DNA from: a virus
Taxonomy: Duplodnaviria > Heunggongvirae > Uroviricota > Caudoviricetes
IMG/VR virus record: IMGVR_UViG_2541047891_000004
Span: 1 to 40,492 of that record
Length of the DNA stretch: 40,492 bases
Direction: 5' to 3' (one strand)
Part shown: positions 1-40,492 of the stretch, piece after piece
Position numbering within the stretch: position 1 is the first letter of the stretch
Layout: the number at the start of each line of letters is the position of its first letter
Translations under genes and position numbers: made by a program
Notes under the pieces: generated by a model
The model's database searches: none
Seen by the model: only the letters and a program-made list of their open reading frames with translations
Told to the model about the DNA's origin: nothing

Positions 1-1236
1 CTACGATAACCGCGCATTCAACATAGCTACCTGTTCGTCGTTCATGTCATCAATCCACATACCGTAAATTTCATACACCATTTGCGCAGTTTCATGCCCC
101 ATCTGGCTGGCTATAAATGCTGGGTTCGCTCCTGCCGTCAACAGCCAGCAGGCAAAAGTATGTCGCGTATGGTACGGATTACGGCGGCGAATACCAGCAC
201 GTTTTACTGCTGCATTCCATCTTGCACCCAAACTGCTTACCGAGTAATAAGGTTTCTGTTTTTCGTTACACACCCTGGGCATGAAAACAAAATGCAGTTT
301 TTGCTTTTCAGTTCTGCCGTACTCCCGATGATAAAAAGTGATTTCGCTTTTGCGATGATTCCCGGTCAGTTTGTATTGCTCCTTCAGTGCTTCAAGAGCC
401 GGCTGCAGTAATGTTACCGTCCGGATCCCGGCATTTGTTTTTGGGGGACCGAACATATCAAGTATCGTCAGGTTTCTTCTGACATTCACAATTCCCTTCT
501 CGAAATCCACATCCTCCCACGCCAGAGCTGCCAGTTCCCCGTGACGAAGCCCGGAGTAAACGGCAAATTTCCACAAGTTTTGGCTCTGTCCTTTTTCACT
601 TTCCATTAATGCATTGAATTCTGTTTTAGATAACGGGTCAGGCTTTATTCTGTTTCGCTGTAATTTTTTTACTCCGTCAAATGGTTTGGTTGATATAAAT
701 CCCGACTGATACGCAAAACGTAACAACGAACAGAGCAGGGCGATATAGTTATCAACTGTGCGCACGGTTCTTCCTTTTTTGTTGGATCTTGGATTATCCA
801 GGTAAAGCGTTTCTCCATGCAGCAGTTCATTCCGGTAGTTTAAGATATCGCTATAACGAATATGCGATATCGGGGTACTCTCACAAATTATTATCCTGAG
901 TGTTTTTAATTGTGATTTCGTTTTCTTCATTGTGTTTGTTGTTAACTCTGTCTCTTTAATTTTTGTCCAGATATCACAAAGCTCCCCGAATGTTTTTATG
1001 ACCCTCGTTGTCACCATTTTTGCCCCAGTGCTGGACTGGGGAAAACGTCTTAAATACTCAAATTCACCGGAACTGATTTCATGAACTATCAACGCTCTTA
1101 AATTCCCGGCCTTTTTAATGTTACTGTTAGTAATCTCCCAGCCTTTCAATGTTTCCCGACATCGTTTTCCTCGAAACATGAACCAGATGCGAATGTATTT
1201 ACCTCGAATCTCAACACCTGTTGGTAATTTAGACAT
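1..1236 (-). CDS. intR: Phage integrase, tyrosine recombinase (IntR-like, 411 aa)
   Basis: Full 411-aa ORF; C-terminal HTRHTF...GH...YEIYG matches the tyrosine recombinase catalytic region; position at prophage end next to xis. Confidence 0.9.
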   Translation of the reverse strand: MSKLPTGVEIRGKYIRIWFMFRGKRCRETLKGWEITNSNIKKAGNLRALIVHEISSGEFEYLRRFPQSSTGAKMVTTRVIKTFGELCDIWTKIKETELTTNTMKKTKSQLKTLRIIICESTPISHIRYSDILNYRNELLHGETLYLDNPRSNKKGRTVRTVDNYIALLCSLLRFAYQSGFISTKPFDGVKKLQRNRIKPDPLSKTEFNALMESEKGQSQNLWKFAVYSGLRHGELAALAWEDVDFEKGIVNVRRNLTILDMFGPPKTNAGIRTVTLLQPALEALKEQYKLTGNHRKSEITFYHREYGRTEKQKLHFVFMPRVCNEKQKPYYSVSSLGARWNAAVKRAGIRRRNPYHTRHTFACWLLTAGANPAFIASQMGHETAQMVYEIYGMWIDDMNDEQVAMLNARLS

Positions 1237-1237
1237 A

Positions 1238-1477
1238 TCATGAGTCTTTGATAAACTGATTTATCTTCGGATAGTTGTACCAGATAATCCCTCGCTTACT
1301 GTCTGGCTTCCCTAAAGGAGATACTCGTTTGAAGTGGAAGCCTTCCACCCAACAGTTCTGGCGGTATGCTTCAATTTGTCTGGCACCTAGACCAGTGCGA
1401 AGCATCAGGCCGTATTCAACCACCCACTCTTCATTAAAGATTACTTGTGCCATCGCATCACCTCTGGCAGGCGCCAA
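1238..1477 (-). CDS. Excisionase-like protein (YdaQ-like)
   Basis: 79-aa ORF immediately upstream of int on the same strand, 1-nt spacing; start codon uncertain. Confidence 0.65.
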
Positions 1478-1552
1478 TGTTAGGCTGAAATTGACGCCCG
1501 ATGTTGATTATTAATAATCAGCTATGAAGTTTTAATTTGAATACAATGCAAT

Positions 1553-1741
1553 TCATGAGGACTGAAGTTTCTCGCAATTAAAATTTATCAGTTTTACTTT
1601 CTGCTCTCTGGAAACGCCTGCTTCTTTTTTACCTGAGAGCATTTTTTCGCATTCTGATTTCGTTAGTTTAGATTTTGAATATCTTGTCCAGTTAGTAGGA
1701 GTGCCTCCTTCCTTTTCAATAGTGGCGGTAATTTTATACAT
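1553..1741 (-). CDS. Small Rac-type protein (YdaC-like), 62 aa
   Basis: Start chosen at ATG 1741 preceded by GGAGG-N5 on the minus strand; overlaps lar stop by 8 nt. Confidence 0.5.
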   Translation of the reverse strand: MYKITATIEKEGGTPTNWTRYSKSKLTKSECEKMLSGKKEAGVSREQKVKLINFNCEKLQSS

Positions 1742-1928
1742 GAACACCTCCATTATTATTTCCAGTGGTTCGTTTATTCCATCGTTCGAGTGCTTCTTTT
1801 TCACTTCCACCATAGCCGGTTCGGGATTCGCATCCGTTACACTTCGCGCGGTAATATCCTGAAATGGCTTTCACCGTTACTGATGGACAACCACAAAACG
1901 GACATGGTTTAACATCGTCATATCTCAT
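1734..1928 (-). CDS. ralR: Restriction alleviation protein Lar/RalR (64 aa)
   Basis: MRYDDVKPCPFCGC...CNGC Cys-rich protein recognised as Rac Lar; inner start at Met14 of the listed ORF. Confidence 0.8.
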   Translation of the reverse strand: MRYDDVKPCPFCGCPSVTVKAISGYYRAKCNGCESRTGYGGSEKEALERWNKRTTGNNNGGVHV

Positions 1929-1984
1929 AATTGTTCTCATAAAAAATATTTCACGTTGGCGGTGCATTACACCGCCTAGCTGAA

Positions 1985-2794
1985 TTATTCCTCTGAATTA
2001 TCGATTACACTGTATTCCCCGGTTAATACAGAGGAATCTGCCGGATCGATTGTCAGTGGTTCCTTTTCATCCATTGATACCGCGCGCTGGATCTCAATTG
2101 ATACGGGCAGGTATTTGAACAGGCGACGAATAGCCGTTTTCTTTGCCATTTCTTCCCAGTGAGTTACCCACGGCCCGTTATTACCAGCTTTACTTTGGCT
2201 GCGCACCAGCTCAATCTGTTTGCGCGTCATAACTTCAAACTGAGTACCTCCGTCTTTCAGTCTTGCGACAGCATAGACGTGGGTAACTGGGGCATCTTCG
2301 TTTTCTCCCGGGCGGTGTATTAACTTTTCATCAAGGCCAAATTCGAAGCTAAACTCGTCACCTTCACGGACAACACGGGCTGACAGGCTGGCGATTTGAC
2401 CAGAACGGCGAGCCAGATCAATCATGCCGCGATAGCCAATGATTAGCTGAACGTTCTTTTTACCGCTCTTTTCGTTTTTATTACCAAAAGGCAGTAAATA
2501 TGCGTGGCCAAGGGCGCTACCTGGCTCAAGGCCGAGCTGTGAACACTGTACGATTGCACTGACAAAACTCATAGTGTCACAGTTTCCTAACGCTGGAACT
2601 TTACGAATTTCTGTGGTGGCGATACGGATCATACGTTCAGCCGTCATATGGCGTGGAAGAGCTGCTGCCAGTTGCTCTTTCATTGATGGCTGGTTAATAA
2701 AACTAATCACGTCGTTATTTTTAACTGCTGCTGGTGCACGGTTTCCCTGAGTTTTTTGCAGATCGGCTTTTGCGATTGGTGGTTGCTTAGTCAT
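1985..2794 (-). CDS. recT: Recombinase RecT (single-strand annealing protein, 269 aa)
   Basis: Translation beginning [16 protein letters not shown] recognised as RecT; start at Met20 of listed ORF; overlaps recE 3' end. Confidence 0.9.
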
Positions 2795-5438
2795 TTGCAT
2801 ATTCCTTAGCCCAGCGGGGCAGTGATAACGTCTTAATAGCTGGCCATTCATCGGTATTGAGGCAGTCAGCCAGGGTTCGCAGATTGCGGTGATATTCCAG
2901 CTGACCTGCCAGTTTTGCTTCTTCGCCCATCATGAAAATTTCAACCGGATAACGTCCGCATTCAATAGTTGTGCTGGCGACCAGAAAAACGAAAGTTGGC
3001 TGCACTCCAAACTGTGCTTCATAACCGTCACTGTAGAATGCATCCTGAACGTGATAGCGGTAGTCGTAATAAGCGGTTTTGAATCGTTGAATATCCGCCG
3101 TAGTTTTCACGTCCATGATCCAGTGAAATTCAGGGATAATTTTGTCCGGACGGCACCGACACAAAATTCCTGTTTCAGGATCTTCCCAGTAAATTGATGA
3201 TTCAGCGTGTCCGGCGCTTTCAACAAGCCATTGCCCCAGCGGCAAAGCCATAACGCTTTGATACATGAGCTCAATTTTCCGGCTTTCTTCCGCAGTGATA
3301 ACCGTTTTTCCTGTGCTTGCGCATTTCATAAGAAACGCTTTCTCTTCTTCTTTTCCGGCGTTTGTACGGCGGTTAAATTCAGGTGCTACGATAAAGCGGT
3401 TACTGAATTCTTCCGGTTCAAGTACCCGGCAGTGGAAAGCGGTTCCTAAATCGAGCGTTTTTGTCTTTGTGGTGTCCACGGGGGCATTTTTACGCCACAA
3501 ATACAGTGCCGGAGTATCAGCAATGTCATCGAGCTGAGACTTACTGACACCGGGACCCGCGTGGTAATTCTCATTCGAAATTCCGTAATAAATACCTGGC
3601 TCTATGTCTTCTACGATTACGGGAGCTGCGACTTCGCCAGTTTCATCACTGCAATCGCGATGCGGATCGCTGCCAGCATTCTCATTGTGCGGATGTTCAG
3701 CGCCTTCCATTTCCACCGGATCATTTTCCTTGGCTTCAACCTGATTCTCTTCATCGAATGTTTCCTGGTATGTTGCGTCGCCCATCACCGCACCACAGTC
3801 AGGGCAGTTATCCCCGCCAGTCTGACCGCAGGCATTGCAGACTATTTCCGGTTCCTGTTGCACTACTGGCTCAGGTTGTTTCACATCCGGGCTGGTTTTT
3901 TCCGTTTCTGGCTGGTTCTGGTACACAGAATCGCGAGTCTGGATCCCCTTAACCCATTTCGGATCGTTCGGGTCGCTAATTCCGTCAACAAATTCACCAC
4001 GTGATGCAGCAAGCAATTTATCGGCATCGACAGGATTTTTTGATGGAATGTTTTTCCGGGCTTCATGGAGTTCTGCCCGCAGTTCCTGATATTTCGCATC
4101 AACAGAATTTACCTGTGACTGAGCATCCAGCGGCTGCGTGTCCTGATGATGTTCAGTTGCGTCCGGTTCCATTGTTTCAGCCTCTCCCTGTTCATCTGCC
4201 GTTGTTCCAGATGGTTGCGGTTTTTCTTCATCATCCTGTTTTCCTTCTTCTGTTACTCGCTGCGGCATCGGGGCCGAGGAGCGACCGCAGGCAATATCCA
4301 CGATTTCCGGATCAGGGTTGGCATGATCGGTTTCAGTCAGTACTTTGTTCAGATATTCAGTGACGTGTGCGGGGATGACCTCGATCCCAATTGGTGCTTC
4401 TTTCACGGACGCAACCACGATGGCGCGGGAATAATCCAGCCCGCCAGGCATGGTGATGAATTTGTCGCGGAAAACAGAAAAGGGTGGTTTATTTTCAGCG
4501 ATAATTTCCTCAATGCGTTTAGCGTGTGCCGGATGAAGGTTATAGATGTCCACGTCCATTGAACGGGCCAGTACGCCAGTGGCTACATCGCGCGCCAGTG
4601 ACGTCAGATCGTGGACGAAACCTTCGCCGCGATCGGTGAGGTTCCCGCCGCCAGCATTAGCACCGGAAGCCGTGCGAGTGATGCGTGAAACACGATTCCC
4701 TTTTCGCCATTCTTTTGTCAGAAGACCGCGATCAATGTGTTCGGTATCCAGCCAGGCTGAAATGAAATTCTTAAATTCATAGGGCTGATGTTTTTTCGTG
4801 ATAGAGAACACTGCCTTAATTGCATCAGTCAGGCGGAGCAGGGCGGCATTATCCAGAGTTGTCGGTTCTGCCATGCTGCGTATGGCCAACAGCAGATTCT
4901 GGACATAGCTGTTTTCCTGATCCATCTCAAGAGCAGTAATGTGTTCGCGTTGTTCACGGGTGGCATGATGCAGGTATTTCCGATTCCCGGCCGCATACGT
5001 AAAAATGTGCAGAAGACGCTGTGTGAACCGCAAAGTGGATACAGAAACTTCGCAATCCTGGCAATCCCCGTGAGCGTCTGCCAGTGTGTTTTCTTCCTGC
5101 CCTCCCGTCAGTTCTTCGGTTTCCTGAGCATTCTCCTGATGGTGAACGTCGTCTGGCGCTGCTCCCGATTTTAGTTCCCAGGTCATGGAGTCTTTGCTGA
5201 GTTGATAGCGTTCACTCCAGGTAAAATCGATCTCACCTTCAGGGGGCAGGTCATTAACGACAGGAAAATTCGTGGCAACAGCTTTAAAATAGCTGCTCAG
5301 TTTTTTACCTGACTTAACGATCAGGTAGTCCAGAGTGGCACAGGTCGATTCAAAATCGTCGCTTGCCCACAGGACGACGTCAGGTTCACCGGATGATTTT
5401 TTCGCTTTCCGTAACAGGAAGAGTGGTTTTGTGCTCAT
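2787..5438 (-). CDS. recE: Exodeoxyribonuclease VIII RecE (883 aa)
   Basis: [15 protein letters not shown]-terminus and C-terminal exonuclease region recognised as RecE; recE-recT pair intact. Confidence 0.9.
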
Positions 5439-5536
5439 TGTTTTTTAACCTCAACTCAGATTAAAATTACTGCGAGTGATGAATAAATGTCCCAGGTTCT
5501 TCACTCAGGCCTGCACGTTGTGCAGGCTTTCTTTTT

Positions 5537-5812
5537 TCAGATTTCACCTTTTAATTTCATTGCAATCAGAGTTGCCAGAAATCCGGCTTTTTTTTCTACG
5601 GGCAGATTCTTTCCGATGTGAACCAGACTCATTTTTGTGACACCTTCATCAAGTGTTTTTACGTTGCCTGATGGGCCGTCAATATCAACCACAGTGAATG
5701 GGGTTTCTTTATTTTCTGTTTTAATCACGTAGCCAATACGCTTTCCTTCCAGATTAACCTCGTGAACAATGTCATCGGTAGTTACAACAGTGACTTCATA
5801 ATTGGTAATCAT
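5537..5812 (-). CDS. racC: RacC-like protein (91 aa)
   Basis: 91-aa ORF in the Rac position between recE and ydaE. Confidence 0.7.
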   Translation of the reverse strand: MITNYEVTVVTTDDIVHEVNLEGKRIGYVIKTENKETPFTVVDIDGPSGNVKTLDEGVTKMSLVHIGKNLPVEKKAGFLATLIAMKLKGEI

Positions 5813-5885
5813 TTTTTCTCCTTAATTAAGGTTGAGCGAATCCCTGCCATTGCTGGCATAAATTCAGTTTCGCATAGTCAGTTAA

Positions 5886-6062
5886 TTAAAGTTCGTGTGC
5901 CATCTGGTCTTTTTCGGCACAATTTTCACTACAATATTTTTTCATTTCCGTCGTTGGGATAACTCCACGCATGAAATGAAGTGGTCTTTTAATGCTTTTG
6001 CTTTCTTCAATTCCTTTATTGCAAAGGTGGTAAGCACATTTTATTTTCTTAGTCATCACCAT
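5886..6062 (-). CDS. ydaE: Small Cys-rich zinc-binding protein YdaE-like (58 aa)
   Basis: Not in the ORF track (under 60 aa); hand-translated [58 protein letters not shown]. Confidence 0.65.
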
Positions 6063-6277
6063 GACTCCGCCTTTACTGGTAAACCATCACGACCGAGGAA
6101 GACTTTAATCATGCAGTCAGAAATGCATGTTTTTGTAGTCAGGTTACGAATATAAAGTTTTCGCTTTTTAATATTGTTTGCCGAGGCGATATATGTCCGG
6201 CCTTCATGAAGAACATAATCACCAGGAGTCACACACTGACGTGGTATTTCATCAGTTCCGAAGTGATGTGCAATCAT
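6056..6277 (-). CDS. kilR: Killing protein KilR (FtsZ inhibitor, 73 aa)
   Basis: [35 protein letters not shown] recognised as KilR; inner start at Met5 of listed ORF. Confidence 0.8.
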
Positions 6278-6450
6278 AATTATCTCCATTTTTACAAATG
6301 AACTTTGTTGATGCGGTGCCTGGTGCCTCCAGGTGACTGCAACCAGTTAACAATTACAGTCGGCTTTCCCACCCAAACCAATAAGGACTAACATGACTTT
6401 TAACTGTGCCGCGTGCGCTTAGCCGCATTCACCGCATCACAAAATTCACT

Positions 6451-6499
6451 TTAAAAAGGGCGGACATCAGTCGAACTTCAAGAAAAAACTGATGCCGCC
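6451..6499 (-). terminator. Putative intrinsic terminator for leftward transcription (tL-like) between sieB and kilR
   Basis: 12-bp interrupted stem GGCGGACATCAGT/ACTGATGCCGCC; on the minus strand it is followed by TTTTTAA. Confidence 0.4.
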
Positions 6500-6717
6500 A
6501 AGACTACACACAGCAGTGTTGTTATTTACAACCGGAGGCGCACTCCCACCATTTAAATTTAACAGACAAGACCGACTCTTTATGGATACCGGAAGTGCGC
6601 CTTCGTGTTGTGCCCGGTTTTATTTCACCACCTCCGGGCTTCGGTGGTCTCGGCTATACCCCTACAGCGAGAGCTTGTGTTAACATTTCAATACCCTTAC
6701 AGTTGAGAATTATTGAT

Positions 6718-7206
6718 ATGTTGGATGTATTTACTCCATTGTTGAAACTTTTTGCTAACGAGCTACTCGAAAGACTTATGTATACGATTATCATTTTTGG
6801 TCTCACTCTCTGGCTGATACCGAAAGAGTTTACTGTCGAATTCAATGCTTATACTGAAATACCTTGGCTCTTTCAGATTATCGTTTTTGCCTTTTCTTTC
6901 GTGGTCGCCATTTCCTTCTCAAGATTGCGAGCACATATTCAAAAGCATTATTCATTACTACCAGAGCAACGAGTATTGCTTCGTTTATCTGAGAAAGAAA
7001 TCGCTGTATTTAAAGATTTCCTTAAAACAGGAAATCTTATTATCACTTCTCCTTGCCGTAACCCGGTTATGAAAAAATTAGAACGGAAGGGCATCATTCA
7101 ACATCAGAGTGATAGCGCAAACTGTTCTTATTATCTCGTCACCGAAAAATACTCCCATTTTATGAAGTTATTCTGGAACAGCAGGAGTAGACGTTTTAAT
7201 CGTTAG
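6718..7206 (+). CDS. sieB: Superinfection exclusion protein SieB (162 aa)
   Basis: Membrane protein MLDVFTPLLKLFANELLERL...; lone rightward gene in the leftward early region, as in lambda. Confidence 0.8.
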   Translation: MLDVFTPLLKLFANELLERLMYTIIIFGLTLWLIPKEFTVEFNAYTEIPWLFQIIVFAFSFVVAISFSRLRAHIQKHYSLLPEQRVLLRLSEKEIAVFKDFLKTGNLIITSPCRNPVMKKLERKGIIQHQSDSANCSYYLVTEKYSHFMKLFWNSRSRRFNR

Positions 7207-7358
7207 CTTACTGTGTGCTTCTCCAACCATCGGCGCGCACCAGTTTCGGTTTTAAATGTTTTGCTTTTGGTATACGTCATAGCAGTGAACGTTCCATCTT
7301 GGTTGGGGAACACGCCGCACACTAGGGATTCGTTATTGCCGAGGTCGATTTTTTGCAT
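7203..7358 (-). CDS. ydaF: Small protein YdaF-like (51 aa)
   Basis: Hand-translated MQKIDLGNNESLVCGVFPNQDGTFTAMTYTKSKTFKTETGARRWLEKHTVS. Confidence 0.6.
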   Translation of the reverse strand: MQKIDLGNNESLVCGVFPNQDGTFTAMTYTKSKTFKTETGARRWLEKHTVS

Positions 7359-7368
7359 TTTTCGCACC

Positions 7369-7503
7369 TCACATTTTGTTGTTGCGGATAGAGGCTTCTG
7401 CCTGCCAGAGATCCCAGTCGTTGCTGCGTAGAGCCTGTACAGCCTGGCTGTAAGTGATATCGCAACAATCCATCAAATACTGAACTACTTCGTAATGCAC
7501 CAT
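7369..7503 (-). CDS. ydaG: Small protein YdaG-like (44 aa)
   Basis: Hand-translated MVHYEVVQYLMDCCDITYSQAVQALRSNDWDLWQAEASIRNNKM; first gene downstream of the putative pL. Confidence 0.6.
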   Translation of the reverse strand: MVHYEVVQYLMDCCDITYSQAVQALRSNDWDLWQAEASIRNNKM

Positions 7504-7672
7504 CTTATCTCTCCCCTTAACGCCGGGTGGCGGAACTAACTGCTGCACTGCAAAATTTGAATCCCGCCGTCATGTTCATACGCCTCGGGCTGGCTACTTA
7601 ACCCCTTACCACTGCCTGGTAACTCGAAGTATTGCCCTGCGTTCTGTGGGGCGGGGTGGGTGGTATGCTGGA

Positions 7673-7737
7673 ACTATAGGTAATGCCTAATTGATTGTCA
7701 ATAGGCTATGCCTAATGTTTTGGGCGTAACCTAATAG
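7673..7737 (-). promoter_or_regulatory. OL-like operator cluster with putative pL promoter
   Basis: Minus strand reads TTGACA (7701..7696), 17-nt spacer, TATAGT (7678..7673); overlapping palindromes TAGGCTATGCCTA and CCTAATAGG. Confidence 0.6.
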
Positions 7738-7810
7738 GTGATGGCGACAGGAGAAAGTGATGGGGGGTTAAATAACGGAATCCAAGAGTTTTCCGTCAGA
7801 CCATATAAGT

Positions 7811-8287
7811 TTAAGTTCCAGTTTTTGTGATGTTCTGGCTTTTCCGTTCAGATTCTAGAGCTTTCAGATACTTACCCACTTTCATTTCCATCGCTGCTAT
7901 GTAGGCGCGAACATCGTGGTCAACCCAATCTGGTTCTGTAGTATTTCCAGATAACAGGAAAGCTACAATCGCTCTTATTTCATCAGAGGCTGCTTGATAA
8001 AGGTTGTTTATATCTAAAAGTTCACTTTTTGTATCTGAATTGGTGGGGGTTGGTATGGGGTATTCGTTAAGCCCCCAATGCTCTGGACCAACAACATCAG
8101 AAAAGAAACGCCATAATTCTGGAAGTTTATCTTTACTTATGGAGCCTTTCTTAATCCAGTCATAAATTGATGGTGGTTGGACTTTGAAGTGGCGTGCGAC
8201 CTCCGCCTTTGATTTGACGGATCCCGATGCGATTTTTTTGTTAATGGCCTGCTCTATCGCTCGGCCTAAGTCTTTACCACTAAGCAT
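7811..8287 (-). CDS. racR: Prophage repressor RacR (CI-like, 158 aa)
   Basis: 158-aa ORF recognised as RacR; divergent from cro-like ydaS with operators between and beyond. Confidence 0.85.
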   Translation of the reverse strand: MLSGKDLGRAIEQAINKKIASGSVKSKAEVARHFKVQPPSIYDWIKKGSISKDKLPELWRFFSDVVGPEHWGLNEYPIPTPTNSDTKSELLDINNLYQAASDEIRAIVAFLLSGNTTEPDWVDHDVRAYIAAMEMKVGKYLKALESERKSQNITKTGT

Positions 8288-8310
8288 TGCTTAATATTCT
8301 CCTATGCTCA

Positions 8311-8384
8311 TTGCATTAGGCAATCCCTACCCTTATCGCATTAGGCATAGCCTATTGACATTTATGTTAGGCGTCGCCTAATAT
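8311..8384 (+). promoter_or_regulatory. OR-like operator cluster with putative pR (and divergent repressor-maintenance promoter)
   Basis: TTGACA 8355..8360, 18-nt spacer, TAATAT 8379..8384; perfect palindrome TTAGGCGTCGCCTAA 8367..8381; 8339..8360 is the exact reverse complement of 7696..7717. Confidence 0.65.
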
Positions 8385-8410
8385 TTCTGTGTGTTTTTGG
8401 AGTTCATTCG

Positions 8411-8707
8411 ATGAAAAAAGAGAACTATTCATTCAAGCAAGCTTGTGCTGTTGTCGGTGGGCAATCAGCAATGGCTAGGCTTTTAGGTGTATCACCTCCA
8501 AGCGTAAATCAATGGATCAAAGGGGTACGTCAATTGCCTGCCGAGAGATGTCCAGCAATTGAACGTGCAACAAGAGGTGAGATTCTGTGCGAAGAGCTTC
8601 GTCCTGATATTGACTGGTCATATTTACGACGTTCGGCATGTTGTTCGCAGAATATGTCAGTGAAGCAACTAAATGACAGTAACAAATCCTCATTTGATCA
8701 TACCTGA
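8411..8707 (+). CDS. ydaS: Cro-like HTH regulator YdaS (98 aa)
   Basis: HTH region QSAMARLLGVSPPSVNQWIKG; first rightward gene after the operator region. Confidence 0.85.
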   Translation: MKKENYSFKQACAVVGGQSAMARLLGVSPPSVNQWIKGVRQLPAERCPAIERATRGEILCEELRPDIDWSYLRRSACCSQNMSVKQLNDSNKSSFDHT

Positions 8708-8729
8708 AACATCAAGAGGCAAATGATTC

Positions 8730-9152
8730 ATGAAAATCAAGCATGAGCACATCGAATCAGTGTTGTTTGCCCTGGCAGCAGAAAAAGGGCAGGCATGGGT
8801 AGCCAATGCAATTACTGAAGAATATCTGCGCCAGGGGGGCGGCGAATTGCCCCTGGTTCCAGGCAAGGACTGGAACAATCAGCAGAATATCTATCACCGT
8901 TGGTTGAAAGGTGAAACGAAAACGCAAAGAGAAAAAATTCAGAAGCTGATCCCAGCAATTCTGGCAATCCTTCCGCGCGAGCTGCGTCACCGACTCTGCA
9001 TCTTCGATACCCTGGAACGCCGTGCATTACTGGCGGCGCAGGAAGCGTTAAGTACGGCAATTGATGCGCATGATGATGCAGTCCAAGCCGTTTACCGGAA
9101 AGCGCATTTCAGCGGCGGCGGGTCTTCCGACGATTCTGTCATTGTTCATTAA
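8730..9152 (+). CDS. ydaT: YdaT-like protein (CII-position regulator/toxin, 140 aa)
   Basis: 140-aa ORF recognised as Rac YdaT. Confidence 0.8.
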   Translation: MKIKHEHIESVLFALAAEKGQAWVANAITEEYLRQGGGELPLVPGKDWNNQQNIYHRWLKGETKTQREKIQKLIPAILAILPRELRHRLCIFDTLERRALLAAQEALSTAIDAHDDAVQAVYRKAHFSGGGSSDDSVIVH

Positions 9153-9164
9153 GCAAAAGTTTCC

Positions 9165-10022
9165 ATGCTGTTTGTGCTTATTCTAAGCAACCGGGCAGCA
9201 TCATACGGGGCAATTATGGCCGCATTACCATACATGCAACTGTACATAGCTGATTACCTGGCTGACACCATGCATTTGTCAGCAGAGGAGCATGGTGCGT
9301 ATTTGTTGCTGATGTTCAATTACTGGCAAACAGGAAAGCCAATACCTAAAAACAGGCTGGCAAAAATTGCCCGTCTGACTAACGAGCGATGGGCTGATGT
9401 TGAACCATCCTTGCGGGAGTTTTTTTGCGATAACGGCGAGGAATGGGTGCATCTTCGGATTGAGGAAGATCTGGCATCAGTCAGGGAAAAATTAACCAAA
9501 AAATCAGCCGCAGGAAAAGCATCGGTTCAGGCCAGAAGAAGCAGAAAGGAAGCAGATGTTCAAACAAAACAAGAGAGAAATTTAACAGGTGTTCAAACAG
9601 ATGTTGAAGTGGTGTTTGAACATGATGTCAACACAAAGGCAACTAATAAAGATACAGATAAAGATCTAAAAACAGATCCCCCCCTAAATCCCCCCCGGGG
9701 GAATCGAGGTGGCAAAAAGTTTGACCCTCTGGATATTGCTTTGCCGAACTGGATTTCTGTCTCGCTTTGGCGTGAGTGGGTTGAATTTCGCCAGGCATTG
9801 CGTAAACCGATTCGAACGGAGCAGGGCGCTAACGGGGCGATACGGGAGCTGGAAAAATTCCGCCAGCAGGGTTTTTCACCTGAGCAGGTGATTCGACACA
9901 GCATCGCCAATGAATACCAGGGCTTGTTCGCGCCAAAAGGTGTTCGACCTGAGACGTTACTCCGACAGGTTAACACCGTCTCGTTACCGGATAGTGCGAT
10001 CCCGCCAGGCTTCAGGGGGTAA
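9165..10022 (+). CDS. ydaU: Replication initiation protein YdaU (285 aa)
   Basis: 285-aa ORF in the lambda O position directly upstream of the DnaC-like loader; true start may be Met18. Confidence 0.75.
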   Translation: MLFVLILSNRAASYGAIMAALPYMQLYIADYLADTMHLSAEEHGAYLLLMFNYWQTGKPIPKNRLAKIARLTNERWADVEPSLREFFCDNGEEWVHLRIEEDLASVREKLTKKSAAGKASVQARRSRKEADVQTKQERNLTGVQTDVEVVFEHDVNTKATNKDTDKDLKTDPPLNPPRGNRGGKKFDPLDIALPNWISVSLWREWVEFRQALRKPIRTEQGANGAIRELEKFRQQGFSPEQVIRHSIANEYQGLFAPKGVRPETLLRQVNTVSLPDSAIPPGFRG

Positions 10023-10028
10023 CTGACC

Positions 10029-10775
10029 ATGAAAAATATTGCGGCTGGAGGCATTCTTGAACGTATCCGCAGACTGGCCCCGCCACATGTAACCGCCCCA
10101 TTCAAAACGGTAGCGGAGTGGCGCGAGTGGCAACTTTCCGAAGGCCAGAAACGTTGTGAGGAGATCAACCGTCAGAATCGTCAGTTGCGGGTGGAAAAAA
10201 TTCTGAATCGCTCTGGCATCCAGCCATTGCACCGCAAATGCTCGTTTGCGAATTACCAGGTGCAGAACTACGGTCAGCGATACGCGTTGAACCAGGCGAA
10301 ATCTATCGCTGATGAACTGATGACCGGGTGTACAAATTTTGCGTTCAGCGGAAAACCTGGTACCGGAAAAAACCATCTGGCGGCGGCTATCGGGAATCGC
10401 CTGCTGAAAGATGGCCAGACAGTGATTGTGGTTACCGTGGCTGATGTCATGAGTGCTCTACACGCCAGCTATGACGACGGGCAATCAGGCGAAAAATTTT
10501 TGCGGGAACTGTGCCAAGTGGATCTGCTGGTTCTTGATGAAATTGGCATTCAGCGCGAGACAAAAAACGAGCAGGTGGTGCTGCACCAGATTGTTGATCG
10601 ACGGACAGCGTCGATGCGTAGCGTGGGAATGCTGACAAACCTGAACTATGAGGCCATGAAAACATTGCTCGGCGAGCGGATTATGGATCGCATGACCATG
10701 AACGGCGGGCGATGGGTGAATTTTAACTGGGAGAGCTGGCGTCCGAATGTCGTCCAGCCAGGAATTGCGAAGTGA
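10029..10775 (+). CDS. ydaV: DnaC-like helicase loader ATPase YdaV (248 aa)
   Basis: Walker [12 protein letters not shown] and Walker B LLVLDEIG. Confidence 0.85.
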
Positions 10776-10797
10776 TTTTTACCGGGAGGAAATTTTA

Positions 10798-11559
10798 ATG
10801 GAAACCGTTTTTGATGCACTGAAAGCAATGGGAAAAGCCACGTCGGTAGAACTGGCTGCGCGACTTGATATCAGTCGTGAAGAAGTGCTGAACGAGCTGT
10901 GGGAACTTAAAAAGGCTGGCTTCGTTGATAAAAGCGTATACACCTGGCGTGTGGCTGATAACAACGTTCAGCAGGAACAGCCAGAGCAGGCAGAACTGCC
11001 GGAAGAAACCACCACGGCAACAGTAGCGAAAATCTCAGAGTGCGATTTAACCGCGACGATTGAACAACGTGGCCCACAAACGGCGGATGAACTGGCTACG
11101 TTTTTCAGCACCACATCACGCAAAGTGGCTTCAACGCTGGCAATGGCAATCAGCAAAGGCCGTCTGATTCGCGTTAATCAGAACGGTAAATTTCGTTACT
11201 GCATGCCGGGCGATGATTTACCAGCAGAGCCGAAAGCTGCATCGGTAACGGAAACTGATGGTAAAGCCTTTCCTCAGCCTGCATGTGTTGTTTTACCAGT
11301 ACAGGAGGCTGCAATACAGGAAGAAATTAAAACAGAAACTGTGGCGGACATTGTGCAGCCGCTGCCATCGTTCACTGAAACGCGAGCAGATGACCTGGTT
11401 TTACCATCGCTGCATATGGCAAACCGCGAACTGCGTCGGGCGAAAAATCATGTCCAGAAGTGGGAGCGAGTCTGCGCCGCGCTGCGGGAGCTGAACAAGC
11501 ACCGGGATATTGTTCGACAGATTTTCGATTCCTCCAGTCGTATTGTGTCGGAAAAGTGA
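10798..11559 (+). CDS. YdaW-like phage protein, intact (253 aa)
   Basis: Start at ATG 10798 preceded by GGGAGGA; two winged-helix-like segments guessed from sequence. Confidence 0.55.
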
Positions 11560-11574
11560 TTGCCGGAGGCACCT

Positions 11575-11997
11575 ATGGCAAAAGTATTTACACCAGAAGA
11601 GCGGGAAAAAATTAAAGGGCAGGTTGTTGAACTTGTACGTCTGAGCGGTCGCGAGACGTTACGACAACTGGAAGCCAAGACAGGTGCGACAAGATATCTG
11701 ATGAGCATTCTCGCCAGGGAGCTGGTTGCCAGTGGTGATGTATACAACTCTGGCTACGGGTTATTCCCGTCTGAACAGGCCCGTAAGGACTGGCAAAACG
11801 CCCGCAAAAAACTCTCAAGGGCAAAGGTGAAAAAAACGGTTGTGGTTGATCCTGACCTTATCTGGTCATTACCTGACGGAGAAATACGTCGCTACGACAG
11901 GCGTCAGAACATAATCTGCCGTGAGTGCCGGAAGAGCGAAGTTATGCAGCGTGTACTGGCGTTTTATCAGGGGAATTTTGAGGAGGTGATGTTGTGA
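11575..11997 (+). CDS. Hypothetical phage protein (141 aa)
   Basis: ATG 11575 preceded by GGAGG; stop overlaps the next gene's GTG start. Confidence 0.5.
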   Translation: MAKVFTPEEREKIKGQVVELVRLSGRETLRQLEAKTGATRYLMSILARELVASGDVYNSGYGLFPSEQARKDWQNARKKLSRAKVKKTVVVDPDLIWSLPDGEIRRYDRRQNIICRECRKSEVMQRVLAFYQGNFEEVML

Positions 11998-12482
11998 GTG
12001 CGTCGGCTACCATTCTCGACATGTGCTGTGGCAGTCGCATGTTCTGGTTTGATAAGAATGACGAACGGGCGATATTTAGCGATATCAGAAAAGAAGAGCA
12101 CACATTGTGTGATGGACGACGCCTGATTATCTGTCCTGACCTGATAGCAGATTTTCGAGCATTACCATTTGCAGACGCATCGTTTCCGGTTGTTGTATTC
12201 GACCCTCCGCATCTTGAGCGTATTGGTGATAATGCCTGGATGGGAAAGAAATATGGACGGCTGAATAAAGATACCTGGCGTGATGATTTGCGGCAGGGAT
12301 TTAAAGAAGCCTTTCGTGTGTTGTGGCCACATGGCGTTCTGATTTTTAAATGGAATGAAACGCAAATACCTGTTCGCCAGATATTGGCACTGACCGACAG
12401 AAAGCCTGTTATCGGTCAACGAACAGGAAAGGGTGACAAGACCCACTGGATTCTTTTTATGAAGGAGGCATCCAGTGAGTAG
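11994..12482 (+). CDS. Putative small orphan DNA methyltransferase (N6-adenine type, 162 aa)
   Basis: GTG start with AGGAGG 7 nt upstream; motif I-like LDMCCGS and motif IV-like VVFDPPH. Confidence 0.5.
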   Translation: MSASATILDMCCGSRMFWFDKNDERAIFSDIRKEEHTLCDGRRLIICPDLIADFRALPFADASFPVVVFDPPHLERIGDNAWMGKKYGRLNKDTWRDDLRQGFKEAFRVLWPHGVLIFKWNETQIPVRQILALTDRKPVIGQRTGKGDKTHWILFMKEASSE

Positions 12483-12566
12483 GTTCGTAAGGTTACAGAT
12501 ACGTATATCTGAATAATTAAATTTAGCACTGTAAATAAAATAGAATCCTTAACCGGAGGAATATCT

Positions 12567-12779
12567 ATGTCAAATATTCAGAAAACCATTAACACTGAAA
12601 AATATAACGAGTGGGTGAAAAAATTCTCTGAGCAGATTCTTAAAATAACTGGTGACGAGAATGTGGCAAAAAATGAATTAGAACCGTGGACACCTGAAGG
12701 AACCGACCCAAATTATTGCTGGTGGGAGGTTGATCCTGTTGATGCTGCAAATGAAGCCATGAGTTACCACAACGATTAA
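12567..12779 (+). CDS. Hypothetical protein (70 aa)
   Basis: ORF with GGAGG RBS in an AT-rich stretch. Confidence 0.45.
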   Translation: MSNIQKTINTEKYNEWVKKFSEQILKITGDENVAKNELEPWTPEGTDPNYCWWEVDPVDAANEAMSYHND

Positions 12780-12841
12780 TGTCGGGATGCCGCCCGAAAG
12801 GGCGGTAATAAAAATGGCTGAACTAATCGGAGAACAAAACG

Positions 12842-13030
12842 ATGAAAAACCGTAAAGCAAAAATTCTTTTGACCTGTAGAAACATTCGCGGCGTCCAGCA
12901 ATGGTTAAAACTCAGTAACCGCAGAATGGGGCTGTTCACAAACACGGCTGATATCGTGATGTGTTCTCTTAACAAGCCCAGCGCGGCGCAAAACCGCTGG
13001 AAAAACCACTTGCGTACTAAAGGAGAGTGA
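12842..13030 (+). CDS. Hypothetical small basic protein (62 aa)
   Basis: ORF ending in the KGE-stop junction repeat; weak evidence. Confidence 0.3.
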   Translation: MKNRKAKILLTCRNIRGVQQWLKLSNRRMGLFTNTADIVMCSLNKPSAAQNRWKNHLRTKGE

Positions 13031-13031
13031 T

Positions 13032-13241
13032 ATGGCTATTGCCGCAAGTTACACCATGCATCTCTATTGTGACTGCCGCCAGTGTACGGAAGGTGTATAT
13101 CCAGTGCCAGACTTCGGTGAGTATATCGGTACGTCATGGTCTGGTTGTGCAAAAGAGGCCCGTAAAGACGGGTGGCGAATAAGTAAAGACAAAACGCGTG
13201 CTTTTGCGCCCGGGCATAAAGTTTTGAGGGTTAACAAATGA
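13032..13241 (+). CDS. Hypothetical Cys-rich small protein (69 aa)
   Basis: AAAGGAGAGTGAT-ATG RBS/start; CDCRQC...C motif. Confidence 0.5.
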   Translation: MAIAASYTMHLYCDCRQCTEGVYPVPDFGEYIGTSWSGCAKEARKDGWRISKDKTRAFAPGHKVLRVNK

Positions 13242-13750
13242 CCACTATTACCAGAGAACAAGCTCTGAAAATTATTGAGGCAGCCGATGAGGTTATTAGT
13301 GCGCTTGCCGGAACTAACGAGGATGTTCACCCTGGTAGCGATAACATGCTACGCCTGTGGGATGACCTGAATGACCGTTACGCTCCCCCGGAAGTAGTGC
13401 GTGAGCTGGCACGAATTGTGCTGGCATTGCTGGAAGCAGAGCCGACAGCGTGGCGATATCGCTACGTGAAAAAAGGCATTACGGACTCACAGGGGGAGCC
13501 GTGGGTTGGTGACTGGAAATATGTACCGACAAAAGAGGATTGCAACGACAGACCGAACTATGAAATTCAGGCGTTATTCACCGCTCCACCTGTGCCACTG
13601 ACACCAGAAGGATTGATTAAAGCAGTGCGCTTCTATGAACTGGTAAAGCGTGAGAATCCGCCAGCCGAAACCGGAGCATGGAAAGACGCTATTGACTGGG
13701 TGCTCAAAGAGGCTTGCCAAGCTGTAAACATTGGCATCAAAGGAGAGTGA
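13238..13750 (+). CDS. Hypothetical phage protein (170 aa)
   Basis: ATGA overlap with upstream gene; shares MTT(I/F)T start and (F/Y)TAPP motif with 14043..14534. Confidence 0.55.
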   Translation: MTTITREQALKIIEAADEVISALAGTNEDVHPGSDNMLRLWDDLNDRYAPPEVVRELARIVLALLEAEPTAWRYRYVKKGITDSQGEPWVGDWKYVPTKEDCNDRPNYEIQALFTAPPVPLTPEGLIKAVRFYELVKRENPPAETGAWKDAIDWVLKEACQAVNIGIKGE

Positions 13751-13751
13751 T

Positions 13752-14039
13752 ATGGCAACTTTGCAGGAATTAATCGACCTGACGCCAGAACAGGAAAAAG
13801 CGTGGAATCGCCTTGTGAAGGCTGTAAAGGATTTCAGGGCAGCCGGAGGAAAGTTTTATAGCGTCCTGGACACGCTGAGCGCATACAACGGCGAGCACGT
13901 TGCCAGCATTGATAACGATAAGGGCTACCACACTGCAAGCGTCTATATGCCTAGCATTGATGCGCCAGGGCTAACCAGTTGGGCTGATGATTGGCACGGC
14001 ATCACGCTGAAAGATGGCGTTGAAGTGGATGAGGACTAA
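13752..14039 (+). CDS. Hypothetical phage protein (95 aa)
   Basis: Start at ATG 13752 behind the repeated AAAGGAGAGTGAT RBS element. Confidence 0.5.
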   Translation: MATLQELIDLTPEQEKAWNRLVKAVKDFRAAGGKFYSVLDTLSAYNGEHVASIDNDKGYHTASVYMPSIDAPGLTSWADDWHGITLKDGVEVDED

Positions 14040-14042
14040 CAC

Positions 14043-14534
14043 ATGACAACTTTCACCGACAAAGAACTGATTAAAGAAATCAAAGAGCGCATAGGCAGCC
14101 TAGACGTGCGAGACAATATTGAGCGCCGGGCTTATGAAATAGCGTTAGCCTCGCTGGAAGCTGAACCGGTGGTTTACATGTGGGATAGTGAAAGAAAAGA
14201 TATTGATGCCCCTGGGTATTATCGGACTGAGCATTTAGTGTTCGCTGAGAGTAGTGTTAAGCAATGGGGAGGGCGAGTTGTTCCACTTTACACCGCCCCG
14301 CCAGCGACGGTAGCTCCAGATGGTTGGATAAGCTGTAGTGAGCGAATGCCAGATAGCAAAACAGCCGTTCTTGTTGCCAGGGAGTTTGACAGGAAAGGTG
14401 ACTGGAGAATGAAATGGGCGACTTACATCCCGGGGCATCCTGACGCTAATGATGGGTGGGTAATACCTAGTGCGTCGTGGATACCATCACACTGGATGCC
14501 GCTACCGGAACCACCGCAGGAGGTGAATCAATGA
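14043..14534 (+). CDS. DUF551-like phage protein (163 aa)
   Basis: C-terminal Trp-rich region WISCSERMP...WIPSHWMPLPEPP resembles DUF551; paralog of 13238..13750. Confidence 0.55.
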   Translation: MTTFTDKELIKEIKERIGSLDVRDNIERRAYEIALASLEAEPVVYMWDSERKDIDAPGYYRTEHLVFAESSVKQWGGRVVPLYTAPPATVAPDGWISCSERMPDSKTAVLVAREFDRKGDWRMKWATYIPGHPDANDGWVIPSASWIPSHWMPLPEPPQEVNQ

Positions 14535-14614
14535 CTTGGCCTGAGGCATTCACCACGGTAGGAATTGCGATGGCGGTGGCGCTGGTGGTGTATTCGATTT
14601 GCCGCTGGGGTTGA
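14531..14614 (+). CDS. Possible small hydrophobic peptide (27 aa)
   Basis: ATGA-coupled to upstream stop; MTWPEAFTTVGIAMAVALVVYSICRWG has one predicted TM helix. Confidence 0.25.
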   Translation: MTWPEAFTTVGIAMAVALVVYSICRWG

Positions 14615-14742
14615 CGATAATGAATATGTAAAGTTATATTTTCAGTGTGGTCGTGGTAGCGATCACACGGTTGTTGTTCGTCGCAATGGTATTAAAGGTT
14701 GCTTAGTGCAATTCAGTACATAAGCAGCTATAAGGACTGAAA

Positions 14743-15039
14743 ATGAAATTCACGGGGTTACAATCTTCTGAGTTGCCTGATACCTCTGATGCAGTAAAAG
14801 AGTGTGTGAATCTTGGGCAATGGATGCTTTTCAAATCCAATAGTTACAGGATTACCGTGGAAATGACATTTTTTCTAAAAACCGGTAATGATATCTTTGG
14901 CATGAATGAGCGAGGGCAGATTATGCCCACAAGAATTACCGAACACTTGAGTATTGATGAAGTGTTTTATTTTAGTGATTTACCAAGACCATCATCACTC
15001 AGTAATACAGTGTTCTCTGGATATAATTTTAATCTTTAA
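14743..15039 (+). CDS. Hypothetical protein (98 aa), upstream partner of the caspase-like peptidase
   Basis: AAGGA RBS 6 nt before ATG; AT-rich; 25-nt gap to the next gene. Confidence 0.5.
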   Translation: MKFTGLQSSELPDTSDAVKECVNLGQWMLFKSNSYRITVEMTFFLKTGNDIFGMNERGQIMPTRITEHLSIDEVFYFSDLPRPSSLSNTVFSGYNFNL

Positions 15040-15064
15040 TTAAGTACATTTCGAACCACCAAGG

Positions 15065-15967
15065 ATGTATATGAGTCTTAGGTCTGAACGCACAAGGTGG
15101 GTGATGTTTTTGCCTTGTTCGGAAGCTGCCGTGGAATTTCGTCATGTTGTCGATTTAGTCTTTGGTGTGATGTGCCTCGAAAAGGCAGGCATCAATCCAG
15201 ATGATATTTCGATATATATAGATAGCCCTTCAATGAATTACGATGGTGCTTTTGCACTCGCTTCTAAATATCCTTTTAAGTCAAAACCATCAGCAGTTTT
15301 TTTTAATGACTTAAATGATAATACATATGATAACATAGTTATGTTTGTAACTGGTCATGGTGGCCCTCATGGACTTGATGCAAAGAAACCTATCCCACCA
15401 AGCCAATTACTGAAGGCTTTGAAGGAAGCCCCAAATCTTAAAAATGCTGTTGTTTATCTTGGGCAATGCTATGCCGGGACCTTTAATTTTGTAGGTGCTG
15501 GTAAACGGAACGAGTTTGAAGCCGATGTGATCTTAATCGGCGCGACTAATCTTAATGAAAGTCTTAGTTCTGGTACTTCAGAAACATTTGCTAATGGGGT
15601 GGTGTTTCCTTGGTCAGCAAATATTTTTCTTCTACATGTTTTTAAATGGATGTCATCTCCTACAGATATTGATGGTGATGGATTATACACTGTGATGGAT
15701 TCTTATAAACATGCAGGAATTTATACGAACTATGTTAATAAAAGAATTAAAAGCGAAGGTTTTAGCGATATAATTGATATGCATGCTGAATGCAATAGAC
15801 TCAAAGCTCTTGCCTCTATTGAAACAGGAGATTTTAATGTTGACTTTAAAAATAAAATGGAATTTGACGCTAAGAAATCTCAGTTTGACAATCTACTAAC
15901 TATACATCATACACATCAGGAGTGCTGGATTTTAAACTCACGCCCGGCACAAAAAATAGAGTTTTAG
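15065..15967 (+). CDS. Caspase-like (clan CD) cysteine peptidase domain protein (300 aa)
   Basis: Strand plus His-Gly (NIVMFVTGHGGPHG, His98) then strand plus Cys 37 residues later (AVVYLGQCYAG, Cys135); alternative start ATG 15071. Confidence 0.6.
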   Translation: MYMSLRSERTRWVMFLPCSEAAVEFRHVVDLVFGVMCLEKAGINPDDISIYIDSPSMNYDGAFALASKYPFKSKPSAVFFNDLNDNTYDNIVMFVTGHGGPHGLDAKKPIPPSQLLKALKEAPNLKNAVVYLGQCYAGTFNFVGAGKRNEFEADVILIGATNLNESLSSGTSETFANGVVFPWSANIFLLHVFKWMSSPTDIDGDGLYTVMDSYKHAGIYTNYVNKRIKSEGFSDIIDMHAECNRLKALASIETGDFNVDFKNKMEFDAKKSQFDNLLTIHHTHQECWILNSRPAQKIEF

Positions 15968-16072
15968 TTTTATATTTAATTTATTTGTGAATTTGAGTCT
16001 TGTTTCAAGATAGATTAAAAAATGATTTCTGGCTAAAGGGAAATTAAGTAAAATTGCTGCGGGTGCTTGAGG

Positions 16073-16108
16073 CTATCTGCCTCGGGCATGAACACCAACG
16101 GCAGATAG
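16073..16108 (+). repeat. Perfect 9-bp inverted repeat (CTATCTGCC/GGCAGATAG) with 18-nt loop upstream of hok
   Basis: Read directly from sequence; lies in the predicted hok mRNA leader. Confidence 0.6.
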
Positions 16109-16207
16109 ATAAAAGCCCCACCCGACTATAAATCGAAGTGAGGCCCCTATATGCTCGTCACATATAGATTGCCTCTTACGGACCGAAAGGTCAAGGAGAA
16201 GCAGGCT

Positions 16208-16363
16208 ATGAAGCAGCAAAAGGCGATGTTAATCGCCCTGATCGTCATCTGTTTAACCGTCATAGTGACGGCACTGGTAACGAGGAAAGACCTCTGCGAG
16301 GTGCGAATCCGAACCGGCCAGACGGAGGTCGCTGTCTTCACAGCTTACGAACCTGAGGAGTAA
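16208..16363 (+). CDS. hok: Hok/Gef-family type I toxin (51 aa)
   Basis: MKQQKAMLIALIVICLTVIVTALVTRKDLCEVRIRTGQTEVAVFTAYEPEE recognised as Hok family; in-frame upstream extension from 16151 occupies the mok-like leader. Confidence 0.85.
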   Translation: MKQQKAMLIALIVICLTVIVTALVTRKDLCEVRIRTGQTEVAVFTAYEPEE

Positions 16364-16434
16364 GAGTGACCAGGCGGGAGAGTAATCTCCCGCCACCTCT
16401 GATGTGTCAGGCATCCTCAACGCACCCGCACTTA

Positions 16435-16458
16435 ACCCGCTTCGGCGGGTATATTTTA
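16435..16458 (+). terminator. Intrinsic terminator after hok
   Basis: ACCCGC-TTCG-GCGGGT hairpin followed by ATATTTTA. Confidence 0.55.
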
Positions 16459-16831
16459 TCTGTGAATATTTTTATAAAAATAATGCCCACGCACAGCATA
16501 AAACAAAAAGTATTACAGATAAAAAAGGAACGTAATGTGCAGATTTGTTGTTTTCCATATTTACTTACCTTAATATGATTAATCCTGATAGGGTTGTTAT
16601 TTCAACGGTTTTCAAATGAGATATTATGGTGATCTGGCAGATTTGCATAACATTAAAATTTAATTTGTTTAACCGCTTTTAATAATAAGCGTTGTTTTTA
16701 TCCCAGCAATCTGTTGTTTGGTTTTTATTCCATCAATGTGGGGGCTTTACACTGGAATCAGTTTATTTATACTTTATACGTCAGCCTGAACAACTGGCAT
16801 CTGCTGCACTGCGCCATCGAGAGATTGAGAA

Positions 16832-17431
16832 ATGGCGCATATACAACTGGTCAAACAAACCTCTTCTGGTTTACTTCTCCCGGCGACGCCGGAGAGTTGC
16901 GATTTTCTGCATCAAATCAAAATAGGTGAGTGGATACACGCAGACTTTAAGCGTGTGCGTAACTACGCATTCCACAAGCGTTTTTTCAAACTCCTGCAAC
17001 TGGGATTCGATTACTGGACTCCGGTCGGTGGGGCGATCACGCCTCGCGAACGAGAACTGCTGTCTGGTTTCGTGGATTACCTGTGCGAATCAGTTGGTCG
17101 GGAACACACACCAGCCCTGAGTGATGCCGCAGAGCAATATCTAAATACAGTTGCGACACGCAGAACCCGGGATACGGCATTGCTAAAATCGTTTGAGGCT
17201 TTCCGCGAGTGGGTAACCATTCAGGCCGGATTTTACACCGAGCATCTTTATCCTGATGGTAGCCGTGGGCGTCGGGCGAAATCTATCGCGTTTGCGAATA
17301 TGGACGAAACCGTGTTTCAGCAGGTTTATAAATCTGTACTGAATGTGCTGTGGAACTGGATTCTGTTCCGTAAATTTTCCTCTCCGGAACAAGTCGAAAA
17401 TGTGGCCGCGCAGCTGCTGGAGTTTGCGTAA
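16832..17431 (+). CDS. Conserved phage nin-region protein of unknown function (199 aa)
   Basis: Long ORF upstream of and translationally coupled to the ybcO-like gene (TAATGG overlap). Confidence 0.6.
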   Translation: MAHIQLVKQTSSGLLLPATPESCDFLHQIKIGEWIHADFKRVRNYAFHKRFFKLLQLGFDYWTPVGGAITPRERELLSGFVDYLCESVGREHTPALSDAAEQYLNTVATRRTRDTALLKSFEAFREWVTIQAGFYTEHLYPDGSRGRRAKSIAFANMDETVFQQVYKSVLNVLWNWILFRKFSSPEQVENVAAQLLEFA

Positions 17432-17721
17432 TGGTGGACTTACGTAAAGCGGCGCGGGGGCAGATGTGCACCGTCAGAATTCCTGGCTACTGCAATCACG
17501 ATCCGGAAACGTCTGTGCTGGCGCATTACCGACTGGCGGGAACGTGCGGAACAGCGATAAAGCCACACGATATGCAGGCAGCGATTGCCTGTAGCTCGTG
17601 CCACGATTTAATCGACGGGCGGGTAAAAACCAGCGATTACACCAAAGAAGAATTACGCCTGATGCATGCAGAAGGTGTTTTTCGCACACAAGAAATCTGG
17701 AGAAAGGAGGGATATTTATGA
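17431..17721 (+). CDS. ybcO: YbcO-like putative zinc-binding nuclease (DUF1364-like, 96 aa)
   Basis: Cys/His-rich CTVRIPGYCNH...CSSCHD; same size and position as lambdoid YbcO. Confidence 0.7.
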   Translation: MVDLRKAARGQMCTVRIPGYCNHDPETSVLAHYRLAGTCGTAIKPHDMQAAIACSSCHDLIDGRVKTSDYTKEELRLMHAEGVFRTQEIWRKEGYL

Positions 17722-18254
17722 TTTACCCAACGAATACAGGAAAAAGCGGAGAACACCTTCGTCTCACCACGCTGGAAAGTGTCTGGATTCAGGGAAAACT
17801 ACGTATGTGGGGGCGCTGGTCGTATATTGGCGGCGGCAGGTCAGGGAATATGTTTAACCAGTTGCTGGCATCCCAAAAAATGACAAAAACAGCCATCAAT
17901 GAAGCCCTGCGCAGATTGAAAAAAGCGGGAATTGATAAACCAGAGTTGGAAGCATTTTTGCGTGAGATGATCGAAGGAAAGCAAAAAAGCTGGTTAACTC
18001 ACTGCACTGATGCAGAGGCACTAAAAATTGATAGTGTTATAGGTGAAGTTCTGGCGGATCATCCAGGACTACTAAATGTCCTGAGTCAGCGTTATGTGGG
18101 GCGAGGGATGAGTAAGAGAAGGATGGCAGAGTTATTAAACGAACAGTACCCAGAGTGGGCGTTGATTACATGCCGACGTCGTGTTGATCAGTGGTTGCGT
18201 GTTGCTGAGTTCATTTTGTATTCACCTATGAGAGAAGCGTTCGATTATGCTTAA
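17718..18254 (+). CDS. Putative late-gene antiterminator Q-like protein (178 aa)
   Basis: Start at ATG 17718 with GGAGG RBS; RMWGRW segment resembles Q-family proteins; last gene before terminator, tRNAs and lysis genes. Confidence 0.55.
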   Translation: MIYPTNTGKSGEHLRLTTLESVWIQGKLRMWGRWSYIGGGRSGNMFNQLLASQKMTKTAINEALRRLKKAGIDKPELEAFLREMIEGKQKSWLTHCTDAEALKIDSVIGEVLADHPGLLNVLSQRYVGRGMSKRRMAELLNEQYPEWALITCRRRVDQWLRVAEFILYSPMREAFDYA

Positions 18255-18349
18255 AAAATCATTGCAAAATGAGCCACAAACTGCTTCAATTTCGGTAAGC
18301 TTCGCATAGCTGTATCGCGAGGCAAATTAAGCGCATGAACTTTAATACA

Positions 18350-18378
18350 ACCCGCCATTGAGCGGGTTTTGTTGTTTC
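18350..18378 (+). terminator. Intrinsic terminator downstream of Q (tR'-like candidate)
   Basis: CCCGC-CATTGA-GCGGG hairpin followed by TTTTGTTGTTT. Confidence 0.6.
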
Positions 18379-18616
18379 TGTGGCGTGATATCAGAAACGA
18401 CATTTAATAATCGCCTTCAAAATAAATTTGTTTATACATTGTCATGTATATTTTAAGTGAAAGTGAATTATTCACATAAAATAAAAACATATAAATAAAT
18501 TTACACAACTTGACACAAAGTGTTGTTGCGATTGGAATATTAAATCGTATCATCGAAAACGGTTCTGAGGGGGAACTCTTCTTTGCTCGGTGATATCGCT
18601 CCCCTGAAGAACCAAT

Positions 18617-18692
<76 letters not shown>

Positions 18693-18695
18693 TAT

Positions 18696-18770
<75 letters not shown>

Positions 18771-19132
18771 GCATTTGAAACAAGCCTTATTGTATTGCGG
18801 CACTGGCGTATTTTTTTATTACGTGGGAGCAGGTTGTTTTGAAAAAGCATTCTGTTCTCTGGCTATGATTTGAGGCCGGGTGTAGCCTCAGTGCTGATTT
18901 TTTACGGCAGCAGAATGGTGCATTATCGGTGGAGATTTTGTATTTCCTGGCAGGGTCGGTGATGCATCATTCTGGTGTTGTAAAAGCACCGCAGAGGCGT
19001 TCCTCAGGGCGAGGGTGGTTTAAAGAGTCGGTTTAGCGGGAAACCACAGTATCCATACAGCACGGAATACTTCGGGAGGCACCCGACGCCTCGGTTTAAT
19101 AACAATTAAAAAATTCATCCCTTGCATTGACC

Positions 19133-19158
19133 AACCGCCATATCTGGCGGTTTTTTTT
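19133..19158 (+). terminator. Intrinsic terminator in the Q-to-lysis noncoding interval
   Basis: CCGCCA-TATC-TGGCGG hairpin followed by T8. Confidence 0.65.
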
Positions 19159-19485
19159 ATTCCTTTCTCAGGACAAAAAAAGACACGAGCATCCAGGAAT
19201 ACTCGTGGGACAACGTCCTTTGGATAGCAATTTGCGAGAGGGTGAAAAGTAGCGCGGTCGTCGGATTAAGACCGCGGGACAAAGTCCATGAAGAATAATA
19301 AGTATTGGCCCCCTTCCGGGGACATGTTCATACTACTAAGCTTCAGAAGTGGTTTAAATCCTCAAATTAACCTTAATTTCCGATAAGTCTTATTTCATTT
19401 CTTTGCGCCACATCTGGTGCGCATCAAATAACGCCACGCAAAGGGCATCTGCGGATGCCGGTGCTTTTGACGGGGTGTTTTTTAC

Positions 19486-19507
19486 GGGCCGCTGGTGGCC
19501 CTTTTTT
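19486..19507 (+). terminator. Intrinsic terminator immediately upstream of the holin gene
   Basis: GGGCC-GCTGGT-GGCCC hairpin followed by TTTTTTATTT; holin RBS begins 7 nt later. Confidence 0.65.
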
Positions 19508-19526
19508 ATTTACAGGAGAAAAAAGT

Positions 19527-19919
19527 ATGTCTGAACCCTTATCCGGTTCCGGCACGGCTGTGGCGCTCGGCGGGGCGACGGTATTCGGGCTGTTTACCGG
19601 AACGGATTTCGGGATTGTGTTTGGTGCGTTCGCTGGGGCGTTATTTGTGGCAACGATGCCGCAGGCGCTTTCAGCCTGGCGTGTGGCGGCGCATTTTCTG
19701 GTGTCGTTCATTATCGGCGTGCTGGGCGCAGAGGTTCTGGCATCCTGGCTGGTAAAGCATACAGGGTTTGACGGTGCGCCTGTCGACGCACTGTGTGCAG
19801 TGCTGGTGTCAGTGGTGTCGGTGAAGATTCTCTCGTTCATCCACCAGCAGGATATTGCATCACTGGTGTCCGGCCTGTTCTCCCGTCTGCGGGGTGGAGG
19901 AGGCGGCAATGTTAAGTAA
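19527..19919 (+). CDS. Putative holin / lysis membrane protein (130 aa)
   Basis: AGGAG RBS; Gly-rich protein with several hydrophobic helices; first gene of the lysis cassette. Confidence 0.55.
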   Translation: MSEPLSGSGTAVALGGATVFGLFTGTDFGIVFGAFAGALFVATMPQALSAWRVAAHFLVSFIIGVLGAEVLASWLVKHTGFDGAPVDALCAVLVSVVSVKILSFIHQQDIASLVSGLFSRLRGGGGGNVK

Positions 19920-20187
19920 CATTCCCGGATTGCTGAATGTAGCGTTATGCACGGTTATCGTGCTGACGCTCTTTTTTTATCGTCGCCGTGATTCCAGACA
20001 TAAACCGCTGATGTCATGGCTGGCCTGGCTGCTGATGCTGCTGTATGCCTTTGCGCCCCTCAGCTATCTGTGTGGTCGCCCGTTAGCAACGGGCTGGCTG
20101 GAAGTGCTTTTTAACCTGCTGTTCTGCGTGCTGGTGATACGCGCACGTGGGAACGTCACAAAAATCTTTGTATTACGAAGGCGCTGA
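19909..20187 (+). CDS. Putative holin-associated membrane protein (92 aa)
   Basis: Three hydrophobic segments; overlaps upstream gene and ends 1 nt before the endolysin start. Confidence 0.5.
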   Translation: MLSNIPGLLNVALCTVIVLTLFFYRRRDSRHKPLMSWLAWLLMLLYAFAPLSYLCGRPLATGWLEVLFNLLFCVLVIRARGNVTKIFVLRRR

Positions 20188-20188
20188 T

Positions 20189-20734
20189 ATGAAGTCGAAA
20201 GATGAAATTTTTGACGAAGTTCTGGGAAAAGAGGGCGGTTACGTCAATCACCCGGATGATAAAGGCGGACCGACAAAATGGGGTATTACGGAAAAAGTCG
20301 CCCGCGCTCACGGATATCAGGGCGATATGCGTGACCTGACACGCGAACAGGCGCTGGAAATCCTTGAGGCGGATTACTGGTTCGGACCACGCTTTGATCA
20401 GGTGGCCGCATTATCCTCTGATATTGCTGCAGAGTTGTGTGATACCGGTGTGAATATGGGGCCGTCCGTAGCATCGAAAATGCTCCAACGCTGGCTGAAC
20501 GTTTTCAACCTGCAAGGCAAATTGTTCCCGGATATGGACGCAGACGGGCGTATCGGCCCCCGCACGATTAATGCACTACGGACTTATCTGCAAAAACGTG
20601 GCAAAGACGGCGAACTGGTGATGCTGAAGGCGCTGAATTGCACGCAGGGCGACCGCTATCTGGAGCTGGCAGAAAAACGCGAGGCCAACGAGTCGTTTGT
20701 CTACGGCTGGATGAAAGAGCGCGTAGCAGTTTAA
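20189..20734 (+). CDS. Endolysin, GH108 lysozyme-like domain with C-terminal peptidoglycan-binding domain (181 aa)
   Basis: GH108 signature GKEGGYVNHPDDKGGPTKWGIT near the N-terminus. Confidence 0.8.
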   Translation: MKSKDEIFDEVLGKEGGYVNHPDDKGGPTKWGITEKVARAHGYQGDMRDLTREQALEILEADYWFGPRFDQVAALSSDIAAELCDTGVNMGPSVASKMLQRWLNVFNLQGKLFPDMDADGRIGPRTINALRTYLQKRGKDGELVMLKALNCTQGDRYLELAEKREANESFVYGWMKERVAV

Positions 20735-20838
20735 AAACTGACGCTGAAGTGCTGAACACCCTCAACTCACGCAGGCTCTTTTCTGGGGTTACGATGAGTG
20801 AAAGTAAGGGGTACAGCATCAAGCATCAGATAGCAAAA

Positions 20839-20868
20839 ACCCCGGCTGCTGGAACAGTCCGGGGTTTT
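20839..20868 (+). terminator. Intrinsic terminator after the endolysin
   Basis: CCCCGG-13 nt loop-CCGGGG followed by TTTTT. Confidence 0.6.
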
Positions 20869-20960
20869 TAGTTTTCACGTCAAAGAGGAAATTGTGAGTA
20901 GTGAGTACGGAGAAAATCCTCGTGGGAAAGTATAAAAGATTCTTTTTGAGGTTGTCCATT

Positions 20961-21074
20961 ATGAAAGGTATTGAAGTGGAAACTCCCGCGAGCCTTGATT
21001 TGACAAGGGCTGCGGCCTTTGCAATTCGCCTTGTGGCGGTCGCTGTTCTGATTTGGGCTGTGCGTTGGTGGTGA
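20961..21074 (+). CDS. Possible small membrane peptide (37 aa)
   Basis: MKGIEVETPASLDLTRAAAFAIRLVAVAVLIWAVRWW; stop 1 nt before the lipoprotein start. Confidence 0.3.
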   Translation: MKGIEVETPASLDLTRAAAFAIRLVAVAVLIWAVRWW

Positions 21075-21075
21075 T

Positions 21076-21258
21076 ATGAGCCGAAAACACTGGACACACA
21101 GAATGCCGCGAGCGGCGGCAAAATGGGCACTGGTAGCGATACTGGTGCCTTTTTTATTGGTGGGGTGCGTCAGCCTGGATAAGGCGCGCCAGCTTTTCGA
21201 TACAGCTTCTCAGGTCTGCGAAATTGTTGATAGTGTCCGGCGGTGTATGCAGAACTGA
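21076..21258 (+). CDS. Small lipoprotein (60 aa), possible lysis accessory
   Basis: Positively charged N-region, hydrophobic core WALVAILVPFLLVG, lipobox LVGC; mature part about 30 aa with 3 Cys. Confidence 0.5.
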   Translation: MSRKHWTHRMPRAAAKWALVAILVPFLLVGCVSLDKARQLFDTASQVCEIVDSVRRCMQN

Positions 21259-21431
21259 TCGCCTGTAAGAGCAGAATATTTTGCTGAAAAATGAAGGATG
21301 CGCCAGCGTCCGGAAAGCATGAAATTCTGCTGCATGTGCCAATTTTATCTTATTCATTCTAAATCTTGCCGAATCAAGATGAAATTTGAACAACTGCCCA
21401 GCGGCAAGGGGCATTAAAACAGGAGAAAATT

Positions 21432-21539
21432 ATGTGGAAACCTACAGGTGACAAGTTAATCACCGCGTTGATTGACGGCAAGCCACAATACTTACGCATT
21501 GAAATGAGTGGTCAGCATGCTCGTTTGATTCGTGAGTAA
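21432..21539 (+). CDS. Possible small protein (35 aa)
   Basis: AGGAGA RBS 7 nt upstream; hairpin GCAGCCC/GGGCTGC follows. Confidence 0.3.
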   Translation: MWKPTGDKLITALIDGKPQYLRIEMSGQHARLIRE

Positions 21540-21601
21540 CAGGCATTACAGCAGCCCTTCAGTGTGAGGGGCTGCGATAATGTCAAAGCTCGTTATCATC
21601 A

Positions 21602-21645
21602 CCCGCCGCGCACCCAGCGCACTGGCCGATAGCGGGCTTTTTTAT
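21602..21645 (+). terminator. Putative intrinsic terminator upstream of the ParB-like gene
   Basis: Outer stem CCCGC/GCGGG around inner hairpin CCAG-CGCA-CTGG, followed by CTTTTTTATT. Confidence 0.4.
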
Positions 21646-21662
21646 TCATAAAGCGAGTCTGT

Positions 21663-22454
21663 ATGAGCGAGAAATTGAAGATCGTCTATCGCCCTTTACA
21701 AGAACTGTCTCCGTATGCACACAACGCCAGGACACACAGCACTGAGCAGGTGGCACAACTGGTAGAAAGCATTAAGCAATTCGGCTGGACTAATCCGGTG
21801 CTGATTGATGAAAAGGGCGAAATTATTGCTGGTCACGGTCGCGTTATGGCGGCTGAAGTGCTCAAAATGGATTCCATTCCGGTCATCGTTCTGTCTGGTT
21901 TGATGGATGATCAGAAAAAGGCGTACCGCCTGGCAGATAATCGCCTGCCGATGAATGCTGGCTGGGATGAAGATCTGTTACGGATGGAGCTGTCGGACCT
22001 AATCAATGCTGATTTTGATGTCTCCCTGACAGGCTTCAGCCCGACAGAAATTGATGAACTGTTGACGGATGTTTTGCCCGGTACAGAAAATGAGGAGGAG
22101 CCGTATACGACGAAAATTGATACACCTGTTTATGAGCCGTCAGGCGATAAACCGGATATCGGCGAACTGTACGACGATACGAAAACTCAGGAGCTGGTCA
22201 GCCGGATACGTTCGGCGTCCCTTGATCCTGATATCGAAAAATTCCTCCTGTGTGCGGCAGAACGCCACACAGTGTTTAATTTCAGCAGAATTGCGGACTA
22301 TTACGCTCACGCCCCCGCTGAAATTCAGTGTTTTTTCGAGGAGTCGGCACTGGTGATCATTGATTATCAGCAGGCTATTGAAAATGGATTTGTCCGGATG
22401 ACGCAGCGCATGGTGGAGATCATGCATGGTGGTGAGGAGGAGGAATATGCGTGA
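21663..22454 (+). CDS. ParB-like nuclease domain protein (263 aa)
   Basis: N-terminal ParB/Srx signature including IIAGHGR; C-terminal 150 aa unassigned. Confidence 0.7.
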   Translation: MSEKLKIVYRPLQELSPYAHNARTHSTEQVAQLVESIKQFGWTNPVLIDEKGEIIAGHGRVMAAEVLKMDSIPVIVLSGLMDDQKKAYRLADNRLPMNAGWDEDLLRMELSDLINADFDVSLTGFSPTEIDELLTDVLPGTENEEEPYTTKIDTPVYEPSGDKPDIGELYDDTKTQELVSRIRSASLDPDIEKFLLCAAERHTVFNFSRIADYYAHAPAEIQCFFEESALVIIDYQQAIENGFVRMTQRMVEIMHGGEEEEYA

Positions 22455-23379
22455 TGATTTTTGCGCCTTTATTCTGACTCACGGGCGACCGGACAAAGTT
22501 CTGACTTACCGGACGTTGCGTCGTGCTGGCTATACCGGGAAAATTTTTATCGTTGTTGATGATGAAGATAAGACACGGCATCAGTACATGGCTGAATTTG
22601 GTGAACAGGTGCTGGTGTTTTCCAAAGCCGATATCGCCAGTCGTTTTGACGAAGCCGATAATTTCTGTGACCGCCGCTCAATTTTTTACGCCCGTAATGC
22701 CTGTTTCGACCTGGCAAAACTGGTCGGGTGTAAATACTTCATTCAGCTCGATGATGATTATCACGAGTTTCAGTTTCGGGTGGATCGCAACTATGACCAG
22801 GCCTATTTTCCGATAAGGAAACTGGATGCGATCCTTTCTGAAATGCTGGCGTATTACGAATCAATACCTGCTCTTTCCATCGCTATGTCGCAGGGCGGGG
22901 ATTTTCTTGGTGACAATGGCGGCCATGCTTCATGGGTGAAACGCAAGGCAATGAACAGCTTTATCTGTTCGGTCGAGCGACCGTTCTCATTCATGGGGCG
23001 CATTAACGAGGATGTGAATACGTACACGAATCTCGGTCGCCGTGGTGAATTGTTTATGACGATCGGTGCTGTCCAGTTAGGGCAGAAACAGACGCAGAAA
23101 AACAGCGGCGGAATGACCGAGCTGTATCTGGATTCCGGAACCTACGTTAAAAGTTTTTACTCCGTCATGTATGCGCCGTCGTGCGTAAAAATCTCACTGA
23201 TGGGTGCCAGCCATAAACGCATTCACCATCAGGTCACCTGGAACAACGCTGCAGTAAAAATCCTTCACGAAAAATACAGGAAGAAGACACCCTGCATATC
23301 AATGGGGGTGACAAATGATTCCGTATTCGAAAGTCGAGTCTCTGGCAGCGTGCCGGATGACTGCACAACAAATAGCTGA
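22447..23379 (+). CDS. GT-A fold (family 2-like) glycosyltransferase-like protein, apparently soluble (310 aa)
   Basis: AFILTHGRPD and KIFIVVDDED N-terminal strands, then FYARNACFDLAKLVGCKYFIQLDDDY (ARN...DxD); GAGGAGGAGG RBS; 8-nt overlap with ParB-like gene. Confidence 0.55.
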   Translation: MRDDFCAFILTHGRPDKVLTYRTLRRAGYTGKIFIVVDDEDKTRHQYMAEFGEQVLVFSKADIASRFDEADNFCDRRSIFYARNACFDLAKLVGCKYFIQLDDDYHEFQFRVDRNYDQAYFPIRKLDAILSEMLAYYESIPALSIAMSQGGDFLGDNGGHASWVKRKAMNSFICSVERPFSFMGRINEDVNTYTNLGRRGELFMTIGAVQLGQKQTQKNSGGMTELYLDSGTYVKSFYSVMYAPSCVKISLMGASHKRIHHQVTWNNAAVKILHEKYRKKTPCISMGVTNDSVFESRVSGSVPDDCTTNS

Positions 23380-23566
23380 CGTTCTGGATGTTGATCTGAA
23401 CCGACTGAAAGAAAATCGGGAAGCAATGACAAATTTTTATGCGTCCATCCGTAAGGGCAGAGCGAAAGGTGAAGCCGAGCTACGGGCGGCATTGTTTAAG
23501 CTTGCCAGAAAAGGGGATGCCTTTGCCCTGCGCGAACTACTCAGGGTGGATAAAAATCAGGACTAA
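23315..23566 (+). CDS. Small putative DNA-binding protein (83 aa)
   Basis: ORF overlapping the 3' end of the GT-like gene and ending 4 nt before terS; start uncertain. Confidence 0.4.
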   Translation: MIPYSKVESLAACRMTAQQIADVLDVDLNRLKENREAMTNFYASIRKGRAKGEAELRAALFKLARKGDAFALRELLRVDKNQD

Positions 23567-23569
23567 CTG

Positions 23570-24664
23570 ATGAGCAGACCGGACTGGGGGGCGTTGCAGC
23601 AGGAGTATATTGCTGAATACACCCGCTCCGGTATATCTCCGGTGGCATGGTGTGAAGCAAGGGGACTGAATTACGCAACAGCCCGTCGTTACATCAAAAA
23701 ACCTCCGAAAAATGCGCAGACAGAAATGCGCAAAACTGCGCAAAAAAGTGCGCAGAAAAAATCTGCGCAGACTGCGCAAAAGCGGAACGGAAAATCTCAG
23801 ATAAAAAAGTCAGTATCCGATGCGTGCCTGAATGAGGGCGACGCAGAGGAAATTTCATTCTGTCCCGATGAATTCGGCATTTCTGACCAGCAGGCTAAGT
23901 TTGCGATGCTGGTTGCTCAGGGGAAAAAGCCGACAGAGGCATACCGACTGGCTGGTTATGAGGGGCAAGGTGCGACAGCTAACAGCAACGCCAGCCGTAT
24001 GCTTAGAAATGCCAGGGTTTATCGTGCCATTAGCTACTTCCGCAATCAGTACCAGAAACGCTATACCGCAGACCTGGATTTACTGGTGAGCCAGTTGATG
24101 GCTATTGTCCAGGCCGACCCCAATCAGTTGGCACAATTTCGCCGTGTTAACTGCCGTTATTGCTGGGGCGAGAATCATCTCTACCAGTGGCGTGATATAG
24201 CAGAATTCGACAAGGCAGCGGCGCAGGCTTCCAGAGATGGCAAACCCGAACCGGAATATGGAGGCCTCGGCTTTGTTGATAACGCCATACCCAATCCGGA
24301 CTGCCCGAAGTGCTGCGGTGAGGGAACGGGACAGCTTTATATGGCTGATACCACTCTGCTTGATGGGGATGCGCGGCAATTATATGCAGGGGCAAAACTC
24401 GGAAAATTCGGCGTTGAGATCCTGCTAGAGGATAAGGCTGCCGCCCGGCGTGAATTGTTGCGTTTGCTTTCTGCTGGCGGGGCTTTATGTGCAGATAAGC
24501 GGCTACAGGAACTGGAAATTGAACGACGCAGAATGGAAAACCAGAAGCTGCGCAAAGAGATCGAAACGGTGGAAGATAATGAACATCCCCAGCCTGTGGC
24601 GATCAATATTAATGTGGTTGATGCCAGAGTAAGGAGTGATGAAGATGATCTCTCCGACGCTTAA
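23570..24664 (+). CDS. Terminase small subunit (364 aa)
   Basis: N-terminal HTH and Terminase_2-like segment FGISDQQAKFAMLVAQGKKPTEAYRLAGY; directly upstream of and overlapping terL. Confidence 0.7.
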   Translation: MSRPDWGALQQEYIAEYTRSGISPVAWCEARGLNYATARRYIKKPPKNAQTEMRKTAQKSAQKKSAQTAQKRNGKSQIKKSVSDACLNEGDAEEISFCPDEFGISDQQAKFAMLVAQGKKPTEAYRLAGYEGQGATANSNASRMLRNARVYRAISYFRNQYQKRYTADLDLLVSQLMAIVQADPNQLAQFRRVNCRYCWGENHLYQWRDIAEFDKAAAQASRDGKPEPEYGGLGFVDNAIPNPDCPKCCGEGTGQLYMADTTLLDGDARQLYAGAKLGKFGVEILLEDKAAARRELLRLLSAGGALCADKRLQELEIERRRMENQKLRKEIETVEDNEHPQPVAININVVDARVRSDEDDLSDA

Positions 24665-25946
24665 TGTGCCTCAGGCGCGATTTCTTTCAATGCCCCATAA
24701 ATTTAAAGCCTATATTGCTGGTTTTGGCTCGGGCAAAACATGGGTTGGGTGTGGCGGCATATGCAAGGGGATTTGGGAGCATCCAGGTATAAATCAGGGA
24801 TATTTTGCGCCAACGTATCCCCAAATTCGCGATATTTTTTACCCTACAGTGGAAGAAGTTGCTGCTGACTGGGGATTGAACGTAAAAATTAATGAGGGAA
24901 ATAAAGAGGTTCACTTTTATTACGGACGCCAGTATCGGGGAACCACTATCTGCAGATCGATGGAGAAGCCACAAACGATCGTCGGTTTCAAAATTGGTAA
25001 TGCGCTGGTGGATGAACTGGACATTTTGCCGAAGGAAAAAGCCAGAACGGCGTGGCGCAAGATAATTGCGCGTATGCGTTATAAGATTGATGGACTTCGC
25101 AACGGTATTGACGTTACAACCACGCCGGAAGGATTCAAATTTGTCTACGAGCAGTTTGTTAAAGCCGTGCGTGAAAAAACAGAGCTGGCCTCACTGTATG
25201 GTCTGGTGCAGGCATCTACTTTCGATAATGAAAAGAACCTGCCAGCAGATTACATTCCTTCGCTTCTTGAATCATACCCTCCAGAGCTGATTAAAGCCTA
25301 TCTTCGAGGACAGTTTACTAACCTGACAAGTGGTACTGTTTACCATCAGTTTGACCGGAAACTGAATAATTGCGAAGAAGTGGAGCAGCCAGGGGAGCCG
25401 ATTTATATTGGGATGGATTTTAACGTTGGAAAGATGGCGGGGATCGTCCATGTGCTGCGTTTGGGGCTTCCATGTGCGGTAACTGAAATCATCAATGCCT
25501 ACGATACGCCGGATATGATCCGCATCATTAAAGAACGCTTCTGGCTGTATGACGGGAATGATTACCGGAAAGTGAGGGAGATTTATATTTATCCAGATGC
25601 TTCCGGAGATTCCAGAAAATCAAGTAACGCAAGTACGACGGATATAGCCCAGCTTAAGCAGGCTGGTTTTAACGTTGTGGTGAACAGCTCGAACCCGCCA
25701 GTAAAAGATCGCGTTAACTCAATGAATGCAATGTTCTGCAATGCCAATGGTGAGCGTCGCTATAAAGTTAATGTGAAGCGTTGTCCGGTATATGCCGAAT
25801 CTCTGGAGCAACAGGTCTGGGATGATAAGGGGGAGCCTGATAAAAAATCTGGCAATGATCACCCGAATGATGCCGGAGGTTATTTCATCGTTAAGCAATT
25901 CCCTATTGTCAAACCGACCGGAAGAGTCACATCACTTCGGATTTAA
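24636..25946 (+). CDS. Terminase large subunit (436 aa)
   Basis: Walker A AGFGSGKT; C-terminal nuclease-like acidic residues; position before portal. Confidence 0.85.
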   Translation: MMKMISPTLNVPQARFLSMPHKFKAYIAGFGSGKTWVGCGGICKGIWEHPGINQGYFAPTYPQIRDIFYPTVEEVAADWGLNVKINEGNKEVHFYYGRQYRGTTICRSMEKPQTIVGFKIGNALVDELDILPKEKARTAWRKIIARMRYKIDGLRNGIDVTTTPEGFKFVYEQFVKAVREKTELASLYGLVQASTFDNEKNLPADYIPSLLESYPPELIKAYLRGQFTNLTSGTVYHQFDRKLNNCEEVEQPGEPIYIGMDFNVGKMAGIVHVLRLGLPCAVTEIINAYDTPDMIRIIKERFWLYDGNDYRKVREIYIYPDASGDSRKSSNASTTDIAQLKQAGFNVVVNSSNPPVKDRVNSMNAMFCNANGERRYKVNVKRCPVYAESLEQQVWDDKGEPDKKSGNDHPNDAGGYFIVKQFPIVKPTGRVTSLRI

Positions 25947-25948
25947 TT

Positions 25949-27355
25949 ATGGCTGATATATCAACACCCAACCTCGACTATAACGATATGCTGGAGGCGT
26001 GGGATATTAACGACGCATTGATGGGCGGTACGCTTGAAATGCGCAGGCAGGGGGAAAATTATCTCCCCAAATGGCCTAATGAAGATGAAGACGCTTATAA
26101 AAAACGCCTGTCTGTGGCTACGCTACTTCCTGTGTATGAAGAAAGCATCAAACAAAATATTGGGCGCATATTTGCAGAGCCGACAGTATTGAGTGAGGAA
26201 ACGCCGGAAAAAATCAGGGAATATGCAGAAAATATCGACATGGAGGGGAGCCGACTGGATGTGTGGGCGCAGCAATTTTTCAGTCTCGCATTTCAGTATG
26301 GTGTGGCACATGCGCTGGTGGACTATCCACGAACGGATATGAAAGAGATTCGGACAAAAGCCGATGAAAACGCGGCCGGTGGTCGCCCGTACGTTACGAT
26401 GCTGAATCCACGCCAGGTTATTGGATGGAAATCGAAAGTTGAAAAAGGGAAAGTTGTTCTCACTGATTTGCGTATAAAAGAGGTCATCATTATTGATGGT
26501 GATGATTTCGGGCAGAAGAAGGTGGAGCAGATCCGCCATATTATGCCCCGTCGAGTTGAAATTTATCGACGCAGCGAAGGTACTAATGGCGAATCTGTCT
26601 GGACGCTTCATGAGTCATGGAATACCAGCCGTGATGATATTCCTCTGGTAACACTGTATACGAAGAAAACAGGGTTTATGCGTGGTACACCGCCATTGCT
26701 TAATCTTGGCTTGCTGAATATCAAGCACTGGCAAAGCCAGAGCGAGCAGGACAATATTCTTCATGTTGCCCGCGTTCCATTGCTGGTGGCCTACGGGCTG
26801 GACAGGAATGAAGAACTGACGGTTGGTGCATCCACCGCTACGATTTTTGAGGACAGAACAAAAAATGGCCTCGAATATGTTGAACATAGTGGCGCAGCGA
26901 TAGAATCTGGCGAAACATCACTTGAGAAGCTGGAAAATCAGATGCGTCATGCCGGCGCTAAACTTCTGCGGGCTGAAAATACATCCACCAAATCTGTTGA
27001 TCAGACTAATGAAGAGCGGATGCAGGAACACTCGCCGCTTTATACAATGGCGAACTCCCTCGAAGATGCCCTCGATAATATTCTCCAGATAATGGCGGAA
27101 TGGAGCGGAGAGAGTTGCGGTGGCAATGTGGATGTGCGCACTGAACTGGATGTATCTGCCCAGGTGTTTGACTCATCCTCCGCGCTGGCTGTTCAGTCAT
27201 TGCGTCAGGGCGGTGATATACGTCAGATTGATGCGGTTCGGGTGTTGCAGGCGTTGAAATTTATCGATCAGGATTCCCGTCCAGAGGAAGTGATCGATGA
27301 ATTAAAAAATCAGAGTGTAATGCTGATGGAAATCAATGATGCAAACCGTGAATGA
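25949..27355 (+). CDS. Portal protein (468 aa)
   Basis: Size and position immediately after terL. Confidence 0.75.
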   Translation: MADISTPNLDYNDMLEAWDINDALMGGTLEMRRQGENYLPKWPNEDEDAYKKRLSVATLLPVYEESIKQNIGRIFAEPTVLSEETPEKIREYAENIDMEGSRLDVWAQQFFSLAFQYGVAHALVDYPRTDMKEIRTKADENAAGGRPYVTMLNPRQVIGWKSKVEKGKVVLTDLRIKEVIIIDGDDFGQKKVEQIRHIMPRRVEIYRRSEGTNGESVWTLHESWNTSRDDIPLVTLYTKKTGFMRGTPPLLNLGLLNIKHWQSQSEQDNILHVARVPLLVAYGLDRNEELTVGASTATIFEDRTKNGLEYVEHSGAAIESGETSLEKLENQMRHAGAKLLRAENTSTKSVDQTNEERMQEHSPLYTMANSLEDALDNILQIMAEWSGESCGGNVDVRTELDVSAQVFDSSSALAVQSLRQGGDIRQIDAVRVLQALKFIDQDSRPEEVIDELKNQSVMLMEINDANRE

Positions 27356-28451
27356 ACGGCTGCGTGATGAATCAATTGCTCATGCAGTCTGGATATCCCG
27401 CTATAGCACTGGTGTGGCTGCCAGAATGGTGAAAATACTGAATGACAGCGATGCGGAGCTTACAGCTCGCCTGCTGGTAGCACTGGACAGCCTCGATCCT
27501 GGTAGTTTTACCGTTACGCGCCTGGAGTCACTTCTGGCGAGTGTCAGAGAAGTTAACCGCGCTGCTATTAACAGCATGTTTACCAGTCTCTCCGGAGAGC
27601 TGAACGAGCTGGCAATTTATGAGGCTGGTTATCAGTTAAGTCTGTTTGATTCTCTGCTACCTGATTTTGTTGCTGATGTTCACCCTCTGGTTGGTATCTC
27701 TTCTGATGCACTTTACGCCGCTGCAATGGCGCGACCATTCCAGGGACGACTGCTCAGTGAGTGGGCCTCAGATCTTGAGGCGGATCGGCTCAGACGCATA
27801 ACAAATACGGTGCGTCAGGGTTTTTTGCTGGGGGATACCAATGAGCAGATCGCAAGAAAAATTCGGGGACATGTCAGTAAGGGATTTCAGGATGGTGCAT
27901 TGCAGATGAGCCGGGCTAATGCGGCCAGCATTGCAAAAACAGCGGTTGGACATCTTGCTGCTACTGCTCGTGAGAGTTTTGCACGCGCGAATAATGATTT
28001 GATTAAGGGTAAGCAATGGTTATCAACGCTTGATAATCGTACTACGCCACAATGTCGAATCAGGGATCGCCTCAAATATACGCTGGATAATAAACCTGTA
28101 GGTCACAGCGTGCCTTATTTGCAGGGGCCGGGAAAAATTCATTTCTGCTGCCGCTCAACGGAAACGTTCATTCTGAAATCAGCGAAGGAACTGGGTATTG
28201 ATGTTCGTGATATTTCCCCGGCTGAGCGGGCCAGCATGGATGGCGTGGTGGCCGGAGATACAACCTACAGGGAATGGTTTTTGCGCCAGCCTTACACCAG
28301 ACAAAAACAGATTGTGGGGGAAACCCGGGCAAAGCTGATTCGGGATGGCGGTATGTCGCCAGATGAATTTTACACCGATAAAGGCGAATGGCTGACACTG
28401 AAGCAACTCCGAGAGCGTGATGCACAGGCATTCAGAAAAGCAGGGATTTAA
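27336..28451 (+). CDS. Head morphogenesis / minor head protein (SPP1 gp7 / Mu F-like, 371 aa)
   Basis: Position after portal with overlapping start; family guessed from sequence character. Confidence 0.65.
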   Translation: MMQTVNERLRDESIAHAVWISRYSTGVAARMVKILNDSDAELTARLLVALDSLDPGSFTVTRLESLLASVREVNRAAINSMFTSLSGELNELAIYEAGYQLSLFDSLLPDFVADVHPLVGISSDALYAAAMARPFQGRLLSEWASDLEADRLRRITNTVRQGFLLGDTNEQIARKIRGHVSKGFQDGALQMSRANAASIAKTAVGHLAATARESFARANNDLIKGKQWLSTLDNRTTPQCRIRDRLKYTLDNKPVGHSVPYLQGPGKIHFCCRSTETFILKSAKELGIDVRDISPAERASMDGVVAGDTTYREWFLRQPYTRQKQIVGETRAKLIRDGGMSPDEFYTDKGEWLTLKQLRERDAQAFRKAGI

Positions 28452-28470
28452 ATAAATCATTTATTACAAC

Positions 28471-28496
28471 AGGCTACCTTCGGGGGGCCTTTTTTA
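28471..28496 (+). terminator. Putative hairpin/terminator before the scaffold gene
   Basis: AGGCTACC-TTCG-GGGGGCCT imperfect stem followed by TTTTTT. Confidence 0.4.
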
Positions 28497-28555
28497 TTGC
28501 TGCGATCCGGATGGTGAGCAGCGCAACTGTCGGAAGACTTAAACCAGGTACTAAT

Positions 28556-29320
28556 ATGAAACTGAAAACGGTCGAGATTAACGGAAAACAATACGCAGAA
28601 ATTGATACTGCTGGCCTGCCAGTCTATGTGCACGACGATGGTAAAGAAATCGGCTTCGATGCACCGCTGGCGACAAAAAAAATTACAGAGCTTAATGGCG
28701 AGGCAAAAAATCATCGCCTGGCGAAAGAAGCTGCAGAGGAAAAACTGGCTAAGTTTGCCGCTATCGAAGACCCGAAGAAGGCGATTGAGGCACTGGAAAT
28801 GCTGTCAAAAATCGACCAGAAAAAGCTGATCGATGCGGGACAGGTTGACCAGGTTAAGGCAGAAATTACGAAAAATTTTCAGCAGCAATTAGATGAAGAA
28901 AAGCAACGCTCTCAGATGCTGGAGAAGCAGCTTTACGATTCTATGATTGGCGGTAGTTTTGCAGGTTCAAAATATATTGCCGATAAAATTGCGATCCCGG
29001 CAGATTTATTACAAGCCCGCTTCGGACAGGCGTTCAAAGTGGAAGAAGGGAAGATCGTTGCTTATGACGCTTCCGGCAACAAAATTTATTCCCGCGCGAA
29101 GCCAGGAGAACTGGCGCAGTTTGATGAGGCGCTGGAGTTCCTCGTCGAAAATTACCCTCAGAAAGACTACATCCTGAAAGCCAGTGGCAACAATGGCGGC
29201 GGTTCCCGTCCGACACAGCATGATATTGGTCAGAAAACGATGAAACGCTCTGCTTTTGATGCACTGGATGTTGCAGGTAAGCAAAACGCACTGAAAGACG
29301 GTATCACAATCGTTGATTAA
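28556..29320 (+). CDS. Putative scaffolding protein (254 aa)
   Basis: Charged, helix-rich (EAAEEKLAKFAAIEDPKKAIEALEML) protein immediately upstream of the coat gene; start chosen at MKLKTVEING. Confidence 0.55.
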   Translation: MKLKTVEINGKQYAEIDTAGLPVYVHDDGKEIGFDAPLATKKITELNGEAKNHRLAKEAAEEKLAKFAAIEDPKKAIEALEMLSKIDQKKLIDAGQVDQVKAEITKNFQQQLDEEKQRSQMLEKQLYDSMIGGSFAGSKYIADKIAIPADLLQARFGQAFKVEEGKIVAYDASGNKIYSRAKPGELAQFDEALEFLVENYPQKDYILKASGNNGGGSRPTQHDIGQKTMKRSAFDALDVAGKQNALKDGITIVD

Positions 29321-29418
29321 TACATTTGCCAGCTTCCGGATGGGAGTTGGTGTCAGGGCTGGATAGCTCACTACTCAATCCATTCACAATTACGCAAATT
29401 TTTAAGGAATATTTAATT

Positions 29419-30558
29419 ATGGCTGGAAATACCCTGACCGGGTTGATCCCGACTATTTACACCGCCCTGGATGTTGTATCCCGTGAGCAGGTAGGTTTTA
29501 TCCCTGCGGTAGCAAAAAACGCAAAAGCTGACGCCGCAGCAAAAGATCAGACGGTAACCGCGCCAGTTGCGCCTGAGGCGAAAACCGAAGATATCGTACC
29601 GGGGCCGTCAGCTCCGAATACCGGTGATCAAAATATTGGCACTGTTGATGTAAAAATTACTAAATCCAAAATGGCGCCGGTTAAATGGAATGGTGAAGAA
29701 CAACTGGCTCTTGGCCCTTCAGGGACTTACAACACCATTCTGGCTGATCAGTTCAAGCAGGCTTTTCGCGCCCTTGCAAACGAGGTTGAGGCTGATCTTG
29801 GTGCGTTGTATTTCGGTGCTTCCCGCGCCGTGGGAACCGCAGGGACAACGCCGTTTGGTGTTAAAGATGATCTTTCTGATGCTGCTCTGGCTCGTCAGGT
29901 TCTGGAGGATAACGGCGCACCGACAACAGATCTGCAGATGGTGCTTGGTTCCACTGCCATTGCTAATTTGCGCGGAAAACAGTCTGTATTGTTTAAAGTG
30001 AATGAATCCGGCACTGAACAGCTACTGCGTGAGGGCGTGTTGGGGCGTCTGGAGGGATTCAATATTCACAGTTCGGCAGGTGTAAAACGAGCGCCAAAGG
30101 TTGCAGCAACTGGTTATCTCGTGAATGGCGAGAAAAAAGAAGGCGATGTTCTTATTTCCATTGATACAGGTTCGGGGAGTATTTCTGCAGGTCAGATTGT
30201 TACGTTCGCTGGCGATCCGAATCAGTATGTTGTGGCAGCAGCGACCAGCAATCTGATTACTCTTGCAGCACCGGGACTGCGTCAGGATCTGGCCGATGAT
30301 ACTGCAATCACAGTTGTTGGCTCCTTTACTGCAAATATGGCGTTTGATCGCAACGCGTTTCTGCTGGCATCCCGTACTCCGGCAATGCCGGAAGGTGGCG
30401 ATAATGCTGATGATGTAATGAATGTTACGGACCCGATTTCAGGGATTACGTTCCAGATTGCACTGTATCGTCAGTATCGCCAGGTACGCTATGAAGTTGG
30501 ACTGGCATGGGGTGTTTCGTCAGTGAAACCGGCACATGGTTGTCTGATTCTTGGTTAA
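29419..30558 (+). CDS. Major capsid protein (379 aa)
   Basis: AAGGA RBS 10 nt before ATG 29419; follows scaffold; strong hairpin right after the stop. Confidence 0.75.
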   Translation: MAGNTLTGLIPTIYTALDVVSREQVGFIPAVAKNAKADAAAKDQTVTAPVAPEAKTEDIVPGPSAPNTGDQNIGTVDVKITKSKMAPVKWNGEEQLALGPSGTYNTILADQFKQAFRALANEVEADLGALYFGASRAVGTAGTTPFGVKDDLSDAALARQVLEDNGAPTTDLQMVLGSTAIANLRGKQSVLFKVNESGTEQLLREGVLGRLEGFNIHSSAGVKRAPKVAATGYLVNGEKKEGDVLISIDTGSGSISAGQIVTFAGDPNQYVVAAATSNLITLAAPGLRQDLADDTAITVVGSFTANMAFDRNAFLLASRTPAMPEGGDNADDVMNVTDPISGITFQIALYRQYRQVRYEVGLAWGVSSVKPAHGCLILG

Positions 30559-30568
30559 ACATCCAAAC

Positions 30569-30588
30569 GGGGCTTCGGCCCCATTTTT
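30569..30588 (+). terminator. Stable tetraloop hairpin/terminator after the capsid gene
   Basis: GGGGC-TTCG-GCCCC followed by ATTTTT. Confidence 0.6.
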
Positions 30589-30600
30589 AATGGAGGGTAT

Positions 30601-30825
30601 ATGGCCGGATTAACTAAAGAGCAAAGAGCACAGCGTGAAGCCACGCAAAAAAATGCAGTGGTGGAGCAAAATGTGGAGCAAATTCAGGAGCCACAAAAAA
30701 CGCAAATTGAGTTAGTGGTTATGGTGACCGATTATCAGATGTTTCCCGGCGCATCAACTATCGCTAATGTTCATCCTGATGAAGTTGACAACTGGAAGGC
30801 TCTGGGCTGGAAAACTCAGGAGTAA
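30601..30825 (+). CDS. Small head-associated protein (74 aa)
   Basis: GGAGGG RBS; position between capsid and connector genes. Confidence 0.45.
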   Translation: MAGLTKEQRAQREATQKNAVVEQNVEQIQEPQKTQIELVVMVTDYQMFPGASTIANVHPDEVDNWKALGWKTQE

Positions 30826-30828
30826 CAC

Positions 30829-31224
30829 ATGATCACTTACGTGACCTGTGATGACGTTGATAATGCGTTTGGGAACGCCTGGACGAGTGAGAACGCTAAA
30901 AATAAAGCTGTTTTAATGGCTAATGCCTGGCTTAATGGCTTCGGCCTGAAAATTAACCCATCCCGTATTCCGGAAGAGGTAAAACTTGCGGGAGCATATG
31001 CAGCCAGAATTGCCTCTGTCGGTAAGTTGTTTCAGCAGAAAAATGATTCTGGCGTTGTTATCAGTAAAGCCGTGTCGGCTGACGGGGTCAGTGTATCGAA
31101 ATCATTTGCTGAATTGCCAGCAAACAGCACTGCATTGCTTGAACCCGATTTACAGCTTGCGATAGCACTGCTGAAACCGTACGGACTTAGTCGCTCACAA
31201 GTCAGGGTTGTGAGGGGGGGATGA
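30829..31224 (+). CDS. Head-tail connector / DNA-packaging (gp6-like) protein (131 aa)
   Basis: MITYVTCDDVDNAFG N-terminus typical of gp6-like adaptors; position. Confidence 0.6.
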   Translation: MITYVTCDDVDNAFGNAWTSENAKNKAVLMANAWLNGFGLKINPSRIPEEVKLAGAYAARIASVGKLFQQKNDSGVVISKAVSADGVSVSKSFAELPANSTALLEPDLQLAIALLKPYGLSRSQVRVVRGG

Positions 31225-31607
31225 TGGGGCTTCGTGAAGAGATTCAGTCAGAGGTTGCCGCTGCTTTTGATGAGGATTTAGCAGACGCCGTGAGTGATTT
31301 TTCTGGTTCTTACGTTACGCACCGGAACTGGGATCCTGTGACGGAAACTGGCGGCGAATCCACAGCAACCTATACCGGGCGAGGCGTGTTGACGCGTTAT
31401 AAGCTGGGCAGAATTGATGGGATTAATATTTTGCATGGTGACCTTAAATTAACAGCTCTGGTATGCGAGGTTACGGATAAACCCGCTGTCGGCCATATTA
31501 TTGAGATTTATGATCCTGTATCAAGGCAGTTGCAACGATACGAGGTAATTACAGCGAGTGTAGATCCTTCCGCATCAGTTTACTCAATCCAGTTAAGGAG
31601 AGCGTAA
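31221..31607 (+). CDS. Head-tail joining protein (128 aa)
   Basis: ATGA-coupled small gene in the head-tail joining block. Confidence 0.5.
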   Translation: MMGLREEIQSEVAAAFDEDLADAVSDFSGSYVTHRNWDPVTETGGESTATYTGRGVLTRYKLGRIDGINILHGDLKLTALVCEVTDKPAVGHIIEIYDPVSRQLQRYEVITASVDPSASVYSIQLRRA

Positions 31608-31988
31608 ATGGCAAAGGCATGGGATATCGAACCGTCAATATTTGCCGGGATGATTGAGGAAGATGTGGGGCTGAAAATTCGCTACATCGCTATTCAGATT
31701 CTTACTGCTATCGATATTGCTGCTCCGGTTGATACCGGGCGTTTCAGAAATAACAACATGGTGTCGTTACAGCATCCCGATTTTGGTATATCTGATAACG
31801 TGGATCCGAACGGTACGATTGCGGTTCAGCGTGGGATCGGGGTTATTTCGAAAGCTGCAAATTACGGAATTATTTATATCCAGAATAACCTTCCTTATGC
31901 AGAGGCTCTTGAAAACGGTCATTCACAACAAGCGCCAACTGGCGTGTATGCCAACGCTTTTCATGGTGTTTTACAGGCTTACAAATGA
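31608..31988 (+). CDS. Tail component, HK97 gp10-like (126 aa)
   Basis: VDTGRFRNN motif typical of HK97 gp10-like proteins. Confidence 0.55.
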   Translation: MAKAWDIEPSIFAGMIEEDVGLKIRYIAIQILTAIDIAAPVDTGRFRNNNMVSLQHPDFGISDNVDPNGTIAVQRGIGVISKAANYGIIYIQNNLPYAEALENGHSQQAPTGVYANAFHGVLQAYK

Positions 31989-32377
31989 CGTTTACTGAAA
32001 TCAGAAATACGGTCATTTCCAGAATGACGGCACAGACGGTTATTAATGGAAAAGACGTATTGTATCCGAACGGGCCAACGTTCGATCCTTCCGGTAAGTT
32101 AATCTGGGCGCGGTTAAGTAATATTCCCGGGCAGGCTGGAGTTAATGAAATTGGCGCGGGGCCGGTTGTTTATCGCACGGGGATAATCATTATTCAGTTA
32201 TTTGTCCCCGCAGGTTCTGGTTCAAAACTCATTACTGAGACAGCCGATAAATTGCGGGAACTGTTTGAGTTTCAGGATGACGACCGTCTCAGTTACCAGG
32301 CTGTTTCCTCAATAACCGTTGGCGAAAAGAATGGCTGGTTCCAGCTTAATCTTCAAATTCCATATCGCGCGCTCTAG
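31985..32377 (+). CDS. Tail terminator-like protein (130 aa)
   Basis: Position immediately upstream of the major tail gene. Confidence 0.45.
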   Translation: MTFTEIRNTVISRMTAQTVINGKDVLYPNGPTFDPSGKLIWARLSNIPGQAGVNEIGAGPVVYRTGIIIIQLFVPAGSGSKLITETADKLRELFEFQDDDRLSYQAVSSITVGEKNGWFQLNLQIPYRAL

Positions 32378-32403
32378 CGCAATTAATGACATAGGAGGCT
32401 CCT

Positions 32404-33366
32404 GTGAGTTCAGGTGCAAAGGTTATCTCGGCATTTATCCGGGAGACAGTTGCAGGCGCCACACCAGCAAGTGGTGACTGGAGTTTATTAAAACGCACAA
32501 GCTGGGGAGTAAAACCCACCCAGAATAAAGGCGAAAATAATGAGATTGGTGGCTCCCGGATGGCTCAGGGGGCGACGCCTGGCACTGTGGATGTTGGCGG
32601 TGATGTTGGTACCAAATTTCGCTGGGGTCAACATGATGATTTTCTTGCATCCTGTTTCGGCGCGGAATGGTCAGGTGATTCTCTGACAATGGGGAATGAG
32701 CGAATAACATTTTCTCTGGCGACCTATGCGTCCGATGTCGGAATTGCCTCTGTTGTCAGAGGAGCGCAGGTTGGCTCATGGAAAATGCAGATCCCTAACG
32801 ACGGCGATATTACGGCGACCGTAACCTTTGCCGGGCTGGACTGGGAATCAAAGGCCGATGATACGAATTTTATCAAAGGCGAACCTGTGGATAGTGCAGG
32901 AAAGCTACGTTATTCGTTTAAGGAGGTTTCAGCAGTAAGCCTGAATGGTGTTGCCGGAGGTAACGGTTTTTGTATCGACAGTTTTGATATTCAGTTCGAT
33001 AACAAACTCCAGACACAGCGTTGTATCGGGACTGGCTCGCCTTATGCAGGAGCAAATATTCCGACTACTTTTACACCGTCCGGTACGGTGACGCTTTCAT
33101 GGTCTAAAGCCGCGTGGGAAATCTGGAGTAAAACACTGACTGGAGAAACAGTTCCGTTCAGCTTCACGCTTTCGAATGGAGAGGGGGCATACACTTTCAG
33201 TTTCCCGAAGGTTCAGGTGTCAGGTGAATGGCCTGATGGGGGTAATACCGACATTATCCAGGTTCAATTGAGCATTACCGCAGCAGATGAAGCACCTACG
33301 ATAACCAGAAAAAAAGCCTCCCCGGCTGCCGTGATCGCAAAAGCCAGTGCTGAGGCGATTAGTTGA
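32404..33366 (+). CDS. Major tail protein (320 aa)
   Basis: GGAGG RBS; Gly/Thr/Ser-rich beta-type protein directly upstream of the G/GT chaperone pair. Confidence 0.6.
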   Translation: MSSGAKVISAFIRETVAGATPASGDWSLLKRTSWGVKPTQNKGENNEIGGSRMAQGATPGTVDVGGDVGTKFRWGQHDDFLASCFGAEWSGDSLTMGNERITFSLATYASDVGIASVVRGAQVGSWKMQIPNDGDITATVTFAGLDWESKADDTNFIKGEPVDSAGKLRYSFKEVSAVSLNGVAGGNGFCIDSFDIQFDNKLQTQRCIGTGSPYAGANIPTTFTPSGTVTLSWSKAAWEIWSKTLTGETVPFSFTLSNGEGAYTFSFPKVQVSGEWPDGGNTDIIQVQLSITAADEAPTITRKKASPAAVIAKASAEAIS

Positions 33367-33414
33367 TTTTCCGTTATTCCCCCTGTGGTACTGCACTACA
33401 GGGGGGCGCATTGA

Positions 33415-33876
33415 ATGAGGTTATGGATGTTTATTCTTAATCAGAAAATTATCATCGGTGGTGAACGCTGGTTTACCCCAATGAAGGACTTAAAACCTGT
33501 AGACGGGTTAAAACTGTTGGTGGCAAGCAGCGATAACGATCAGTATCGCTCCCGTAATGCATTAATCCGTCGCCACATTGAGAAAATGGATGCCAGTTTG
33601 CACGTCGGAACGAAGGAGTTTGATATTGCAAAGGTTTCCGAGGTGGATTCTGTTGATGATTTACTCATTGATAATGCTGCTCGTTATCTGCTGAAAGACT
33701 GGAAAGGGGTTGGTGAACTGGTTGATGGTGTTGAGGTTGCACTGGAATATACGCCAGAACGAGGGATCGCGCTGCTTAAGCAGAATCCGGAGTTGTACTG
33801 GCAGATCCTTGCAGAAGCAGTCAGCATCGCCCAGGGTAAAGAGCAGCAGAAGCAGGATACGATAAAAAAGCCATAG
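33415..33876 (+). CDS. Tail assembly chaperone (lambda G analog, 153 aa)
   Basis: Ends 6 nt after slippery heptamer A AAA AAG; between major tail and tape measure. Confidence 0.65.
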   Translation: MRLWMFILNQKIIIGGERWFTPMKDLKPVDGLKLLVASSDNDQYRSRNALIRRHIEKMDASLHVGTKEFDIAKVSEVDSVDDLLIDNAARYLLKDWKGVGELVDGVEVALEYTPERGIALLKQNPELYWQILAEAVSIAQGKEQQKQDTIKKP

Positions 33877-34184
33877 CCGCCCAGCGGTGGTTATCGGAGT
33901 TCGGGGGAGAAAAGGGTGAAAAGGCAAGATGGAAGCGAGAAAAACTCAGGTTGCCACCGATACCGGAACCAGAAATAGACCCGGTGCTTAAGGAATTGTT
34001 GTACGCCTATTCGGTAATATCCCGTGCCCGACGTTATGCTGGAATGACTGGGGTGCCTTTGCCTTTATCTCTGACAGAGATAAATGAATATTTAGCCACT
34101 CATCCGGTATTGATTGAGCGCGATGAATTTGAAGCAGTGATCTTTGCACTGGATGACCAGTATTTTCAGGAGCAGTGTGTGTAG
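33415..34184 (+). CDS. Tail assembly chaperone frameshift fusion (lambda GT analog) via programmed -1 frameshift
   Basis: -1 slip at 33864..33870 joins the G frame to the open frame through 34184 with no intervening stop (checked codon by codon). Confidence 0.6.
33864..33870 (+). other. Programmed -1 ribosomal frameshift slippery site A_AAA_AAG
   Basis: Heptamer in the G zero frame, 2 codons before its stop. Confidence 0.6.
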
Positions 34185-34307
34185 TTGTTAATTACGTACA
34201 CTCTGTTACAGAGATGTGATGGTGTCTTTAATTAAATCGATGATGCTCCTGGAGAAAAGCATTGCGTGGCCTCGTAATCGCTATATCTACTATTATGTCG
34301 CCTGAAA

Positions 34308-34327
34308 CCCACTTCGGTGGGTTTTTT
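34308..34327 (+). terminator. Intrinsic terminator-like hairpin between GT and tape measure genes
   Basis: CCCAC-TTCG-GTGGG followed by TTTTTTGTTG; tape measure RBS follows. Confidence 0.5.
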
Positions 34328-34347
34328 GTTGTCAGGAGTTTTAATGA

Positions 34348-37300
34348 ATGGCAGAGCAAACCTCGCGTCTCGCAATAATTATTGATAGCACTGGAGCGAA
34401 AAATAATGCTGACAATCTGGCCTCCTCATTAGTCAAAATGACGCAGGCTGGGGAAACTGCTGCAAATAGCGCAGGGAAAGTGACTAAGGCAACAGAAGAT
34501 GAGAAGAACGCGCTCGCAAAATTAAAAGCAGCTATTGATCCAGTTGGTGCCGCAATTGATACTGTCGGTCGACGCTATTCTGAATTAAAGAAATTTTTCG
34601 ATAAAGGGCTTATTGATAAAGAAGAATATGAATTTCTTGTCCGTAAACTTAATGAAACCACAGAGGAATTGAGCGGGGTTGCGCAAGCGCAGAGAGAAGC
34701 CGAGAAGGCCGGAAAACTTGCTGCCGCCCAGCAGGAAGCGCAGGCTCAGGCCTTTCAAAGAATGCTGGACAAGATCGACCCTCTGGCTGCGGCGCTAAGA
34801 AATCTTGAACAACAGCAGGATGAACTTAATGCTGCGTTTGCATCCGGGAAAATAAATGGTTCTCAGTTTGAGAATTATAGCCGAAAAATACAGGAAACAC
34901 GGCGAGAGCTTACCGGAGAGGCTCAGGCAGAGCGAGAAGCAGCAAAAGCACATGATGAACAGGTTGCTGCTTTGCAACGTCTGATTGCTCAACTTGATCC
35001 TGTCGGAACTGCTTTTAATCGTCTGGTAGAACAACAGAAACAGCTCAATGAAGCAAAAGCTAAGGGGATGCTTTCTCCTGAAATGTATGAGGAGCTTTCT
35101 GGAAAACTTCGTGCTATGCGGAGTGAGCTTGAGGTTACTCAATCGCAATTAAGCAAAACCGGAATGTCGGCAAAACAAACGGCTTTTGCTATGCGCATGT
35201 TGCCTGCACAAATGACGGATATTGTTGTTGGGTTGTCCACTGGTCAGTCGCCATTTATGGTGTTAATGCAGCAGGGCGGCCAGCTAAAAGATATGTTCGG
35301 TGGGATTGGCCCGGCGATCAAAGGTGTAGGTTCTTATGTGCTGGGATTAATTAATCCTTTTACCCTGGCCGCAGCAGCCGTTGGCGTCTTAGGGCTGGCT
35401 TACTATAAAGGCTCTCAGGAGCAGGACGAATTTAATAAATCTCTTATTCTTACCGGAAATCAGTTGGGGACAACCAGCGGGCAATTGGCCGATATAGCTC
35501 AACGTGCCGGGAATGCGGCTGATTCGACAACTGGCGCTGCGGCGGCAGTATTAAACCAGCTTGTGCGTTCGGGAAAGGTAGCGAGCAGTTCGCTGGAGCA
35601 AGTGACGACAGCGATAGTAAAAACGAGCGAAGTAACAGGAATATCAACCGAACAACTGGTTAATGACTTCAATGAAATTGCAAAGGATCCTGTCAGTGCT
35701 ATATCAAAACTTAATGATCAGTACCATTTTCTGACACTTGCGACTTATAACCAGATTAAGGCGCTACAGGATGAAGGGAACCAGCAGGAGGCCGCCCGCA
35801 TTGCGACAGAAGCATACTCATCCTCAATGATCCAGCGCACCAACCAGATTAAAGAAAATCTTGGTTATCTTGAGACTGCATGGAAAGCTGTCGCAGACTC
35901 CGCAAAATGGGCATGGGATTCCATGCTGGATATTGGCCGTGAGGCCTCCCTTGATCAAAAAATCTCAGATGTTCTCCGTCAAATTGATGAAATAGAAAAA
36001 AATACCCGACCCGGAGTTTTCGGGTTAGGTGGCATTGGAGATGGCGGAGCTCAAAATAAAAAGCTGGCACGATTAAAGCAGCAATTGGGCATACTTCAAG
36101 CAGAAAAAATTGCTCAGGACGTACTAAATTCATCAATAAACGATTACAACAAGCGACAACAGGAAGGAATTGAACTCAGACAGAGAGCAGATGCTTTTTC
36201 AAAACAATATCAGACCCGGGAGCAGCAGAGAGCTAGTGAACTTGCAAAACTGGAAAAGCTAAAGAATCAGTATTCAAAGGAAGAATATAATAATCTTATC
36301 GCTCAAATAAATGAGCGTTATAAAGATCCAAAGCAACCAAAGGCGAAAGGTTATTCGGATGATGCTGCCCAACGAATGATTGATCATCTGAATCAACAGA
36401 ATGCGTTACTAAGTTCACAAGCTGAATTGACCGTTAAATTAAGTTCCTCTGAACAGGAACTGGTTAAGTGGCGTCAGCAGATTGCCGACCTGGAGTCACG
36501 ACCGTCATCGAAATTAACCCAGGATCAGAAATCGCTTCTCTTACACCGGGAAGAAATAACCGCGTTGATGGAGAAAAATGTTGCGATTGAAAAAAATAAC
36601 AGGCTAATCAAGGAATCCGCCGAAATAGCTGCATGGCGTGATTCATTGCAGGCTTCGATTGATAATCGTCAACAGGGGTATGACATTCAGATTGCTGGTT
36701 ATGGGGTTGGCGATAAAAATCAGCAACGCCAGCAGGAATTACTGCGGATTGAACGTGAATATAACAATCAGCGTCTGCAACTTGAACGTGACTATGCAGA
36801 TAAATCCCGTGGAATGTCAAATCATGTTTTTCAGGAGAAAATGCAGGCTCTGAATGATGCTCTGGAACGAGAAAAAGAAATTGTCAGCCAGATAAACGAG
36901 CAGCTCGATATTCAGGCAGGAGACTGGATTAGTGGTGCCTCCCAGGGATTCAATAACTGGCTGGATGACACTAAGGATATCGGTGCGCAGATAAAATCAA
37001 CCACGACTCAGATGTTTGATGGGATGACCGATGCGCTAGGTGATTTTGTCACGACAGGCAAGGCAAATTTTCGTTCTTTCGCTACTTCCGTGATTTCGGA
37101 TCTTAGTCGAATTGCATTAAAGGCTTCAATTACTGGGATTTTCGACAGCATTAGTAACAGTTCTTCTGGGGGTATTTTAGGAACTATCGGGAGTGCTATT
37201 AGTAAATTTATTCCGAATGCAAAGGGCGGTGTTTATGAGTCTCCGTCATTGAGTACATATTCGAACGGTATTTATGACTCCCCGCAATTTTTTGCTTTTG

Positions 37301-37581
37301 CAAAAGGAGCTGGTGTTTTTGGTGAGGCTGGACCGGAAGCTATTATGCCATTAACGCGAACTTCCGATGGTTCTCTTGGTGTCAGAGCTATTAATAGTAA
37401 AAGTGGTAATGGAGGCAGAGATATTACTTATGCCCCTGTATACCAAATCACTATTCAAAATGACGGCCAGAATGGAGAGATTGGTCCTCAGGCAATAAAA
37501 GCACTTATGGGGATGGTTGATCAGCGGGTGCAGGGCGCTCTGTTAAATATGCGACGTGATGGAGGAATGTTAAGTGGCTAA
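34348..37581 (+). CDS. Tail tape measure protein (lambda H analog, 1077 aa)
   Basis: Very long coiled-coil-rich ORF after G/GT. Confidence 0.85.
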
Positions 37582-37912
37582 TACGGAAGAATTTTACTGG
37601 TTACCAGAGGATGGAATGAAAACAGAAAATAAGCCATCGATAAAAACTGTAAGATTTGGCGATGGTTATGAACAACGAAGCCCAAACGGACTTAATCATT
37701 CTCTGCGTGTTTTTACCTGTGATTTCAGGGTTGAGGCGAATGAACGTAATTCATTTGAACTGTTTCTGGCTCGGCATGGAGGCTATAAATCTTTTTTTTG
37801 GCGCCCGCCGGGTATTAACAGAAAAATCAGAGTGGTGTGTCGAACGTGGTCAGCGACAGAACATATCACCTATACCGATTTTTCGTGTCAGTTTGACGAA
37901 GTGGTGATCTGA
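37574..37912 (+). CDS. M: Minor tail protein M (112 aa)
   Basis: [10 protein letters not shown]...[11 protein letters not shown] aligns with lambda M; GTG start overlapping the tape measure stop. Confidence 0.7.
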
Positions 37913-38610
37913 TGCAGGACATACGACAGGAAACACTGAATGAATGTATCCGTGCGGAGCAGTCGGCCAGCGTGGTGCTCTGGGAAATTGATCTGACAGA
38001 GGTCGGTGGGGAGCGTTACTTTTTCTGCAATGAGCAGAACGAAAAAGGTGAACCGGTTACCTGGCAGGGGCGAAAGTATCAGGCGTACCCCATTCAGGGA
38101 AGCGGCTTTGAGATGAACGGTAAGGGCAGCAGCGCACGTCCCACGCTTAAGGTATCAAACCTGCACGGCATGGTCACCGGGATGGCGGAAGATCTGCAGA
38201 GTCTGGTCGGCGGAACGGTGGTCCGGCGTAAGGTGTACGCCCGTTTTCTGGATGCGGTGAACTTCGTCAACGGAAACAGCGAAGCCGATCCGGAGCAGGA
38301 GGTGATCAGCCGCTGGCGCATCGAGCAGTGCAGCGAACTGAACGCGGCTAGCGCGGCCTTTGTGCTGTCTACTCCGACGGAAACGGATGGTGCTGTTTTT
38401 CCGGGGCGCATCATGCTGGCTAACACCTGCACCTGGATCTATCGCGGTGATGAGTGCGGTTATAATGGCCCAGCTGTCGCTGATGAATATGACCAGCCGA
38501 CATCTGATATCTCGAAGGATAAATGCAGTAAATGCCTGAGCGGCTGTAAGTTCCGCAATAACGTCGGCAACTTTGGCGGCTTCCTTTCCATTAACAAACT
38601 TTCGCAGTAA
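37912..38610 (+). CDS. L: Minor tail protein L (232 aa)
   Basis: Same length as lambda L; Cys-rich C-terminus; position M-L-K. Confidence 0.8.
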   Translation: MQDIRQETLNECIRAEQSASVVLWEIDLTEVGGERYFFCNEQNEKGEPVTWQGRKYQAYPIQGSGFEMNGKGSSARPTLKVSNLHGMVTGMAEDLQSLVGGTVVRRKVYARFLDAVNFVNGNSEADPEQEVISRWRIEQCSELNAASAAFVLSTPTETDGAVFPGRIMLANTCTWIYRGDECGYNGPAVADEYDQPTSDISKDKCSKCLSGCKFRNNVGNFGGFLSINKLSQ

Positions 38611-38615
38611 ATCCC

Positions 38616-39359
38616 ATGACAGAGACAGAATCAGCGATTCTGGCGCACGCCCGGCGATGTGCGCCAGCGGAGTCGTGCGGCTTCGTGGTGAGAACGCCGG
38701 AGGGGGAAAGATATTTTCCCTGCGTGAATATTTCCGGTGAGCCGGAGGAGTATTTCCGGATGGCTCCGGAGGACTGGCTGCAGGCAGAGATGCAGGGTGA
38801 GATTGTGGCGCTGGTTCACAGCCACCCCGGTGGTCTGCCCTGGCTGAGTGAGGCCGACCGGCGGTTGCAGGTGCAGAGTGATTTGCCGTGGTGGCTGGTC
38901 TGCCGCGGGGCGATTCATAAGTTCCGCTGTGTGCCGCATCTCACCGGGCGGCGCTTTGAGCACGGGGTGACGGACTGTTACACGCTGTTCCGGGACGCTT
39001 ACCATCTGGCGGGGATTGAGATGCCGGATTTTCATCGCGAGGATGACTGGTGGCGTAACGGTCAGAATCTCTATCTGGATAATCTGGAGGCCACAGGGCT
39101 GTATCAGGTGCCGTTGTCAGCGGCGCAGCCGGGCGATGTGCTGCTGTGCTGTTTTGGTTCATCGGTGCCGAATCATGCCGCCATTTACTGCGGCGACGGT
39201 GAGCTGTTGCACCATATTCCTGAACAACTGAGCAAACGAGAGAGGTATACCGACAAATGGCAGCGACGCACACACTCCCTCTGGCGTCACCGGGCATGGC
39301 TCGCATCTGCCTTTACGGGGATTTACAACGATTTGGCCGCCGTATCGACCTTCGTGTGA
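38616..39359 (+). CDS. K: Tail assembly protein K (MPN/JAMM plus NlpC/P60-like)
   Basis: JAMM motif ALVHSHPGGLPWLSEAD and NlpC/P60-like Cys (VTDCYTLF); the ORF is longer than the lambda K length as I recall it, so the 3' end may be over-extended. Confidence 0.7.
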   Translation: MTETESAILAHARRCAPAESCGFVVRTPEGERYFPCVNISGEPEEYFRMAPEDWLQAEMQGEIVALVHSHPGGLPWLSEADRRLQVQSDLPWWLVCRGAIHKFRCVPHLTGRRFEHGVTDCYTLFRDAYHLAGIEMPDFHREDDWWRNGQNLYLDNLEATGLYQVPLSAAQPGDVLLCCFGSSVPNHAAIYCGDGELLHHIPEQLSKRERYTDKWQRRTHSLWRHRAWLASAFTGIYNDLAAVSTFV

Positions 39360-39904
39360 AAACGGGAGCCGAAGCTATCCGGGCGCTGGCCACGCAGCTA
39401 CCGTCGTTTCGCCAGAAACTGAATGAGGGCTGGTATCAGGTGCGCATTGCCGGGCGTGATGCAGGCGAAAACGAATTATCTGCCCGTCTTAATGAACCGC
39501 TGGCAAATGGTGCCGTGATCCACATCGTACCGCGTCTGGCGGGTGCCAAAAGTGGCGGTGTTTTTCAGGTGGTGCTGGGGGCGGCGCTGATGGCTGTGGC
39601 ATGGTGGAACCCTGTGGGCTGGCTGGGAGCCGCGGCTGTATCGGGTATGTATGCAGCAGGGGCCAGTATGATCCTGGGCGGTGTGGCCCAGATGCTGGCA
39701 CCGAAAGCCCGGACGCCCACAGCGACCAGCACGGATAACGGTAAGCAGAACACCTATTTCTCATCACTGGATAACATGGTTGCCCAGGGCAATGTTCTGC
39801 CTGTTCTGTACGGTGAAATGCGCGTGGGGTCGCGGGTGGCTTCTCAGGAGATCAGCACGGCAGACGAGGGGGACGGTGGTCAGGTTGTGGTGATTGGTCG
39901 TTGA
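39257..39904 (+). CDS. I: Tail assembly protein I (215 aa)
   Basis: MAATHTLPLASPGMARICLYGDLQRFGRRIDLRVKTGAEAIRALATQLP recognised as lambda I-like. Confidence 0.8.
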   Translation: MAATHTLPLASPGMARICLYGDLQRFGRRIDLRVKTGAEAIRALATQLPSFRQKLNEGWYQVRIAGRDAGENELSARLNEPLANGAVIHIVPRLAGAKSGGVFQVVLGAALMAVAWWNPVGWLGAAAVSGMYAAGASMILGGVAQMLAPKARTPTATSTDNGKQNTYFSSLDNMVAQGNVLPVLYGEMRVGSRVASQEISTADEGDGGQVVVIGR

Positions 39905-39964
39905 TGAAAAACGTTTTATGTGAAACCGCCTCAGGGCGGTTTTGTCGTTTCTGGAGCGTGAGGA

Positions 39965-40492
39965 ATGGGTAAAGGCAGCAGTAAGGGGCATACCCCGCGC
40001 GAAGCGAAGGACAACCTGAAGTCCTCCCAGATGCTGAGCGTGATAGACGCCATCAGTGAAGGGCCGATTGAAGGTCCGGTGGACGGATTAAAAAGTGTGC
40101 TGCTGAACAGTACGCCAGTGCTGGACAGTGAGGGGAATACCAATATCTCCGGTGTCACGGTGGTTTTCCGGGCAGGTGAGCAGGAGCAGACACCGCCGGA
40201 GGGATTTGAATCCTCCGGCTCCGAGACGGTGCTGGGTACGGAAGTGAAGTACGACACGCCGATTACCCGGACCATCACGTCTGCAAACATCGACCGTCTG
40301 CGCTTTACCTTCGGTGTGCAGGCACTGGTGGAAACCACCTCAAAGGGGGACCGGAATCCGTCGGAAGTCCGCCTGCTGGTTCAGATACAGCGTAACGGTG
40401 GCTGGGTGACGGAAAAAGACATCACCATTAAAGGCAAAACCACCTCACAGTATCTGGCATCGGTGGTGGTGGGTAACCTGCCGCCGCGCCCG
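39965..40492 (+). CDS. J: Tail tip / host specificity protein J, 5' partial (first 176 codons)
   Basis: MGKGSSKGHTPREAKDNLKS... recognised as lambda J N-terminus; not in the ORF track because it has no stop. Confidence 0.85.
   Translation, partial: MGKGSSKGHTPREAKDNLKSSQMLSVIDAISEGPIEGPVDGLKSVLLNSTPVLDSEGNTNISGVTVVFRAGEQEQTPPEGFESSGSETVLGTEVKYDTPITRTITSANIDRLRFTFGVQALVETTSKGDRNPSEVRLLVQIQRNGGWVTEKDITIKGKTTSQYLASVVVGNLPPRP

Follow-up and report, generated by a model that had tools for sequence, protein, structure and literature searches.

Among the cryptic prophages of E. coli K-12, Rac has been studied best; it encodes an essential repressor, and once repression is lost the cell dies or the prophage is excised. 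We analyzed a viral sequence of 40,492 nucleotides (IMG/VR record IMGVR_UViG_2541047891_000004, the whole of which is here called the window), a lambdoid E. coli prophage of the Rac type in which the repressor gene racR is flanked by two clusters of palindromes. The locus raises the question of whether both clusters serve as operators of RacR, and whether the left one, like the right one, is combined with an early promoter. A first-pass annotation had read the region from 7673 to 8384 as a lambda-like OL/pL and OR/pR switch, using gene names that agree with strain 190 (99.9% identical) and K-12, in both of which racR, ydaS and ydaT are annotated. Our analysis makes it highly likely that the two clusters represent the OL and OR operators of RacR, the repressor of Rac, and that an early promoter is integrated into each.

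Inverted repeat and operator motif around racR

The two 22-mers annotated as reverse complements, 7696-7717 (TGTCAATAGGCTATGCCTAATG) and 8339-8360, were found to be 100% complementary, with 621 nt between the arms. This was the sole inverted repeat of at least 18 nt (seed 14, within 3 kb) in the whole 40.5-kb window, while by our own arithmetic an exact 22-nt inverted match has a chance expectation of about 5e-5 in 40 kb. The left arm consists of the pL -35, the operator OL2 and 3 flanking nt, and the right arm of 3 flanking nt, the operator OR2 and the pR -35. The K-12 right arm matches the inverted repeat at 21/22 positions, because the spacer of OR2 in K-12 is ACA.

A motif scan for TAGGC-N3-GCCTA, the palindrome reported in both clusters, returned five matches with at most one mismatch (7677, 7702, 8317, 8342, 8368), all of them within the two clusters; shuffled sequences contained a mean of 0.57, and 0/100 shuffles reached the five seen in the window. 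Allowing two mismatches added sites at 7721 and 8281, a level at which 11 sites were found versus about 16 in shuffles, so that single matches are not significant and clustering alone counts. The longer palindrome TTAGGCG-T-CGCCTAA, also reported, is located at 8367-8381 and belongs to the same operator type, its spacer happening to lengthen the palindrome. Both annotated promoters were recovered as well: TTGACA-N17-TATAGT on the minus strand at 7701..7673 (11/12 consensus matches) and TTGACA-N18-TAATAT on the plus strand at 8355..8384 (10/12), which were the two best promoter matches between 7300 and 8800 in a consensus scan. The description of the clusters as mirror images applies to a core of about 45 bp (operator, -35, operator, -10) and does not extend beyond it, since the right cluster has extra sites at 8317 and 8281, while the left site at 7721 is weak and not conserved.

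The right cluster

The right cluster (OR/pR, with pR equal to PydaS) has already been established experimentally for K-12, where it is the published RacR/PydaS locus. In the window, racR (7811..8287, minus strand; repressor of 158 aa) and the Cro-like ydaS (8411..8707, plus strand; Pfam YdaS_toxin 4.7e-31, P22_Cro 1.8e-9) are separated by 123 bp and share four sites of the TAGGC-N3-GCCTA type. The hexamers and all operator half-sites of this cluster are identical to those of K-12, with differences in spacers only. The motif also agrees with the published RacR consensus, (T/A)TAGGC-n3-GCCTA(T/A) (PMC9638921; also PMC5700373), and RacR formed three complexes in gel shifts and repressed a GFP reporter (PMC5700373).

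Two of the four sites lie on pR. OR2 (TAGGCATAGCCTA, 0 mismatches, 8342..8354; motif scan and PMC9638921) adjoins the -35 (TTGACA, 8355..8360, plus strand), while OR1 (TAGGCGTCGCCTA, 0 mismatches, 8368..8380) lies across the pR spacer and runs 2 nt into the -10 (TAATAT, 8379..8384, plus strand). The same two hexamers were assigned to PydaS in K-12, with the start mapped by primer extension, and a CCCGGG substitution of the -10 abolishes the promoter (PMC9638921). In DNase I footprints the OR1/pR region was protected first, at the lowest RacR concentration (PMC9638921).

The remaining two sites are associated with the maintenance promoter of racR, PracR3, whose -10 (GAGAAT, 8296..8301, minus strand) we matched to the hexamer mutated in PMC9638921. 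OR3 (TAGGCAATCCCTA, one mismatch, 8317..8329) lies over the PracR3 -35 region and is the ortholog of an operator that bears a -35 in relatives (TTAGGCAATTCCTATTGAC). The fourth site (TAAGCATTGCTTA, two mismatches, 8281..8293) covers the racR ATG, hence the start of the leaderless racR mRNA, and corresponds to the published 'O3'; it was footprinted, and the PracR3 transcript was found to be leaderless (PMC9638921). An ATG-centred operator was observed in nearly all relatives. Downstream of ydaS, ydaT (8730..9152, plus strand; Pfam YdaT_toxin 1.8e-11) encodes a functional analogue of CII (PMC11879457, PMC9986795), and the YdaT box over its ATG (ATGATTCATGAAAATCAA, 8723..8740) is identical to the footprinted site in PMC11879457.

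The left cluster and its conservation

The left cluster repeats the pR arrangement on the minus strand. OL2 (TAGGCTATGCCTA, 0 mismatches, 7702..7714) adjoins the pL -35 (TTGACA, 7696..7701), which is near-invariant across the family, and OL1 (TAGGTAATGCCTA, one mismatch, 7677..7689) lies across the pL spacer, reaching 2 nt into the -10 (TATAGT, 7673..7678). From the hexamer positions, transcription is predicted to start at the A at 7666 (minus strand), 7 nt past the -10, which by alignment corresponds to about 1,419,619 in K-12 MG1655. A putative third operator, OL3 (TGGGCGTAACCTA, two mismatches, 7721..7733), is doubtful and a half-site at best.

A scan of IMG/VR with the family alignment returned 80 loci, almost all of them E. 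coli Rac (91-100% identity), a set usable for polymorphism and not for diversity. Among 78 E. coli Rac loci, common polymorphism was observed in 0/81 half-site or hexamer columns compared with 23/119 other columns (Fisher p = 4e-6, both clusters pooled); the left cluster alone gave 0/30 versus 6/48 columns (p = 0.08). None of OL2, the pL -35, OL1 and the pL -10 contained a common polymorphism, and the -10 showed one singleton variant. The N3 spacer of the operators varied freely in these loci, while the half-sites did not.

Diversity was assessed with 27 non-redundant diverged loci (211 kb) from Gamma- and Betaproteobacteria that encode proteins with the RacR N-terminal domain. These contained 94 sites with at most one mismatch, 58 of them at OR, 32 forming 16 pairs downstream of the repressor gene, and 4 elsewhere, whereas shuffles of the same loci gave 7.6 sites and no pairs. 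The arrangement "operator|TTGACA-N5/6-operator|TAATAT", with its sites spaced 24-26 bp, was thus present 3' of the repressor gene in 16/27 loci, and no downstream pair was found in the other 11/27 within the sequence examined. In every downstream pair, TTGACA separates the two sites, and the distal one overlaps a -10 resembling TAATAT. The OL1 position was kept in 17 diverged pL regions, and the OL2-to-OL1 distance, 25 bp in the window, was 24-26 bp in 17/17 family members. Relatives carry TAATAT or TAnnAT at the position of the pL -10, and information content in their left regions was restricted to half-sites and hexamers. The same design was seen in two isolated phages, in Klebsiella phage KpF5 by a scan that located OR sites and an OL pair, and in vB_EcoS-683R6 by its repressor gene and leftward gene order.

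The third left site fared differently: E. coli loci carry high-frequency polymorphisms in one half of 7721-7733, and the site is missing in relatives, where this position is without information content. Judged by this pattern, OL is a pair of sites and not a triplet.

Leftward transcription and the pL reading

The predicted pL transcript would begin with a leader some 160 nt long (7504..7665, minus strand), rich in C at its 5' end and followed by ydaG (7369..7503) and ydaF (DUF1391, 7203..7358), the first and second genes of the leftward operon, both on the minus strand. The leader is common to Qin-type (DicA) prophages. It showed no unusual folding (z = -0.42) and no Rfam match at E <= 1 or at gathering scores; no N gene or nut site (boxA/boxB-like element) was recognised on reading it, which does not prove absence, and the ydaG and ydaF products are not arginine-rich.

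Published transcriptomes connect this operon to RacR. RNA-seq showed ydaF, ydaG, ydaE and racC rising about 40-fold and kilR more than 70-fold as racR mRNA drops (PMC6765115), and CRISPRi against racR derepressed ydaG, kilR, recET, xisR and intR (bioRxiv 10.64898/2026.09.06.749655). The K-12 literature thus shows that a drop in RacR releases the left as well as the right arm from repression. We found no further RacR-type site (at most one mismatch) elsewhere in the prophage, including near xisR and intR, and read-through from pL is therefore the simplest explanation for the RacR dependence of these two genes.

The Qin prophage offers a direct comparison. It shares the layout, with DicA/DicC and with dicBp and dicCp as PL and PR analogues, the former described as such in PMC10448788, and DicA, like RacR, is a short repressor that cannot be cleaved (PMC3121763, PMC10448788). 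The leader of its left-promoter transcript is homologous to that of Rac (80-90% identity), the homology running from the predicted pL start onward, so that the Qin-type dicBp-ydfA leader begins to match at 7666. Upstream of that leader, Qin-type prophages have an operator/promoter of different specificity. Qin differs in its repressor and in its operators (GTAC-type repeats), and its immunity specificity therefore differs from that of Rac.

Four independent lines, namely conservation within E. coli, conservation across relatives, equivalence with dicBp and the published transcriptomes, argue strongly for a left half (OL/pL) of the switch as predicted from the DNA. The lambda-like switch of the first-pass annotation is established in its right half by K-12 experiments (PMC9638921, PMC5700373) and supported in its left half by sequence conservation, the position of dicBp and the transcriptomes; a third left operator is doubtful. 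We infer that RacR binds at OL, that pL starts near 7666 and that repression of pL would occur by occlusion.

The closest competitor, which we regard as improbable, is that the left cluster binds RacR and contains no working promoter, acting as an auxiliary looping site for OR or as a roadblock to racR read-through into ydaG/kilR. The octameric state of RacR (PMC11014345) would suit such a site, as would the location of racR and the left operon on one strand, where read-through from the racR promoter is limited by Rho (PMC4150792), and pL is known as a predicted start and not a mapped one. Against this, the pL hexamers match at 11/12 positions and are conserved as strongly as the operators across the 17 diverged loci, and the equivalent position in Qin is a known promoter, dicBp (PMC10448788). 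The rise of ydaG/ydaF while racR mRNA falls (PMC6765115) is likewise something that read-through cannot explain.

The remaining two alternatives have next to no probability. In one, the 22-nt repeats bound a DNA segment with racR that can move or invert (a site-specific inversion switch or a transposon relic), which would fit a single gene flanked by perfect inverted repeats; Rac prophages also carry an invertase gene, pinR. The junction that inversion would create, constructed and searched against 5426 complete E. coli genomes, was absent (no match covering at least 80% of the query). The clusters of relatives are moreover 0.6-3.6 kb apart with different intervening genes, and what is conserved is half-sites and promoter hexamers, not recombinase-type ends. 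In the other, the palindromes act as RNA hairpins (intrinsic terminators or processing sites) and not as protein-binding sites, as might be suggested by a consensus scan that flagged plus-strand terminator-like elements at 7702-7714 and 8364-8384, but the stems are of 5 bp with 3-nt loops (-2.4 to -9.1 kcal/mol) and no T-run on the racR strand, neither plus-strand hairpin lies 3' of a plus-strand gene (sieB ends at 7206, and 8364-8384 is upstream of the pR start), the half-sites are held fixed around a freely varying N3, and the right-hand copies are under RacR footprints (PMC9638921).

RacR and its relation to other repressors

On the reading of the clusters as OL and OR sets, the immunity region of lambda is a close model. 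The two share a repressor gene between two operator clusters, each overlapping an outward-firing early promoter, and tandem palindromic operators about 25 bp apart; in lambda the operator centres are separated by 24 and 23 bp within OR, and by 24 and 20 bp within OL. They also share the placement of the strongest sites on the lytic promoters and weaker ones on the repressor's own promoter, a leaderless repressor mRNA, and Cro-like and CII-like genes after pR. Rac differs in its operators (13-bp TAGGC-N3-GCCTA versus 17 bp in lambda), in an OR of four sites, one of them over the ATG, with two good sites at OL, and in an OL-OR distance of 640 bp compared with about 2.4 kb. No N/nut system was recognised in Rac, and YdaS, unlike Cro, reportedly does not repress racR (PMC9638921).

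The repressors form octamers in both systems, RacR by size-exclusion chromatography (PMC11014345). RacR has no Pfam match to Peptidase_S24, the domain of RecA-stimulated self-cleavage, and its C-terminal half is all-helical in the AlphaFold model; lacking the S24 domain, RacR is not a lambda CI homologue in this half. A putative N-terminal helix-turn-helix was matched in Pfam by HTH_17 alone, below the cut-off (18.7 vs 27 bits). The model contains five N-terminal helices, and its top Foldseek matches in the PDB were nearly all Xre/CI/Cro/HipB/C-protein HTH domains, including the lambda cI NTD, which is supportive of such a domain but at weak scores (E 0.46 or worse). No solved structure of a RacR relative was found by sequence at E <= 1.

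CP-933P (PaaR2/YdaS/YdaT; OR1-3, OL1-3, PL933P; PMC8630535) resembles Rac in its YdaS/YdaT-type right-arm genes and octameric repressor, and differs in the repressor itself (PaaR2), in operators made of GTTTAGTAA repeats and in a toxin-antitoxin pair between the repressor gene and PL. Betaproteobacterial prophage repressors of CI/LexA type (HTH + Peptidase_S24) resemble RacR in the DNA-binding domain, where identity over residues 1-75 is 42-75%; they also have its operator consensus, and their OR and OL/pL are arranged in the same geometry. They differ in having a C-terminal S24 autocleavage domain, and are therefore presumably SOS-inducible, where RacR has a helical oligomerisation domain instead.

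Discussion

The arrangement as a whole is an ordinary lambda-like switch, and in our model a RacR dimer would recognise the 13-bp palindrome TAGGC-N3-GCCTA in both clusters. From pR, transcription proceeds rightward into ydaS and ydaT, and from pL it would proceed leftward into ydaG, ydaF, kilR and recET and on to xis/int. At each promoter one operator abuts the -35 TTGACA, and the second, 25-26 bp away, occupies the spacer and reaches 2 nt into the -10; with operators so placed, two bound RacR dimers would exclude RNA polymerase from either promoter. The best sites, namely OR1, OR2 and OL2 without a mismatch and OL1 with one, would be expected to fill first and shut both lytic promoters. The weaker sites, OR3 with its one mismatch and the operator at the racR ATG with its two, would follow as RacR levels rise, and would reduce the activity of the leaderless racR promoter.

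One RacR octamer may further bridge OL1-OL2 and OR1-OR2 over a 640-bp loop. The fuller proposal combines a compact lambda-style loop enclosing racR, pL as the single RacR-controlled source of the left arm (ydaG, kilR, recET, xis/int) and a portable CI-type module, and we advance it tentatively, as possible and a little short of probable. The DNA-binding domain and the operator/promoter cassette would in that case be an old module common to Gamma- and Betaproteobacteria, in which an SOS-cleavable S24 domain and the non-cleavable domain of RacR may have replaced one another as the C-terminal half.

Published K-12 studies of RacR covered the region upstream of racR only, assigned the octamer to its four sites and called the RacR regulon, including the ydaFG operon, uncharacterised. 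We found no description of the Rac OL/pL, or of an sbcA or kil promoter, in the searchable literature, and earlier mention in older papers is possible. By analogy, the left set appears to be the expected lambda-style partner of the published right set; it will be unsurprising to phage biologists, completing a picture predicted by analogy with lambda, Qin and CP-933P.

A conserved second operator pair on a strong leftward promoter would explain why ydaG, ydaF, kilR, recET and xis/int are induced together when RacR falls, and pL as the sole source of the left arm would, if true, explain how excision genes 7 kb away respond to RacR without a local operator. The left pair would also give the octamer an alternative role in OL-OR looping, and the coordinates of the left cluster are the exact places for testing both the leftward promoter and the looping ideas.

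Locus identity and gene content

The locus belongs to a Rac-type lambdoid prophage of Escherichia coli, of which it forms the immunity region. Positions 7400-8800 matched E. coli strain 190 with 99.9% identity and K-12-like genomes with about 98%, and in both the annotated gene names at the locus are racR, ydaS and ydaT. Open reading frames were observed for racR (7811-8287, minus strand, 158 aa), ydaS (8411-8707, plus strand, Pfam YdaS_toxin and P22_Cro), ydaT (8730-9152, plus strand, Pfam YdaT_toxin), ydaG (7369-7503, minus strand) and ydaF (7203-7358, minus strand). Elsewhere in the prophage Rfam matched two tRNA genes (18617-18767), the RalA antitoxin sRNA (1557-1735) and, at 16061-16210, a sok antitoxin RNA whose neighbour in strain 190 is hokD.

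Operator and promoter motifs flanking racR

The first-pass annotation had proposed mirrored operator and promoter clusters on either side of racR (7673-8384), and every element it described was found where it had been placed. Direct comparison confirmed that 8339-8360 is the exact reverse complement of the 22-mer at 7696-7717; nowhere else in the 40.5-kb window did an inverted repeat with arms within 3 kb of each other reach 18 nt. Scanning for the 13-bp TAGGC-N3-GCCTA palindrome with at most one mismatch gave five matches (7677, 7702, 8317, 8342 and 8368), all inside the two clusters; shuffled sequences averaged 0.57 matches and 0 of 100 reached five. Two-mismatch sites were observed at 7721 and 8281 (the latter over the racR ATG), a stringency at which a lone match is not significant and clustering alone counts. 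Both proposed promoters were recovered in a promoter scan: on the minus strand TTGACA-N17-TATAGT at 7701..7673, which matches the consensus at 11 of 12 positions, and on the plus strand TTGACA-N18-TAATAT at 8355..8384, which matches it at 10 of 12.

The leftward promoter (pL) and the rightward promoter (pR) share a design in which one operator abuts the -35 hexamer, with GCCTA followed directly by TTGACA (OL2, 7702-7714, and OR2, 8342-8354, both with no mismatches). The second operator, 25 bp away on the left and 26 bp on the right, occupies the promoter spacer and shares its final two bases with the -10 hexamer (OL1, 7677-7689, one mismatch; OR1, 8368-8380, no mismatches). The mirror-image description held for the core of about 45 bp but not for the whole clusters, since the right side has two extra sites. 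These are OR3 (8317-8329, one mismatch), over the -35 region of a leaderless racR promoter with the -10 GAGAAT (8301..8296, minus strand), and TAAGCATTGCTTA (8281-8293, two mismatches), centred on the racR ATG. When K-12 was aligned to the window the hexamers and every half-site were identical and the spacers alone differed, the K-12 OR2 spacer (ACA) reducing the inverted repeat match to 21/22.

Two other features were observed near the left cluster. An imperfect 19-nt inverted repeat (7595-7613 and 7756-7774, 79% complementary) encloses the entire OL/pL cluster and may be a chance match; both arms would be present together only in a racR read-through transcript. A G homopolymer (C on the racR strand) at 7762-7767, between the racR stop codon and OL, differs in length (6-8 bases) between Rac loci of E. 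coli.

What was found on the right side, lambda analogy included, is already known for K-12, where published work includes that of Krishnamurthi et al. A single ydaS start was reported by Wons et al. 2022, with the -35 TTGACA and a -10 (TAATAT) whose substitution abolished the promoter, together with three mapped racR starts, the leaderless PracR3 being the strongest (PMC9638921). In their footprints the lowest RacR concentration sufficed to protect the ydaST promoter and more RacR was needed to protect the racR promoter region, and a consensus of (T/A)TAGGC-n3-GCCTA(T/A) was derived, with one operator over the ATG (PMC9638921). Our ranking by mismatches (OR1, OR2, OL2 and OL1 best) predicts that RacR closes the lytic promoters before it represses its own gene, and this ranking agrees with the published order of protection. 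Wons et al. 2023 observed RacR octamers by gel filtration, ascribed them to four upstream inverted repeats, and described the RacR regulon, with the ydaFG operon as part of it, as uncharacterised (PMC11014345). Operators or a promoter downstream of racR were not described in our full-text literature search, the scope of which stopped short of older subscription-journal papers.

Conservation of both clusters among RacR relatives

The N-terminal 73 residues of RacR were nearly invariant among homologues, and a family scan with one genome per species gave 29 loci from Enterobacterales and many Betaproteobacteria. We found 94 sites with at most one mismatch in the 27 non-redundant loci (211 kb). 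Fifty-eight occupied the fixed positions 0, -35 and -60 in the 100 bp preceding the repressor ATG, while 32 formed 16 pairs with 24-26 bp spacing downstream of the repressor gene and four were elsewhere; shuffles of these loci gave 7.6 sites and zero pairs. Every downstream pair, read in the direction of repressor transcription, consists of TTAGGCnnnGCCTA joined to TTGACA, N5/6, and TTAGGCnnnGCC joined to TAATAT, with information content only in the half-sites and the two hexamers and with unconserved flanks. Both the OR sites and the downstream pair were present in an isolated phage, Klebsiella phage KpF5, and in Escherichia phage vB_EcoS-683R6 the repressor is 98% identical and the leftward genes come in the same order.

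Between the repressor stop codon and the pair lay 68 bp to 2.7 kb, and this gap was occupied by unrelated cargo genes, a position comparable to that of rexAB in lambda. Loci with 0.7-2.7 kb of cargo before the OL pair were L014, L017, L021, L022, L027, L029, L030 and L032, with examples including an ankyrin-repeat protein, a DUF5131 protein with a partner gene, a staphylococcal-nuclease homologue and an LprI-domain protein; in KpF5 the cargo encodes an HSDR_N-domain protein. Some of these may be defence genes. Two retrieved loci came from metagenome-assembled genomes with other labels: a 5.2-kb contig binned as Candidatus Nanosynbacter (L004) shared 99% identity with E. coli Rac, which is probably explained by contamination or a binning error, and a scaffold labelled Alistipes senegalensis (L015) carried a RacR-like N-terminal domain.

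The relatives have three upstream operators and Rac has four. In the relatives the middle upstream site TTAGGCAATTCCTATTGAC bears the pR -35; OR3 of Rac is this surviving middle site without the -35 (TTGAC), and an additional operator plus TTGACA, identical to OL2 and its -35, lies between OR3 and OR1. The Rac unit bearing the pR -35 resembles a copy of OL2 and its -35 that was inserted here, with OR3 as what is left of the ancestral operator that bore the -35. The exact 22-mer repeat arises from this extra unit, and its identity is explained by functional constraint and common descent, as operator and -35 bases make up 19 of the 22 positions.

The operator over the racR ATG (8281-8293) fixes codons 1-3. 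Its half-site GCTTA, in place of GCCTA, permits Leu at RacR position 2 (ATG CTT A), and the repressor N-terminus MLSGK/MLNGK is nearly invariant throughout the family. The other half in Rac has also drifted, to TAAGC, leaving a perfect but weak palindrome. A foreign regulator, C.Csp231I, has been reported to act at this site (PMC9638921).

Comparison of RacR with CI-type repressors

No S24 domain was found in RacR by Pfam search, which returned only a sub-threshold HTH_17 match. In the AlphaFold model (mean pLDDT 81) a disordered linker connects five N-terminal helices to a helical C-terminal domain, and the top Foldseek matches were nearly all Xre/CI/Cro/HipB/C-protein HTH structures, including the lambda cI N-terminal domain, although none was significant (best E = 0.46). 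A RacR-type N-terminal domain joined to Peptidase_S24 was observed in 11 of the 12 scanned homologues of greater length, which came almost entirely from Betaproteobacteria, and the same fusion was found in some Pectobacterium and other homologues (the domain of RacR residues 1-75 with Peptidase_S24 in loci L012, L014, L018-L023, L025, L027 and L030 and proteins P0103, P0105, P0114 and P0118). Many of these S24-type loci keep the OR and OL/pL cassette with the same operators, which indicates that the C-terminal domain was swapped on a fixed operator-recognition module. The best description of RacR is a CI-type DNA-binding module whose C-terminal domain has been exchanged; on DNA it works like lambda CI, but it does not belong to the autocleaving CI/LexA family.

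Evidence for a leftward promoter

Beyond the pairs conserved among relatives, OL/pL is supported by constraint within E. coli, by published transcriptomes, by the lack of other RacR-type sites and by its equivalence in position to a known promoter. Common polymorphisms (minor allele in at least three loci) were examined in 78 E. coli Rac loci. They were observed in 0 of 81 half-site and hexamer columns versus 23 of 119 other regulatory-region columns (Fisher p = 4e-6, both clusters pooled), and for the left cluster alone in 0 of 30 versus 6 of 48 (p = 0.08). In these loci OL2, the pL -35, OL1 and the pL -10 had rare variants only (singletons and doubletons), and one half of a putative third left site (7721-7733) was highly polymorphic.

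Published expression data also bear on the left arm. When C.Csp231I lowers racR expression racR is the sole Rac gene to fall, and in the same transcriptome ydaF, ydaG, ydaE and racC increase about 40-fold and kilR >70-fold (PMC6765115), while racR CRISPRi derepresses ydaG, kilR, ydaE, racC, recE, recT, ralR, xisR and intR (bioRxiv 10.64898/2026.09.06.749655). Read-through from a weakened racR promoter cannot explain a rise of the left arm with falling racR, whereas a RacR-repressed promoter between racR and ydaG can. A 100-fold RacR dependence has been reported for xisR and intR though "far away from RacR" (PMC11014345). As no further sites with at most one mismatch were found in the window or in the 25-kb strain 190 locus including xisR and intR, and all left-arm genes except sieB are on the pL strand, this dependence is best explained by pL transcription. 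The small RNA KilS, annotated in K-12 on the pL strand downstream of sieB (106-203 of the K-12 stretch L115; K-12 1,418,405-1,418,502), falls inside the predicted pL transcription unit.

In over 2000 E. coli genomes the match to this locus was confined to 7512-7667 (minus strand), a leader of roughly 155 nt between the predicted pL start and ydaG, with 80-90% identity. Most of these carry a different repressor, of the Qin/DicA type, and in them the leader belongs to ydfA. The two examples examined are Qin-type prophages, in which the shared stretch is flanked by ydfA, ydfB and dicB and, at its opposite end, by a different HTH repressor, a cro-like gene and ydaT. The homology starts at CATACCA, the predicted pL start, which places the immunity-module boundary exactly at pL +1; upstream of it the Qin-type locus has its own promoter-like element and GTAC-type repeats. 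There dicBp, a recognised PL analogue repressed by DicA (PMC10448788), occupies the position equivalent to the predicted Rac pL, with the shared leader downstream. The leader had no Rfam match and its fold was not unusual (z = -0.42); its C-rich 5' end (CCACCCACCCCGCCCCACAG) suggests that it may be a Rho-loading site.

Discussion

Terminator hairpins were rejected as an explanation of the clusters, the stems being weak and T-runs lacking, as was an invertible or mobile segment, the inverted junction being absent from 5426 genomes. The conserved hexamers, the published transcriptomes and the dicBp equivalence count against a reading in which pL is inactive and OL, with RacR bound, serves only as a roadblock or in looping. 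We consider it highly probable that the clusters are OL/pL and OR/pR. The pR promoter, RacR binding at OR (pR first, the racR promoter later), its octamers and derepression of both arms are taken from the literature (PMC9638921, PMC11014345, PMC6765115), to which the present analysis adds the anatomy, statistics and conservation of both clusters.

RacR would bind OL1 and OL2 and so occlude pL, whose transcript is predicted to start near 7666. We suggest only tentatively, at somewhat short of even chances, that one RacR octamer holds OL and OR together in a loop of 640 bp and that pL is the only promoter under RacR control from which the left arm is transcribed. The observed feature is real and its right side has already been published. 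The lambda-like interpretation of the first-pass annotation was judged correct, with its left half supported here, and that left half is an unreported yet expected case of the standard lambdoid layout.

What the first reader, a model, noticed from the sequence alone, without database searches (positions are those of the whole stretch)
11994..12482. Small orphan DNA methyltransferase-like gene in the nin region
The 162-aa protein has a motif I-like LDMCCGS followed about 55 residues later by motif IV-like VVFDPPH (DPPH), an order seen in some amino-methyltransferases. It is very small for a methyltransferase with a target-recognition domain. Translationally coupled (GTGA overlap) to the preceding gene; it could be a self-protective anti-restriction methylase.
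Basis: partly seen in the sequence, partly recalled or inferred. Interest (0 to 1): 0.4.

Follow-up and report, generated by a model that had tools for sequence, protein, structure and literature searches.

The report
Small prophage orphan methyltransferase gene
This is a real 162-residue SAM-dependent methyltransferase gene in the early operon of a Rac-like E. coli prophage; it belongs to a very large, already catalogued but apparently uncharacterised family of phage "orphan DNA methyltransferases", so it is ordinary, and what it methylates is still unproven.

Summary
The ORF at 11994-12482 (+), its GTG start, the GTGA overlap with the upstream gene, and the LDMCCGS and DPPH motifs are all present.

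The window is a Rac-like prophage at ttcA in E. coli SC418, matched at 100% identity. The gene lies in the early rightward gene block, after the replication genes and before the Q-like antiterminator.

A deep-alignment AlphaFold model (pLDDT 94.7) has a class I Rossmann methyltransferase fold. DPPH follows strand 4 and is invariant in 89 diverse homologues. No target-recognition domain exists, and no conserved partner gene supplies one.

The family is already catalogued:
- phrog_954 "DNA methyltransferase" (E 2e-87).
- PADLOC "Type II MTase" and "orphan MTase" models.
- About 1006 of 5426 complete E. coli genomes.
- 254 phage records across several phyla, at 38-92% identity.

No curated Pfam DNA-methylase model reaches threshold, fold neighbours are generic, and I found no experimental paper. 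A DNA substrate is therefore inferred. The support is the amino-methyltransferase motif, weak YhdJ/N6_N4 profile hits, and frequent placement beside bona fide DNA methylases in replication modules.

Verdict: an already known kind of gene, low interest. The residual curiosity is a minimal DPPH enzyme without a recognition domain that is unusually conserved across phages.

The parts
11994..12482 (+). 162-aa SAM-dependent methyltransferase gene (GTG start, TAG stop)
   Evidence: Searches give the ORF. phrog_954 matches at E 2.4e-87. PADLOC PDLC03288 matches at E 2.1e-73. The AF2 model has pLDDT 94.7 and a class I MTase fold.
11980..11986 (+). Shine-Dalgarno sequence GAGGAGG, 7 nt before the GTG start
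   Evidence: Read directly from the sequence.
11994..11997 (+). GTGA start/stop overlap with the upstream DUF977 gene (translational coupling)
   Evidence: The coupling is present only in the closest E. coli relatives.
12015..12035 (+). Motif I, the SAM-binding loop LDMCCGS (residues 8-14), following strand 1
   Evidence: D9 is invariant and L8, C12 and G13 are at least 90% conserved in 89 diverse homologues. Strand 7-10 in the model precedes it.
12081..12083 (+). D30, the acidic residue at the end of strand 2 (motif II position; ribose contact is inferred)
   Evidence: Invariant in alignment A2. It ends strand 26-30 in the model.
12150..12155 (+). D53-F54, the motif III position
   Evidence: D53 is at least 90% conserved. 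Its role is inferred from general class I MTase knowledge.
12201..12212 (+). Motif IV, DPPH (residues 70-73), the putative catalytic tetrapeptide directly after strand 4
   Evidence: All four residues are invariant in 89 sequences and in 29 more distant ones. Strand 64-69 precedes it. In homologue P0188 the region aligns with the N-terminal part of the YhdJ-type model, where I expect its DPPY from memory.
12279..12356 (+). Helix plus strand 5, 'RDDLRQGFKEAFRVLWPHGVLIFKWN' (residues 96-121; motifs V-VI; invariant R108 and W120)
   Evidence: This is the region matching Methyltransf_11.
11560..11997 (+). Upstream DUF977 gene (PGAP start 11575). It is co-translated here but is not a conserved partner.
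   Evidence: PF06163 matches at E 1.2e-29. It is adjacent in only 8 of 80 viral loci.
8355..8384 (+). Best pR-like promoter match (TTGACA-18-TAATAT) ahead of the cro-like gene. It probably drives the operon that contains the methyltransferase.
   Evidence: This is a consensus scan only. The scan found no strong terminator-like site between it and 11994 on the + strand, and gene order comes. Operon membership is inferred.

Best explanation
The gene encodes a stand-alone, minimal (about 155-residue core) SAM-dependent amino-methyltransferase of a phage-borne family.

Proposed mechanism, step by step:
1. It is transcribed with the replication genes from the early rightward promoter, so it is made during lytic growth and is silent in the lysogen.
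2. It binds SAM through the LDMCCGS loop, D30 and D53.
3. It uses the invariant DPPH loop after strand 4 to position an exocyclic amino group of a flipped base, adenine N6 or cytosine N4.
4. It thereby methylates replicating phage DNA.
5. It has no target-recognition domain and no conserved partner, and its whole sequence is conserved across phyla. Its specificity is therefore probably very short or relaxed.
6. The benefit is probably protection of progeny DNA from host restriction.

Shown here: the gene, its family, the fold, the motifs and the genomic contexts. Inferred: DNA as substrate, the modified base, the specificity, expression timing and the anti-restriction role.

For: **Active site.** D70, P71, P72 and H73 are invariant in 89 and in 29 diverse homologues and sit right after strand 4.

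**Family labels.** phrog_954 'DNA methyltransferase' matches at E 2.4e-87. PADLOC MTase_II matches at E 2.1e-73 and oMTase at E 4e-49.

**Weak but recurrent profile similarity to DNA amino-MTases.**
- PF01555 N6_N4_Mtase hits 23 of 89 members.
- The YhdJ-type PRK11524 model hits 34 of 89, best E 1.2e-7.
- In P0188, residues 40-116 align to model positions 14-84, which covers the DPPH site.

**Genomic context.**
- Immediate neighbours in 71 viral loci include lambda P, DnaB, SSB, RecT and PDDEXK genes.
- Six of those 131 neighbours are bona fide DNA methylases: 4 C5, 1 Dam PF05869, 1 MT-A70.
- A C5 methylase lies directly upstream in L086.
- An N6_N4 methylase lies one gene upstream in L161-L163.
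- One member sits on a 5.9-kb microvirus-like contig with a Phage_F capsid gene.
- A few members carry N-terminal HTH-type extensions.

**Precedents.** Small phage DNA methylases without a separate recognition domain are known. PamA is 141 aa and targets GATC (PMC12435837). An MT-A70-family Serratia phage enzyme also targets GATC (PMC7556043).
Against: - No curated DNA-methylase family reaches its threshold. The only Pfam hits for this protein are sub-threshold generic Methyltransf_11 and Methyltransf_25.
- The best structural neighbours are uncharacterised or small-molecule methyltransferases, plus the RNA m2G enzymes Trm11, TrmN, RsmC and Trm14. They are not DNA methylases.
- The most frequent NCBIfam hit is an archaeal model named only 'putative methyltransferase' (PRK14968, HemK-like by my recollection), in 62 of 89 members.
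- His at the fourth position of motif IV is atypical. I found no paper describing a DPPH motif IV.
- There is no recognition domain and the protein is only mildly basic (pI 8.4).
- No experimental report for any family member was found in seven literature searches.
- The database labels 'DNA methyltransferase' are predictions, not assays.
Confidence: 0.5

Rival explanations
1. It is an RNA amino-methyltransferase, for example m2G or m6A on tRNA or rRNA. It would modify a universally conserved host RNA to tune translation or to protect tRNAs from host anticodon nucleases.
For: - A profile of the family hits archaeal Trm11 weakly in the PDB, at E 0.35 over the motif IV region.
- One RefSeq genome names the gene 'TRM11 family methyltransferase'.
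- Identity of 45-65% across phages of different phyla would fit a universally conserved substrate.
Against: - It has no THUMP, PUA or other RNA-binding domain.
- RsmD-type Pfam (Cons_hypoth95) hits only 3 of 89 members and UPF0020 only 1 of 89.
- Gene neighbours are DNA replication, recombination and DNA methylase genes, not translation-related genes.
- Structural similarity to RNA enzymes is no stronger than to unrelated small-molecule methyltransferases.
Confidence: 0.15
2. It methylates a protein (such as a glutamine or lysine amide/amine, HemK-like) or a small molecule such as a nucleotide signal. It would then be a host-takeover or anti-defence factor unrelated to DNA modification.
For: - The most frequent curated hit is the archaeal model PRK14968, named only 'putative methyltransferase' and HemK-like by my recollection (62 of 89 members, best E 2.8e-6).
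- Foldseek lists HemK, NRMT1 and NodS among its matches.
- Motif I (LD-CCG) resembles Methyltransf_11 more than the FxGxG of DNA amino-methylases.
Against: - All these matches are far below family cut-offs (16-20 bits against cut-offs of 150-240 bits).
- The invariant DPPH after strand 4 is typical of enzymes acting on planar amino or amide nitrogen. In phages such enzymes are overwhelmingly DNA enzymes (general knowledge).
- No conserved neighbour suggests a metabolic or signalling pathway: there are 86 neighbour clusters in 71 loci.
Confidence: 0.12
3. In this prophage it works as a two-subunit enzyme. The translationally coupled DUF977 winged-helix-like protein would supply DNA recognition to the methyltransferase, which lacks a recognition domain.
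For: - The GTGA overlap and strong Shine-Dalgarno sequence imply coupled synthesis.
- The enzyme has no recognition domain of its own.
- The model shows no helices in residues 1-81, so one face of the sheet could need a partner (speculative).
Against: - DUF977 lies upstream in only 8 of 80 related viral loci, all close E. coli relatives.
- Neighbours fall into 86 clusters in 71 loci, with no conserved partner.
- Most family members, including those in Gram-positive phages and a microvirus-like contig, lack it.
- The DNA-binding nature of DUF977 was not tested here.
Confidence: 0.05

Closest known systems
phrog_954 'DNA methyltransferase', PADLOC PDLC03288 (MTase_II) and PDLC03730 (oMTase); NCBI name 'class I SAM-dependent methyltransferase'
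   Same: It is a direct family member. Matches are E 2.4e-87 over residues 3-161, and E 2.1e-73 and 4e-49 over nearly full length. An identical gene is in RefSeq.
   Different: Nothing differs structurally. This copy lacks the roughly 50-residue variable N-terminal extension of many phage members: the phrog profile is 229 positions and the match begins at position 50. The family label is a prediction, and I found no assay.
PamA (S. aureus phage mPhi11), and the phage Dam (PF05869) and bacterial MT-A70 small orphan methylases
   Same: These are tiny phage-encoded orphan amino-methyltransferases without a separate recognition domain. PamA is 141 aa with NPPY at residues 64-67 (PMC12435837). An MT-A70-family Serratia phage enzyme was shown to methylate GATC (PMC7556043). 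They occupy similar early-region positions, and members sometimes sit next to the family studied here.
   Different: There is no detectable sequence relationship. PF05869 and PF05063 were not among the hits for any of 89 members. The motif here is DPPH, not NPPY or DPPW. The specificity of the family studied here is unknown.
Beta-class N6/N4 DNA methyltransferases (Pfam N6_N4_Mtase PF01555; E. coli YhdJ type, PRK11524; M.EcoGII)
   Same: There is weak profile similarity from motif III through motif VI, covering the (D)PP(Y/H) site. M.EcoGII is also prophage-borne, silent in lysogens and non-specific (PMC5778455), which makes it a functional model for an enzyme with little specificity.
   Different: Those enzymes are circularly permuted (motif IV first, motif I last), have a central recognition domain and are about 230-350 aa. 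Here motif I comes first and there is no recognition domain. All matches are below the curated thresholds.
m2G RNA methyltransferases Trm11, TrmN, Trm14 and RsmC
   Different: They carry THUMP or other N-terminal RNA-binding domains that are absent here. Sequence identity is 14-20%. No curated family hit was obtained.
Generic Methyltransf_11 and Methyltransf_25 class I methyltransferases (e.g. PH0226, PDB 1ve3)
   Different: I know of no invariant DPP(aromatic/His) tetrapeptide after strand 4 in those enzymes (from memory, not tested here). The protein's scores are below the gathering thresholds (20.1 against 21.2 bits; 17.7 against 27 bits).

Membership tests
Class I (Rossmann-fold) SAM-dependent methyltransferase superfamily | Seven-stranded beta sheet fold with a late beta hairpin | tested here: met
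Class I (Rossmann-fold) SAM-dependent methyltransferase superfamily | Glycine-rich SAM loop after strand 1 and an acidic residue at the end of strand 2 | tested here: met
   LDMCCGS lies at residues 8-14, with D9 invariant and G13 at least 90% conserved. D30 is invariant at the end of strand 26-30.
Amino-methyltransferases (N6-A or N4-C DNA, m2G RNA, Gln-N5 protein) | (D/N/S)PP(Y/F/W) tetrapeptide immediately after strand 4 | tested here: inconclusive
   DPPH at residues 70-73 is invariant in 89 and in 29 sequences and follows strand 64-69. The fourth residue is His, not Y, F or W. I found no published DPPH motif IV.
DNA amino-methyltransferases (Type II or orphan, gamma-like motif order) | Match to a curated DNA-methylase model (PF01555, PF02384, PF02086, PF05869, PF05063, PF13651) above threshold | tested here: not met
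   This protein gave no such hit. Across 89 members there were only weak PF01555 hits (23 members, best E 1e-3) and none for the other models. The YhdJ-type NCBIfam model was hit by 34 of 89 members, at most about 16 bits where inspected (P0188), against a cut-off of 292 bits.
DNA amino-methyltransferases (Type II or orphan, gamma-like motif order) | A target-recognition domain | tested here: not met
   The conserved core is about 155 aa and consists of the catalytic fold only. N- and C-terminal extensions in relatives are variable and unrelated to each other. No conserved neighbouring gene could supply recognition.
DNA amino-methyltransferases (Type II or orphan, gamma-like motif order) | Demonstrated transfer of methyl groups to DNA | not testable with these tools
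   This needs expression plus SMRT or nanopore sequencing or LC-MS. No published assay for the family was found.
phrog_954 / PADLOC PDLC03288 phage methyltransferase family | Full-length significant match to the family profile | tested here: met
   E 2.4e-87 over residues 3-161. E 2.1e-73 over residues 6-159 against profile positions 3-163 of 169.
Orphan (solitary) methyltransferase | No cognate restriction endonuclease adjacent | tested here: met
   Flanking genes in the window are DUF977, DUF1627 and small hypothetical proteins. No restriction-endonuclease family appears among the families listed (25 of 35) for the 131 immediate neighbours. One HNH gene in L161 lies next to the terminase, a typical phage packaging HNH position from general knowledge.
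Trm11 / RsmD-type m2G RNA methyltransferases | THUMP or other RNA-binding module, or a curated family match | tested here: not met
   No extra domain is present. Cons_hypoth95 hits 3 of 89 members and UPF0020 hits 1 of 89, both weakly. No Trm11, RsmD or TrmN model appears among the 25 of 29 NCBIfam families listed.

The most novel reading that the evidence does not exclude
The family may not be a conventional site-specific DNA methylase. It could be a minimal amino-methyltransferase without a recognition domain, built around an undescribed invariant DPPH catalytic loop. It keeps about 45-65% identity across temperate phages of Proteobacteria, Firmicutes, Actinobacteria, Bacteroidetes and Verrucomicrobia, and it occurs on a microvirus-like contig. 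On this reading it acts on a universal target. That target could be DNA in any sequence context, perhaps single-stranded or replicating DNA, or a conserved non-DNA host molecule.
Probability: 0.3. Interest if true: 0.5.

Novelty: already known. Interest (0 to 1): 0.2.

Why it matters
For this window it matters little. The gene is an already annotated member of a catalogued phage methyltransferase family that roughly one in five complete E. coli genomes carries.

The wider point is modest but real. A very abundant family is labelled 'DNA methyltransferase' in phage and defence databases without, as far as I could find, any biochemical test. It spans thousands of sequence clusters and phages of at least five phyla.

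If it proves to be a 155-residue DNA methylase with relaxed specificity, it would be among the smallest known. It would also be a compact tool in the manner of M.EcoGII or Hia5. If it targets RNA or protein instead, many phage annotations would need correcting.

A practical by-product is that the RefSeq start codon for this copy is probably wrong and removes the SAM-binding loop.

Tried and rejected
1. **Shallow-alignment AlphaFold run.** Using 38 close homologues gave pLDDT 55.6. I discarded it and repeated the run with 89 diverse sequences.
2. **afdb50 fold library.** It was not available. The BFVD viral library gave only one true relative plus generic methyltransferases.
3. **DUF977 as a recognition subunit.** Rejected: it is adjacent in only 8 of 80 loci, and there is no conserved neighbour at all.
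4. **Link to the non-specific methylase of Serratia phage OS31.** I tested whether phiOS31_p25 (PMC7556043) belongs to this family. It is a 342-aa protein upstream of the lysis genes, so it is not the same family.
5. **Link to M.EcoGI/M.EcoGII of O104:H4.** These are 349-aa beta-class enzymes, so they are not the same family.
6. **Papers not held.** Fang et al. 2012 (O104:H4 methylome) and Murphy et al. 2013 (phage orphan methylases) are not in the library. I could not check whether REBASE names this gene.
7. **Literature searches.** Searches for a 'DPPH' motif IV, for DUF977 or Rac prophage methyltransferases, and for methylases lacking a recognition domain found nothing on this family.
8. 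**Second viral-contig scan.** It gave no extra microvirus examples.
9. **Microvirus-like contig L085.** It has no terminal repeat, so completeness and circularity are unproven.
10. **Promoter and terminator scan.** Promoter counts were at the level expected by chance (10 found against 8.8 expected). Terminator-like sites were about twice the shuffle mean (14 against 7.4). I saw no gene-specific promoter for this gene.

Full report
**Where the window comes from**

The 489-bp region is 100% identical to E. coli SC418 chromosome NZ_LR778147.1. The RefSeq annotation shows that the window is a Rac-like prophage integrated beside ttcA. Its left arm carries intR, xisR, ralR, recT, recE and kilR.

The rightward early block follows a repressor/cro-like pair. 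Its gene order is ydaT, ydaU (DUF1376, replication), ydaV (IstB/DnaC-like), DUF1627, DUF977, the methyltransferase and several small unknown genes. It continues with DUF551, hokD, DUF1367, YbcO, a Q-like antiterminator, two tRNAs, lysis genes, ParB_N, a glycosyltransferase-like gene, terminase and structural genes.

The gene therefore sits where lambda has its nin region, but none of lambda's nin genes flank it.

**Checking the observation**

- The ORF at 11994-12482 (+) is present. It starts with GTG and encodes 162 aa.
- GAGGAGG lies at 11980-11986.
- The upstream DUF977 ORF stops at TGA 11995-11997, which gives the GTGA overlap.
- LDMCCGS is residues 8-14, and VVFDPPH is residues 67-73.
- The gene is real. 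phrog_954 matches at E 2.4e-87. There are 7845 homologous 90%-identity clusters and 2014 50%-identity clusters.
- PGAP begins this copy at M16 (window 12039). That start deletes motif I. Residues L8, D9, C11, C12 and R15 are invariant in close homologues, and all profile matches start at residue 3-6. The GTG start is therefore better.

**What the protein is**

Pfam gives only sub-threshold generic hits: Methyltransf_11 at 20.1 bits against a cut-off of 21.2, and Methyltransf_25 at 17.7 against 27. NCBIfam gives nothing near its cut-offs. Sequence search of the PDB gives nothing for the single sequence. A family profile gives only PH0226 at E 4e-5 and a marginal Trm11 hit.

A first AlphaFold run with close homologues failed, at pLDDT 55.6. 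A run with 89 diverse homologues gave pLDDT 94.7 and pTM 0.89. That model has these features:

- Strand 1 (residues 7-10) is followed by the CCGS loop.
- Strand 2 (26-30) ends at invariant D30.
- A beta hairpin spans 34-46.
- Strand 4 (64-69) is followed directly by DPPH.
- A long helix (95-109) leads into strand 5 (110-121).
- A terminal beta pair covers 140-144 and 150-156.

The fold is therefore settled, but fold comparison does not identify the substrate. DSSP on the model shows no helices before residue 82, an unusually stripped-down N-terminal half. I could not inspect the coordinates to take this further.

**Conserved residues**

D9, D30, R32, P48, D70, P71, P72, H73, R108 and W120 are invariant in 89 sequences that are 40-93% identical to the query. 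The same DPPH is invariant in a second set centred on a distant member.

An invariant D-P-P-aromatic/His tetrapeptide directly after strand 4 is the signature of methyltransferases acting on exocyclic or amide nitrogen. This rests on established knowledge of motif IV in N6-A and N4-C DNA, m2G RNA and HemK-type enzymes. The His is atypical, and I found no paper describing DPPH as a motif IV.

**Family and distribution**

- The family is catalogued. PHROGs calls it 'DNA methyltransferase'. PADLOC has two matching models, 'Type II methyltransferase' and 'orphan methyltransferase'. NCBI names it 'class I SAM-dependent methyltransferase', and once 'TRM11 family'.
- It occurs in 1006 of 5426 complete E. 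coli genomes, with up to five copies per genome.
- It occurs in 254 phage records. Identities to the query include Salmonella Oslo 84%, Pectobacterium ZF40 74%, Corynebacterium and Gordonia phages 64-65%, and Acinetobacter 59%.
- Further identities from the same search are Bacteroides and Porphyromonas 53-57%, Listeria A006 52%, Akkermansia 52%, Streptococcus T12 47% and a Helicobacter-associated phage 38.5%.
- That level of conservation over the whole length, across phyla, is high for a phage accessory gene.
- Extensions at either end are variable and unrelated. The 248-aa enterobacterial forms look like read-through fusions to the downstream coiled-coil gene.

**Is there a partner or a recognition module?**

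There is not. DUF977 precedes the gene in only 8 of 80 viral loci. The immediate neighbours in 71 loci fall into 86 clusters. The translational coupling seen here is local.

**Evidence bearing on the substrate**

For DNA:

1. Members give weak but recurrent hits to DNA amino-methylase profiles. PF01555 hits 23 of 89. The YhdJ-type PRK11524 model hits 34 of 89, best E 1.2e-7. In P0188, residues 40-116 align to model positions 14-84, which covers the DPPH site.
2. Gene context is the replication and recombination module. Six of 131 immediate neighbours are bona fide DNA methylases: four C5, one Dam PF05869 and one MT-A70.
3. In more distant contexts, a C5 methylase is directly upstream in L086. 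An N6_N4 methylase is one gene upstream in L161-L163.
4. One member lies on a 5.9-kb contig with a Microviridae capsid gene.
5. Very small phage DNA methylases without a separate recognition domain are experimentally established. PamA is 141 aa, has NPPY at 64-67 and targets GATC (PMC12435837). An MT-A70-family Serratia phage enzyme also targets GATC (PMC7556043).

Against DNA:

1. No curated DNA-methylase model passes threshold.
2. The most frequent curated hit is an archaeal model named only 'putative methyltransferase' (PRK14968, HemK-like by my recollection), in 62 of 89 members.
3. RNA m2G enzymes are as close structurally as any DNA enzyme.
4. The pI is only 8.4.
5. No assay was found in the literature.

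Studies of lysogen methylomes report that prophage orphan methylases are generally silent (PMC8597746; PMC4659465; PMC6602927). Existing methylomes would therefore not reveal its activity.

**Most likely mechanism**

The most likely product is a stand-alone amino-methyltransferase made with the replication genes from the early rightward promoter. The best pR-like match is at 8355-8384. The consensus scan found no strong terminator-like site between it and the gene on the + strand.

The enzyme would methylate adenine N6 or cytosine N4 in replicating phage DNA. Specificity is probably short or relaxed, because there is no recognition domain and the whole sequence is conserved across phages of hosts with very different restriction repertoires. 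The benefit would be protection from restriction.

I put this at about 0.5. The fold and the amino-methyltransferase character are much more secure, at about 0.9. The rivals are an RNA target (0.15), a protein or small-molecule target (0.12) and a DUF977-dependent two-subunit enzyme (0.05).

**Novelty and verdict**

The gene is identical to an annotated RefSeq gene and belongs to a family already present in PHROGs, PADLOC and NCBI naming. As a finding it is already known and ordinary.

What remains open is biochemical. The family seems never to have been assayed, its catalytic tetrapeptide is an undescribed variant, and it would be among the smallest nucleic-acid methyltransferases if confirmed. 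Interest is 0.2.

**Side observations**

- The ParB_N gene (21666-22454) and the overlapping gene at 22450-23379 form a pair directly upstream of the terminase. The second gene matches the TET-associated glycosyltransferase family at E 1.2e-35, yet RefSeq calls it 'hypothetical'. The same glycosyltransferase-like gene recurs in phages of Lactobacillus, Nocardia, Vibrio and Porphyromonas and in the archaeal virus HHTV-2. A ParB-like gene is annotated beside it in several of those records. No TET-like gene is annotated in the window.
- A 278-300-aa ORF in a 31-39% GC island (15065/15131-15967) weakly matches Peptidase_C13 and has His and Cys motifs that I read as caspase-like. It looks like a moron, possibly a defence gene.

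Noticed in passing
window 12039 vs 11994: RefSeq/PGAP starts this copy of the methyltransferase at ATG 12039 (M16; 147 aa, WP_263576085.1). That start removes the conserved SAM-binding loop LDMCCGS. In other genomes the annotated methyltransferase and DUF977 genes both lie under the full-length match, consistent with the upstream start. This is probably a start-codon miscall.
   Followed up: yes
window 21666-22454 (+) and 22450-23379 (+): A ParB_N-domain gene overlaps a 309-aa gene that matches Pfam TAGT (TET-associated glycosyltransferase) at E 1.2e-35. RefSeq calls the second gene 'hypothetical'. The pair sits just upstream of the small and large terminase genes. Homologues of the glycosyltransferase-like gene occur in phages of Lactobacillus, Nocardia, Vibrio and Porphyromonas and in the archaeal virus HHTV-2, with a ParB-like gene annotated beside it in several. 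No TET or hydroxymethylase gene is annotated in the window, so its substrate is unclear. It may be a DNA-modification or packaging-linked module.
   Followed up: partly
window 15065-15967 (+) (PGAP start 15131): A 278-300-aa ORF lies in a low-GC island (31-39% GC against about 50% around it). It weakly matches Peptidase_C13 (E 4e-5). By eye it has caspase/legumain-like 'GHGGPHG' (His) and 'GQCYAG' (Cys) motifs. It looks like a horizontally acquired moron, possibly a defence or abortive-infection protease.
   Followed up: partly
window 26001-27437 (+): The 478-aa gene immediately after the large terminase, where a portal gene is expected, is annotated 'anti-CBASS protein Acb1 family protein'. 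The position suggests a portal protein, so the name may be misleading.
   Followed up: no
L085 (ENA ERZ893784 k147_2848839), gene at 5326-5781: A 151-aa member of the same methyltransferase family (44% identical) lies on a 5.9-kb contig. The only other recognisable gene on it is a Microviridae major capsid gene (Phage_F). An accessory methyltransferase in such a small, presumably ssDNA, phage genome is unusual. The contig has no terminal repeat, so completeness is unproven.
   Followed up: partly
P0013, P0068, P0101 and similar (248-251 aa); P0004 (279 aa): In many Enterobacteriaceae the methyltransferase is fused at its C-terminus to about 90 extra residues. These resemble the coiled-coil start of the downstream Ead/Ea22-like or DUF551-type gene. 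This looks like a read-through fusion and is not a recognition domain.
   Followed up: partly
L033 5486-7777; L086 966-2165; L161 4811-5656: Related phages carry clusters of methylase genes. Examples beside or one gene from the small methyltransferase are a 764-aa ORF with by-eye C5 motifs (possibly one of the four PF00145 hits), a 399-aa C5 methylase and a 281-aa N6_N4 methylase.
   Followed up: partly
window 16208-16363 and 18619-18772: A hokD-type type I toxin gene lies in the early-right region. A tRNA-Thr and tRNA-Gly pair lies downstream of the Q-like antiterminator (RefSeq annotation).
   Followed up: no

What the first reader, a model, noticed from the sequence alone, without database searches (positions are those of the whole stretch)
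16060..16460. Hok/Gef-family type I toxin locus embedded in the prophage next to the caspase-like island
16208..16363 encodes a 51-aa Hok-family toxin with an in-frame upstream leader ORF (from 16151) in the mok position, a perfect 9-bp inverted repeat in the leader (16073..16108), and a 3' hairpin plus terminator (16369..16390, 16435..16458). With the caspase-like pair this forms a roughly 2.2-kb AT-rich accessory island between the nin genes and ybcO/Q. A Sok-type antisense RNA is expected on the minus strand near the leader but I cannot place it by eye.
Basis: partly seen in the sequence, partly recalled or inferred. Interest (0 to 1): 0.55.

Follow-up and report, generated by a model that had tools for sequence, protein, structure and literature searches.

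The report
Intact prophage hok/mok/sok toxin–antitoxin module

Summary
16208..16363 encodes a 51-aa Hok/Gef peptide (Pfam 82.9 bits) that is 51/51 identical to E. coli K-12 HokD. The leader 16061..16210 matches Rfam RF01794 at 103.9 bits.

All parts of the classical hok design are present in a 398-nt mRNA (16061..16458):
- tac/fbi 5'-3' closure
- ucb, mok SD and dcb boxes
- an in-frame mok ORF from 16151
- a protective 3' stem-loop (16373..16394, not 16369..16390)
- a terminator

Folding reproduces the published switch between the closed full-length form and the open truncated form.

By position, compared with the annotated sokW (phage 933W) and sokC (K-12), Sok lies on the minus strand. Its -35 is TTGACC (16194..16189), its -10 is CAATCT (16171..16166), its start is G16159, and it ends near 16111..16106.

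This exact leader occurs in about 600 complete E. coli genomes, including O157:H7. PGAP already names the gene hokD. hok enrichment in prophages is published.

The caspase-like pair is a separate ~1.4-kb insertion just upstream, not one unit with hok.

Verdict: already known, low interest. Expression, toxicity in context and biological role were not testable here.

The parts
16026..16054 (+). hok promoter: -35 TTTCTG (16026..16031), 17-bp spacer, -10 TAAAAT (16049..16054); transcription start inferred at G16061
   Evidence: Positional homology with relatives that carry TTTGCG-17-TAGAAT, and with hokC (TATAAT), just upstream of the conserved GGGTGCTTGAGG 5' end. The -35 is weak, so the consensus promoter scan did not flag it.
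16061..16458 (+). Full-length hok mRNA (398 nt)
   Evidence: The Rfam RF01794 match starts at 16061. The terminator ends near 16458. The fold is -164.7 kcal/mol, z=-6.75.
16061..16072 (+). tac (translational activator element), the 5' end of the mRNA
   Evidence: It pairs with 16415..16427 at p=0.97-1.00 in the full-length RNA. In 3'-truncated RNA it pairs with 16113..16119 (ucb) at p=0.74-0.98. All 12 pairs are invariant in 11 relatives.
16073..16108 (+).
   Evidence: I1. It is present in all folds. Pairs at alignment columns 13-21/41-49 are kept in 11 relatives, with one compensatory change.
16113..16121 (+). ucb (anti-SD box)
   Evidence: It pairs with the mok SD region 16138..16144 at p=0.99 in the full-length RNA, and is captured by tac in the truncated RNA.
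16140..16143 (+). mok Shine-Dalgarno GAGG, 7 nt before the mok ATG
   Evidence: Sequence. It is sequestered by ucb in the full-length RNA and pairs with dcb in the truncated RNA.
16147..16167 (+). Sok target hairpin carrying the mok AUG (CUAUAUG / loop CUCGUCA / CAUAUAG)
   Evidence: I7; p=0.99. An equivalent hairpin forms in relatives from different sequence. The loop contains CUCG, a YUNR motif.
16151..16363 (+). mok ORF (70 aa, in frame with hok, same stop codon)
   Evidence: The same in-frame arrangement is annotated for mokW in 933W and mokC in K-12. The start position is conserved in all relatives although the frame varies.
16171..16175 (+). dcb (downstream complementary box, GCCUC); overlaps the Sok -10 on the other strand
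   Evidence: It pairs with the mok SD at p=0.57-0.73 in truncated RNAs. The published dcb also overlaps the Sok promoter (PMC9841398).
16193..16198 (+). hok Shine-Dalgarno AAGGAG
   Evidence: Sequence. Its 3' half is paired with 16175..16177 at p=0.92-0.95 in the full-length RNA.
16208..16363 (+). hok ORF, 51-aa Hok/Gef toxin, identical to K-12 HokD
   Evidence: Pfam PF01848, 82.9 bits. 51/51 identity to K-12 HokD. Annotated hokD, WP_000813254.1, in the 100%-identical SC418 locus.
16346..16349 (+). TACG (Tyr47 codon plus G): TadA A-to-I editing motif that would recode Tyr to Cys
   Evidence: TACGAA is invariant in all 11 relatives while neighbouring codons vary. The motif and editing of hokC/D/E are described in bioRxiv 10.1101/2025.08.07.668861. 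Editing was not tested here.
16373..16394 (+). 3' stem-loop (GGCGGGAGA / GTAA / TCTCCCGCC); expected 3'-terminal protective hairpin of the processed mRNA
   Evidence: I4. Three of its pairs show compensatory changes among relatives (columns 341/354, 343/352, 344/351). The role is inferred from R1 mutagenesis (PMC9841398).
16415..16427 (+). fbi (fold-back inhibitory element, CCTCAACGCACCC)
   Evidence: It is complementary to tac with one bulged C (I2/I3), p about 1.0, and conserved in 11 relatives.
16435..16458 (+). Intrinsic terminator of the hok mRNA
   Evidence: ACCCGCTTCGGCGGGT followed by ATATTTTAT.
16166..16194 (-). Sok promoter: -35 TTGACC (16194..16189), 17-bp spacer, -10 CAATCT (16171..16166)
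   Evidence: It has the same geometry as sokW (TTGCCT-17-TAACCT). The primers for the promoter-less sokW mutant in PMC8621323 replace exactly that hexamer. It also matches sokC (TTGACC-17-CACTCT). The -10 is weak (2 of 6), so the consensus scan did not flag it.
16108..16159 (-). Predicted Sok antisense RNA (about 49-54 nt): 5' single-stranded tail, long hairpin, GGGGCUUUU tail. The 5' end, G16159, lies 9 nt inside mok
   Evidence: sokW and sokC are both annotated as starting 9 nt inside their mok genes. The window RNA folds at -21.4 kcal/mol, z=-4.87, with the same architecture as sokW and sokC. Its hairpin keeps pairing through three compensatory changes relative to the long-hairpin variants (columns 62/100, 64/97, 65/96). 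The transcript itself was not observed.

Best explanation
**What it is.** The region 16026..16458 is a complete, self-contained hok/mok/sok type I toxin-antitoxin cassette. It is a 'moron' in the nin region of a Rac-like lambdoid E. coli prophage.

**Shown from sequence and folding.**
- A promoter with a good -10 (TAAAAT) and a weak -35 would drive a 398-nt mRNA.
- In the full-length RNA the 5' end (tac) is locked to the 3' fbi box.
- In that form the mok ribosome-binding site is hidden by the upstream ucb box, and part of the hok ribosome-binding site is also paired.
- When the 3' ~45 nt are removed in silico, tac switches to ucb and the mok SD pairs with the weaker downstream dcb box. A 7-bp hairpin carries the mok AUG.

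**Inferred from the R1, hokC and hokW paradigms.**
- Slow 3' exonucleolytic trimming, stopping at the 16373..16394 stem-loop, produces this translatable form.
- Ribosomes translating mok (here an in-frame 19-codon extension) open the hok start, and the 51-aa membrane toxin is made.
- A short, unstable antisense Sok RNA is transcribed from TTGACC-17-CAATCT on the minus strand, running from 16159 to about 16108.
- Sok pairs with the mok start region of the processed mRNA, blocks mok/hok translation and triggers RNase III cleavage.
- The toxin therefore appears only when Sok synthesis stops.

**Likely biological role (inference, about 35-40%).** As shown for hokW-sokW of Sp5, Sok would be lost and Hok produced on prophage induction, helping lysis and phage release. 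Stabilisation of the prophage is the main alternative.
For: **Family identity.**
- Pfam HOK_GEF 82.9 bits; PHROG 'MokW-like host killing'; Rfam RF01794 103.9 bits.
- The peptide is 51/51 identical to K-12 HokD, which is toxic in published assays.

**Architecture.**
- tac/fbi pairing has p about 1. SD/ucb pairing has p=0.99 in the full-length RNA. In truncated RNAs tac/ucb has p=0.74-0.98 and SD/dcb has p=0.57-0.73. This matches the mechanism summarised in PMC9841398.
- Fold z-score is -6.75.
- Across 11 relatives there are 115 consensus pairs, 9 of them with compensatory changes, including the Sok/ucb hairpin and the 3' stem-loop.

**Sok placement.**
- Promoter geometry, start position and RNA architecture are the same as for annotated sokW and sokC.
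- The sokW promoter and antitoxin function were tested experimentally (PMC8621323).

**Conservation.**
- The identical 111-nt leader is found at >=99% identity in 595 complete-genome records.
- The cassette is 97.8% identical in the O157:H7 PPompW prophages and 86% identical to hokW of 933W.
Against: - No transcript, processing, toxicity or antitoxin data exist for this locus.
- The Sok -10 (CAATCT) matches consensus at only 2 of 6 positions, and the hok -35 is weak. The consensus promoter scan found neither promoter.
- The equilibrium fold of truncated RNA shows the switch for this short-hairpin variant but not for most long-hairpin relatives, including the functional hokW. In-silico switching is therefore not a reliable indicator of activity.
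- The role in lysis is extrapolated from a locus that is 86% identical and sits elsewhere in its phage.
Confidence: 0.88

Rival explanations
1. The locus is structurally intact but biologically silent. It would resemble the K-12 chromosomal hok loci: carried along with the prophage, never activated, and providing no stabilisation or lysis function.
For: [quoted passage not shown]
- Both promoters deviate from consensus.
Against: - Every regulatory box is intact, and the structure is maintained by compensatory changes.
- The exact leader is fixed in about 600 complete genomes.
- The related prophage locus hokW-sokW is functional and affects phage release.
- hok genes are about four-fold enriched in prophages.
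Confidence: 0.25
2. The main role is addiction: post-segregational killing that stabilises the prophage or the adjacent variable cargo slot. Cells that lose the element run out of Sok and are killed by Hok made from the long-lived mRNA.
For: - This is the classical role of R1 hok/sok, and a role proposed for type I TAs in prophages.
- The cassette abuts a slot holding different cargo in different prophages: the caspase-like pair here, DUF262 + AAA ATPase in E. coli W, and Paa adhesin in PPompW.
Against: - Chromosomal homologues failed post-segregational killing tests.
- For hokW the measured phenotype was on induced lysis and phage release; a maintenance phenotype was not among the results I read.
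- Nothing was tested here.
Confidence: 0.2
3. It acts as an abortive-infection or superinfection-exclusion module. A superinfecting lytic phage shuts off host transcription, Sok decays, and Hok kills the cell before progeny are released.
For: R1 hok/sok on a high-copy plasmid reduced T4 plating (cited).
Against: - There is no PADLOC match.
- The published survey found hok not enriched near defence systems (section title).
- The T4 effect needed a high-copy plasmid.
Confidence: 0.1
4. It is an orphan hokD like the K-12 relF gene, that is, a toxin ORF without mok/Sok control.
For: The protein is identical to K-12 HokD, and PGAP names it hokD.
Against: - In K-12, similarity to this locus begins only at the hok SD, because relBE replaces the leader.
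- Here the full leader, mok, the Sok promoter and the Sok hairpin are all present.
Confidence: 0.03

Closest known systems
hokW-mokW-sokW of Stx2 phage 933W / Sakai prophage Sp5 (AF125520; Takada et al. 2021, PMC8621323)
   Same: - It is also a lambdoid-prophage hok cassette, 86% identical over about 410 nt.
- It has the same in-frame 70-aa Mok, the same tac and fbi sequences, the same Sok start 9 nt inside mok, and a GGGGCUUUU Sok terminator.
- The small hydrophobic ORF upstream is also shared.
   Different: - The window's Sok/ucb hairpin is 21 nt shorter.
- The Sok 5' tail and target loop differ: GACGAGCAUAUAGG here against GUUCAGCAUGGAUU in sokW.
- The Sok -10 is CAATCT here, not TAACCT.
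- Hok differs in its last 8 residues: TAYEPEE here against VDYESEK.
- A 1.4-kb insertion separates the window cassette from the upstream ORF.
'gef/hokD' cassette of the PPompW prophage of E. coli O157:H7 (e.g. LC567818)
   Same: - It is 97.8% identical across 16044..16450.
- The leader, Sok region and Hok peptide are identical.
- This leader is found at >=99% identity in 595 complete-genome records.
   Different: - The 3' UTR stem-loop and the downstream flank in the window are of the E. coli W type instead.
- The upstream neighbour there is the paa adhesin gene rather than the caspase-like pair.
hokC (gef)/mokC/sokC of E. coli K-12
   Same: - It has the same element order, an in-frame Mok, a short Sok hairpin of similar length, and a Sok promoter TTGACC-17-CACTCT.
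   Different: - It lies in the core chromosome, and in K-12 IS186 is annotated beside it.
- The leader and 3' UTR sequences have diverged, and my fbi search pattern did not find a match in the K-12 hokC tail.
hokD (relF) of the K-12 Qin prophage
   Same: - The toxin is identical (51/51), and the 3' UTR with fbi and terminator is almost identical.
   Different: - K-12 hokD lacks tac, ucb, the mok start and the Sok region. Upstream of the hok SD the sequence is the end of relE. The window holds the complete form of the locus.
hok/mok/sok (parB) of plasmid R1, the paradigm
   Same: - It has the same set of elements and the same Sok position and architecture. The Rfam family is the same.
   Different: - According to PMC8621323, HokW and R1 Hok share about 44% identity. 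I did not compute the identity for this locus.
- In R1, mok is out of frame (+1) with hok.
- It is plasmid-borne, with a stronger Sok -10 (TATCCT).

Membership tests
hok/sok (Hok/Gef) type I toxin-antitoxin | Small hydrophobic Hok/Gef peptide | tested here: met
   Pfam PF01848, 82.9 bits against a cut-off of 22; 51/51 identity to K-12 HokD.
hok/sok (Hok/Gef) type I toxin-antitoxin | Conserved structured hok mRNA leader | tested here: met
   Rfam RF01794, full-length match 1-157, 103.9 bits against a gathering score of 59.
hok/sok (Hok/Gef) type I toxin-antitoxin | mok reading frame with its own SD, starting upstream of hok and overlapping it | tested here: met
   GAGG at 16140..16143, ATG at 16151, 70 codons running through hok. 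The start position is conserved in 13 loci compared, including R1 and hokC.
hok/sok (Hok/Gef) type I toxin-antitoxin | Long-range tac/fbi pairing that closes the full-length mRNA | tested here: met
   16061..16072 pairs with 16415..16427: 12 pairs with one bulge, p about 1. The pairs are invariant in 11 relatives.
hok/sok (Hok/Gef) type I toxin-antitoxin | mok SD sequestered by ucb in the full-length RNA; tac/ucb and SD/dcb pairings in the 3'-processed RNA | tested here: met
   The in-silico partition function for the full-length RNA and three truncations reproduces both states. This is thermodynamic prediction only.
hok/sok (Hok/Gef) type I toxin-antitoxin | cis-encoded antisense Sok gene opposite the mok start, with its own promoter and terminator | tested here: met
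   TTGACC-17-CAATCT, start at G16159, hairpin plus GGGGCUUUU; same geometry as annotated sokW and sokC. This is met at the sequence level. The -10 is weak, and the transcript was not observed.
hok/sok (Hok/Gef) type I toxin-antitoxin | Sok RNA expressed and unstable, and it neutralises hok | not testable with these tools
   This needs Northern blot, RNA-seq and genetics. It has been shown for sokW (PMC8621323).
hok/sok (Hok/Gef) type I toxin-antitoxin | Toxicity of the peptide | not testable with these tools
   The identical peptide, K-12 HokD, is listed among the previously characterised toxic controls in bioRxiv 10.1101/2025.08.07.668861.
hok/sok (Hok/Gef) type I toxin-antitoxin | 3' exonucleolytic processing to a truncated, translatable mRNA | not testable with these tools
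   Only the predicted stop structure is seen: the stem-loop 16373..16394, which covaries among relatives.
hokD (relF) locus as defined in K-12 Qin | hok ORF lying downstream of relBE without its own leader, mok or sok | tested here: not met
   There is no relBE here and the complete leader is present. K-12 similarity starts at the hok SD. 'hokD' applies to the protein only.

The most novel reading that the evidence does not exclude
Two related ideas are not excluded.

1. **Insulated specificity classes.** The Sok recognition region (Sok 5' tail, target loop and hairpin) averages about 70% identity among hokD-type loci, against 92-96% for the rest of the cassette. The short-hairpin class seen here carries compensatory changes. 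These variants could be mutually insulated specificity classes that let several hok/sok prophage modules coexist in one genome.

2. **Anchor for a cargo hot spot.** The left edge of the cassette (about 16010..16044) could be a recombination hot spot for cargo. hok would then act as the addiction anchor for whatever sits there, here a caspase-like pair found in only one of 5,426 complete E. coli genomes.
Probability: 0.2. Interest if true: 0.35.

Novelty: already known. Interest (0 to 1): 0.1.

Why it matters
- It matters mainly for annotation. In the database records examined, the leader region carries no annotated feature, so mok and Sok are unannotated, and the name 'hokD' hides the fact that this is the complete, regulated form of the locus. 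The coordinates given here fill that gap.
- It also clarifies the neighbouring caspase-like genes. They are an independent ~1.4-kb insertion, not part of the toxin-antitoxin unit, so any claim about them should be judged on its own.
- Nothing here changes current understanding of hok/sok biology.

Tried and rejected
- **Consensus promoter scan.** It found neither the hok nor the Sok promoter, because both have one weak hexamer. Placement therefore rests on homology.
- **Permissive Rfam search of 15800..16950.** It gave only sub-threshold noise: Phe_leader, a CsrC fragment, and a 20.7-bit minus-strand 'sok' hit.
- **A Pas-type prophage sRNA in the AT-rich 16460..16830 spacer.** I rejected this because the Pas paper places those genes next to the holin/lysozyme genes. 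No rem gene is present in the spacer, unlike phage Rac 442/2 and PPompW.
- **PADLOC.** It gave nothing for Hok, the caspase-like pair or the DUF1367 protein.
- **Window assumed collinear with E. coli SC418.** This first assumption was wrong. Only 8724..24454 is collinear (99.4%) and 1..6672 (97.8%); the late region differs. Annotation coordinates taken are valid only for the middle block.
- **Equilibrium folding of truncated mRNAs as a test of activity.** The switch is predicted for the short-hairpin variants (window, PPompW, Z1323) and one long-hairpin relative (s64.1), but not for the other long-hairpin relatives, including functional hokW. I do not use it as evidence of activity.
- **YUNR motif in the target loop.** It is present here but not in all relatives by simple MFE folding, so it is a weak lead only.

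Full report
**Source and context.** The window is a Rac-type lambdoid prophage of E. coli.
- It starts inside intR and carries xisR, ralR/RalA, recET, kilR, replication genes, a nin-like region, a Q-like gene, two tRNAs and late genes.
- The hok region 16000..16520 is 100% identical to E. coli SC418 (NZ_LR778147.1), where PGAP annotates hokD.
- The window as a whole is a mosaic relative to SC418. Positions 1..6672 match at 97.8% and 8724..24454 at 99.4%. There is no match beyond 24454.
- From 16044 onward it resembles Rac-like prophages of E. coli A41, 042 and others at 97-98%.

**Check of the observation.**
- The 51-codon ORF 16208..16363 and the in-frame ORF from 16151 exist.
- The ORF is a Hok/Gef peptide: Pfam 82.9 bits, E=1.2e-23, and PHROG 'MokW-like host killing'. 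It is 51/51 identical to K-12 HokD.
- The 9-bp inverted repeat 16073..16081 / 16100..16108 is exact.
- The terminator is at 16435..16450 followed by a T-run.
- Rfam RF01794 matches 16061..16210 end to end at 103.9 bits.
- The 398-nt RNA 16061..16458 folds with z=-6.75.

The Rfam model, although named 'sok', describes the sense hok leader. Its + strand hit therefore says nothing about the strand of Sok.

**Anatomy of the mRNA.**
- *Promoter.* By homology with relatives, the hok promoter is TTTCTG-17-TAAAAT (16026..16054) with a start at G16061.
- *Full-length RNA.* The first 12 nt (tac) pair with 16415..16427 (fbi) at probability about 1. The mok SD (GAGG, 16140..16143) pairs with 16115..16121 (ucb) at 0.99. 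The 3' half of the hok SD is paired too.
- *Truncated RNA.* When the RNA is cut at 16412, 16400 or 16396, tac pairs with ucb (0.74-0.98). At 16412 and 16396 the mok SD's most probable partner is GCCUC at 16171..16175 (dcb), at 0.57-0.73; at 16400 dcb pairing is a minor alternative (about 0.28). The mok AUG stays in a 7-bp hairpin at 16147..16167.
- *Match to the literature.* This is the closed full-length / open truncated switch described for R1 hok. It includes the detail that dcb overlaps the Sok promoter (PMC9841398).
- *Conservation.* Across 11 hokD-type loci the consensus fold has 115 pairs, 9 of them with compensatory double changes. Three of those lie in the ucb/SD hairpin and three in the 3' stem-loop. 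All tac/fbi pairs are conserved.

**Placing Sok.**
- In 933W, sokW is annotated on the opposite strand, starting 9 nt inside mokW. In K-12, sokC starts 9 nt inside mokC.
- Reading the minus strand of all loci in register gives the following:

| Locus | -35 | Spacer | -10 |
|---|---|---|---|
| sokW | TTGCCT | 17 | TAACCT |
| sokC | TTGACC | 17 | CACTCT |
| R1 Sok | TTGCGC | 17 | TATCCT |
| window | TTGACC (16194..16189) | 17 | CAATCT (16171..16166) |

- In the window the -10 is followed by ATATGT and then G16159.
- The primers used for the promoter-less sokW mutant in PMC8621323 replace exactly the TAACCT hexamer. That mutant lost antitoxin activity.
- The window RNA from 16159 to about 16106 has a 9-nt free 5' tail, a long hairpin and a GGGGCUUUU tail. 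It folds at -21.4 kcal/mol, z=-4.87. This is the same architecture as sokW and sokC.
- Sok is therefore placed at about 16159..16108 on the minus strand. The -10 is weak (2 of 6) but of the same type as sokC.

**Relatives and distribution.**
- Sequence similar to 16000..16520 occurs in 4,721 of 5,426 complete E. coli genomes, with a median of two places per genome. It also occurs in 524 plasmids and 108 phage records.
- The closest relatives are the PPompW prophages of O157:H7 (97.8%). The annotated hokW/mokW/sokW of 933W is 86% identical.
- The exact 111-nt leader/Sok segment is found at >=99% identity in 595 genome records. None carries an annotated feature under it.
- K-12 hokD shares only the part from the hok SD onward. 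relE replaces the leader there.
- Two leader classes exist. One is a short Sok hairpin (window, PPompW, Z1323, similar in length to hokC). The other is 21 nt longer (hokW, E. coli W, phage Rac 442/2 and others).
- The Sok hairpin and the Sok 5' tail/target loop are the most variable segments, at about 70% mean pairwise identity. The other segments are higher: tac hairpin 92%, Sok promoter/hok SD 92%, hok ORF 96%, and the 3' UTR 85%.
- The target hairpin is nevertheless retained in most relatives.
- The mok start is fixed in position while its frame varies: in frame here and in hokW and hokC, +1 in R1 and phage Rac 442/2. This fits a role for mok translation rather than for the Mok peptide.
- The window cassette looks recombinant. 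Its leader is of the PPompW type, while its 3' UTR and downstream flank are of the E. coli W type.

**Relation to the caspase-like genes.**
- In 933W a small hydrophobic ORF (MTWPEAF...) is followed within a few bases by the hok promoter.
- In the window the homologous ORF ends at 16614-equivalent position 14614, and the hok promoter homology resumes near 16010. This brackets a ~1.4-kb AT-rich insertion that holds the caspase-like pair.
- That insertion is found in only one of 5,426 complete genomes.
- The same slot holds DUF262 + AAA ATPase + a hypothetical gene in E. coli W. It holds the paa adhesin gene in PPompW and Z1323.
- The hok unit is about 52% GC and its flanks 31-39%.
- hok and the caspase-like pair are therefore neighbours in a variable slot, not one island.

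**Mechanism and role.**
- The regulatory mechanism described above is shown only at the level of sequence, folding and homology. Expression, processing and toxicity are inferred.
- For the biological role, the best-documented analogue is hokW-sokW. There sokW disappears and HokW accumulates in the inner membrane after mitomycin C in a RecA-dependent way. Deleting the locus halves phage release.
- Addiction, abortive infection and inertness remain alternatives. Older tests of chromosomal hok loci were negative.

**Novelty.**
- hok/sok is the textbook type I toxin-antitoxin system. hok enrichment in prophages is documented. The gene is already named in RefSeq, and the exact leader is common.
- I rate this as already known, with low interest.

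Noticed in passing
window 14615..16009 (ORFs 14743..15039 and 15065..15967): The caspase-like pair lies in a discrete ~1.4-kb AT-rich insertion between a small conserved hydrophobic ORF and the hok promoter, which are adjacent in phage 933W. By megablast the insertion is found in only 1 of 5,426 complete E. coli genomes. The 300-aa ORF has a weak Pfam Peptidase_C13 hit (27 bits) and no PADLOC or PHROG match. The 98-aa ORF matches phrog_30138, of unknown function.
   Followed up: partly
window 14531..14614 (+): A 27-aa hydrophobic ORF (MTWPEAFTTVGIAMAVALVVYSICRWG) sits immediately upstream of the insertion. It is conserved next to hokW in 933W (MTWPEAFANVG...). It may be a small membrane peptide gene that travels with hok cassettes.
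   Followed up: no
window ~16010..16044 and loci L006, L007, L008: The position just upstream of the hok cassette is a variable cargo slot. It holds DUF262 + AAA ATPase + a hypothetical gene in E. coli W, and the paa adhesin gene in PPompW and Z1323. Similarity to most relatives starts exactly at 16044, inside the hok promoter.
   Followed up: partly
window 1557..1735 (+): There is a full-length RalA antitoxin sRNA match (Rfam RF02694, 219 bits), antisense to the rcbA/DUF1187 homologue next to ralR, as in K-12 Rac. The prophage therefore carries a second type I toxin-antitoxin system.
   Followed up: partly
window 16113..16167 and alignment A2: The Sok hairpin and the Sok 5' tail/target loop are the most variable parts of hokD-type cassettes, at about 70% mean identity against 92-96% for the tac hairpin, Sok promoter region and hok ORF. 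There are two hairpin length classes that differ by 21 nt. Pairing is kept by compensatory changes.
   Followed up: partly
window 16346..16351: TACGAA (Tyr47-Glu48) is invariant in all 11 relatives while adjacent codons vary. This is the TadA A-to-I editing motif reported to recode Tyr to Cys in hokC, hokD and hokE.
   Followed up: no
window 16364..16835 compared with L006 and L007: The window's hok cassette looks recombinant. Its leader is identical to the O157:H7 PPompW type. Its 3' UTR and the 370-nt AT-rich spacer before the DUF1367/NinB-like gene are 99.5% identical to E. coli W. The rem gene found after hok in phage Rac 442/2 and PPompW is absent.
   Followed up: partly
whole window compared with L001: The window is not collinear with the best-matching complete genome (E. 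coli SC418). The segment around 6672..8724 and everything beyond 24454 differ. The late region matches A41/042-type Rac-like prophages.
   Followed up: partly
window 18617..18689 and 18696..18767 (+): Two tRNA genes lie downstream of the Q-like DUF1133 gene. They are annotated Thr and Gly in the matching SC418 record.
   Followed up: no
window 16061..16210: Rfam family RF01794 is named 'sok antitoxin' but models the sense-strand hok mRNA leader up to the hok AUG. Its hit strand is therefore opposite to the real Sok gene, which can mislead automated annotation.
   Followed up: yes

Follow-up and report, generated by a model that had tools for sequence, protein, structure and literature searches.

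A small lipoprotein gene in the Rz/Rz1 position of a lambdoid lysis cassette: lipo60 as a candidate spanin substitute

Gene content of the lysis cassette

The DNA analyzed here (the window; 40,492 nt) is a lambdoid prophage located at the Rac site (ttcA/intR) of E. coli SC418. Its late lysis cassette (19527–21258) lies 3' of a Q-type antiterminator, recognized by Pfam as a Q-like DUF1133/Phage_antitermQ protein (17598–18254). The first cassette gene (19527–19919, + strand) encodes a putative holin of 130 amino acids (Phage_holin_8; PF16931, E = 2.8e-22; phrog_198, holin) with 15% glycine and at least three hydrophobic stretches, consistent with a multi-transmembrane protein. It overlaps by 11 nt with the gene for a second putative holin or antiholin of 92 amino acids (19909–20187, + strand; Phage_holin_3_7; PF05449, E = 1.7e-21; phrog_217, holin), for which three hydrophobic stretches predict three transmembrane segments. 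The endolysin gene follows (20189–20734, + strand; 181 amino acids; phrog_315); its translation contains a visible EGGY motif and combines a GH108 domain (PF05838 Glyco_hydro_108, E = 1.7e-26) with PG_binding_3 (PF09374, E = 1.2e-25), and the cassette muramidase is presumably a cytoplasmic GH108 enzyme with a peptidoglycan-binding domain. All four of these domains score above the Pfam gathering thresholds. Coordinates, Pfam matches, and hydrophobicity bear out an earlier sequence-only reading, which had described a Gly-rich membrane protein, a three-helix protein, and an EGGY-containing GH108 endolysin with a peptidoglycan-binding domain. The holin and endolysin genes are in tandem and co-oriented 3' of the Q antiterminator, holin function being an annotation, and the two holin-family membrane proteins are probably a holin with an antiholin or co-holin, as judged from sequence. 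The dN/dS ratio is 0.23 for the holins (0.23 for the 130-amino-acid protein) and 0.07–0.10 for the endolysins (0.07 for the window endolysin).

Sequence inspection and a consensus scan identified a terminator-like hairpin (CCCCGGCTG...CAGTCCGGGG then TTTTT; about 20840–20869, + strand) that stands between the endolysin and two small genes and is 90% conserved in P27-type loci such as L023. The first small gene, pep37 (20961–21074, + strand; phrog_4493, E = 7e-16; PGAP WP_001305859.1), encodes 37 amino acids comprising MKGIEVETPASLDLTR and a transmembrane domain (TMD) ending in RWW. Its one hydrophobic stretch lies at the C terminus, and no more than 16 residues remain outside the membrane. A 57-amino-acid form initiated at a GTG codon at 20901 was rejected as the main product, the conserved start being the ATG. 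The second small gene, lipo60 (21076–21258, + strand), has no PGAP annotation in the source genome and encodes a 60-amino-acid prolipoprotein that matches phrog_7528 over residues 1–60 (E = 5.5e-37). The succession of terminator, membrane peptide, and lipoprotein is as previously described. Other small toxins of the prophage are hokD, ralR, and kilR.

The signal peptide of lipo60 spans 30 residues, with a long cationic n-region, and leads to the lipobox LVGC with Cys31. The mature part (Cys31–Asn60) has 30 residues and a net charge of 0, and the 29 residues after the acylated cysteine are predicted to adopt an amphipathic helix (hydrophobic moment 0.38, p = 0.027 versus shuffles; 0.56 over the best 18 residues). 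AlphaFold2 predicted one long helix with moderate confidence (pLDDT 67), and the only hydrophobic stretch, residues 12–37, belongs to the signal peptide, with no second segment. The lipobox cysteine (L[VA]GC), Cys48, and Cys57 are invariant in the family, and position +2 is V, A, or T but never Asp. Within the n-region (dN/dS 0.24, pS normal), H5, H8, R9, and P11 are invariant and W6 and T7 nearly so. Selection is strongest in the mature part of lipo60 (dN/dS 0.14, compared with 0.19 overall), and pep37 is also under purifying selection (dN/dS 0.09). Both small ORFs are thus more than chance reading frames, each belonging to a conserved family under purifying selection.

A second terminator-like hairpin was located by consensus scan within the signal-peptide codons of lipo60 (21125–21159, + strand), with a 10–11 bp stem, a GCGA loop, and TTTTTTATT; the 61-nt fold has a free energy of -21.4 kcal/mol (z = -2.15). 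Synonymous positions within it are fixed across the 56 unique lipo60 sequences, and it is kept at 91–94% in pseudogene or divergent copies that are otherwise 61–74% identical. By these comparisons, conservation at the nucleotide level exceeds coding needs. The consensus scan found no + strand promoter for pep37 or lipo60, with promoter-like sites at shuffle level, and only one weak minus-strand consensus match at the small genes. From the lack of a + strand promoter and the terminators before and inside the gene, we infer that lipo60 would be transcribed solely from the Q-modified late transcript.

No Pfam family, PF03245 (Phage_lysis) and PF06085 (Rz1) included, matched the small ORFs 3' of the endolysin at E ≤ 0.1, and tblastn queries representing Rz (two types) and Rz1 (one type) gave no match in the window. 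A lipobox scan of all six-frame ORFs in the 40.5-kb window, which may not cover the whole prophage and could thus miss a distant spanin, found no second credible lipoprotein; one further match lay antisense to ydaU, leaving lipo60 as the sole credible candidate. The three approaches agree that the cassette lacks a canonical Rz/Rz1 pair, as had been claimed, and re-analysis of the window brought none to light. Among curated families, Pfam, NCBIfam, and PHROGs returned only phrogs of unknown function for the small ORFs (7528, 4493, 1115, and 4906). No homology of lipo60 to characterized lysis proteins was detected in Pfam, NCBIfam, or a profile HMM search across 1.84 billion representative proteins, which recovered only 23 clusters of small enterobacterial lipoproteins in two subfamilies with no bridge to a known family.

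Distribution of lipo60 and exchange with Rz/Rz1

The lipo60 family (phrog_7528) is present in 352 of 5426 complete E. coli genomes (about 6%) and comprises 160 clusters, all from Enterobacteriaceae; beyond E. coli, it occurs in Salmonella, Citrobacter, Cronobacter, Yersinia, and Lelliottia. Carriers include P27-type Stx2e and Stx2k prophages. Loci were gathered by IMG/VR scans, and a scan of GTDB species representatives gave three loci only. An endolysin gene always precedes lipo60 (about 105 loci) and belongs to one of two unrelated classes, M15 peptidase or GH108; Rz/Rz1 was found within 4–5 kb of lipo60 in none of these approximately 105 loci. The most frequent arrangement is a 14-nt gap with no membrane-protein gene between endolysin and lipo60; the gap is 14–15 nt in 41 loci, and the intervening gene is absent in at least 41. 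Lelliottia has a different holin, and there the lipoprotein gene overlaps the 3' end of the endolysin gene. Because lipo60 precedes at least four kinds of packaging module (Terminase_4/TerL, Nu1/GpA, DUF1441/GpA, and the ParB-TAGT-terminase module of the window), it is independent of virion type.

The same holin8/holin37/M15 cassette can carry pep37 and Rz/Rz1 in place of lipo60 (L015–L022). In a holin8-anchored sample of 75 complete cassettes, 68 have an intact lipo60 and about five of these sister cassettes lack both lipo60 and Rz/Rz1. A lipo60 copy sits beside Rz/Rz1 in three loci (two are close relatives), and each copy is stop ridden or truncated: that of GER2 and the O104:H4 Stx2 prophage contains three in-frame stops, and that of L197, next to lambda-like Rz/Rz1, is truncated at the N terminus. 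LT-II toxin genes occupy the slot in Rac-SA53 and SerU-LTIIb, and bor and an ais-like phosphatase gene are further cargo that it accepts. Because some cassettes have neither gene, or have LT-II toxins in the slot, spanin-less cassettes are tolerated, at least as prophages.

The relatives of pep37 form 38 protein clusters, three of which are found on 500 to at least 1000 contigs each, and in thousands of contigs (e.g., L007–L022) the pep37 gene lies directly 5' of genuine Rz/Rz1, to which it is joined by the TGAnATG junction also seen in the window. The idea that pep37 is a truncated Rz was rejected because the ORF is complete, conserved, and followed by an intact Rz; nor is pep37 an i-spanin, because its TMD is C-terminal and it has no periplasmic domain. 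It is probably a separate, widespread small membrane protein that accompanies either Rz/Rz1 or lipo60. The stop/start overlap would tie its gene to whichever gene follows, with translational coupling possible, and an accessory or regulatory role is possible.

Positions 20922–21079 of the window align at 83% to the pep37 module of Rz-type cassettes, and this alignment ends at the start codon of Rz in those cassettes and of lipo60 here; positions 21071–21329 align at 93–94% to the lipo60 module of P27-type cassettes. On the evidence of these alignments, the pep37-lipo60 "pair" is a recombination joint on the start codon and not a co-evolved unit. The present content of the slot probably arose from a recombination event at precisely the TGATATG stop/start overlap, which joined pep37 to lipo60. 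The sequence-only reading had suggested that the two genes could be a spanin-equivalent pair. One part of this holds, in that a lipoprotein in the spanin position is a reasonable candidate; the functional pairing does not, given the position of pep37 before genuine Rz/Rz1, the occurrence of lipo60 mostly without pep37, the joint on the start codon, and the topology of pep37.

Proposed role of lipo60 and alternative explanations

We propose, with a probability of roughly one-half, that lipo60 is a late-expressed outer-membrane lipoprotein that functionally substitutes for Rz/Rz1 but is unable to act as a periplasm-spanning spanin. The proposal draws on the slot shared with Rz/Rz1 at nucleotide resolution, the constant link to endolysins of two unrelated classes, mutual exclusivity with Rz/Rz1, the decayed copies beside Rz/Rz1, independence from virion type, purifying selection with the invariant cysteines, the place of lipo60 as the one credible lipobox ORF of the window, and the independent choice of the phiP27 homologue as an o-spanin by Kongari et al. 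(2018; PMC6139136). Weighing against it are the lack of homology to characterized lysis proteins, the cassettes that have neither gene or carry LT-II toxin genes, the small number of loci behind the decay argument, the moderate confidence of the structure model, and a mature part whose net charge of 0 sets it apart from cationic disruptin-type peptides. The invariant lipobox and the presence of V, A, or T rather than Asp at +2 suggest that it is the outer-membrane component of the cassette. Its heptad-patterned amphipathic 29-residue helix, with two invariant cysteines, may form disulfide-linked oligomers. Once peptidoglycan is removed by the endolysin, lipo60 would destabilize the outer membrane, either directly or via a host factor. 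It is not a classical spanin because it cannot bridge the periplasm: there is no conserved inner-membrane partner, and the periplasmic residues available are 29 from lipo60 and at most 16 from pep37, giving no more than about 45, with 29 alone in most family members. A role for either of the two holins as a hidden i-spanin was rejected since the same holins occur with Rz/Rz1 and lipo60 has a different holin in Lelliottia.

A more specific version, which we hold only tentatively, is that lipo60 is a stand-alone outer-membrane-disrupting lipoprotein of P27-type Stx2e, Stx2k, and related prophages, and would stand beside spanins and disruptin as a third kind of phage outer-membrane lysis effector. 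Its site of action would be the inner face of the outer membrane, and it would need no partner in the inner membrane; it might work as a helical oligomer linked by disulfides or via a host factor, PldA or Lpp for example. A search of the literature found no experimental work on a lysis role for the lipo60 family or on P27-type lysis.

The main rival is that lipo60 is a moron with no part in lysis, serving in superinfection exclusion, receptor masking like Cor/Llp, or Bor-like host fitness, and that P27-type cassettes have no outer-membrane disruptor. The sister cassettes that lack both lipo60 and Rz/Rz1 are consistent with this, as are the LT-II toxin, bor, and phosphatase genes in the slot, the hairpin that parts the endolysin from the small genes in the window, and the lack of homology between lipo60 and lysis proteins. 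In addition, lambda spanin mutants lyse when divalent cations are absent. We nevertheless consider a moron rather unlikely: no + strand promoter lies upstream of lipo60, and the short gap to the endolysin stop, or the overlap in Lelliottia, implies late co-transcription. The gene is also linked to the endolysin and not to a tail or receptor-binding module, at least four packaging modules follow it, and intact copies are never found beside Rz/Rz1, those in the three loci with Rz/Rz1 having decayed. If the moron explanation were true, the family would mark out a large set of lambdoid phages that naturally lack spanins.

It is improbable that lipo60 is instead a lysis regulator, either inhibiting or timing the endolysin or acting in the inner membrane through its cleaved signal peptide. 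The signal-peptide n-region is conserved at the protein level, which is unusual for a generic export signal, and small membrane proteins that modulate lysis do exist, such as Lcc6 of LambdaSo (bioRxiv 10.1101/2024.01.23.576932). However, the two unrelated endolysin folds found beside lipo60 speak against a specific inhibitor, it is the mature domain that is most constrained, and mutual exclusivity with Rz/Rz1 would not be expected of a regulator.

A minimal two-component spanin, with pep37 (pep44 in other loci) as i-spanin and lipo60 as o-spanin, is more doubtful still. A membrane-protein gene followed by a lipoprotein gene, the two sharing a stop/start overlap, resembles overlapped or separated spanins, and lipo60 contains cysteines, as does Rz1. 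In SpaninDB (Kongari et al., 2018; PMC6139136), the lipo60 homologue of phiP27 already appears as a predicted o-spanin, and phiP27 is classed as a separated two-component spanin. Against this, pep37 stands beside full-length Rz/Rz1 in thousands of contigs and so is no substitute for Rz; its TMD is at the wrong end for an i-spanin; the loci without a membrane-protein gene between endolysin and lipo60 have no such partner, and phiP27 itself lacks pep37; the 64-amino-acid "i-spanin" of phiP27 is a TTG-started ORF, antisense to the phrog_36812 gene and absent from nearly all other loci; and the available periplasmic length falls short of the SpaninDB minimum of 62 residues and of about 170 in lambda. 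Finally, a membrane toxin or toxin-antitoxin-like module outside phage lysis, suggested earlier for two such small, hydrophobic products and in keeping with the hokD, ralR, and kilR genes of the prophage, is very improbable because the genes have no antisense or own promoter save the one weak minus-strand match, lie in a late operon, and are separable and differently distributed, with a fixed place beside the endolysin.

Of the steps of phage lysis, disruption of the outer membrane is the one least understood. A published estimate puts at about 15% the share of phages infecting Gram-negative hosts that lack an identifiable spanin, and disruptin is the only alternative to have been described. 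The cassettes analyzed here offer a natural swap, in which one cassette type has either Rz/Rz1 or lipo60 joined at the same nucleotide. Release of Stx2e and Stx2k from lipo60-carrying phages depends on lysis.

Comparison with known outer-membrane disruption systems

Comparison with curated spanin families, proposed in the sequence-only reading, gave no homology of lipo60 to PF03245 or PF06085 and led to phiP27 in SpaninDB. The phiP27 ORF (20706..20861) is 88% identical to lipo60 and has the same lipobox, 30-residue mature part, and place after holin_8, holin_3_7, and endolysin genes. SpaninDB pairs it with the 64-amino-acid i-spanin (20348..20542), whereas the window has pep37 upstream instead. 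That i-spanin is likely spurious: besides its TTG start, it has no PHROG match, lies antisense to a conserved 90-amino-acid gene (phrog_36812), and is missing both in the window and in nearly all lipo60 family loci. These observations suggest that the phiP27 entry, the shortest "two-component spanin" in SpaninDB, is mis-paired. In SpaninDB terms, lipo60 has the features of an o-spanin, namely a lipobox signal, V/A/T at +2 (predicted sorting), and a place beside lysis genes. No type II inner-membrane protein, with its TMD at the N terminus and a domain in the periplasm, is encoded by an adjacent, embedding, or overlapping gene, and the combined periplasmic length of at most 45 residues lies outside the 62–300 of SpaninDB.

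Lambda Rz/Rz1 occupies the same slot as lipo60, defined to the nucleotide, and is likewise late with holin and endolysin. Like lipo60, Rz1 is a lipoprotein of roughly 60 amino acids; it is sorted to the outer membrane and has functionally important cysteines. There is no sequence similarity between the two systems; lipo60 has no embedded or adjacent i-spanin, is predicted to be helical where Rz1 is proline rich, and is far too short for the periplasm. The unimolecular spanin T1 gp11 resembles lipo60 in that one gene follows the endolysin and its product starts with a lipoprotein signal, but gp11 also ends in a TMD and connects both membranes through some 90 periplasmic residues, whereas lipo60 has the lipobox alone and stops 29 residues after the lipidated cysteine. 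The phiKT gp28 disruptin (bioRxiv 10.1101/515445), from a phage without spanins, is a short amphipathic helix proposed to rupture the outer membrane without spanning the periplasm. Gp28 is cationic with no signal or lipid anchor; lipo60 is amphipathic, but its mature part is uncharged overall and predicted to be lipid anchored.

Colicin lysis proteins (bacteriocin release proteins [BRPs]) are small lipoproteins with a mature part of about 28–33 residues that permeabilize the envelope, with PldA-dependent quasi-lysis as a defining trait; some of their signal peptides have a role of their own, and in colicin operons the lysis gene stands behind a terminator. The size and lipobox of lipo60 fit these proteins (PF02402 Lysis_col), although no Pfam match was obtained at E ≤ 0.1; colicin lysis proteins are not Cys rich and belong to SOS colicin operons, whereas lipo60 belongs to a phage holin-endolysin cassette. 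Lambda Bor, phi80 Cor, and T5 Llp are small phage outer-membrane lipoproteins, as is predicted for lipo60, and are encoded near the lysis or tail regions of lambdoid phages. They have their own expression or a linkage to receptor binding, whereas lipo60 is co-oriented 14 nt after the endolysin gene, whatever the tail type of the phage.

Lysis genes of the SC418 prophage

The window is identical to the reverse complement of positions 3314732–3355223 of the E. coli SC418 genome (NZ_LR778147.1). This lambdoid prophage occupies the Rac site: ttcA, intR, xisR, recET, kilR and ydaSTUV lie on one side, and next come a Q-type antiterminator (DUF1133/Phage_antitermQ, 17598–18254), tRNA-Thr(TGT) and tRNA-Gly(TCC) between Q and the holin (18617–18770), the lysis cassette, genes for a ParB-like protein and a TAGT glycosyltransferase, and the terminase and morphogenesis genes. 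After the tRNAs lie ~750 bp of non-coding DNA (18770–19526) with several terminator-like hairpins (19133–19152, 19486–19501). Toxin genes (stx, epl or eal) occupy the Q–holin interval of related phages (phiP27, Rac-SA53), and the window has none there. Directly upstream of terminase, a ParB/Srx-like protein (PF02195) precedes the TET-associated glycosyltransferase (TAGT, PF20691, E = 1.3e-35), which PGAP labels hypothetical; the two genes, at 21663–23379 (+ strand), may form a DNA-modification module.

The cassette has the composition described in the sequence-only reading, and all five ORFs were found: a Phage_holin_8 protein (19527–19919; 130 aa, 15% Gly), a Phage_holin_3_7 protein (19909–20187; 92 aa, three hydrophobic stretches), a GH108 + PG_binding_3 endolysin with an EGGY motif (20189–20734; 181 aa) and, beyond a hairpin and T-run (~20840–20869), the membrane peptide pep37 (20961–21074; 37 aa, single C-terminal TMD) and the prolipoprotein lipo60 (21076–21258; 60 aa, with Cys31 in its LVGC lipobox and two more cysteines, Cys48 and Cys57). 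The SC418 PGAP annotation includes pep37 and leaves out lipo60. Both are real genes because they are conserved, with dN/dS values of 0.09 for pep37 and 0.19 for lipo60 (56 unique nucleotide sequences), alongside 0.23 for the two holins and 0.07–0.10 for endolysins. A further ORF of 35 aa (21432–21539, + strand), which has aggagaaaattATG as a strong Shine-Dalgarno sequence, belongs with phrog_8025 by its match at E = 1e-22; many loci have it 3' of lipo60, and PGAP leaves it unannotated in the window.

The reported lack of an Rz/Rz1 pair also held. Pfam gave no match for the small ORFs, and tblastn queries representing two types of Rz and one of Rz1 returned zero matches in the window. A lipobox is required of any o-spanin or u-spanin, and when all six frames of the 40.5 kb were scanned for one, from every start, lipo60 was left as the sole credible lipoprotein. 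The holin/holin/endolysin portion is ordinary; the element of interest is the conserved orphan lipoprotein in the spanin slot.

The pep37–lipo60 junction and the Rz/Rz1 slot

The proposal that pep37 and lipo60 form a pair did not survive comparison with other loci. The pep37 family comprises 38 protein clusters, three of them each on ~500 to 1000 or more contigs, and its conserved start is the ATG that gives 37 aa. Context was checked for two of the most abundant members, and in those loci pep37 is directly upstream of a genuine Rz (PF03245) with an embedded Rz1 (PF06085), pep37 stopping at 4114 and Rz starting at 4116 in locus coordinates. The arrangement occurs in EHEC-type Stx prophages with an S-type holin and R lysozyme (L007–L014) and in cassettes with the window's holin_8/holin_3_7 genes plus an M15 endolysin (L015–L022). 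In blastn comparisons, the pep37 module of Rz-type cassettes is 83% identical to window positions 20922–21079, with the alignment ending at the following gene's start codon, and the lipo60 module of phiP27-like loci is 93–94% identical to 21071–21329. Homology thus switches at the start codon: the "pair" is a recombination joint that falls where stop and start codons overlap (TGATATG), and lipo60 has taken the place of Rz/Rz1, exact to the nucleotide.

No Rz/Rz1 was found in the 4–5 kb flanks of ~105 lipo60 loci. A second sample took holin_8, not lipo60, as its anchor: 68 of 75 complete cassettes contained intact lipo60, one had a lipo60 with a stop codon, and one (L197) carried a lambda-like Rz/Rz1 beside a lipo60 copy whose first 14 codons are missing. 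A decayed lipo60, broken by three in-frame stops (or a frameshift), is kept further downstream in two Stx phages that have canonical S-R-pep37-Rz/Rz1, GER2 (L126, 3489–3680) and the Stx2 prophage of the E. coli O104:H4 outbreak strain (L127, 3001–3186). These copies are flanked by genes for an ais-like phosphatase and for terminase, with the pep37-type junction GGTGGTGATATGA still ahead.

We put the probability that lipo60 is a functional replacement of Rz/Rz1 at about one half; that within this role it acts as a stand-alone new effector is a more tentative suggestion. The main rival, which we consider less likely, is that lipo60 is a moron unrelated to lysis and that these phages naturally have no spanin. 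It is favoured by the five of 75 holin_8 cassettes whose slot is empty of both lipo60 and Rz/Rz1, and by the toxin genes or bor that fill this slot in Rac-SA53, SerU-LTIIb and L136. Rac-SA53 and SerU-LTIIb share the window's holin8/holin37/GH108 cassette, lack both lipo60 and Rz/Rz1 in the region examined, and have heat-labile enterotoxin II (LT-II) genes filling the pep37–lipo60 slot (L005, 5315–6455; L006, 5219–6368).

Distribution of lipo60 and the phiP27 spanin entry

The lipo60 family forms 160 clusters at 90% identity, all from Enterobacteriaceae, and relatives among 1.84 billion representatives amounted to only 23 clusters at 50% identity, in two subfamilies. Of 5426 complete E. coli genomes, 352 carry the gene, with as many as seven copies in one genome. 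PP818812.1 ("Actinobacillus phage vB_Apl-pPE4") matches the window's lysis region at 90% DNA identity, and its lipo60 is 92% identical; the host assignment looks doubtful because the family is otherwise restricted to Enterobacteriaceae.

The ~105 loci surveyed came from NCBI assemblies, IMG/VR, phiP27, phiSTEC1575-Stx2k, Salmonella, Citrobacter and Lelliottia, and architecture counts are approximate. Commonest was holin8-holin37-M15-(14 nt)-lipo60 (~41 loci), followed by holin8-holin37-GH108-terminator-pep48-pep44-lipo60 (~28) and the window's type, holin8-holin37-(GH108 or M15)-pep37-lipo60 (~28). The three-gene version (L023, 3661–3995, and ~28 similar loci) consists of pep48, a 48-aa membrane peptide (phrog_1115) with an N terminus homologous to pep37; pep44, a 44-aa single-TMD peptide (phrog_4906, dN/dS 0.08) absent from the window; and lipo60. 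The Lelliottia cassette combines a GH108 endolysin with a different holin, of 117 aa, and lipo60 follows, overlapping the endolysin end. Because lipo60 lies upstream of at least four unrelated packaging modules, it travels with the endolysin and not with virion or receptor type.

A family member has been catalogued before. SpaninDB (Kongari et al. 2018; PMC6139136) classes the phiP27 proteins as a two-component spanin of the "separated" type. Its periplasmic length, 32 + 30 = 62 residues, is the shortest in that database, and its i- and o-spanin are each a singleton family. The o-spanin (20706..20861) is a lipo60 homologue (88% identical). The i-spanin (20348..20542; L002, 4265–4459) is a 64-aa ORF with a TTG start that has no PHROG match, runs antisense to phrog_36812, a conserved gene of 90 aa, and is missing from the window and essentially all other lipo60 loci. 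We therefore reject it as an i-spanin; the call is probably a mis-annotation and the pairing probably wrong, which would make phrog_7528, previously catalogued as a predicted o-spanin, an orphan lipoprotein family. A literature search for experimental work on the family found none.

Features of lipo60 and a possible mechanism

A hairpin occupies signal-peptide codons 17–28 of lipo60 (21125–21159, + strand), with a 10–11 bp stem and GCGA loop (GGGCACTGGTA-GCGA-TACTGGTGCCT) followed by TTTTTTATT. Its synonymous sites, including a rare ATA codon, are frozen across the 56 unique sequences, and its 35 nt are 91–94% conserved in the pseudogene copies (GER2, O104:H4, L197) and the Lelliottia homologue, whereas the rest of these copies is only 61–74% identical. 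It folds with a modest energy advantage over shuffles (z = −2.15). The hairpin has the look of a working element within the gene, either a terminator acting before the packaging genes or an attenuator of the lipoprotein itself, and would account for part of the extreme ALVAILVPFLL conservation. Upstream, the n-region is kept at the protein level (H5, H8, R9 and P11 invariant; W6 and T7 nearly so) with normal synonymous divergence, which hints, speculatively, that the precursor or cleaved signal peptide matters.

The lipobox and two downstream cysteines are invariant, with V, A or T at +2. The mature domain is predicted to be helical (AF2, pLDDT 67) and is amphipathic (hydrophobic moment 0.38, p = 0.027 versus shuffles), with S-A-L-A-V-V-V-M at heptad a/d positions. 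No + strand promoter was found between the endolysin and lipo60. We propose that lipo60 would be co-expressed late with the holins and endolysin under Q, processed by Sec/Lgt/LspA, sorted by Lol to the outer membrane and linked into oligomers by disulfides, and that it would destabilize the outer membrane once peptidoglycan is removed.

A classical spanin mechanism is unavailable to lipo60 because it has no partner and too few residues, and a u-spanin mechanism is excluded because it lacks a C-terminal TMD. Disruptin is cationic, whereas mature lipo60 is not. Homology to colicin lysis proteins is not detectable with Pfam, but lipo60 is like them in size and lipid anchoring.

What the first reader, a model, noticed from the sequence alone, without database searches (positions are those of the whole stretch)
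21596..23566. ParB-like nuclease domain protein coupled to a soluble GT-A glycosyltransferase-like protein, between lysis and terminase genes
21663..22454 has an N-terminal ParB/Srx-type domain (IIAGHGR) plus an unassigned 150-aa C-terminus. It overlaps by 8 nt a 310-aa protein with GT2-like hallmarks: N-terminal AFILTHGRPD and KIFIVVDDED strands and an ARN...QLDDD (DxD) segment, with no obvious transmembrane anchor. The pair lies behind a terminator-like structure in the late operon, so expression would depend on Q-modified polymerase. A DNA-binding nuclease-fold protein with a glycosyltransferase suggests DNA or virion glycosylation or an anti-restriction function, but I cannot assign it to a described system. 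ParB-like genes alone are common next to terminases and may serve packaging.
Basis: partly seen in the sequence, partly recalled or inferred. Interest (0 to 1): 0.7.

Follow-up and report, generated by a model that had tools for sequence, protein, structure and literature searches.

The report
Phage sugar-transferase with dedicated partner protein
A Rac-like E. coli prophage carries, just before its DNA-packaging genes, a tightly coupled pair of genes: a sugar-transferring enzyme of the family that normally decorates oxidised DNA bases, and an acidic ParB-like partner. The phage has no enzyme to make those oxidised bases, so what the pair glycosylates is unknown and can be tested in E. coli.

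Summary
Window 21663..22454 encodes a 263-aa ParB-fold protein. Overlapping it by 8 nt, 22447..23379 encodes a soluble 310-aa GT-A glycosyltransferase. Both lie between the lysis and terminase genes, behind a strong terminator-like hairpin.

The enzyme is not a generic GT2. It belongs to Pfam PF20691 (TAGT, TET-associated glycosyltransferase; E 1e-35). Characterised members of that family include trypanosome JGT, phage 5hmC glycosyltransferases, the T6 secondary glucosyltransferase and GREB1.

The main new point concerns the "unassigned C-terminus" of the ParB protein. It is an unannotated, acidic ~115-aa domain (CTD) and is the obligate partner of this TAGT clade:
- Starting from the GT, 88 of 89 loci had it immediately upstream.
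- Starting from the CTD, 68 of 68 assessable loci had the GT immediately downstream.
- The gene overlap was 8 or 11 nt in 76 of 84 loci.
- The ParB N-domain, by contrast, varies or is absent.

I found no TET/JBP oxidase or hydroxymethylase in the prophage or beside diverse relatives. Both genes are nevertheless under purifying selection. The pair occurs in phages of E. coli, Lactobacillus, Nocardia and Vibrio and in a haloarchaeal virus. At least 80% of the pair's DNA is present in 889 of 5,426 complete E. coli genomes, and K-12 ynaK is a remnant of the ParB-like gene.

Most likely function: a late, adaptor-assisted glycosylation of phage DNA. The acceptor is unknown, and glycosylation of the partner protein itself is a serious rival.

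The parts
21542..21584 (+). First strong hairpin downstream of the lysis cassette. A near-identical element occurs in phage phiP27 and in an Actinobacillus phage.
   Evidence: RNA fold; megablast hits to query positions 34-83 and 1-144.
21585..21649 (+). Second long hairpin followed by UUUUUUAUU. It is terminator-like and lies just upstream of the pair.
   Evidence: MFE -53.5 kcal/mol for 21536-21662, z = -5.1. Not called by the simple scanner.
21663..22454 (+). Partner protein, 263 aa: ParB-fold N-domain + linker + conserved acidic C-terminal domain. E. coli K-12 ynaK is a remnant of this gene's 5' end.
21663..22067 (+). ParB/Srx (ParB-CTPase fold) N-domain, residues 1-135. Box II reads GHGR where canonical ParB has GERR. 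It is homologous to the N-terminal module of phage ParB-DNA methyltransferase fusions.
   Evidence: Pfam ParB_N; phrog_498 at 1.7e-50; PADLOC MTase_II residues 13-153 at 1e-38; alignment to ParB structures.
22104..22139 (+). Invariant motif Y-T/S-x-K-I-x-x-P-x-Y-E-P (residues 148-159) at the start of the C-terminal domain. The model has low confidence here.
   Evidence: Invariant Y, P and Y in 30 diverse sequences and in 31 atypical ones; pLDDT below 50 for residues 136-169.
22089..22454 (+). C-terminal domain (CTD, residues 143-263). It is acidic, has no Pfam or PDB match, ends in an acidic tail, and is the invariant partner of this TAGT clade.
22434..22444 (+). Shine-Dalgarno sequence GAGGAGGAGGA for the GT, embedded in the acidic-tail codons of the partner gene. 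Together with the 8-nt stop/start overlap it indicates translational coupling.
   Evidence: Sequence. The overlap is 8 or 11 nt in 76 of 84 loci.
22447..23379 (+). Soluble GT-A glycosyltransferase of the TAGT family (PF20691). R83, D102-D104 and E188-D189 are intact. Residues ~200-290 form a conserved, basic region beyond the Pfam model. The last ~20 aa are an unconserved tail.
23315..23566 (+). Small ORF (83 aa; PGAP aa in relatives) resembling a terminase small-subunit segment. It sits between the GT and TerS in many enterobacterial relatives. Context only, not shown to belong to the pair.
   Evidence: phrog_309 at 2.5e-22; cluster c4 in 28 loci.
23570..25946 (+). Terminase small and large subunit genes immediately downstream (context).

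Best explanation
The two genes form a self-contained, late-expressed glycosylation cassette. Its target is most probably phage DNA, modified after replication and before or during packaging.

Proposed mechanism:
- The GT-A enzyme (TAGT family) uses a nucleotide sugar.
- Its dedicated partner binds it through the conserved acidic C-terminal domain.
- In most versions the partner's N-terminal NTP-binding ParB fold brings or holds the enzyme on DNA. This would parallel how ParB homologues activate phage thymine dioxygenases on double-stranded DNA, and how the same ParB module is fused to phage DNA methyltransferases.

Shown here: family and fold of both proteins; strict two-way co-occurrence and translational coupling of the CTD and the GT; position upstream of terminase in many unrelated phages; purifying selection; no TET/JBP oxidase detected.

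Inferred: that the two proteins form a complex, that the target is DNA, and that the role is protection or marking of phage DNA.

Unknown: the acceptor atom. It cannot be the usual 5-hydroxymethyl-pyrimidine unless an unrecognised source exists. The modification, if on DNA, would be either new chemistry or sparse and site-specific.
For: Enzyme identity.
- TAGT Pfam match at 1.2e-35, far above the cut-off; GT-A fold.
- Catalytic R/DDD/ED residues are invariant in 28 homologues.
- Most characterised family members act on DNA: JGT and phage GT-A enzymes (bioRxiv 10.1101/2023.12.21.572611) and the T6 secondary GT, stated to be PF20691 (bioRxiv 10.64898/2025.12.06.692756).

Coupling of the two genes.
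- A partner gene lies immediately upstream of the GT in 88 of 89 loci.
- A GT lies immediately downstream of the CTD in 68 of 68 assessable loci.
- The overlap is 8 or 11 nt in 76 of 84 loci.
- One natural fusion, TAGT + ParB_N + CTD, exists in a single 534-aa protein, P0383.

Links to DNA modification.
- The ParB N-domain is homologous to the N-terminus of DNA methyltransferase fusions.
- Neighbouring genes in some relatives are a ParB-N6/N4 methyltransferase or Methyltransf_23 proteins.
- ParB homologues with the same NBD-linker-CTD layout and no DNA-binding domain activate phage 5mYOX on dsDNA (PMC13229309).

Position and breadth.
- The cassette sits directly before TerS/TerL of several different terminase families.
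- In a 191-kb Vibrio phage it sits inside the replication module.
- The GT is 42-47% identical across phages of E. coli, Lactobacillus, Nocardia and Vibrio and the archaeal virus HHTV-2. The acceptor must therefore be common to all of these, which excludes host envelope structures.

Selection. dN/dS is about 0.1 for the GT and 0.2 for the partner in the one comparison of E. coli prophage copies (L012), with similar values where dS could be estimated in more distant copies.
Against: - I found no source of 5hmU or 5hmC. PGAP annotation of near-identical prophages and my Pfam scans show no TET/JBP and no thymidylate-synthase-like hydroxymethylase in the prophage.
- No Tet_JBP appeared among 86 upstream ORF families of diverse loci or among 10 immediately adjacent genes.
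- Canonical DNA offers no hydroxyl acceptor on its bases.
- The partner is strongly acidic (pI 4.4) and has no recognisable DNA-binding domain.
- CTD-only partners without any ParB fold exist, so the ParB module is dispensable in some phages.
- phiJL001 carries a T6-like GT of the same broad family and no base-synthesis genes, and its DNA is cut normally by restriction enzymes (PMC4276943).
- GREB1, a family member, glycosylates a protein (PMC7968844, abstract).
- The structure models are poor for the GT C-terminal half and for the CTD (pLDDT below 50).
Confidence: 0.45

Rival explanations
1. The acceptor is a protein rather than DNA, and most simply the partner itself. The GT would O-glycosylate the invariant Tyr/Thr motif (YTxKIxxPxYEP) of the co-translated acidic partner, in an enzyme-plus-substrate gene pair like glycogenin self-glucosylation. 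Alternatively it would modify terminase or virion proteins. The glycosylated acidic protein would then act in packaging or as an anti-defence decoy.
For: - There is no hydroxymethyl-pyrimidine source, whereas Ser/Thr/Tyr hydroxyls need no precursor.
- GREB1 of the same family O-GlcNAcylates a protein (PMC7968844).
- Y, T/S, P and Y in a low-confidence linker are invariant across very diverse partners, including CTD-only ones.
- The CTD, not the DNA-related ParB fold, is what always accompanies the GT.
- The partner is as acidic as known DNA mimics.
- Its conservation across bacterial and archaeal viruses is explained if the acceptor travels with the enzyme.
Against: - Three of the four characterised branches of the family act on DNA.
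- The N-domain is the one fused to DNA methyltransferases.
- DNA methyltransferase genes are recurrent neighbours.
- The ParB-5mYOX precedent is an activator, not a substrate.
- The motif may simply be a strand of the CTD fold; the model predicts a short strand at residues 149-151.
Confidence: 0.28
2. The cassette is a leftover of a TET/JBP-ParB-GT hypermodification cluster. It has lost its oxidase and is now inert or decaying.
For: The family name and the literature link TAGT and ParB to 5mYOX clusters. K-12 Rac retains only a 254-nt remnant, ynaK.
Against: - dN/dS is about 0.1-0.2, and proteins stay 75-80% identical where synonymous sites are saturated.
- All catalytic residues are invariant.
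- The oxidase-less arrangement is the rule in about 160 loci from very different viruses.
- At least 80% of the pair's DNA is present in 889 complete E. coli genomes.
Confidence: 0.04
3. The cassette is a packaging or partition accessory, or a lysogenic-conversion enzyme. In the first case the ParB protein acts as a nuclease or pac-site factor for terminase. In the second the GT modifies a host envelope glycan, as serotype-converting phage transferases do.
For: The best PDB relatives of phage GT-A enzymes include a wall-teichoic-acid transferase. Toxin cargo genes (LT-II) sit at the same spot in related prophages.
Against: - The GT has no membrane segment.
- Expression is from the late lytic operon, behind terminators.
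- The same pair occurs in phages of Gram-negative, Gram-positive, actinobacterial and archaeal hosts with unrelated envelopes.
- The ParB fold is dispensable.
- The canonical catalytic Glu of GERR is replaced, and there is no ParA, parS or HTH.
Confidence: 0.06

Closest known systems
Phage GT-A DNA glycosyltransferases of C5-MT/5mYOX (TET/JBP) clusters, and trypanosome base-J glucosyltransferase JGT (TAGT family, PF20691)
   Same: Same Pfam family, same GT-A fold and same R...DDD...ED active-site pattern. Both are phage-encoded, soluble, and often found near ParB-like and terminase genes.
   Different: Those enzymes glycosylate 5hmC or 5hmU made by a neighbouring methyltransferase/dioxygenase or by a hydroxymethylase. 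Here I detected no oxidase or hydroxymethylase in the phage or beside relatives. This clade also has a conserved basic C-terminal extension beyond the Pfam model and an obligate CTD partner. The third motif residue is V rather than Y/F.
ParB-dependent phage thymine dioxygenases: 5mYOX176/ParB176 (O'Toole et al., PNAS 2026, PMC13229309)
   Same: A phage ParB homologue with a nucleotide-binding domain, a short helical segment, a disordered linker and a C-terminal domain, and no DNA-binding domain. It is encoded next to a DNA-modifying enzyme that it serves.
   Different: The client enzyme here is a glycosyltransferase, not a dioxygenase. I could not test whether the CTDs are homologous, because the ParB176 sequence is not held. 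Here the CTD is the conserved element and the ParB fold is exchangeable or absent.
Phage ParB-DNA methyltransferase fusions (ParB_N + N6_N4_Mtase / Methyltransf_23)
   Same: The N-domain (residues 3-146) is clearly homologous: phrog_498 at 1.7e-50 and PADLOC MTase_II at 1e-38. These fusions also occur in prophages, often beside terminase.
   Different: In the fusions the ParB module is joined covalently to the enzyme. Here it is joined to an adaptor domain, and the enzyme is a separate, translationally coupled protein.
T2/T6 beta-glucosyl-HMC-alpha-glucosyltransferase (secondary GT)
   Same: Same Pfam family and GT-A fold. PHROG-based annotation gives phage homologues of this gene that name.
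   Different: The T6 enzyme extends a glucose already attached to hmC by a primary GT. This prophage has neither hmC nor a primary GT. The T4 preprint counts 288 of 753 phage genomes with such 'solitary' homologues and leaves them unexplained.
Canonical ParB/Noc/KorB CTP-dependent DNA clamps
   Same: Same fold in the N-domain, with Box II GxxR retained as GHGR and an invariant R60.
   Different: No ParA, no parS-binding HTH and no PF23552 dimerisation domain. The catalytic Glu of GERR is replaced by His. The protein is very acidic.

Membership tests
TAGT (PF20691) GT-A glycosyltransferases | Match to the family profile above the curated cut-off | tested here: met
   123.8 bits against a cut-off of 27.5, E 1.2e-35, residues 8-222. 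All 120 listed homologues carry PF20691.
TAGT (PF20691) GT-A glycosyltransferases | GT-A fold with a DxD metal/nucleotide-sugar site and the R...DDD...ED(Y/F) pattern | tested here: met
   Foldseek top hits are all GT-A enzymes. R83, D102-104, E188 and D189 are invariant. The third residue is V190 rather than Y/F. The model is confident only for residues 1-150.
TAGT (PF20691) GT-A glycosyltransferases | Genomic association with a TET/JBP dioxygenase or another hydroxymethyl-pyrimidine source | tested here: not met
   None in the window or in near-identical annotated prophages. No Tet_JBP among the displayed families for 86 upstream ORF clusters (the 11-12 weakest families per batch are not shown) or in 10 adjacent genes.
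TAGT (PF20691) GT-A glycosyltransferases | Transfer of a sugar to 5hmC/5hmU (or to a sugar on them) in DNA | not testable with these tools
   Needs biochemistry or LC-MS.
ParB/Srx (ParB-CTPase fold) proteins | ParB_N profile match and ParB-like N-domain structure | tested here: met
   28.3 bits against a cut-off of 26.3. Foldseek hits to 6sdk, 7bnr and 7nfu (144 columns, rmsd 3.4), 6ryk and 8qa9.
ParB/Srx (ParB-CTPase fold) proteins | Box II GxxR phosphate motif and catalytic residues for CTP hydrolysis (GERR) | tested here: inconclusive
   GHGR aligns with GERR. G57 and R60 are invariant, but the catalytic Glu is His, and the Box I Arg (R23) is not conserved in close relatives. Nucleotide specificity cannot be predicted from sequence.
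Canonical ParABS partition ParB | ParA partner, parS-binding HTH domain and C-terminal dimerisation domain | tested here: not met
   No ParA in the prophage. No HTH or PF23552 hit. TIGR00180 scores 35.6 bits against a cut-off of 58.45. pI is 4.4.
5mYOX-associated ParB activators (PMC13229309) | NBD + short helical segment + disordered linker + CTD, with no DNA-binding domain | tested here: met
   Model: NBD 1-95, helices 103-134, low-confidence linker 136-169, helical/strand CTD 170-255, compared with the description read.
5mYOX-associated ParB activators (PMC13229309) | Adjacent cognate 5mYOX whose activity depends on it | tested here: not met
   No 5mYOX present. The adjacent, coupled gene is a TAGT.
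Phage ParB-DNA methyltransferase fusions | ParB N-module joined to a DNA methyltransferase domain | tested here: not met
   The N-module is homologous, but residues 143-263 are the CTD and match no methyltransferase.

The most novel reading that the evidence does not exclude
The CTD-TAGT pair performs a DNA glycosylation that needs no prior base oxidation. That would mean direct attachment of a sugar to a canonical or methylated base, to the backbone, or to packaged DNA ends. It would be delivered by a previously unrecognised adaptor domain and, in most phages, an NTP-switch ParB fold. This would be a new DNA modification, present in Rac-like prophages of roughly a sixth of complete E. coli genomes and in viruses of bacteria and archaea.
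Probability: 0.2. Interest if true: 0.9.

Novelty: new variant of a known kind. Interest (0 to 1): 0.62.

Why it matters
Phage DNA hypermodification is an active field, and the known TAGT-type enzymes all decorate bases that were first hydroxymethylated. Large surveys have set aside most GT-containing contigs (about 65%) because no oxidase or hydroxymethylase lay nearby. They also note hundreds of phage genomes with "solitary" homologues and offer no explanation.

This analysis shows that one large, well-conserved clade of those orphans is not solitary. It always travels with a specific, unannotated partner domain, usually on a ParB fold, and is under selection without any oxidase.

That gives two concrete, opposite and cheap-to-test hypotheses: DNA as acceptor, or the partner protein as acceptor. 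Both can be tested in E. coli with inducible Rac-like prophages. The analysis also adds a glycosyltransferase to the list of enzymes served by repurposed ParB proteins, defines a new domain family (about 1,200 clusters at 50% identity), and explains K-12 ynaK as the stump of this gene.

Tried and rejected
Hidden oxidase in the window. I scanned the unannotated ORFs with Pfam and read the PGAP annotation of two near-identical prophages. Nothing turned up. The only methyltransferase-like ORF (11994..12482) is a small weak SAM-MTase match, and the 300-aa ORF at 15065..15967 has a caspase-like (Peptidase_C13) hit.

Oxidase census around relatives. The first Pfam census displayed only 25 of 86 families and was inconclusive. 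I repeated it on two smaller sets of upstream ORF families and on the ten genes immediately upstream. No Tet_JBP appeared. Matches weaker than about 3e-9 and 2e-7 in the two sets were not displayed, so very divergent oxidases are not excluded.

Identity of the CTD. Pfam gave only sub-threshold 'Phage L5 gene 47-like' matches. The PDB profile search gave only chance armadillo-repeat matches. In PHROGs the CTD exists only as the tail of phrog_620. NCBIfam and PADLOC gave nothing.

Other dead ends.
- parS-like or other meaningful repeats near the pair: none. The only notable repeats lie inside terS.
- Rosetta-stone fusions: one convincing case (P0383). P0241 looks like a frameshift or assembly artefact.
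- Mirror-tree analysis: the CTD tracks the GT only modestly better than the N-domain does (rho 0.39 versus 0.25). This is weak evidence.
- Iyer et al. 2013 (NAR), which named TAGT and reportedly discussed ParB in packaging-linked modification, is not held. I could cite it only through Burke et al..
- The AlphaFold database library was unavailable.
Full report
**What the window is.** The 40.5-kb window is a Rac-like lambdoid prophage of E. coli. It has intR/xisR at the ttcA side, then recET, kilR and sieB. These are followed by a Q-like antiterminator, two tRNAs, holins and a GH108 endolysin, and then terminase, a P22-type capsid module and a siphovirus tail. A near-identical prophage (99-100% identity over most of the window's left ~25 kb, terminase onward differing) is in E. 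coli SC418, and a 96-97% relative is in strain A41.

**Checking the observation.** Both ORFs are real and lie at the stated coordinates.
- 21663..22454 encodes 263 aa with a ParB_N match (E 1.8e-6, just above Pfam's cut-off) and a full-length match to phrog_620 (4.9e-89).
- 22447..23379 encodes 310 aa. The two overlap by 8 nt, and a GAGGAGGAGGA ribosome-binding site lies in the acidic-tail codons of the first gene.
- The GT has no membrane segment.
- The upstream region 21536-21662 folds into two strong hairpins, the second followed by a U-run (z = -5.1). "Behind a terminator-like structure in the late operon" is therefore fair.

**What the enzyme is.** It is not a generic GT2. It matches Pfam PF20691, the TET-associated glycosyltransferase (TAGT) family, at 1.2e-35, and PGAP names some homologues "GREB1-related protein". 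An AlphaFold model (confident for residues 1-150, poor beyond) matches only GT-A transferases among its top hits in PDB and TAGT-domain phage proteins in BFVD. R83, D102-D104 and E188-D189 are invariant. These correspond to the R...DDD...ED(Y/F) active-site pattern described for phage GT-A DNA glycosyltransferases and JGT. From the papers read here, the characterised members are:
- JGT, acting on 5hmU;
- metavirome GT-A enzymes, acting on 5hmC;
- the T6 secondary glucosyltransferase, which extends glucosyl-hmC and is stated to be PF20691;
- human GREB1, which O-GlcNAcylates a protein (abstract).

**What the partner is.** The N-terminal ~140 residues adopt the ParB-CTPase fold. The best structural matches are ParB-CDP, Noc, PadC and KorB. 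Box II reads GHGR where ParB has GERR: the phosphate-binding Arg is invariant, and the catalytic Glu is replaced by His. This N-domain is most similar to the N-terminal module of phage ParB-DNA methyltransferase fusions (phrog_498 at 1.7e-50; PADLOC MTase_II at 1e-38). A recent survey lists that architecture as typical of prophages, and it mentions no glycosyltransferase link. There is no HTH, no ParA and no canonical dimerisation domain. The protein is very acidic (pI 4.4, net charge -27).

**The main finding: the CTD is the obligate partner of this GT clade.**
- Starting from the GT, I fetched 80 IMG/VR loci (52-100% identity) plus nine others. In 88 of 89, a homologue of the first gene lies immediately upstream. 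The one exception is cut by a contig end.
- Splitting the profile showed which part is conserved. The C-terminal ~115 residues (CTD) are present in essentially all loci at 110-220 bits. The ParB N-domain ranges from 240 bits down to 11, or is missing altogether. CTD-only proteins of 135-153 aa occur in L067, L080, L089 and Vibrio phage pv27.
- The reciprocal test started from the CTD profile. All 68 assessable new loci have a TAGT gene directly downstream.
- The stop/start overlap is 8 nt in 38 loci and 11 nt in another 38, out of 84.
- The CTD carries invariant motifs: YTxKIxxPxYEP; AAxRHTxFxF..IADYYAH; SALVIIDF..AIExG; and an acidic tail. It has no Pfam, PDB, NCBIfam or PADLOC match.
- It defines about 1,200 clusters at 50% identity and is always C-terminal.
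- Among the best 150 clusters, 106 have ParB_N + CTD, 27 have a divergent N-terminus (probably ParB: the alignment consensus keeps GxxR, and 8 of the 31 atypical proteins scanned hit Pfam ParB_N), and 15 are CTD-only. One is a single 534-aa polypeptide combining a TAGT domain, ParB_N and the CTD.
- Median pairwise identities are 57% for the GT, 49% for the CTD and 37% for the N-domain.

**Where the cassette sits.** In most loci it lies directly upstream of TerS/TerL, and several unrelated terminase families are involved. In the 191-kb Vibrio phage it lies among replication genes. No third gene is consistently present. Recurrent occasional neighbours include:
- a second TAGT paralogue, next to an HNH gene (L003);
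- Methyltransf_23 proteins (L031, L037, and L080/L089, where the gene sits between a CTD-only protein and the GT);
- a ParB-N6/N4 methyltransferase (L075);
- a weak GT9-like protein (L031).

Isolated viruses carrying the pair include Lactobacillus phage phi jlb1 and the haloarchaeal virus HHTV-2 (both genes confirmed), Vibrio phage pv27 with a CTD-only partner, and, on the GT match alone, Lactobacillus phages c5, LL-Ku and phiLdb and Nocardia phage NTR1.

**The missing oxidase.** Neither the window nor its annotated near-twins encodes a TET/JBP dioxygenase, a C5-methyltransferase or a hydroxymethylase. No Tet_JBP match appeared among the displayed families for 86 upstream ORF clusters from the diverse loci, nor in ten immediately adjacent genes. 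The caveat is that the weakest 11-12 families per batch are not displayed. Even so, the genes are not decaying:
- dN/dS is about 0.1 (GT) and 0.2 (partner) between the window and one E. coli prophage copy (L012).
- Proteins stay 75-80% identical where synonymous sites are saturated.
- 1,566 of 5,426 complete E. coli genomes match the pair's DNA, and 889 match at least 80% of it.
- K-12 ynaK is the first 254 nt of the partner gene.

**How it most likely works.** The pair is conserved (GT 42-47% identical) across viruses of hosts with unrelated envelopes and proteomes. The acceptor must therefore be universal. That leaves either nucleic acid or the partner protein that always comes with the enzyme.

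I favour DNA (confidence about 0.45). The reasons are the family's track record, the homology of the N-domain to the module fused to DNA methyltransferases, the methyltransferase neighbours, the position before terminase or among replication genes, and the precedent of ParB homologues activating phage thymine dioxygenases on dsDNA. Those activators have the same NBD-linker-CTD layout and no DNA-binding domain. In this model the acidic CTD docks on the GT, whose residues 200-290 are basic (pI 9.7). The ParB fold, where present, would use an NTP-dependent switch to keep the enzyme on DNA.

The unresolved step is chemical, because ordinary E. coli DNA has no hydroxyl on its bases. Three readings remain: the modification is new chemistry, it is sparse, or the model is wrong. 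The report that phiJL001 has a T6-like GT, no base-synthesis genes and normally digestible DNA argues against dense modification.

The serious rival (about 0.28) is that the partner is the substrate. Its invariant Tyr/Thr motif lies in a low-confidence linker, a family member glycosylates protein, and no precursor would be needed.

A decayed remnant, a pure packaging factor, or envelope modification are each unlikely for the reasons given under the rivals.

**Comparison with what is known.** The enzyme is a member of the TAGT family by profile, fold and motifs, but it fails the family's eponymous context (no TET/JBP detected). The partner has the ParB fold but is not a partition ParB. It resembles the 5mYOX-activating ParBs in layout but serves a different enzyme. 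Its N-domain is that of ParB-methyltransferase fusions, but no methyltransferase is attached.

Surveys have noted ParB-like genes near phage GT-A genes. They set aside the ~65% of GT contigs lacking an oxidase or hydroxymethylase. The T4 preprint notes 288 of 753 phage genomes with unexplained solitary homologues. I found no description of the CTD or of its strict pairing with this TAGT clade. I could not read Iyer et al. 2013, which may have drawn the ParB-TAGT neighbourhood.

**Verdict.** This is a real, conserved and widespread two-gene module. It is a new variant of known phage DNA-hypermodification machinery, with an unrecognised adaptor domain and an unknown acceptor. It is of moderate-to-high interest because it can be tested directly in E. 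coli.

Noticed in passing
window 23695-23780 (inside terS, 23570..24664): A cluster of about six TGCGCA-containing repeats with 36-nt periodicity, coding for a repetitive K/A/Q-rich stretch of TerS. It could be the pac recognition site.
   Followed up: no
window 21663-21916; E. coli K-12 ynaK: K-12 Rac prophage gene ynaK corresponds to only the first 254 nt (92% identity) of the ParB-like gene, followed by ydaY. ynaK is therefore a deletion stump of this cassette.
   Followed up: partly
L008 2180-3332; related E. coli prophages H15-H20: In related prophages of ETEC-type E. coli and Yersinia, heat-labile enterotoxin LT-II A and B genes are inserted between the lysis genes and the ParB-like gene. 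This is the slot occupied in the window by small ORFs and hairpins.
   Followed up: no
window 21542-21584: A perfect GC-rich hairpin (GCAGCCCCTT...AAGGGGCTGC) is shared at 94-96% identity with phage phiP27 and an Actinobacillus phage, although the flanks are unrelated. It may be a mobile terminator or recombination boundary.
   Followed up: no
window 15065-15967: A 300-aa hypothetical protein with a Peptidase_C13 (caspase/legumain-like) match at 4e-6, next to hokD in the early-right accessory region. It may be a defence or abortive-infection gene.
   Followed up: no
window 11994-12482: A small (162-aa) protein with sub-threshold class-I SAM methyltransferase matches. PGAP calls the twin copy 'SAM-dependent methyltransferase'. 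It is too small for a C5 DNA methyltransferase.
   Followed up: partly
window 23315-23379: The E. coli GT has an unconserved ~20-residue C-terminal tail that overlaps the next ORF by 65 nt (23 nt with PGAP's start). Relatives end about 20 residues earlier. This suggests a recombination junction or a recent loss of the ancestral stop.
   Followed up: no
L080 7671-9727 and L089 1926-3982: A variant cassette: CTD-only protein (135 aa), then a 255-282-aa Methyltransf_23-like protein, then the TAGT. Methyltransf_23 genes also lie just upstream of the pair in L031 and L037.
   Followed up: partly
window 21076-21258: A 60-aa ORF with a lipobox-like LVGC after a hydrophobic stretch, downstream of the endolysin. 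It looks like an o-spanin-type lipoprotein, and a terminator-like hairpin overlaps its 5' part at 21125-21150.
   Followed up: no

What the first reader, a model, noticed from the sequence alone, without database searches (positions are those of the whole stretch)
33860..34184. Programmed -1 frameshift (G/GT-type) in the tail assembly chaperone
A canonical slippery heptamer A_AAA_AAG (33864..33870) sits two codons before the stop of the G-like ORF. A -1 shift enters a frame that stays open to 34184, which I verified codon by codon, yielding a GT-like fusion in the conserved position before the tape measure gene.
Basis: partly seen in the sequence, partly recalled or inferred. Interest (0 to 1): 0.4.

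Follow-up and report, generated by a model that had tools for sequence, protein, structure and literature searches.

The report
Tail chaperone G/GT frameshift site
This is a real but ordinary example of the ribosomal frameshift that tailed phages use to make a short and a long tail-assembly chaperone from one gene; it sits in a Rac-like E. coli prophage whose database records do not mark it.

Summary
A_AAA_AAG lies at 33864-33870 in the phase of a 149-aa ORF (33427-33876), the stop is one codon later, and the -1 frame runs open to 34184.

The ORF lies between the tail tube gene (32404-33366) and the tape measure gene (34348-37581). It matches PHROG 313 "tail assembly chaperone" (E 3e-46). The predicted 252-aa fusion aligns to that profile as one stretch (174 bits).

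Comparative evidence:
- 54 of 55 distinct enterobacterial haplotypes keep A_AAA_AAG. One Raoultella locus has G_GGA_AAG at the same codons.
- More distant relatives in Erwinia, Pseudomonas and Acinetobacter phages slip at the same aligned Lys codon. Acinetobacter phage TRS1 annotates a joined CDS there.
- The 0-frame stop varies from 1 to 34 codons after the slip site, while the -1 frame protein is conserved from the first codon after it.
- The first 27 codons of the -1 frame after the slip have no start codon.
- The first 38 codons show purifying selection only in the -1 frame.

I found no stimulatory RNA structure, as in lambda G/GT. The family has no detectable sequence similarity to lambda gpG.

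Verdict: a new, unannotated member of a well-known kind, present in about a fifth of complete E. coli genomes. Low interest.

The parts
32404..33366 (+). Tail tube (major tail) protein gene, upstream neighbour
   Evidence: Pfam PF18906 Phage_tube_2 E 1.3e-30. PGAP names it 'phage tail tube protein' in identical E. coli loci.
33427..33876 (+). G-like tail assembly chaperone ORF (149 aa, 0 frame); the E. coli 'ydaY' family
   Evidence: phrog_313 'Tail assembly chaperone' E 3e-46. The start at 33427 is conserved in relatives and preceded by GAGG. PGAP calls only a 119-aa YdaY from TTG 33517.
33864..33870 (+). Slippery heptamer A_AAA_AAG in 0-frame phase
   Evidence: Kept in 54 of 55 distinct haplotypes; the remaining one has G_GGA_AAG at the same codons. 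The Lys codon AAG (K148) is invariant in the alignment of enterobacterial, Pseudomonas and Acinetobacter relatives.
33870..34184 (+). T-like extension read in the -1 frame (104 codons plus stop TAG 34182-34184)
   Evidence: Open frame. phrog_1189 E 1.7e-36; Pfam PF23812 Phage_TAC_18 E 5.8e-4, below its cut-off. The first possible start in this frame is TTG 33951. The first 38 codons (33870-33983) show sd 23.5 / nd 14.5 with dN 0.18 in this frame against omega >1 in the other two frames.
33427..34184 (+). Predicted GT fusion, join(33427..33870, 33870..34184), 252 aa
   Evidence: The fusion aligns to phrog_313 profile positions 20-246 of 258 in one stretch at 174 bits, against 159 bits for G alone. 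tblastn finds the same two-piece arrangement in 27 phage records across most of the query.
34348..37581 (+). Tape measure protein gene, downstream neighbour
   Evidence: Pfam TMP_2 E 5e-82, Tape_meas_lam_C and TMP_4. phrog_24, 1107 bits.

Best explanation
The window carries a Rac-like (ydaY-type) siphovirus prophage of E. coli. Most ribosomes translating the chaperone gene from 33427 terminate at TAG 33874-33876 and release a 149-aa G-like tail assembly chaperone.

A minority slip back one nucleotide. This happens when the two tRNA-Lys sit on AAA_AAG (33865-33870) and re-pair with AAA_AAA (33864-33869). Those ribosomes read on from GCC 33870 to the stop at 34184 and make a 252-aa GT-like fusion.

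By analogy with lambda gpG/gpGT, the G part of both products coats the tape measure protein, the T part recruits the tube protein, and the fixed low ratio of long to short product is needed for tail assembly.

Shown here: the site, its phase, the open frame, the synteny, the family assignment, the conservation of the slip site, and selection on the -1 frame.

Inferred: that the shift occurs on the ribosome, its efficiency, and the role of the two products.
For: 1. Anatomy. The heptamer is in phase, the stop comes one codon later, and the -1 frame is open for 104 codons. The shift must fall within 33840-33876, the only overlap of the two open frames, and the heptamer is the only slippery motif there.

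2. Synteny. The order is terminator, tube, G, T, tape measure, then lambda-like minor tail genes.

3. Family. G matches phrog_313 at E 3e-46. The fusion covers profile positions 20-246 of 258 in one stretch.

4. Conservation of the slip site. 94 of 96 loci whose hit reaches the end of G carry one canonical heptamer in phase; the two others are the Pseudomonas phage loci. 54 of 55 distinct haplotypes have A_AAA_AAG. Raoultella locus L019 has G_GGA_AAG at the same codons. These two heptamers were measured as equally efficient in E. coli: 0.29% and 0.28% alone, 4.3% and 3.8% with IS911 stimulators, 39% and 43% with the IS3 pseudoknot (PMC4066793 supplement).

5. More distant relatives slip at the homologous Lys codon: Erwinia phage Gungnir39 GC_A_AAG_TAA, Pseudomonas phages G_GAA_AAG, Acinetobacter phages G_GGA_AAG. 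T-frame homology ((A/V)I....W) starts right after that Lys in every lineage. Acinetobacter phage TRS1 is annotated with a two-piece joined CDS there.

6. The 0-frame stop lies 1, 7, 25 or 34 codons after the slip site in different relatives and the 0-frame tails are unrelated junk. The -1 frame protein is conserved throughout.

7. Selection. The 27 codons from 33870 to 33950 have no ATG, GTG or TTG in frame. The first 38 codons have nearly saturated synonymous change, with dN 0.17-0.19 in the -1 frame against omega 1.0-2.0 in the other two frames, versus Klebsiella, Citrobacter-like, Raoultella and Dryocola relatives. Variable sites by codon position over the T alignment are 65 / 53 / 110.

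8. Near-identical sequence (97.9-98%) occurs in deposited phage genome records: Salmonella phage SPF_0923 and nine vB_EcoS Escherichia phage records. That is consistent with the arrangement being compatible with making phage.
Against: No protein data exist, so the fusion has not been observed.

I found no stimulatory element. The downstream 50-80 nt fold no better than shuffles in E. coli and three relatives (z -0.54 to +1.0). The small hairpin in E. coli begins right after the heptamer and is not conserved. Rfam finds nothing. An unaided heptamer gave only about 0.3% in reporter assays, so efficiency could be lower than lambda's few percent.

The G family has no detectable sequence similarity to lambda gpG (hhalign probability 0.1%). 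My structure model was too poor to test the fold (pLDDT 48). The chaperone role therefore rests on the PHROG name and on synteny.
Confidence: 0.9

Rival explanations
1. The same fusion is made by transcriptional slippage. RNA polymerase adds one A in the run of six A (33864-33869), and the edited mRNA is read in frame as ...I K K A I A....
For: The product would be identical, so sequence alone cannot separate the two routes for the E. coli site. A-runs are known slippage sites (PMC5009743).
Against: Six A is shorter than the runs that usually give appreciable slippage (my own knowledge). The run is always in the X_XXY_YYZ phase, which matters only to the ribosome. Relatives replace it with G_GGA_AAG, G_GAA_AAG or GC_A_AAG at the same codon, each with only 3-4 A.
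Confidence: 0.05
2. T is a separate small gene translated from its own internal start (TTG 33951, GTG 33984 or later, as annotation pipelines call it), and the heptamer is incidental.
For: PGAP and the phage depositors annotate a separate 43- to 66-aa ORF here.
Against: The annotated starts disagree with one another: 33984, 33999 and 34053 in window coordinates. The start-free stretch 33870-33950 is conserved as protein in the -1 frame and under purifying selection only in that frame. Homology to relatives begins at the first codon after the slip-site Lys. The heptamer is conserved or swapped for another canonical one.
Confidence: 0.04
3. The frame break is a sequencing error or an inactivating mutation in a decaying prophage, and the ancestral gene was a single ORF.
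For: A few loci do carry broken T regions (L056, L058, L076). One E. coli protein, P0016, is an in-frame G-T fusion.
Against: The same break is present in 1075 of 5426 complete E. coli genomes and in several other genera. It is also present in deposited phage genome records. P0016 arises from a 35-nt deletion between direct repeats, not from an ancestral single frame.
Confidence: 0.01

Closest known systems
Phage lambda gpG / gpGT (G_GGA_AAG, -1 frameshift, about 30:1 product ratio)
   Same: Same position between the major tail gene and the tape measure gene. Similar sizes: lambda G is 140 aa, this G is 149 aa. The slip is at a Lys AAG codon a few codons before the G stop: five sense codons lie between the heptamer and TGA in lambda, one here. 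The extension is in the -1 frame without its own start. No strong stimulatory structure is detected here, and none is known for lambda (my own knowledge). Mechanism and role are as reviewed in PMC5009743.
   Different: The heptamer is A_AAA_AAG rather than G_GGA_AAG, although one Raoultella relative does use G_GGA_AAG. There is no detectable sequence similarity to gpG. A 163-nt spacer with a terminator-like hairpin separates T from the tape measure gene, whereas in lambda T and H overlap.
HK97-like prophage chaperone ECs1801 of E. coli O157 Sakai Sp9 (cluster A_AAA_AAG_25 of Sharma et al. 2014, marked as a proven case)
   Same: Same heptamer A_AAA_AAG next to the 0-frame stop, same gene position, and the long product comes from the -1 frame.
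   Different: It is an unrelated protein family: no BLASTP alignment at E <= 100. It is 124 aa, giving a 226-aa fusion. The stop follows the heptamer directly. The family studied here is not among that paper's five prophage clusters.
Acinetobacter phage vB_AbaS_TRS1 gp18/gp19 (annotated joined CDS)
   Same: It is a distant homologue: 38.8% identity by tblastn over the T part, and 21% over G in the multiple alignment. The slip-site Lys aligns with K148 of the window protein.
   Different: It uses G_GGA_AAG, and its 0 frame continues 26 codons past the site. Other genes follow T instead of the tape measure gene directly.
E. coli dnaX gamma/tau frameshift
   Same: Same heptamer and the same slippery tRNA-Lys pair (my own knowledge; PMC4066793).
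   Different: dnaX has a strong upstream Shine-Dalgarno-like element and a downstream hairpin and shifts at about 50% to give a shorter product. Here I found only an invariant AGGA 6 nt upstream and no structure, and the shifted product is the longer one.

Membership tests
G/GT-type tail assembly chaperone with programmed frameshift (functional class of Xu, Hendrix and Duda 2004) | The gene pair lies between the major tail (tube) gene and the tape measure gene | tested here: met
   Tube 32404-33366, G 33427-33876, T to 34184, tape measure 34348-37581. The order is the same in relatives.
G/GT-type tail assembly chaperone with programmed frameshift | The second ORF overlaps the end of the first in another frame and has no translation start of its own at its conserved 5' end | tested here: met
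   The -1 frame is open 33840-34184 and the first start codon in it is TTG 33951. The start-free part is conserved as protein.
G/GT-type tail assembly chaperone with programmed frameshift | A slippery sequence lies in the overlap, in the correct phase, and is conserved among relatives | tested here: met
   A_AAA_AAG is present in 54 of 55 haplotypes, and G_GGA_AAG in one at the same codons. More distant relatives slip at the homologous Lys codon.
G/GT-type tail assembly chaperone with programmed frameshift | Two products, short in excess and long in minority, are made in vivo, and both are needed for tail assembly | not testable with these tools
   This needs protein analysis and genetics.
PHROG 313 'tail assembly chaperone' | Significant profile match over the length of the family | tested here: met
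   G: E 3e-46, profile positions 15-149 of 258. Fusion: E 8.9e-51, positions 20-246 of 258, in one stretch.
Pfam PF23812 Phage_TAC_18 (T part) | Score at or above the gathering threshold (27 bits) | tested here: not met
   20.4 bits, E 5.8e-4, residues 31-99 of the T part. This is a hint of remote relationship only.
Lambda gpG sequence family | Detectable sequence or profile similarity to lambda gpG | tested here: not met
   hhalign of the 18-sequence G alignment against lambda gpG gives probability 0.1%.
Tail assembly chaperone fold (spiral-forming gpG-like fold) | Structural similarity to a solved chaperone | tested here: inconclusive
   The AlphaFold2 model from 18 sequences has mean pLDDT 48 and pTM 0.35, so no fold search was made. 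There is no sequence match in the PDB.

The most novel reading that the evidence does not exclude
Across one protein family the slip is pinned to a single Lys AAG codon while the upstream half of the signal is free to change: A_AAA_AAG, G_GGA_AAG, the non-canonical G_GAA_AAG in Pseudomonas phages, and a bare A_AAG tetramer abutting a stop codon in an Erwinia phage. If the last two work, an A-site (or P-site) Lys slip alone sets a useful G:GT ratio without a full heptamer. An invariant upstream CAGGA, 6 nt before the heptamer in all 31 distinct enterobacterial sequences, may then act as a Shine-Dalgarno-like tuner.
Probability: 0.2. Interest if true: 0.3.

Novelty: new member of a known kind. 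Interest (0 to 1): 0.15.

Why it matters
The gain is mainly in annotation. This prophage family is in 1075 of 5426 complete E. coli genomes, and every record inspected splits the locus into 'YdaY' or 'hypothetical protein' plus a second small hypothetical ORF.

The exact fusion sequence is absent from a collection of 15 billion proteins. No NCBIfam model covers the family.

Recognising it gives the E. coli ydaY family a role as a tail assembly chaperone, corrects its start codon, and adds a recoding event that gene callers miss.

The series of slip-site variants at one homologous codon is a tidy natural data set for how frameshift signals evolve. It does not change what is known about the mechanism.

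Tried and rejected
- **Downstream stimulatory RNA structure.** I folded 33871-33950 and 33875-33925 and the equivalent stretches of three relatives. None folds better than shuffles, and there is no shared helix. Rfam at a permissive threshold finds nothing in 33300-34400.
- **Upstream Shine-Dalgarno-like element.** AGGA at 33854-33857 is invariant, but most of it is forced by the conserved Gln-Asp/Glu codons, and neighbouring synonymous sites vary freely. I leave this as a possibility, not a finding.
- **Structure route to the chaperone fold.** The model was too poor to use. Sequence search of the PDB was empty.
- **Profile comparison with lambda gpG.** No similarity.
- **Published prophage cluster A_AAA_AAG_25 (ECs1801).** I checked whether it is this family. 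It is not.
- **Locus search with a six-sequence alignment.** A three-sequence alignment worked.
- **Other in-phase heptamers with long -1 extensions in the window.** All are trivial gene overlaps or spurious embedded ORFs.

Full report
**1. The observation**

Reading the sequence gives the 0-frame codons ATA AAA AAG CCA TAG from 33862. A_AAA_AAG therefore occupies 33864-33870 in the X_XXY_YYZ phase, and the stop is TAG at 33874-33876. The -1 frame is open from 33840 to TAG at 34182-34184. A slip on the heptamer continues at GCC 33870 for 104 codons.

The ORF listed mechanically starts at 33415. The ATG at 33427 follows GAGG with 6-nt spacing and is the start shared by all relatives. That gives G of 149 aa and a GT fusion of 252 aa.

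**2. Is it more than chance?**

The bare heptamer is common: 22 copies in the window against 13.9 +/- 3.5 expected. I scanned all stop-to-stop ORFs of at least 100 codons on both strands. There are 86 in-phase X_XXY_YYZ heptamers, and only 5 have a -1 frame that runs 30 or more codons beyond the 0-frame stop.

The other four are trivial:
- one is an ATGA overlap with the next gene, which has its own ATG;
- two sit in spurious ORFs embedded in the capsid gene and in a 317-aa gene;
- one is antisense to a tail gene.

The 33864 site is the only one whose extension has no start of its own.

**3. What the locus is**

The 1.1 kb around the site is 95-100% identical to 1075 of 5426 complete E. coli genomes. 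It is 97.9-98% identical to Salmonella phage SPF_0923 and to nine vB_EcoS Escherichia phage records. PGAP names the first ORF 'YdaY', which is the Rac prophage gene name.

The gene order is tail terminator (31985-32377; Pfam PF13554, phrog_179), tail tube (32404-33366; PF18906, E 1.3e-30), G, T, tape measure (34348-37581; TMP_2, E 5e-82), then lambda-like minor tail genes.

G matches phrog_313 'tail assembly chaperone' at E 3e-46, covering only the first 149 of the profile's 258 positions. The predicted fusion matches positions 20-246 in a single stretch with a higher score, 174 bits. The family profile therefore already contains fused products. The T part matches phrog_1189 (E 1.7e-36). It also matches Pfam Phage_TAC_18 weakly, at 20.4 bits against a cut-off of 27.

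**4. Comparative evidence**

tblastn of the fusion against phage records finds the same two-piece arrangement, in two different frames, in Klebsiella, Erwinia, Pseudomonas and Acinetobacter phages down to about 32% identity. I fetched those loci, 11 species-level genome loci and 80 IMG/VR loci.

Of the 96 loci in which the hit reaches the end of G, 94 carry one canonical heptamer in phase; the two others are the Pseudomonas phage loci. Collapsed to 55 distinct G+T haplotypes, 54 have A_AAA_AAG. One, Raoultella L019, has G_GGA_AAG at the very same codons. These two heptamers were measured as equally efficient in E. coli (PMC4066793 supplement):

| Heptamer | No stimulator | IS911 stimulators | IS3 pseudoknot |
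|---|---|---|---|
| AAAAAAG | 0.29% | 4.3% | 39% |
| GGGAAAG | 0.28% | 3.8% | 43% |

The protein alignment of six diverse G proteins keeps only six invariant columns. One of them is K148, the AAG codon of the slip site. At that codon the signals are:
- Erwinia phage Gungnir39: GC_A_AAG followed by TAA;
- the Pseudomonas syringae phages: G_GAA_AAG;
- the Acinetobacter phages: G_GGA_AAG.

In every lineage the -1 frame protein begins to resemble the others, with the motif (A/V)I....W, at the first codon after that Lys. Acinetobacter phage TRS1 carries an annotated two-piece joined CDS there.

The 0-frame stop is not conserved. It lies 1, 7, 25 or 34 codons after the slip in different enterobacterial relatives, and 21-30 codons after it in Pseudomonas and Acinetobacter phages. 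The 0-frame tails are unrelated low-complexity sequence, while the -1 frame protein stays conserved.

**5. Selection**

The first 27 codons after the slip (33870-33950) contain no ATG, GTG or TTG in frame. Over the first 38 codons I compared the window haplotype with Klebsiella, Citrobacter-like, Raoultella and Dryocola relatives. In the -1 frame there are 22-25 synonymous against 13.5-15 non-synonymous differences; synonymous sites are saturated and dN is 0.17-0.19. The other two frames give omega of 1.0-2.0. Variable sites over the whole T alignment fall 65 / 53 / 110 by codon position.

This stretch is therefore translated in the -1 frame, and it can be reached only from G.

**6. Stimulators**

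The 80 nt after the heptamer fold at -18.4 kcal/mol against -16.9 +/- 2.7 for shuffles, z -0.54. The 51-nt stretches that begin 5 nt after the site in E. coli and three relatives give z from -0.46 to +1.0 and share no helix. Rfam finds nothing.

AGGA, 6 nt upstream (33854-33857), is invariant in 31 distinct sequences. Most of it is dictated by the conserved Gln-Asp/Glu codons, and nearby synonymous sites vary. I treat the site as unaided, like lambda's; that lambda has no known stimulator is my own knowledge. The efficiency is probably low: 0.3% alone in a reporter, and up to about 3.7% in a favourable 3' context according to PMC4066793.

**7. Mechanism**

E. coli's tRNA-Lys reads both AAA and AAG and pairs weakly with AAG. 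With AAA in the P site and AAG in the A site, both tRNAs can re-pair one base back on AAA_AAA. A fixed fraction of ribosomes therefore makes GT.

In lambda, gpG and the G part of gpGT bind the tape measure protein, the T part binds the major tail protein, the ratio is about 30:1, and neither product is in the virion (PMC5009743). I infer the same roles here from synteny and family name; this is not shown.

**8. Rivals**

- *Transcriptional slippage in the A6 run* would give the same protein. It does not explain the strict phase of the heptamer, nor its replacement by motifs with three or four A.
- *Independent initiation of T* is contradicted by sections 4 and 5 above. The annotated T starts also disagree between records.
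- *Sequencing error or decay* is excluded by the breadth of conservation.

**9. Comparison with what is known**

The locus works like lambda G/GT. It is not a sequence relative of gpG (hhalign probability 0.1%).

It is also not the A_AAA_AAG prophage chaperone cluster listed as proven by Sharma et al. 2014. That cluster, ECs1801 in Sakai prophage Sp9, has the heptamer directly before TAG but has no BLASTP similarity to this G.

In this lineage the recoding is unannotated. The fusion sequence is not in the 15-billion-protein collection, the G protein is called 'hypothetical' or 'phage protein', and NCBIfam has no model. All G homologues carry a precomputed Pfam hit, PF27119.1, that is newer than the local Pfam copy, so I cannot say what it is called.

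**10. Verdict**

Both the observation and the interpretation are correct. This is an ordinary, previously unmarked member of the well-known G/GT frameshift class. I rate interest at 0.15. Confidence that a -1 ribosomal frameshift yields a GT fusion here is 0.9.

Noticed in passing
window 33378-33406: A 12-bp GC-rich hairpin (-21.2 kcal/mol, z -3.7, no shuffle as stable) sits between the tube gene stop and the G start, without a T-run. Relatives in Klebsiella, Citrobacter-like, Raoultella, Erwinia, Pseudomonas and Acinetobacter phages all have an unrelated GC-rich hairpin at the same place, most followed by a T-run. It may be a conserved attenuator that lowers chaperone expression relative to tube protein.
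   Followed up: partly
window 34304-34325: A terminator-like hairpin with a T-run (9 pairs, z -2.8) lies in the 163-nt spacer between the T stop and the tape measure start. In relatives the same junction holds one to four extra genes, including a membrane protein, a regulator and an antirepressor, so it looks like an insertion hot spot.
   Followed up: partly
window 33517-33876; protein P0032: PGAP's 'YdaY' is called as 119 aa from TTG 33517, although the conserved start is ATG 33427. P0032 (251 aa) fuses an N-terminus that I take, from memory and without a test, to be terminase-small-subunit-like to G residues 27-149. It probably reflects a large internal deletion as in the K-12 Rac remnant; I did not compare it with K-12.
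   Followed up: partly
window 33811-33820 and 33846-33855; protein P0016: One E. coli protein (240 aa) is an in-frame G-T fusion with junction AEA|GYDKKAIAAQRW. The junction fits a 35-nt deletion between the two copies of the 10-bp direct repeat GCAGAAGCAG. Such a prophage would make only the long product.
   Followed up: partly
L005 1984-1995; L006 about 440-450; L007 about 1893-1903: Non-canonical slip signals occur at the homologous Lys codon: GC_A_AAG_TAA (tetramer next to a stop) in Erwinia phage Gungnir39, and G_GAA_AAG in Pseudomonas syringae phages phiPSA1 and Aurca01. In the Pseudomonas phages the 0 frame continues 21 codons further.
   Followed up: partly
L056, L058, L076 (IMG/VR loci); L025, L029, L073: Three loci have a T region truncated at 37-59 codons by indels or rearrangement, consistent with decaying prophages. 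Others have alternative T C-termini: ...DDQYFQEQCV, ...DDQYVSQSKTVDGILIN and ...DDNYFSRTDDFDEQNI. This suggests mosaic recombination at the T end.
   Followed up: no
all G homologues: A precomputed Pfam hit, PF27119.1, is on every G homologue but is absent from the local Pfam-A copy, which found no family for G. Its name and curated description could not be read here.
   Followed up: no
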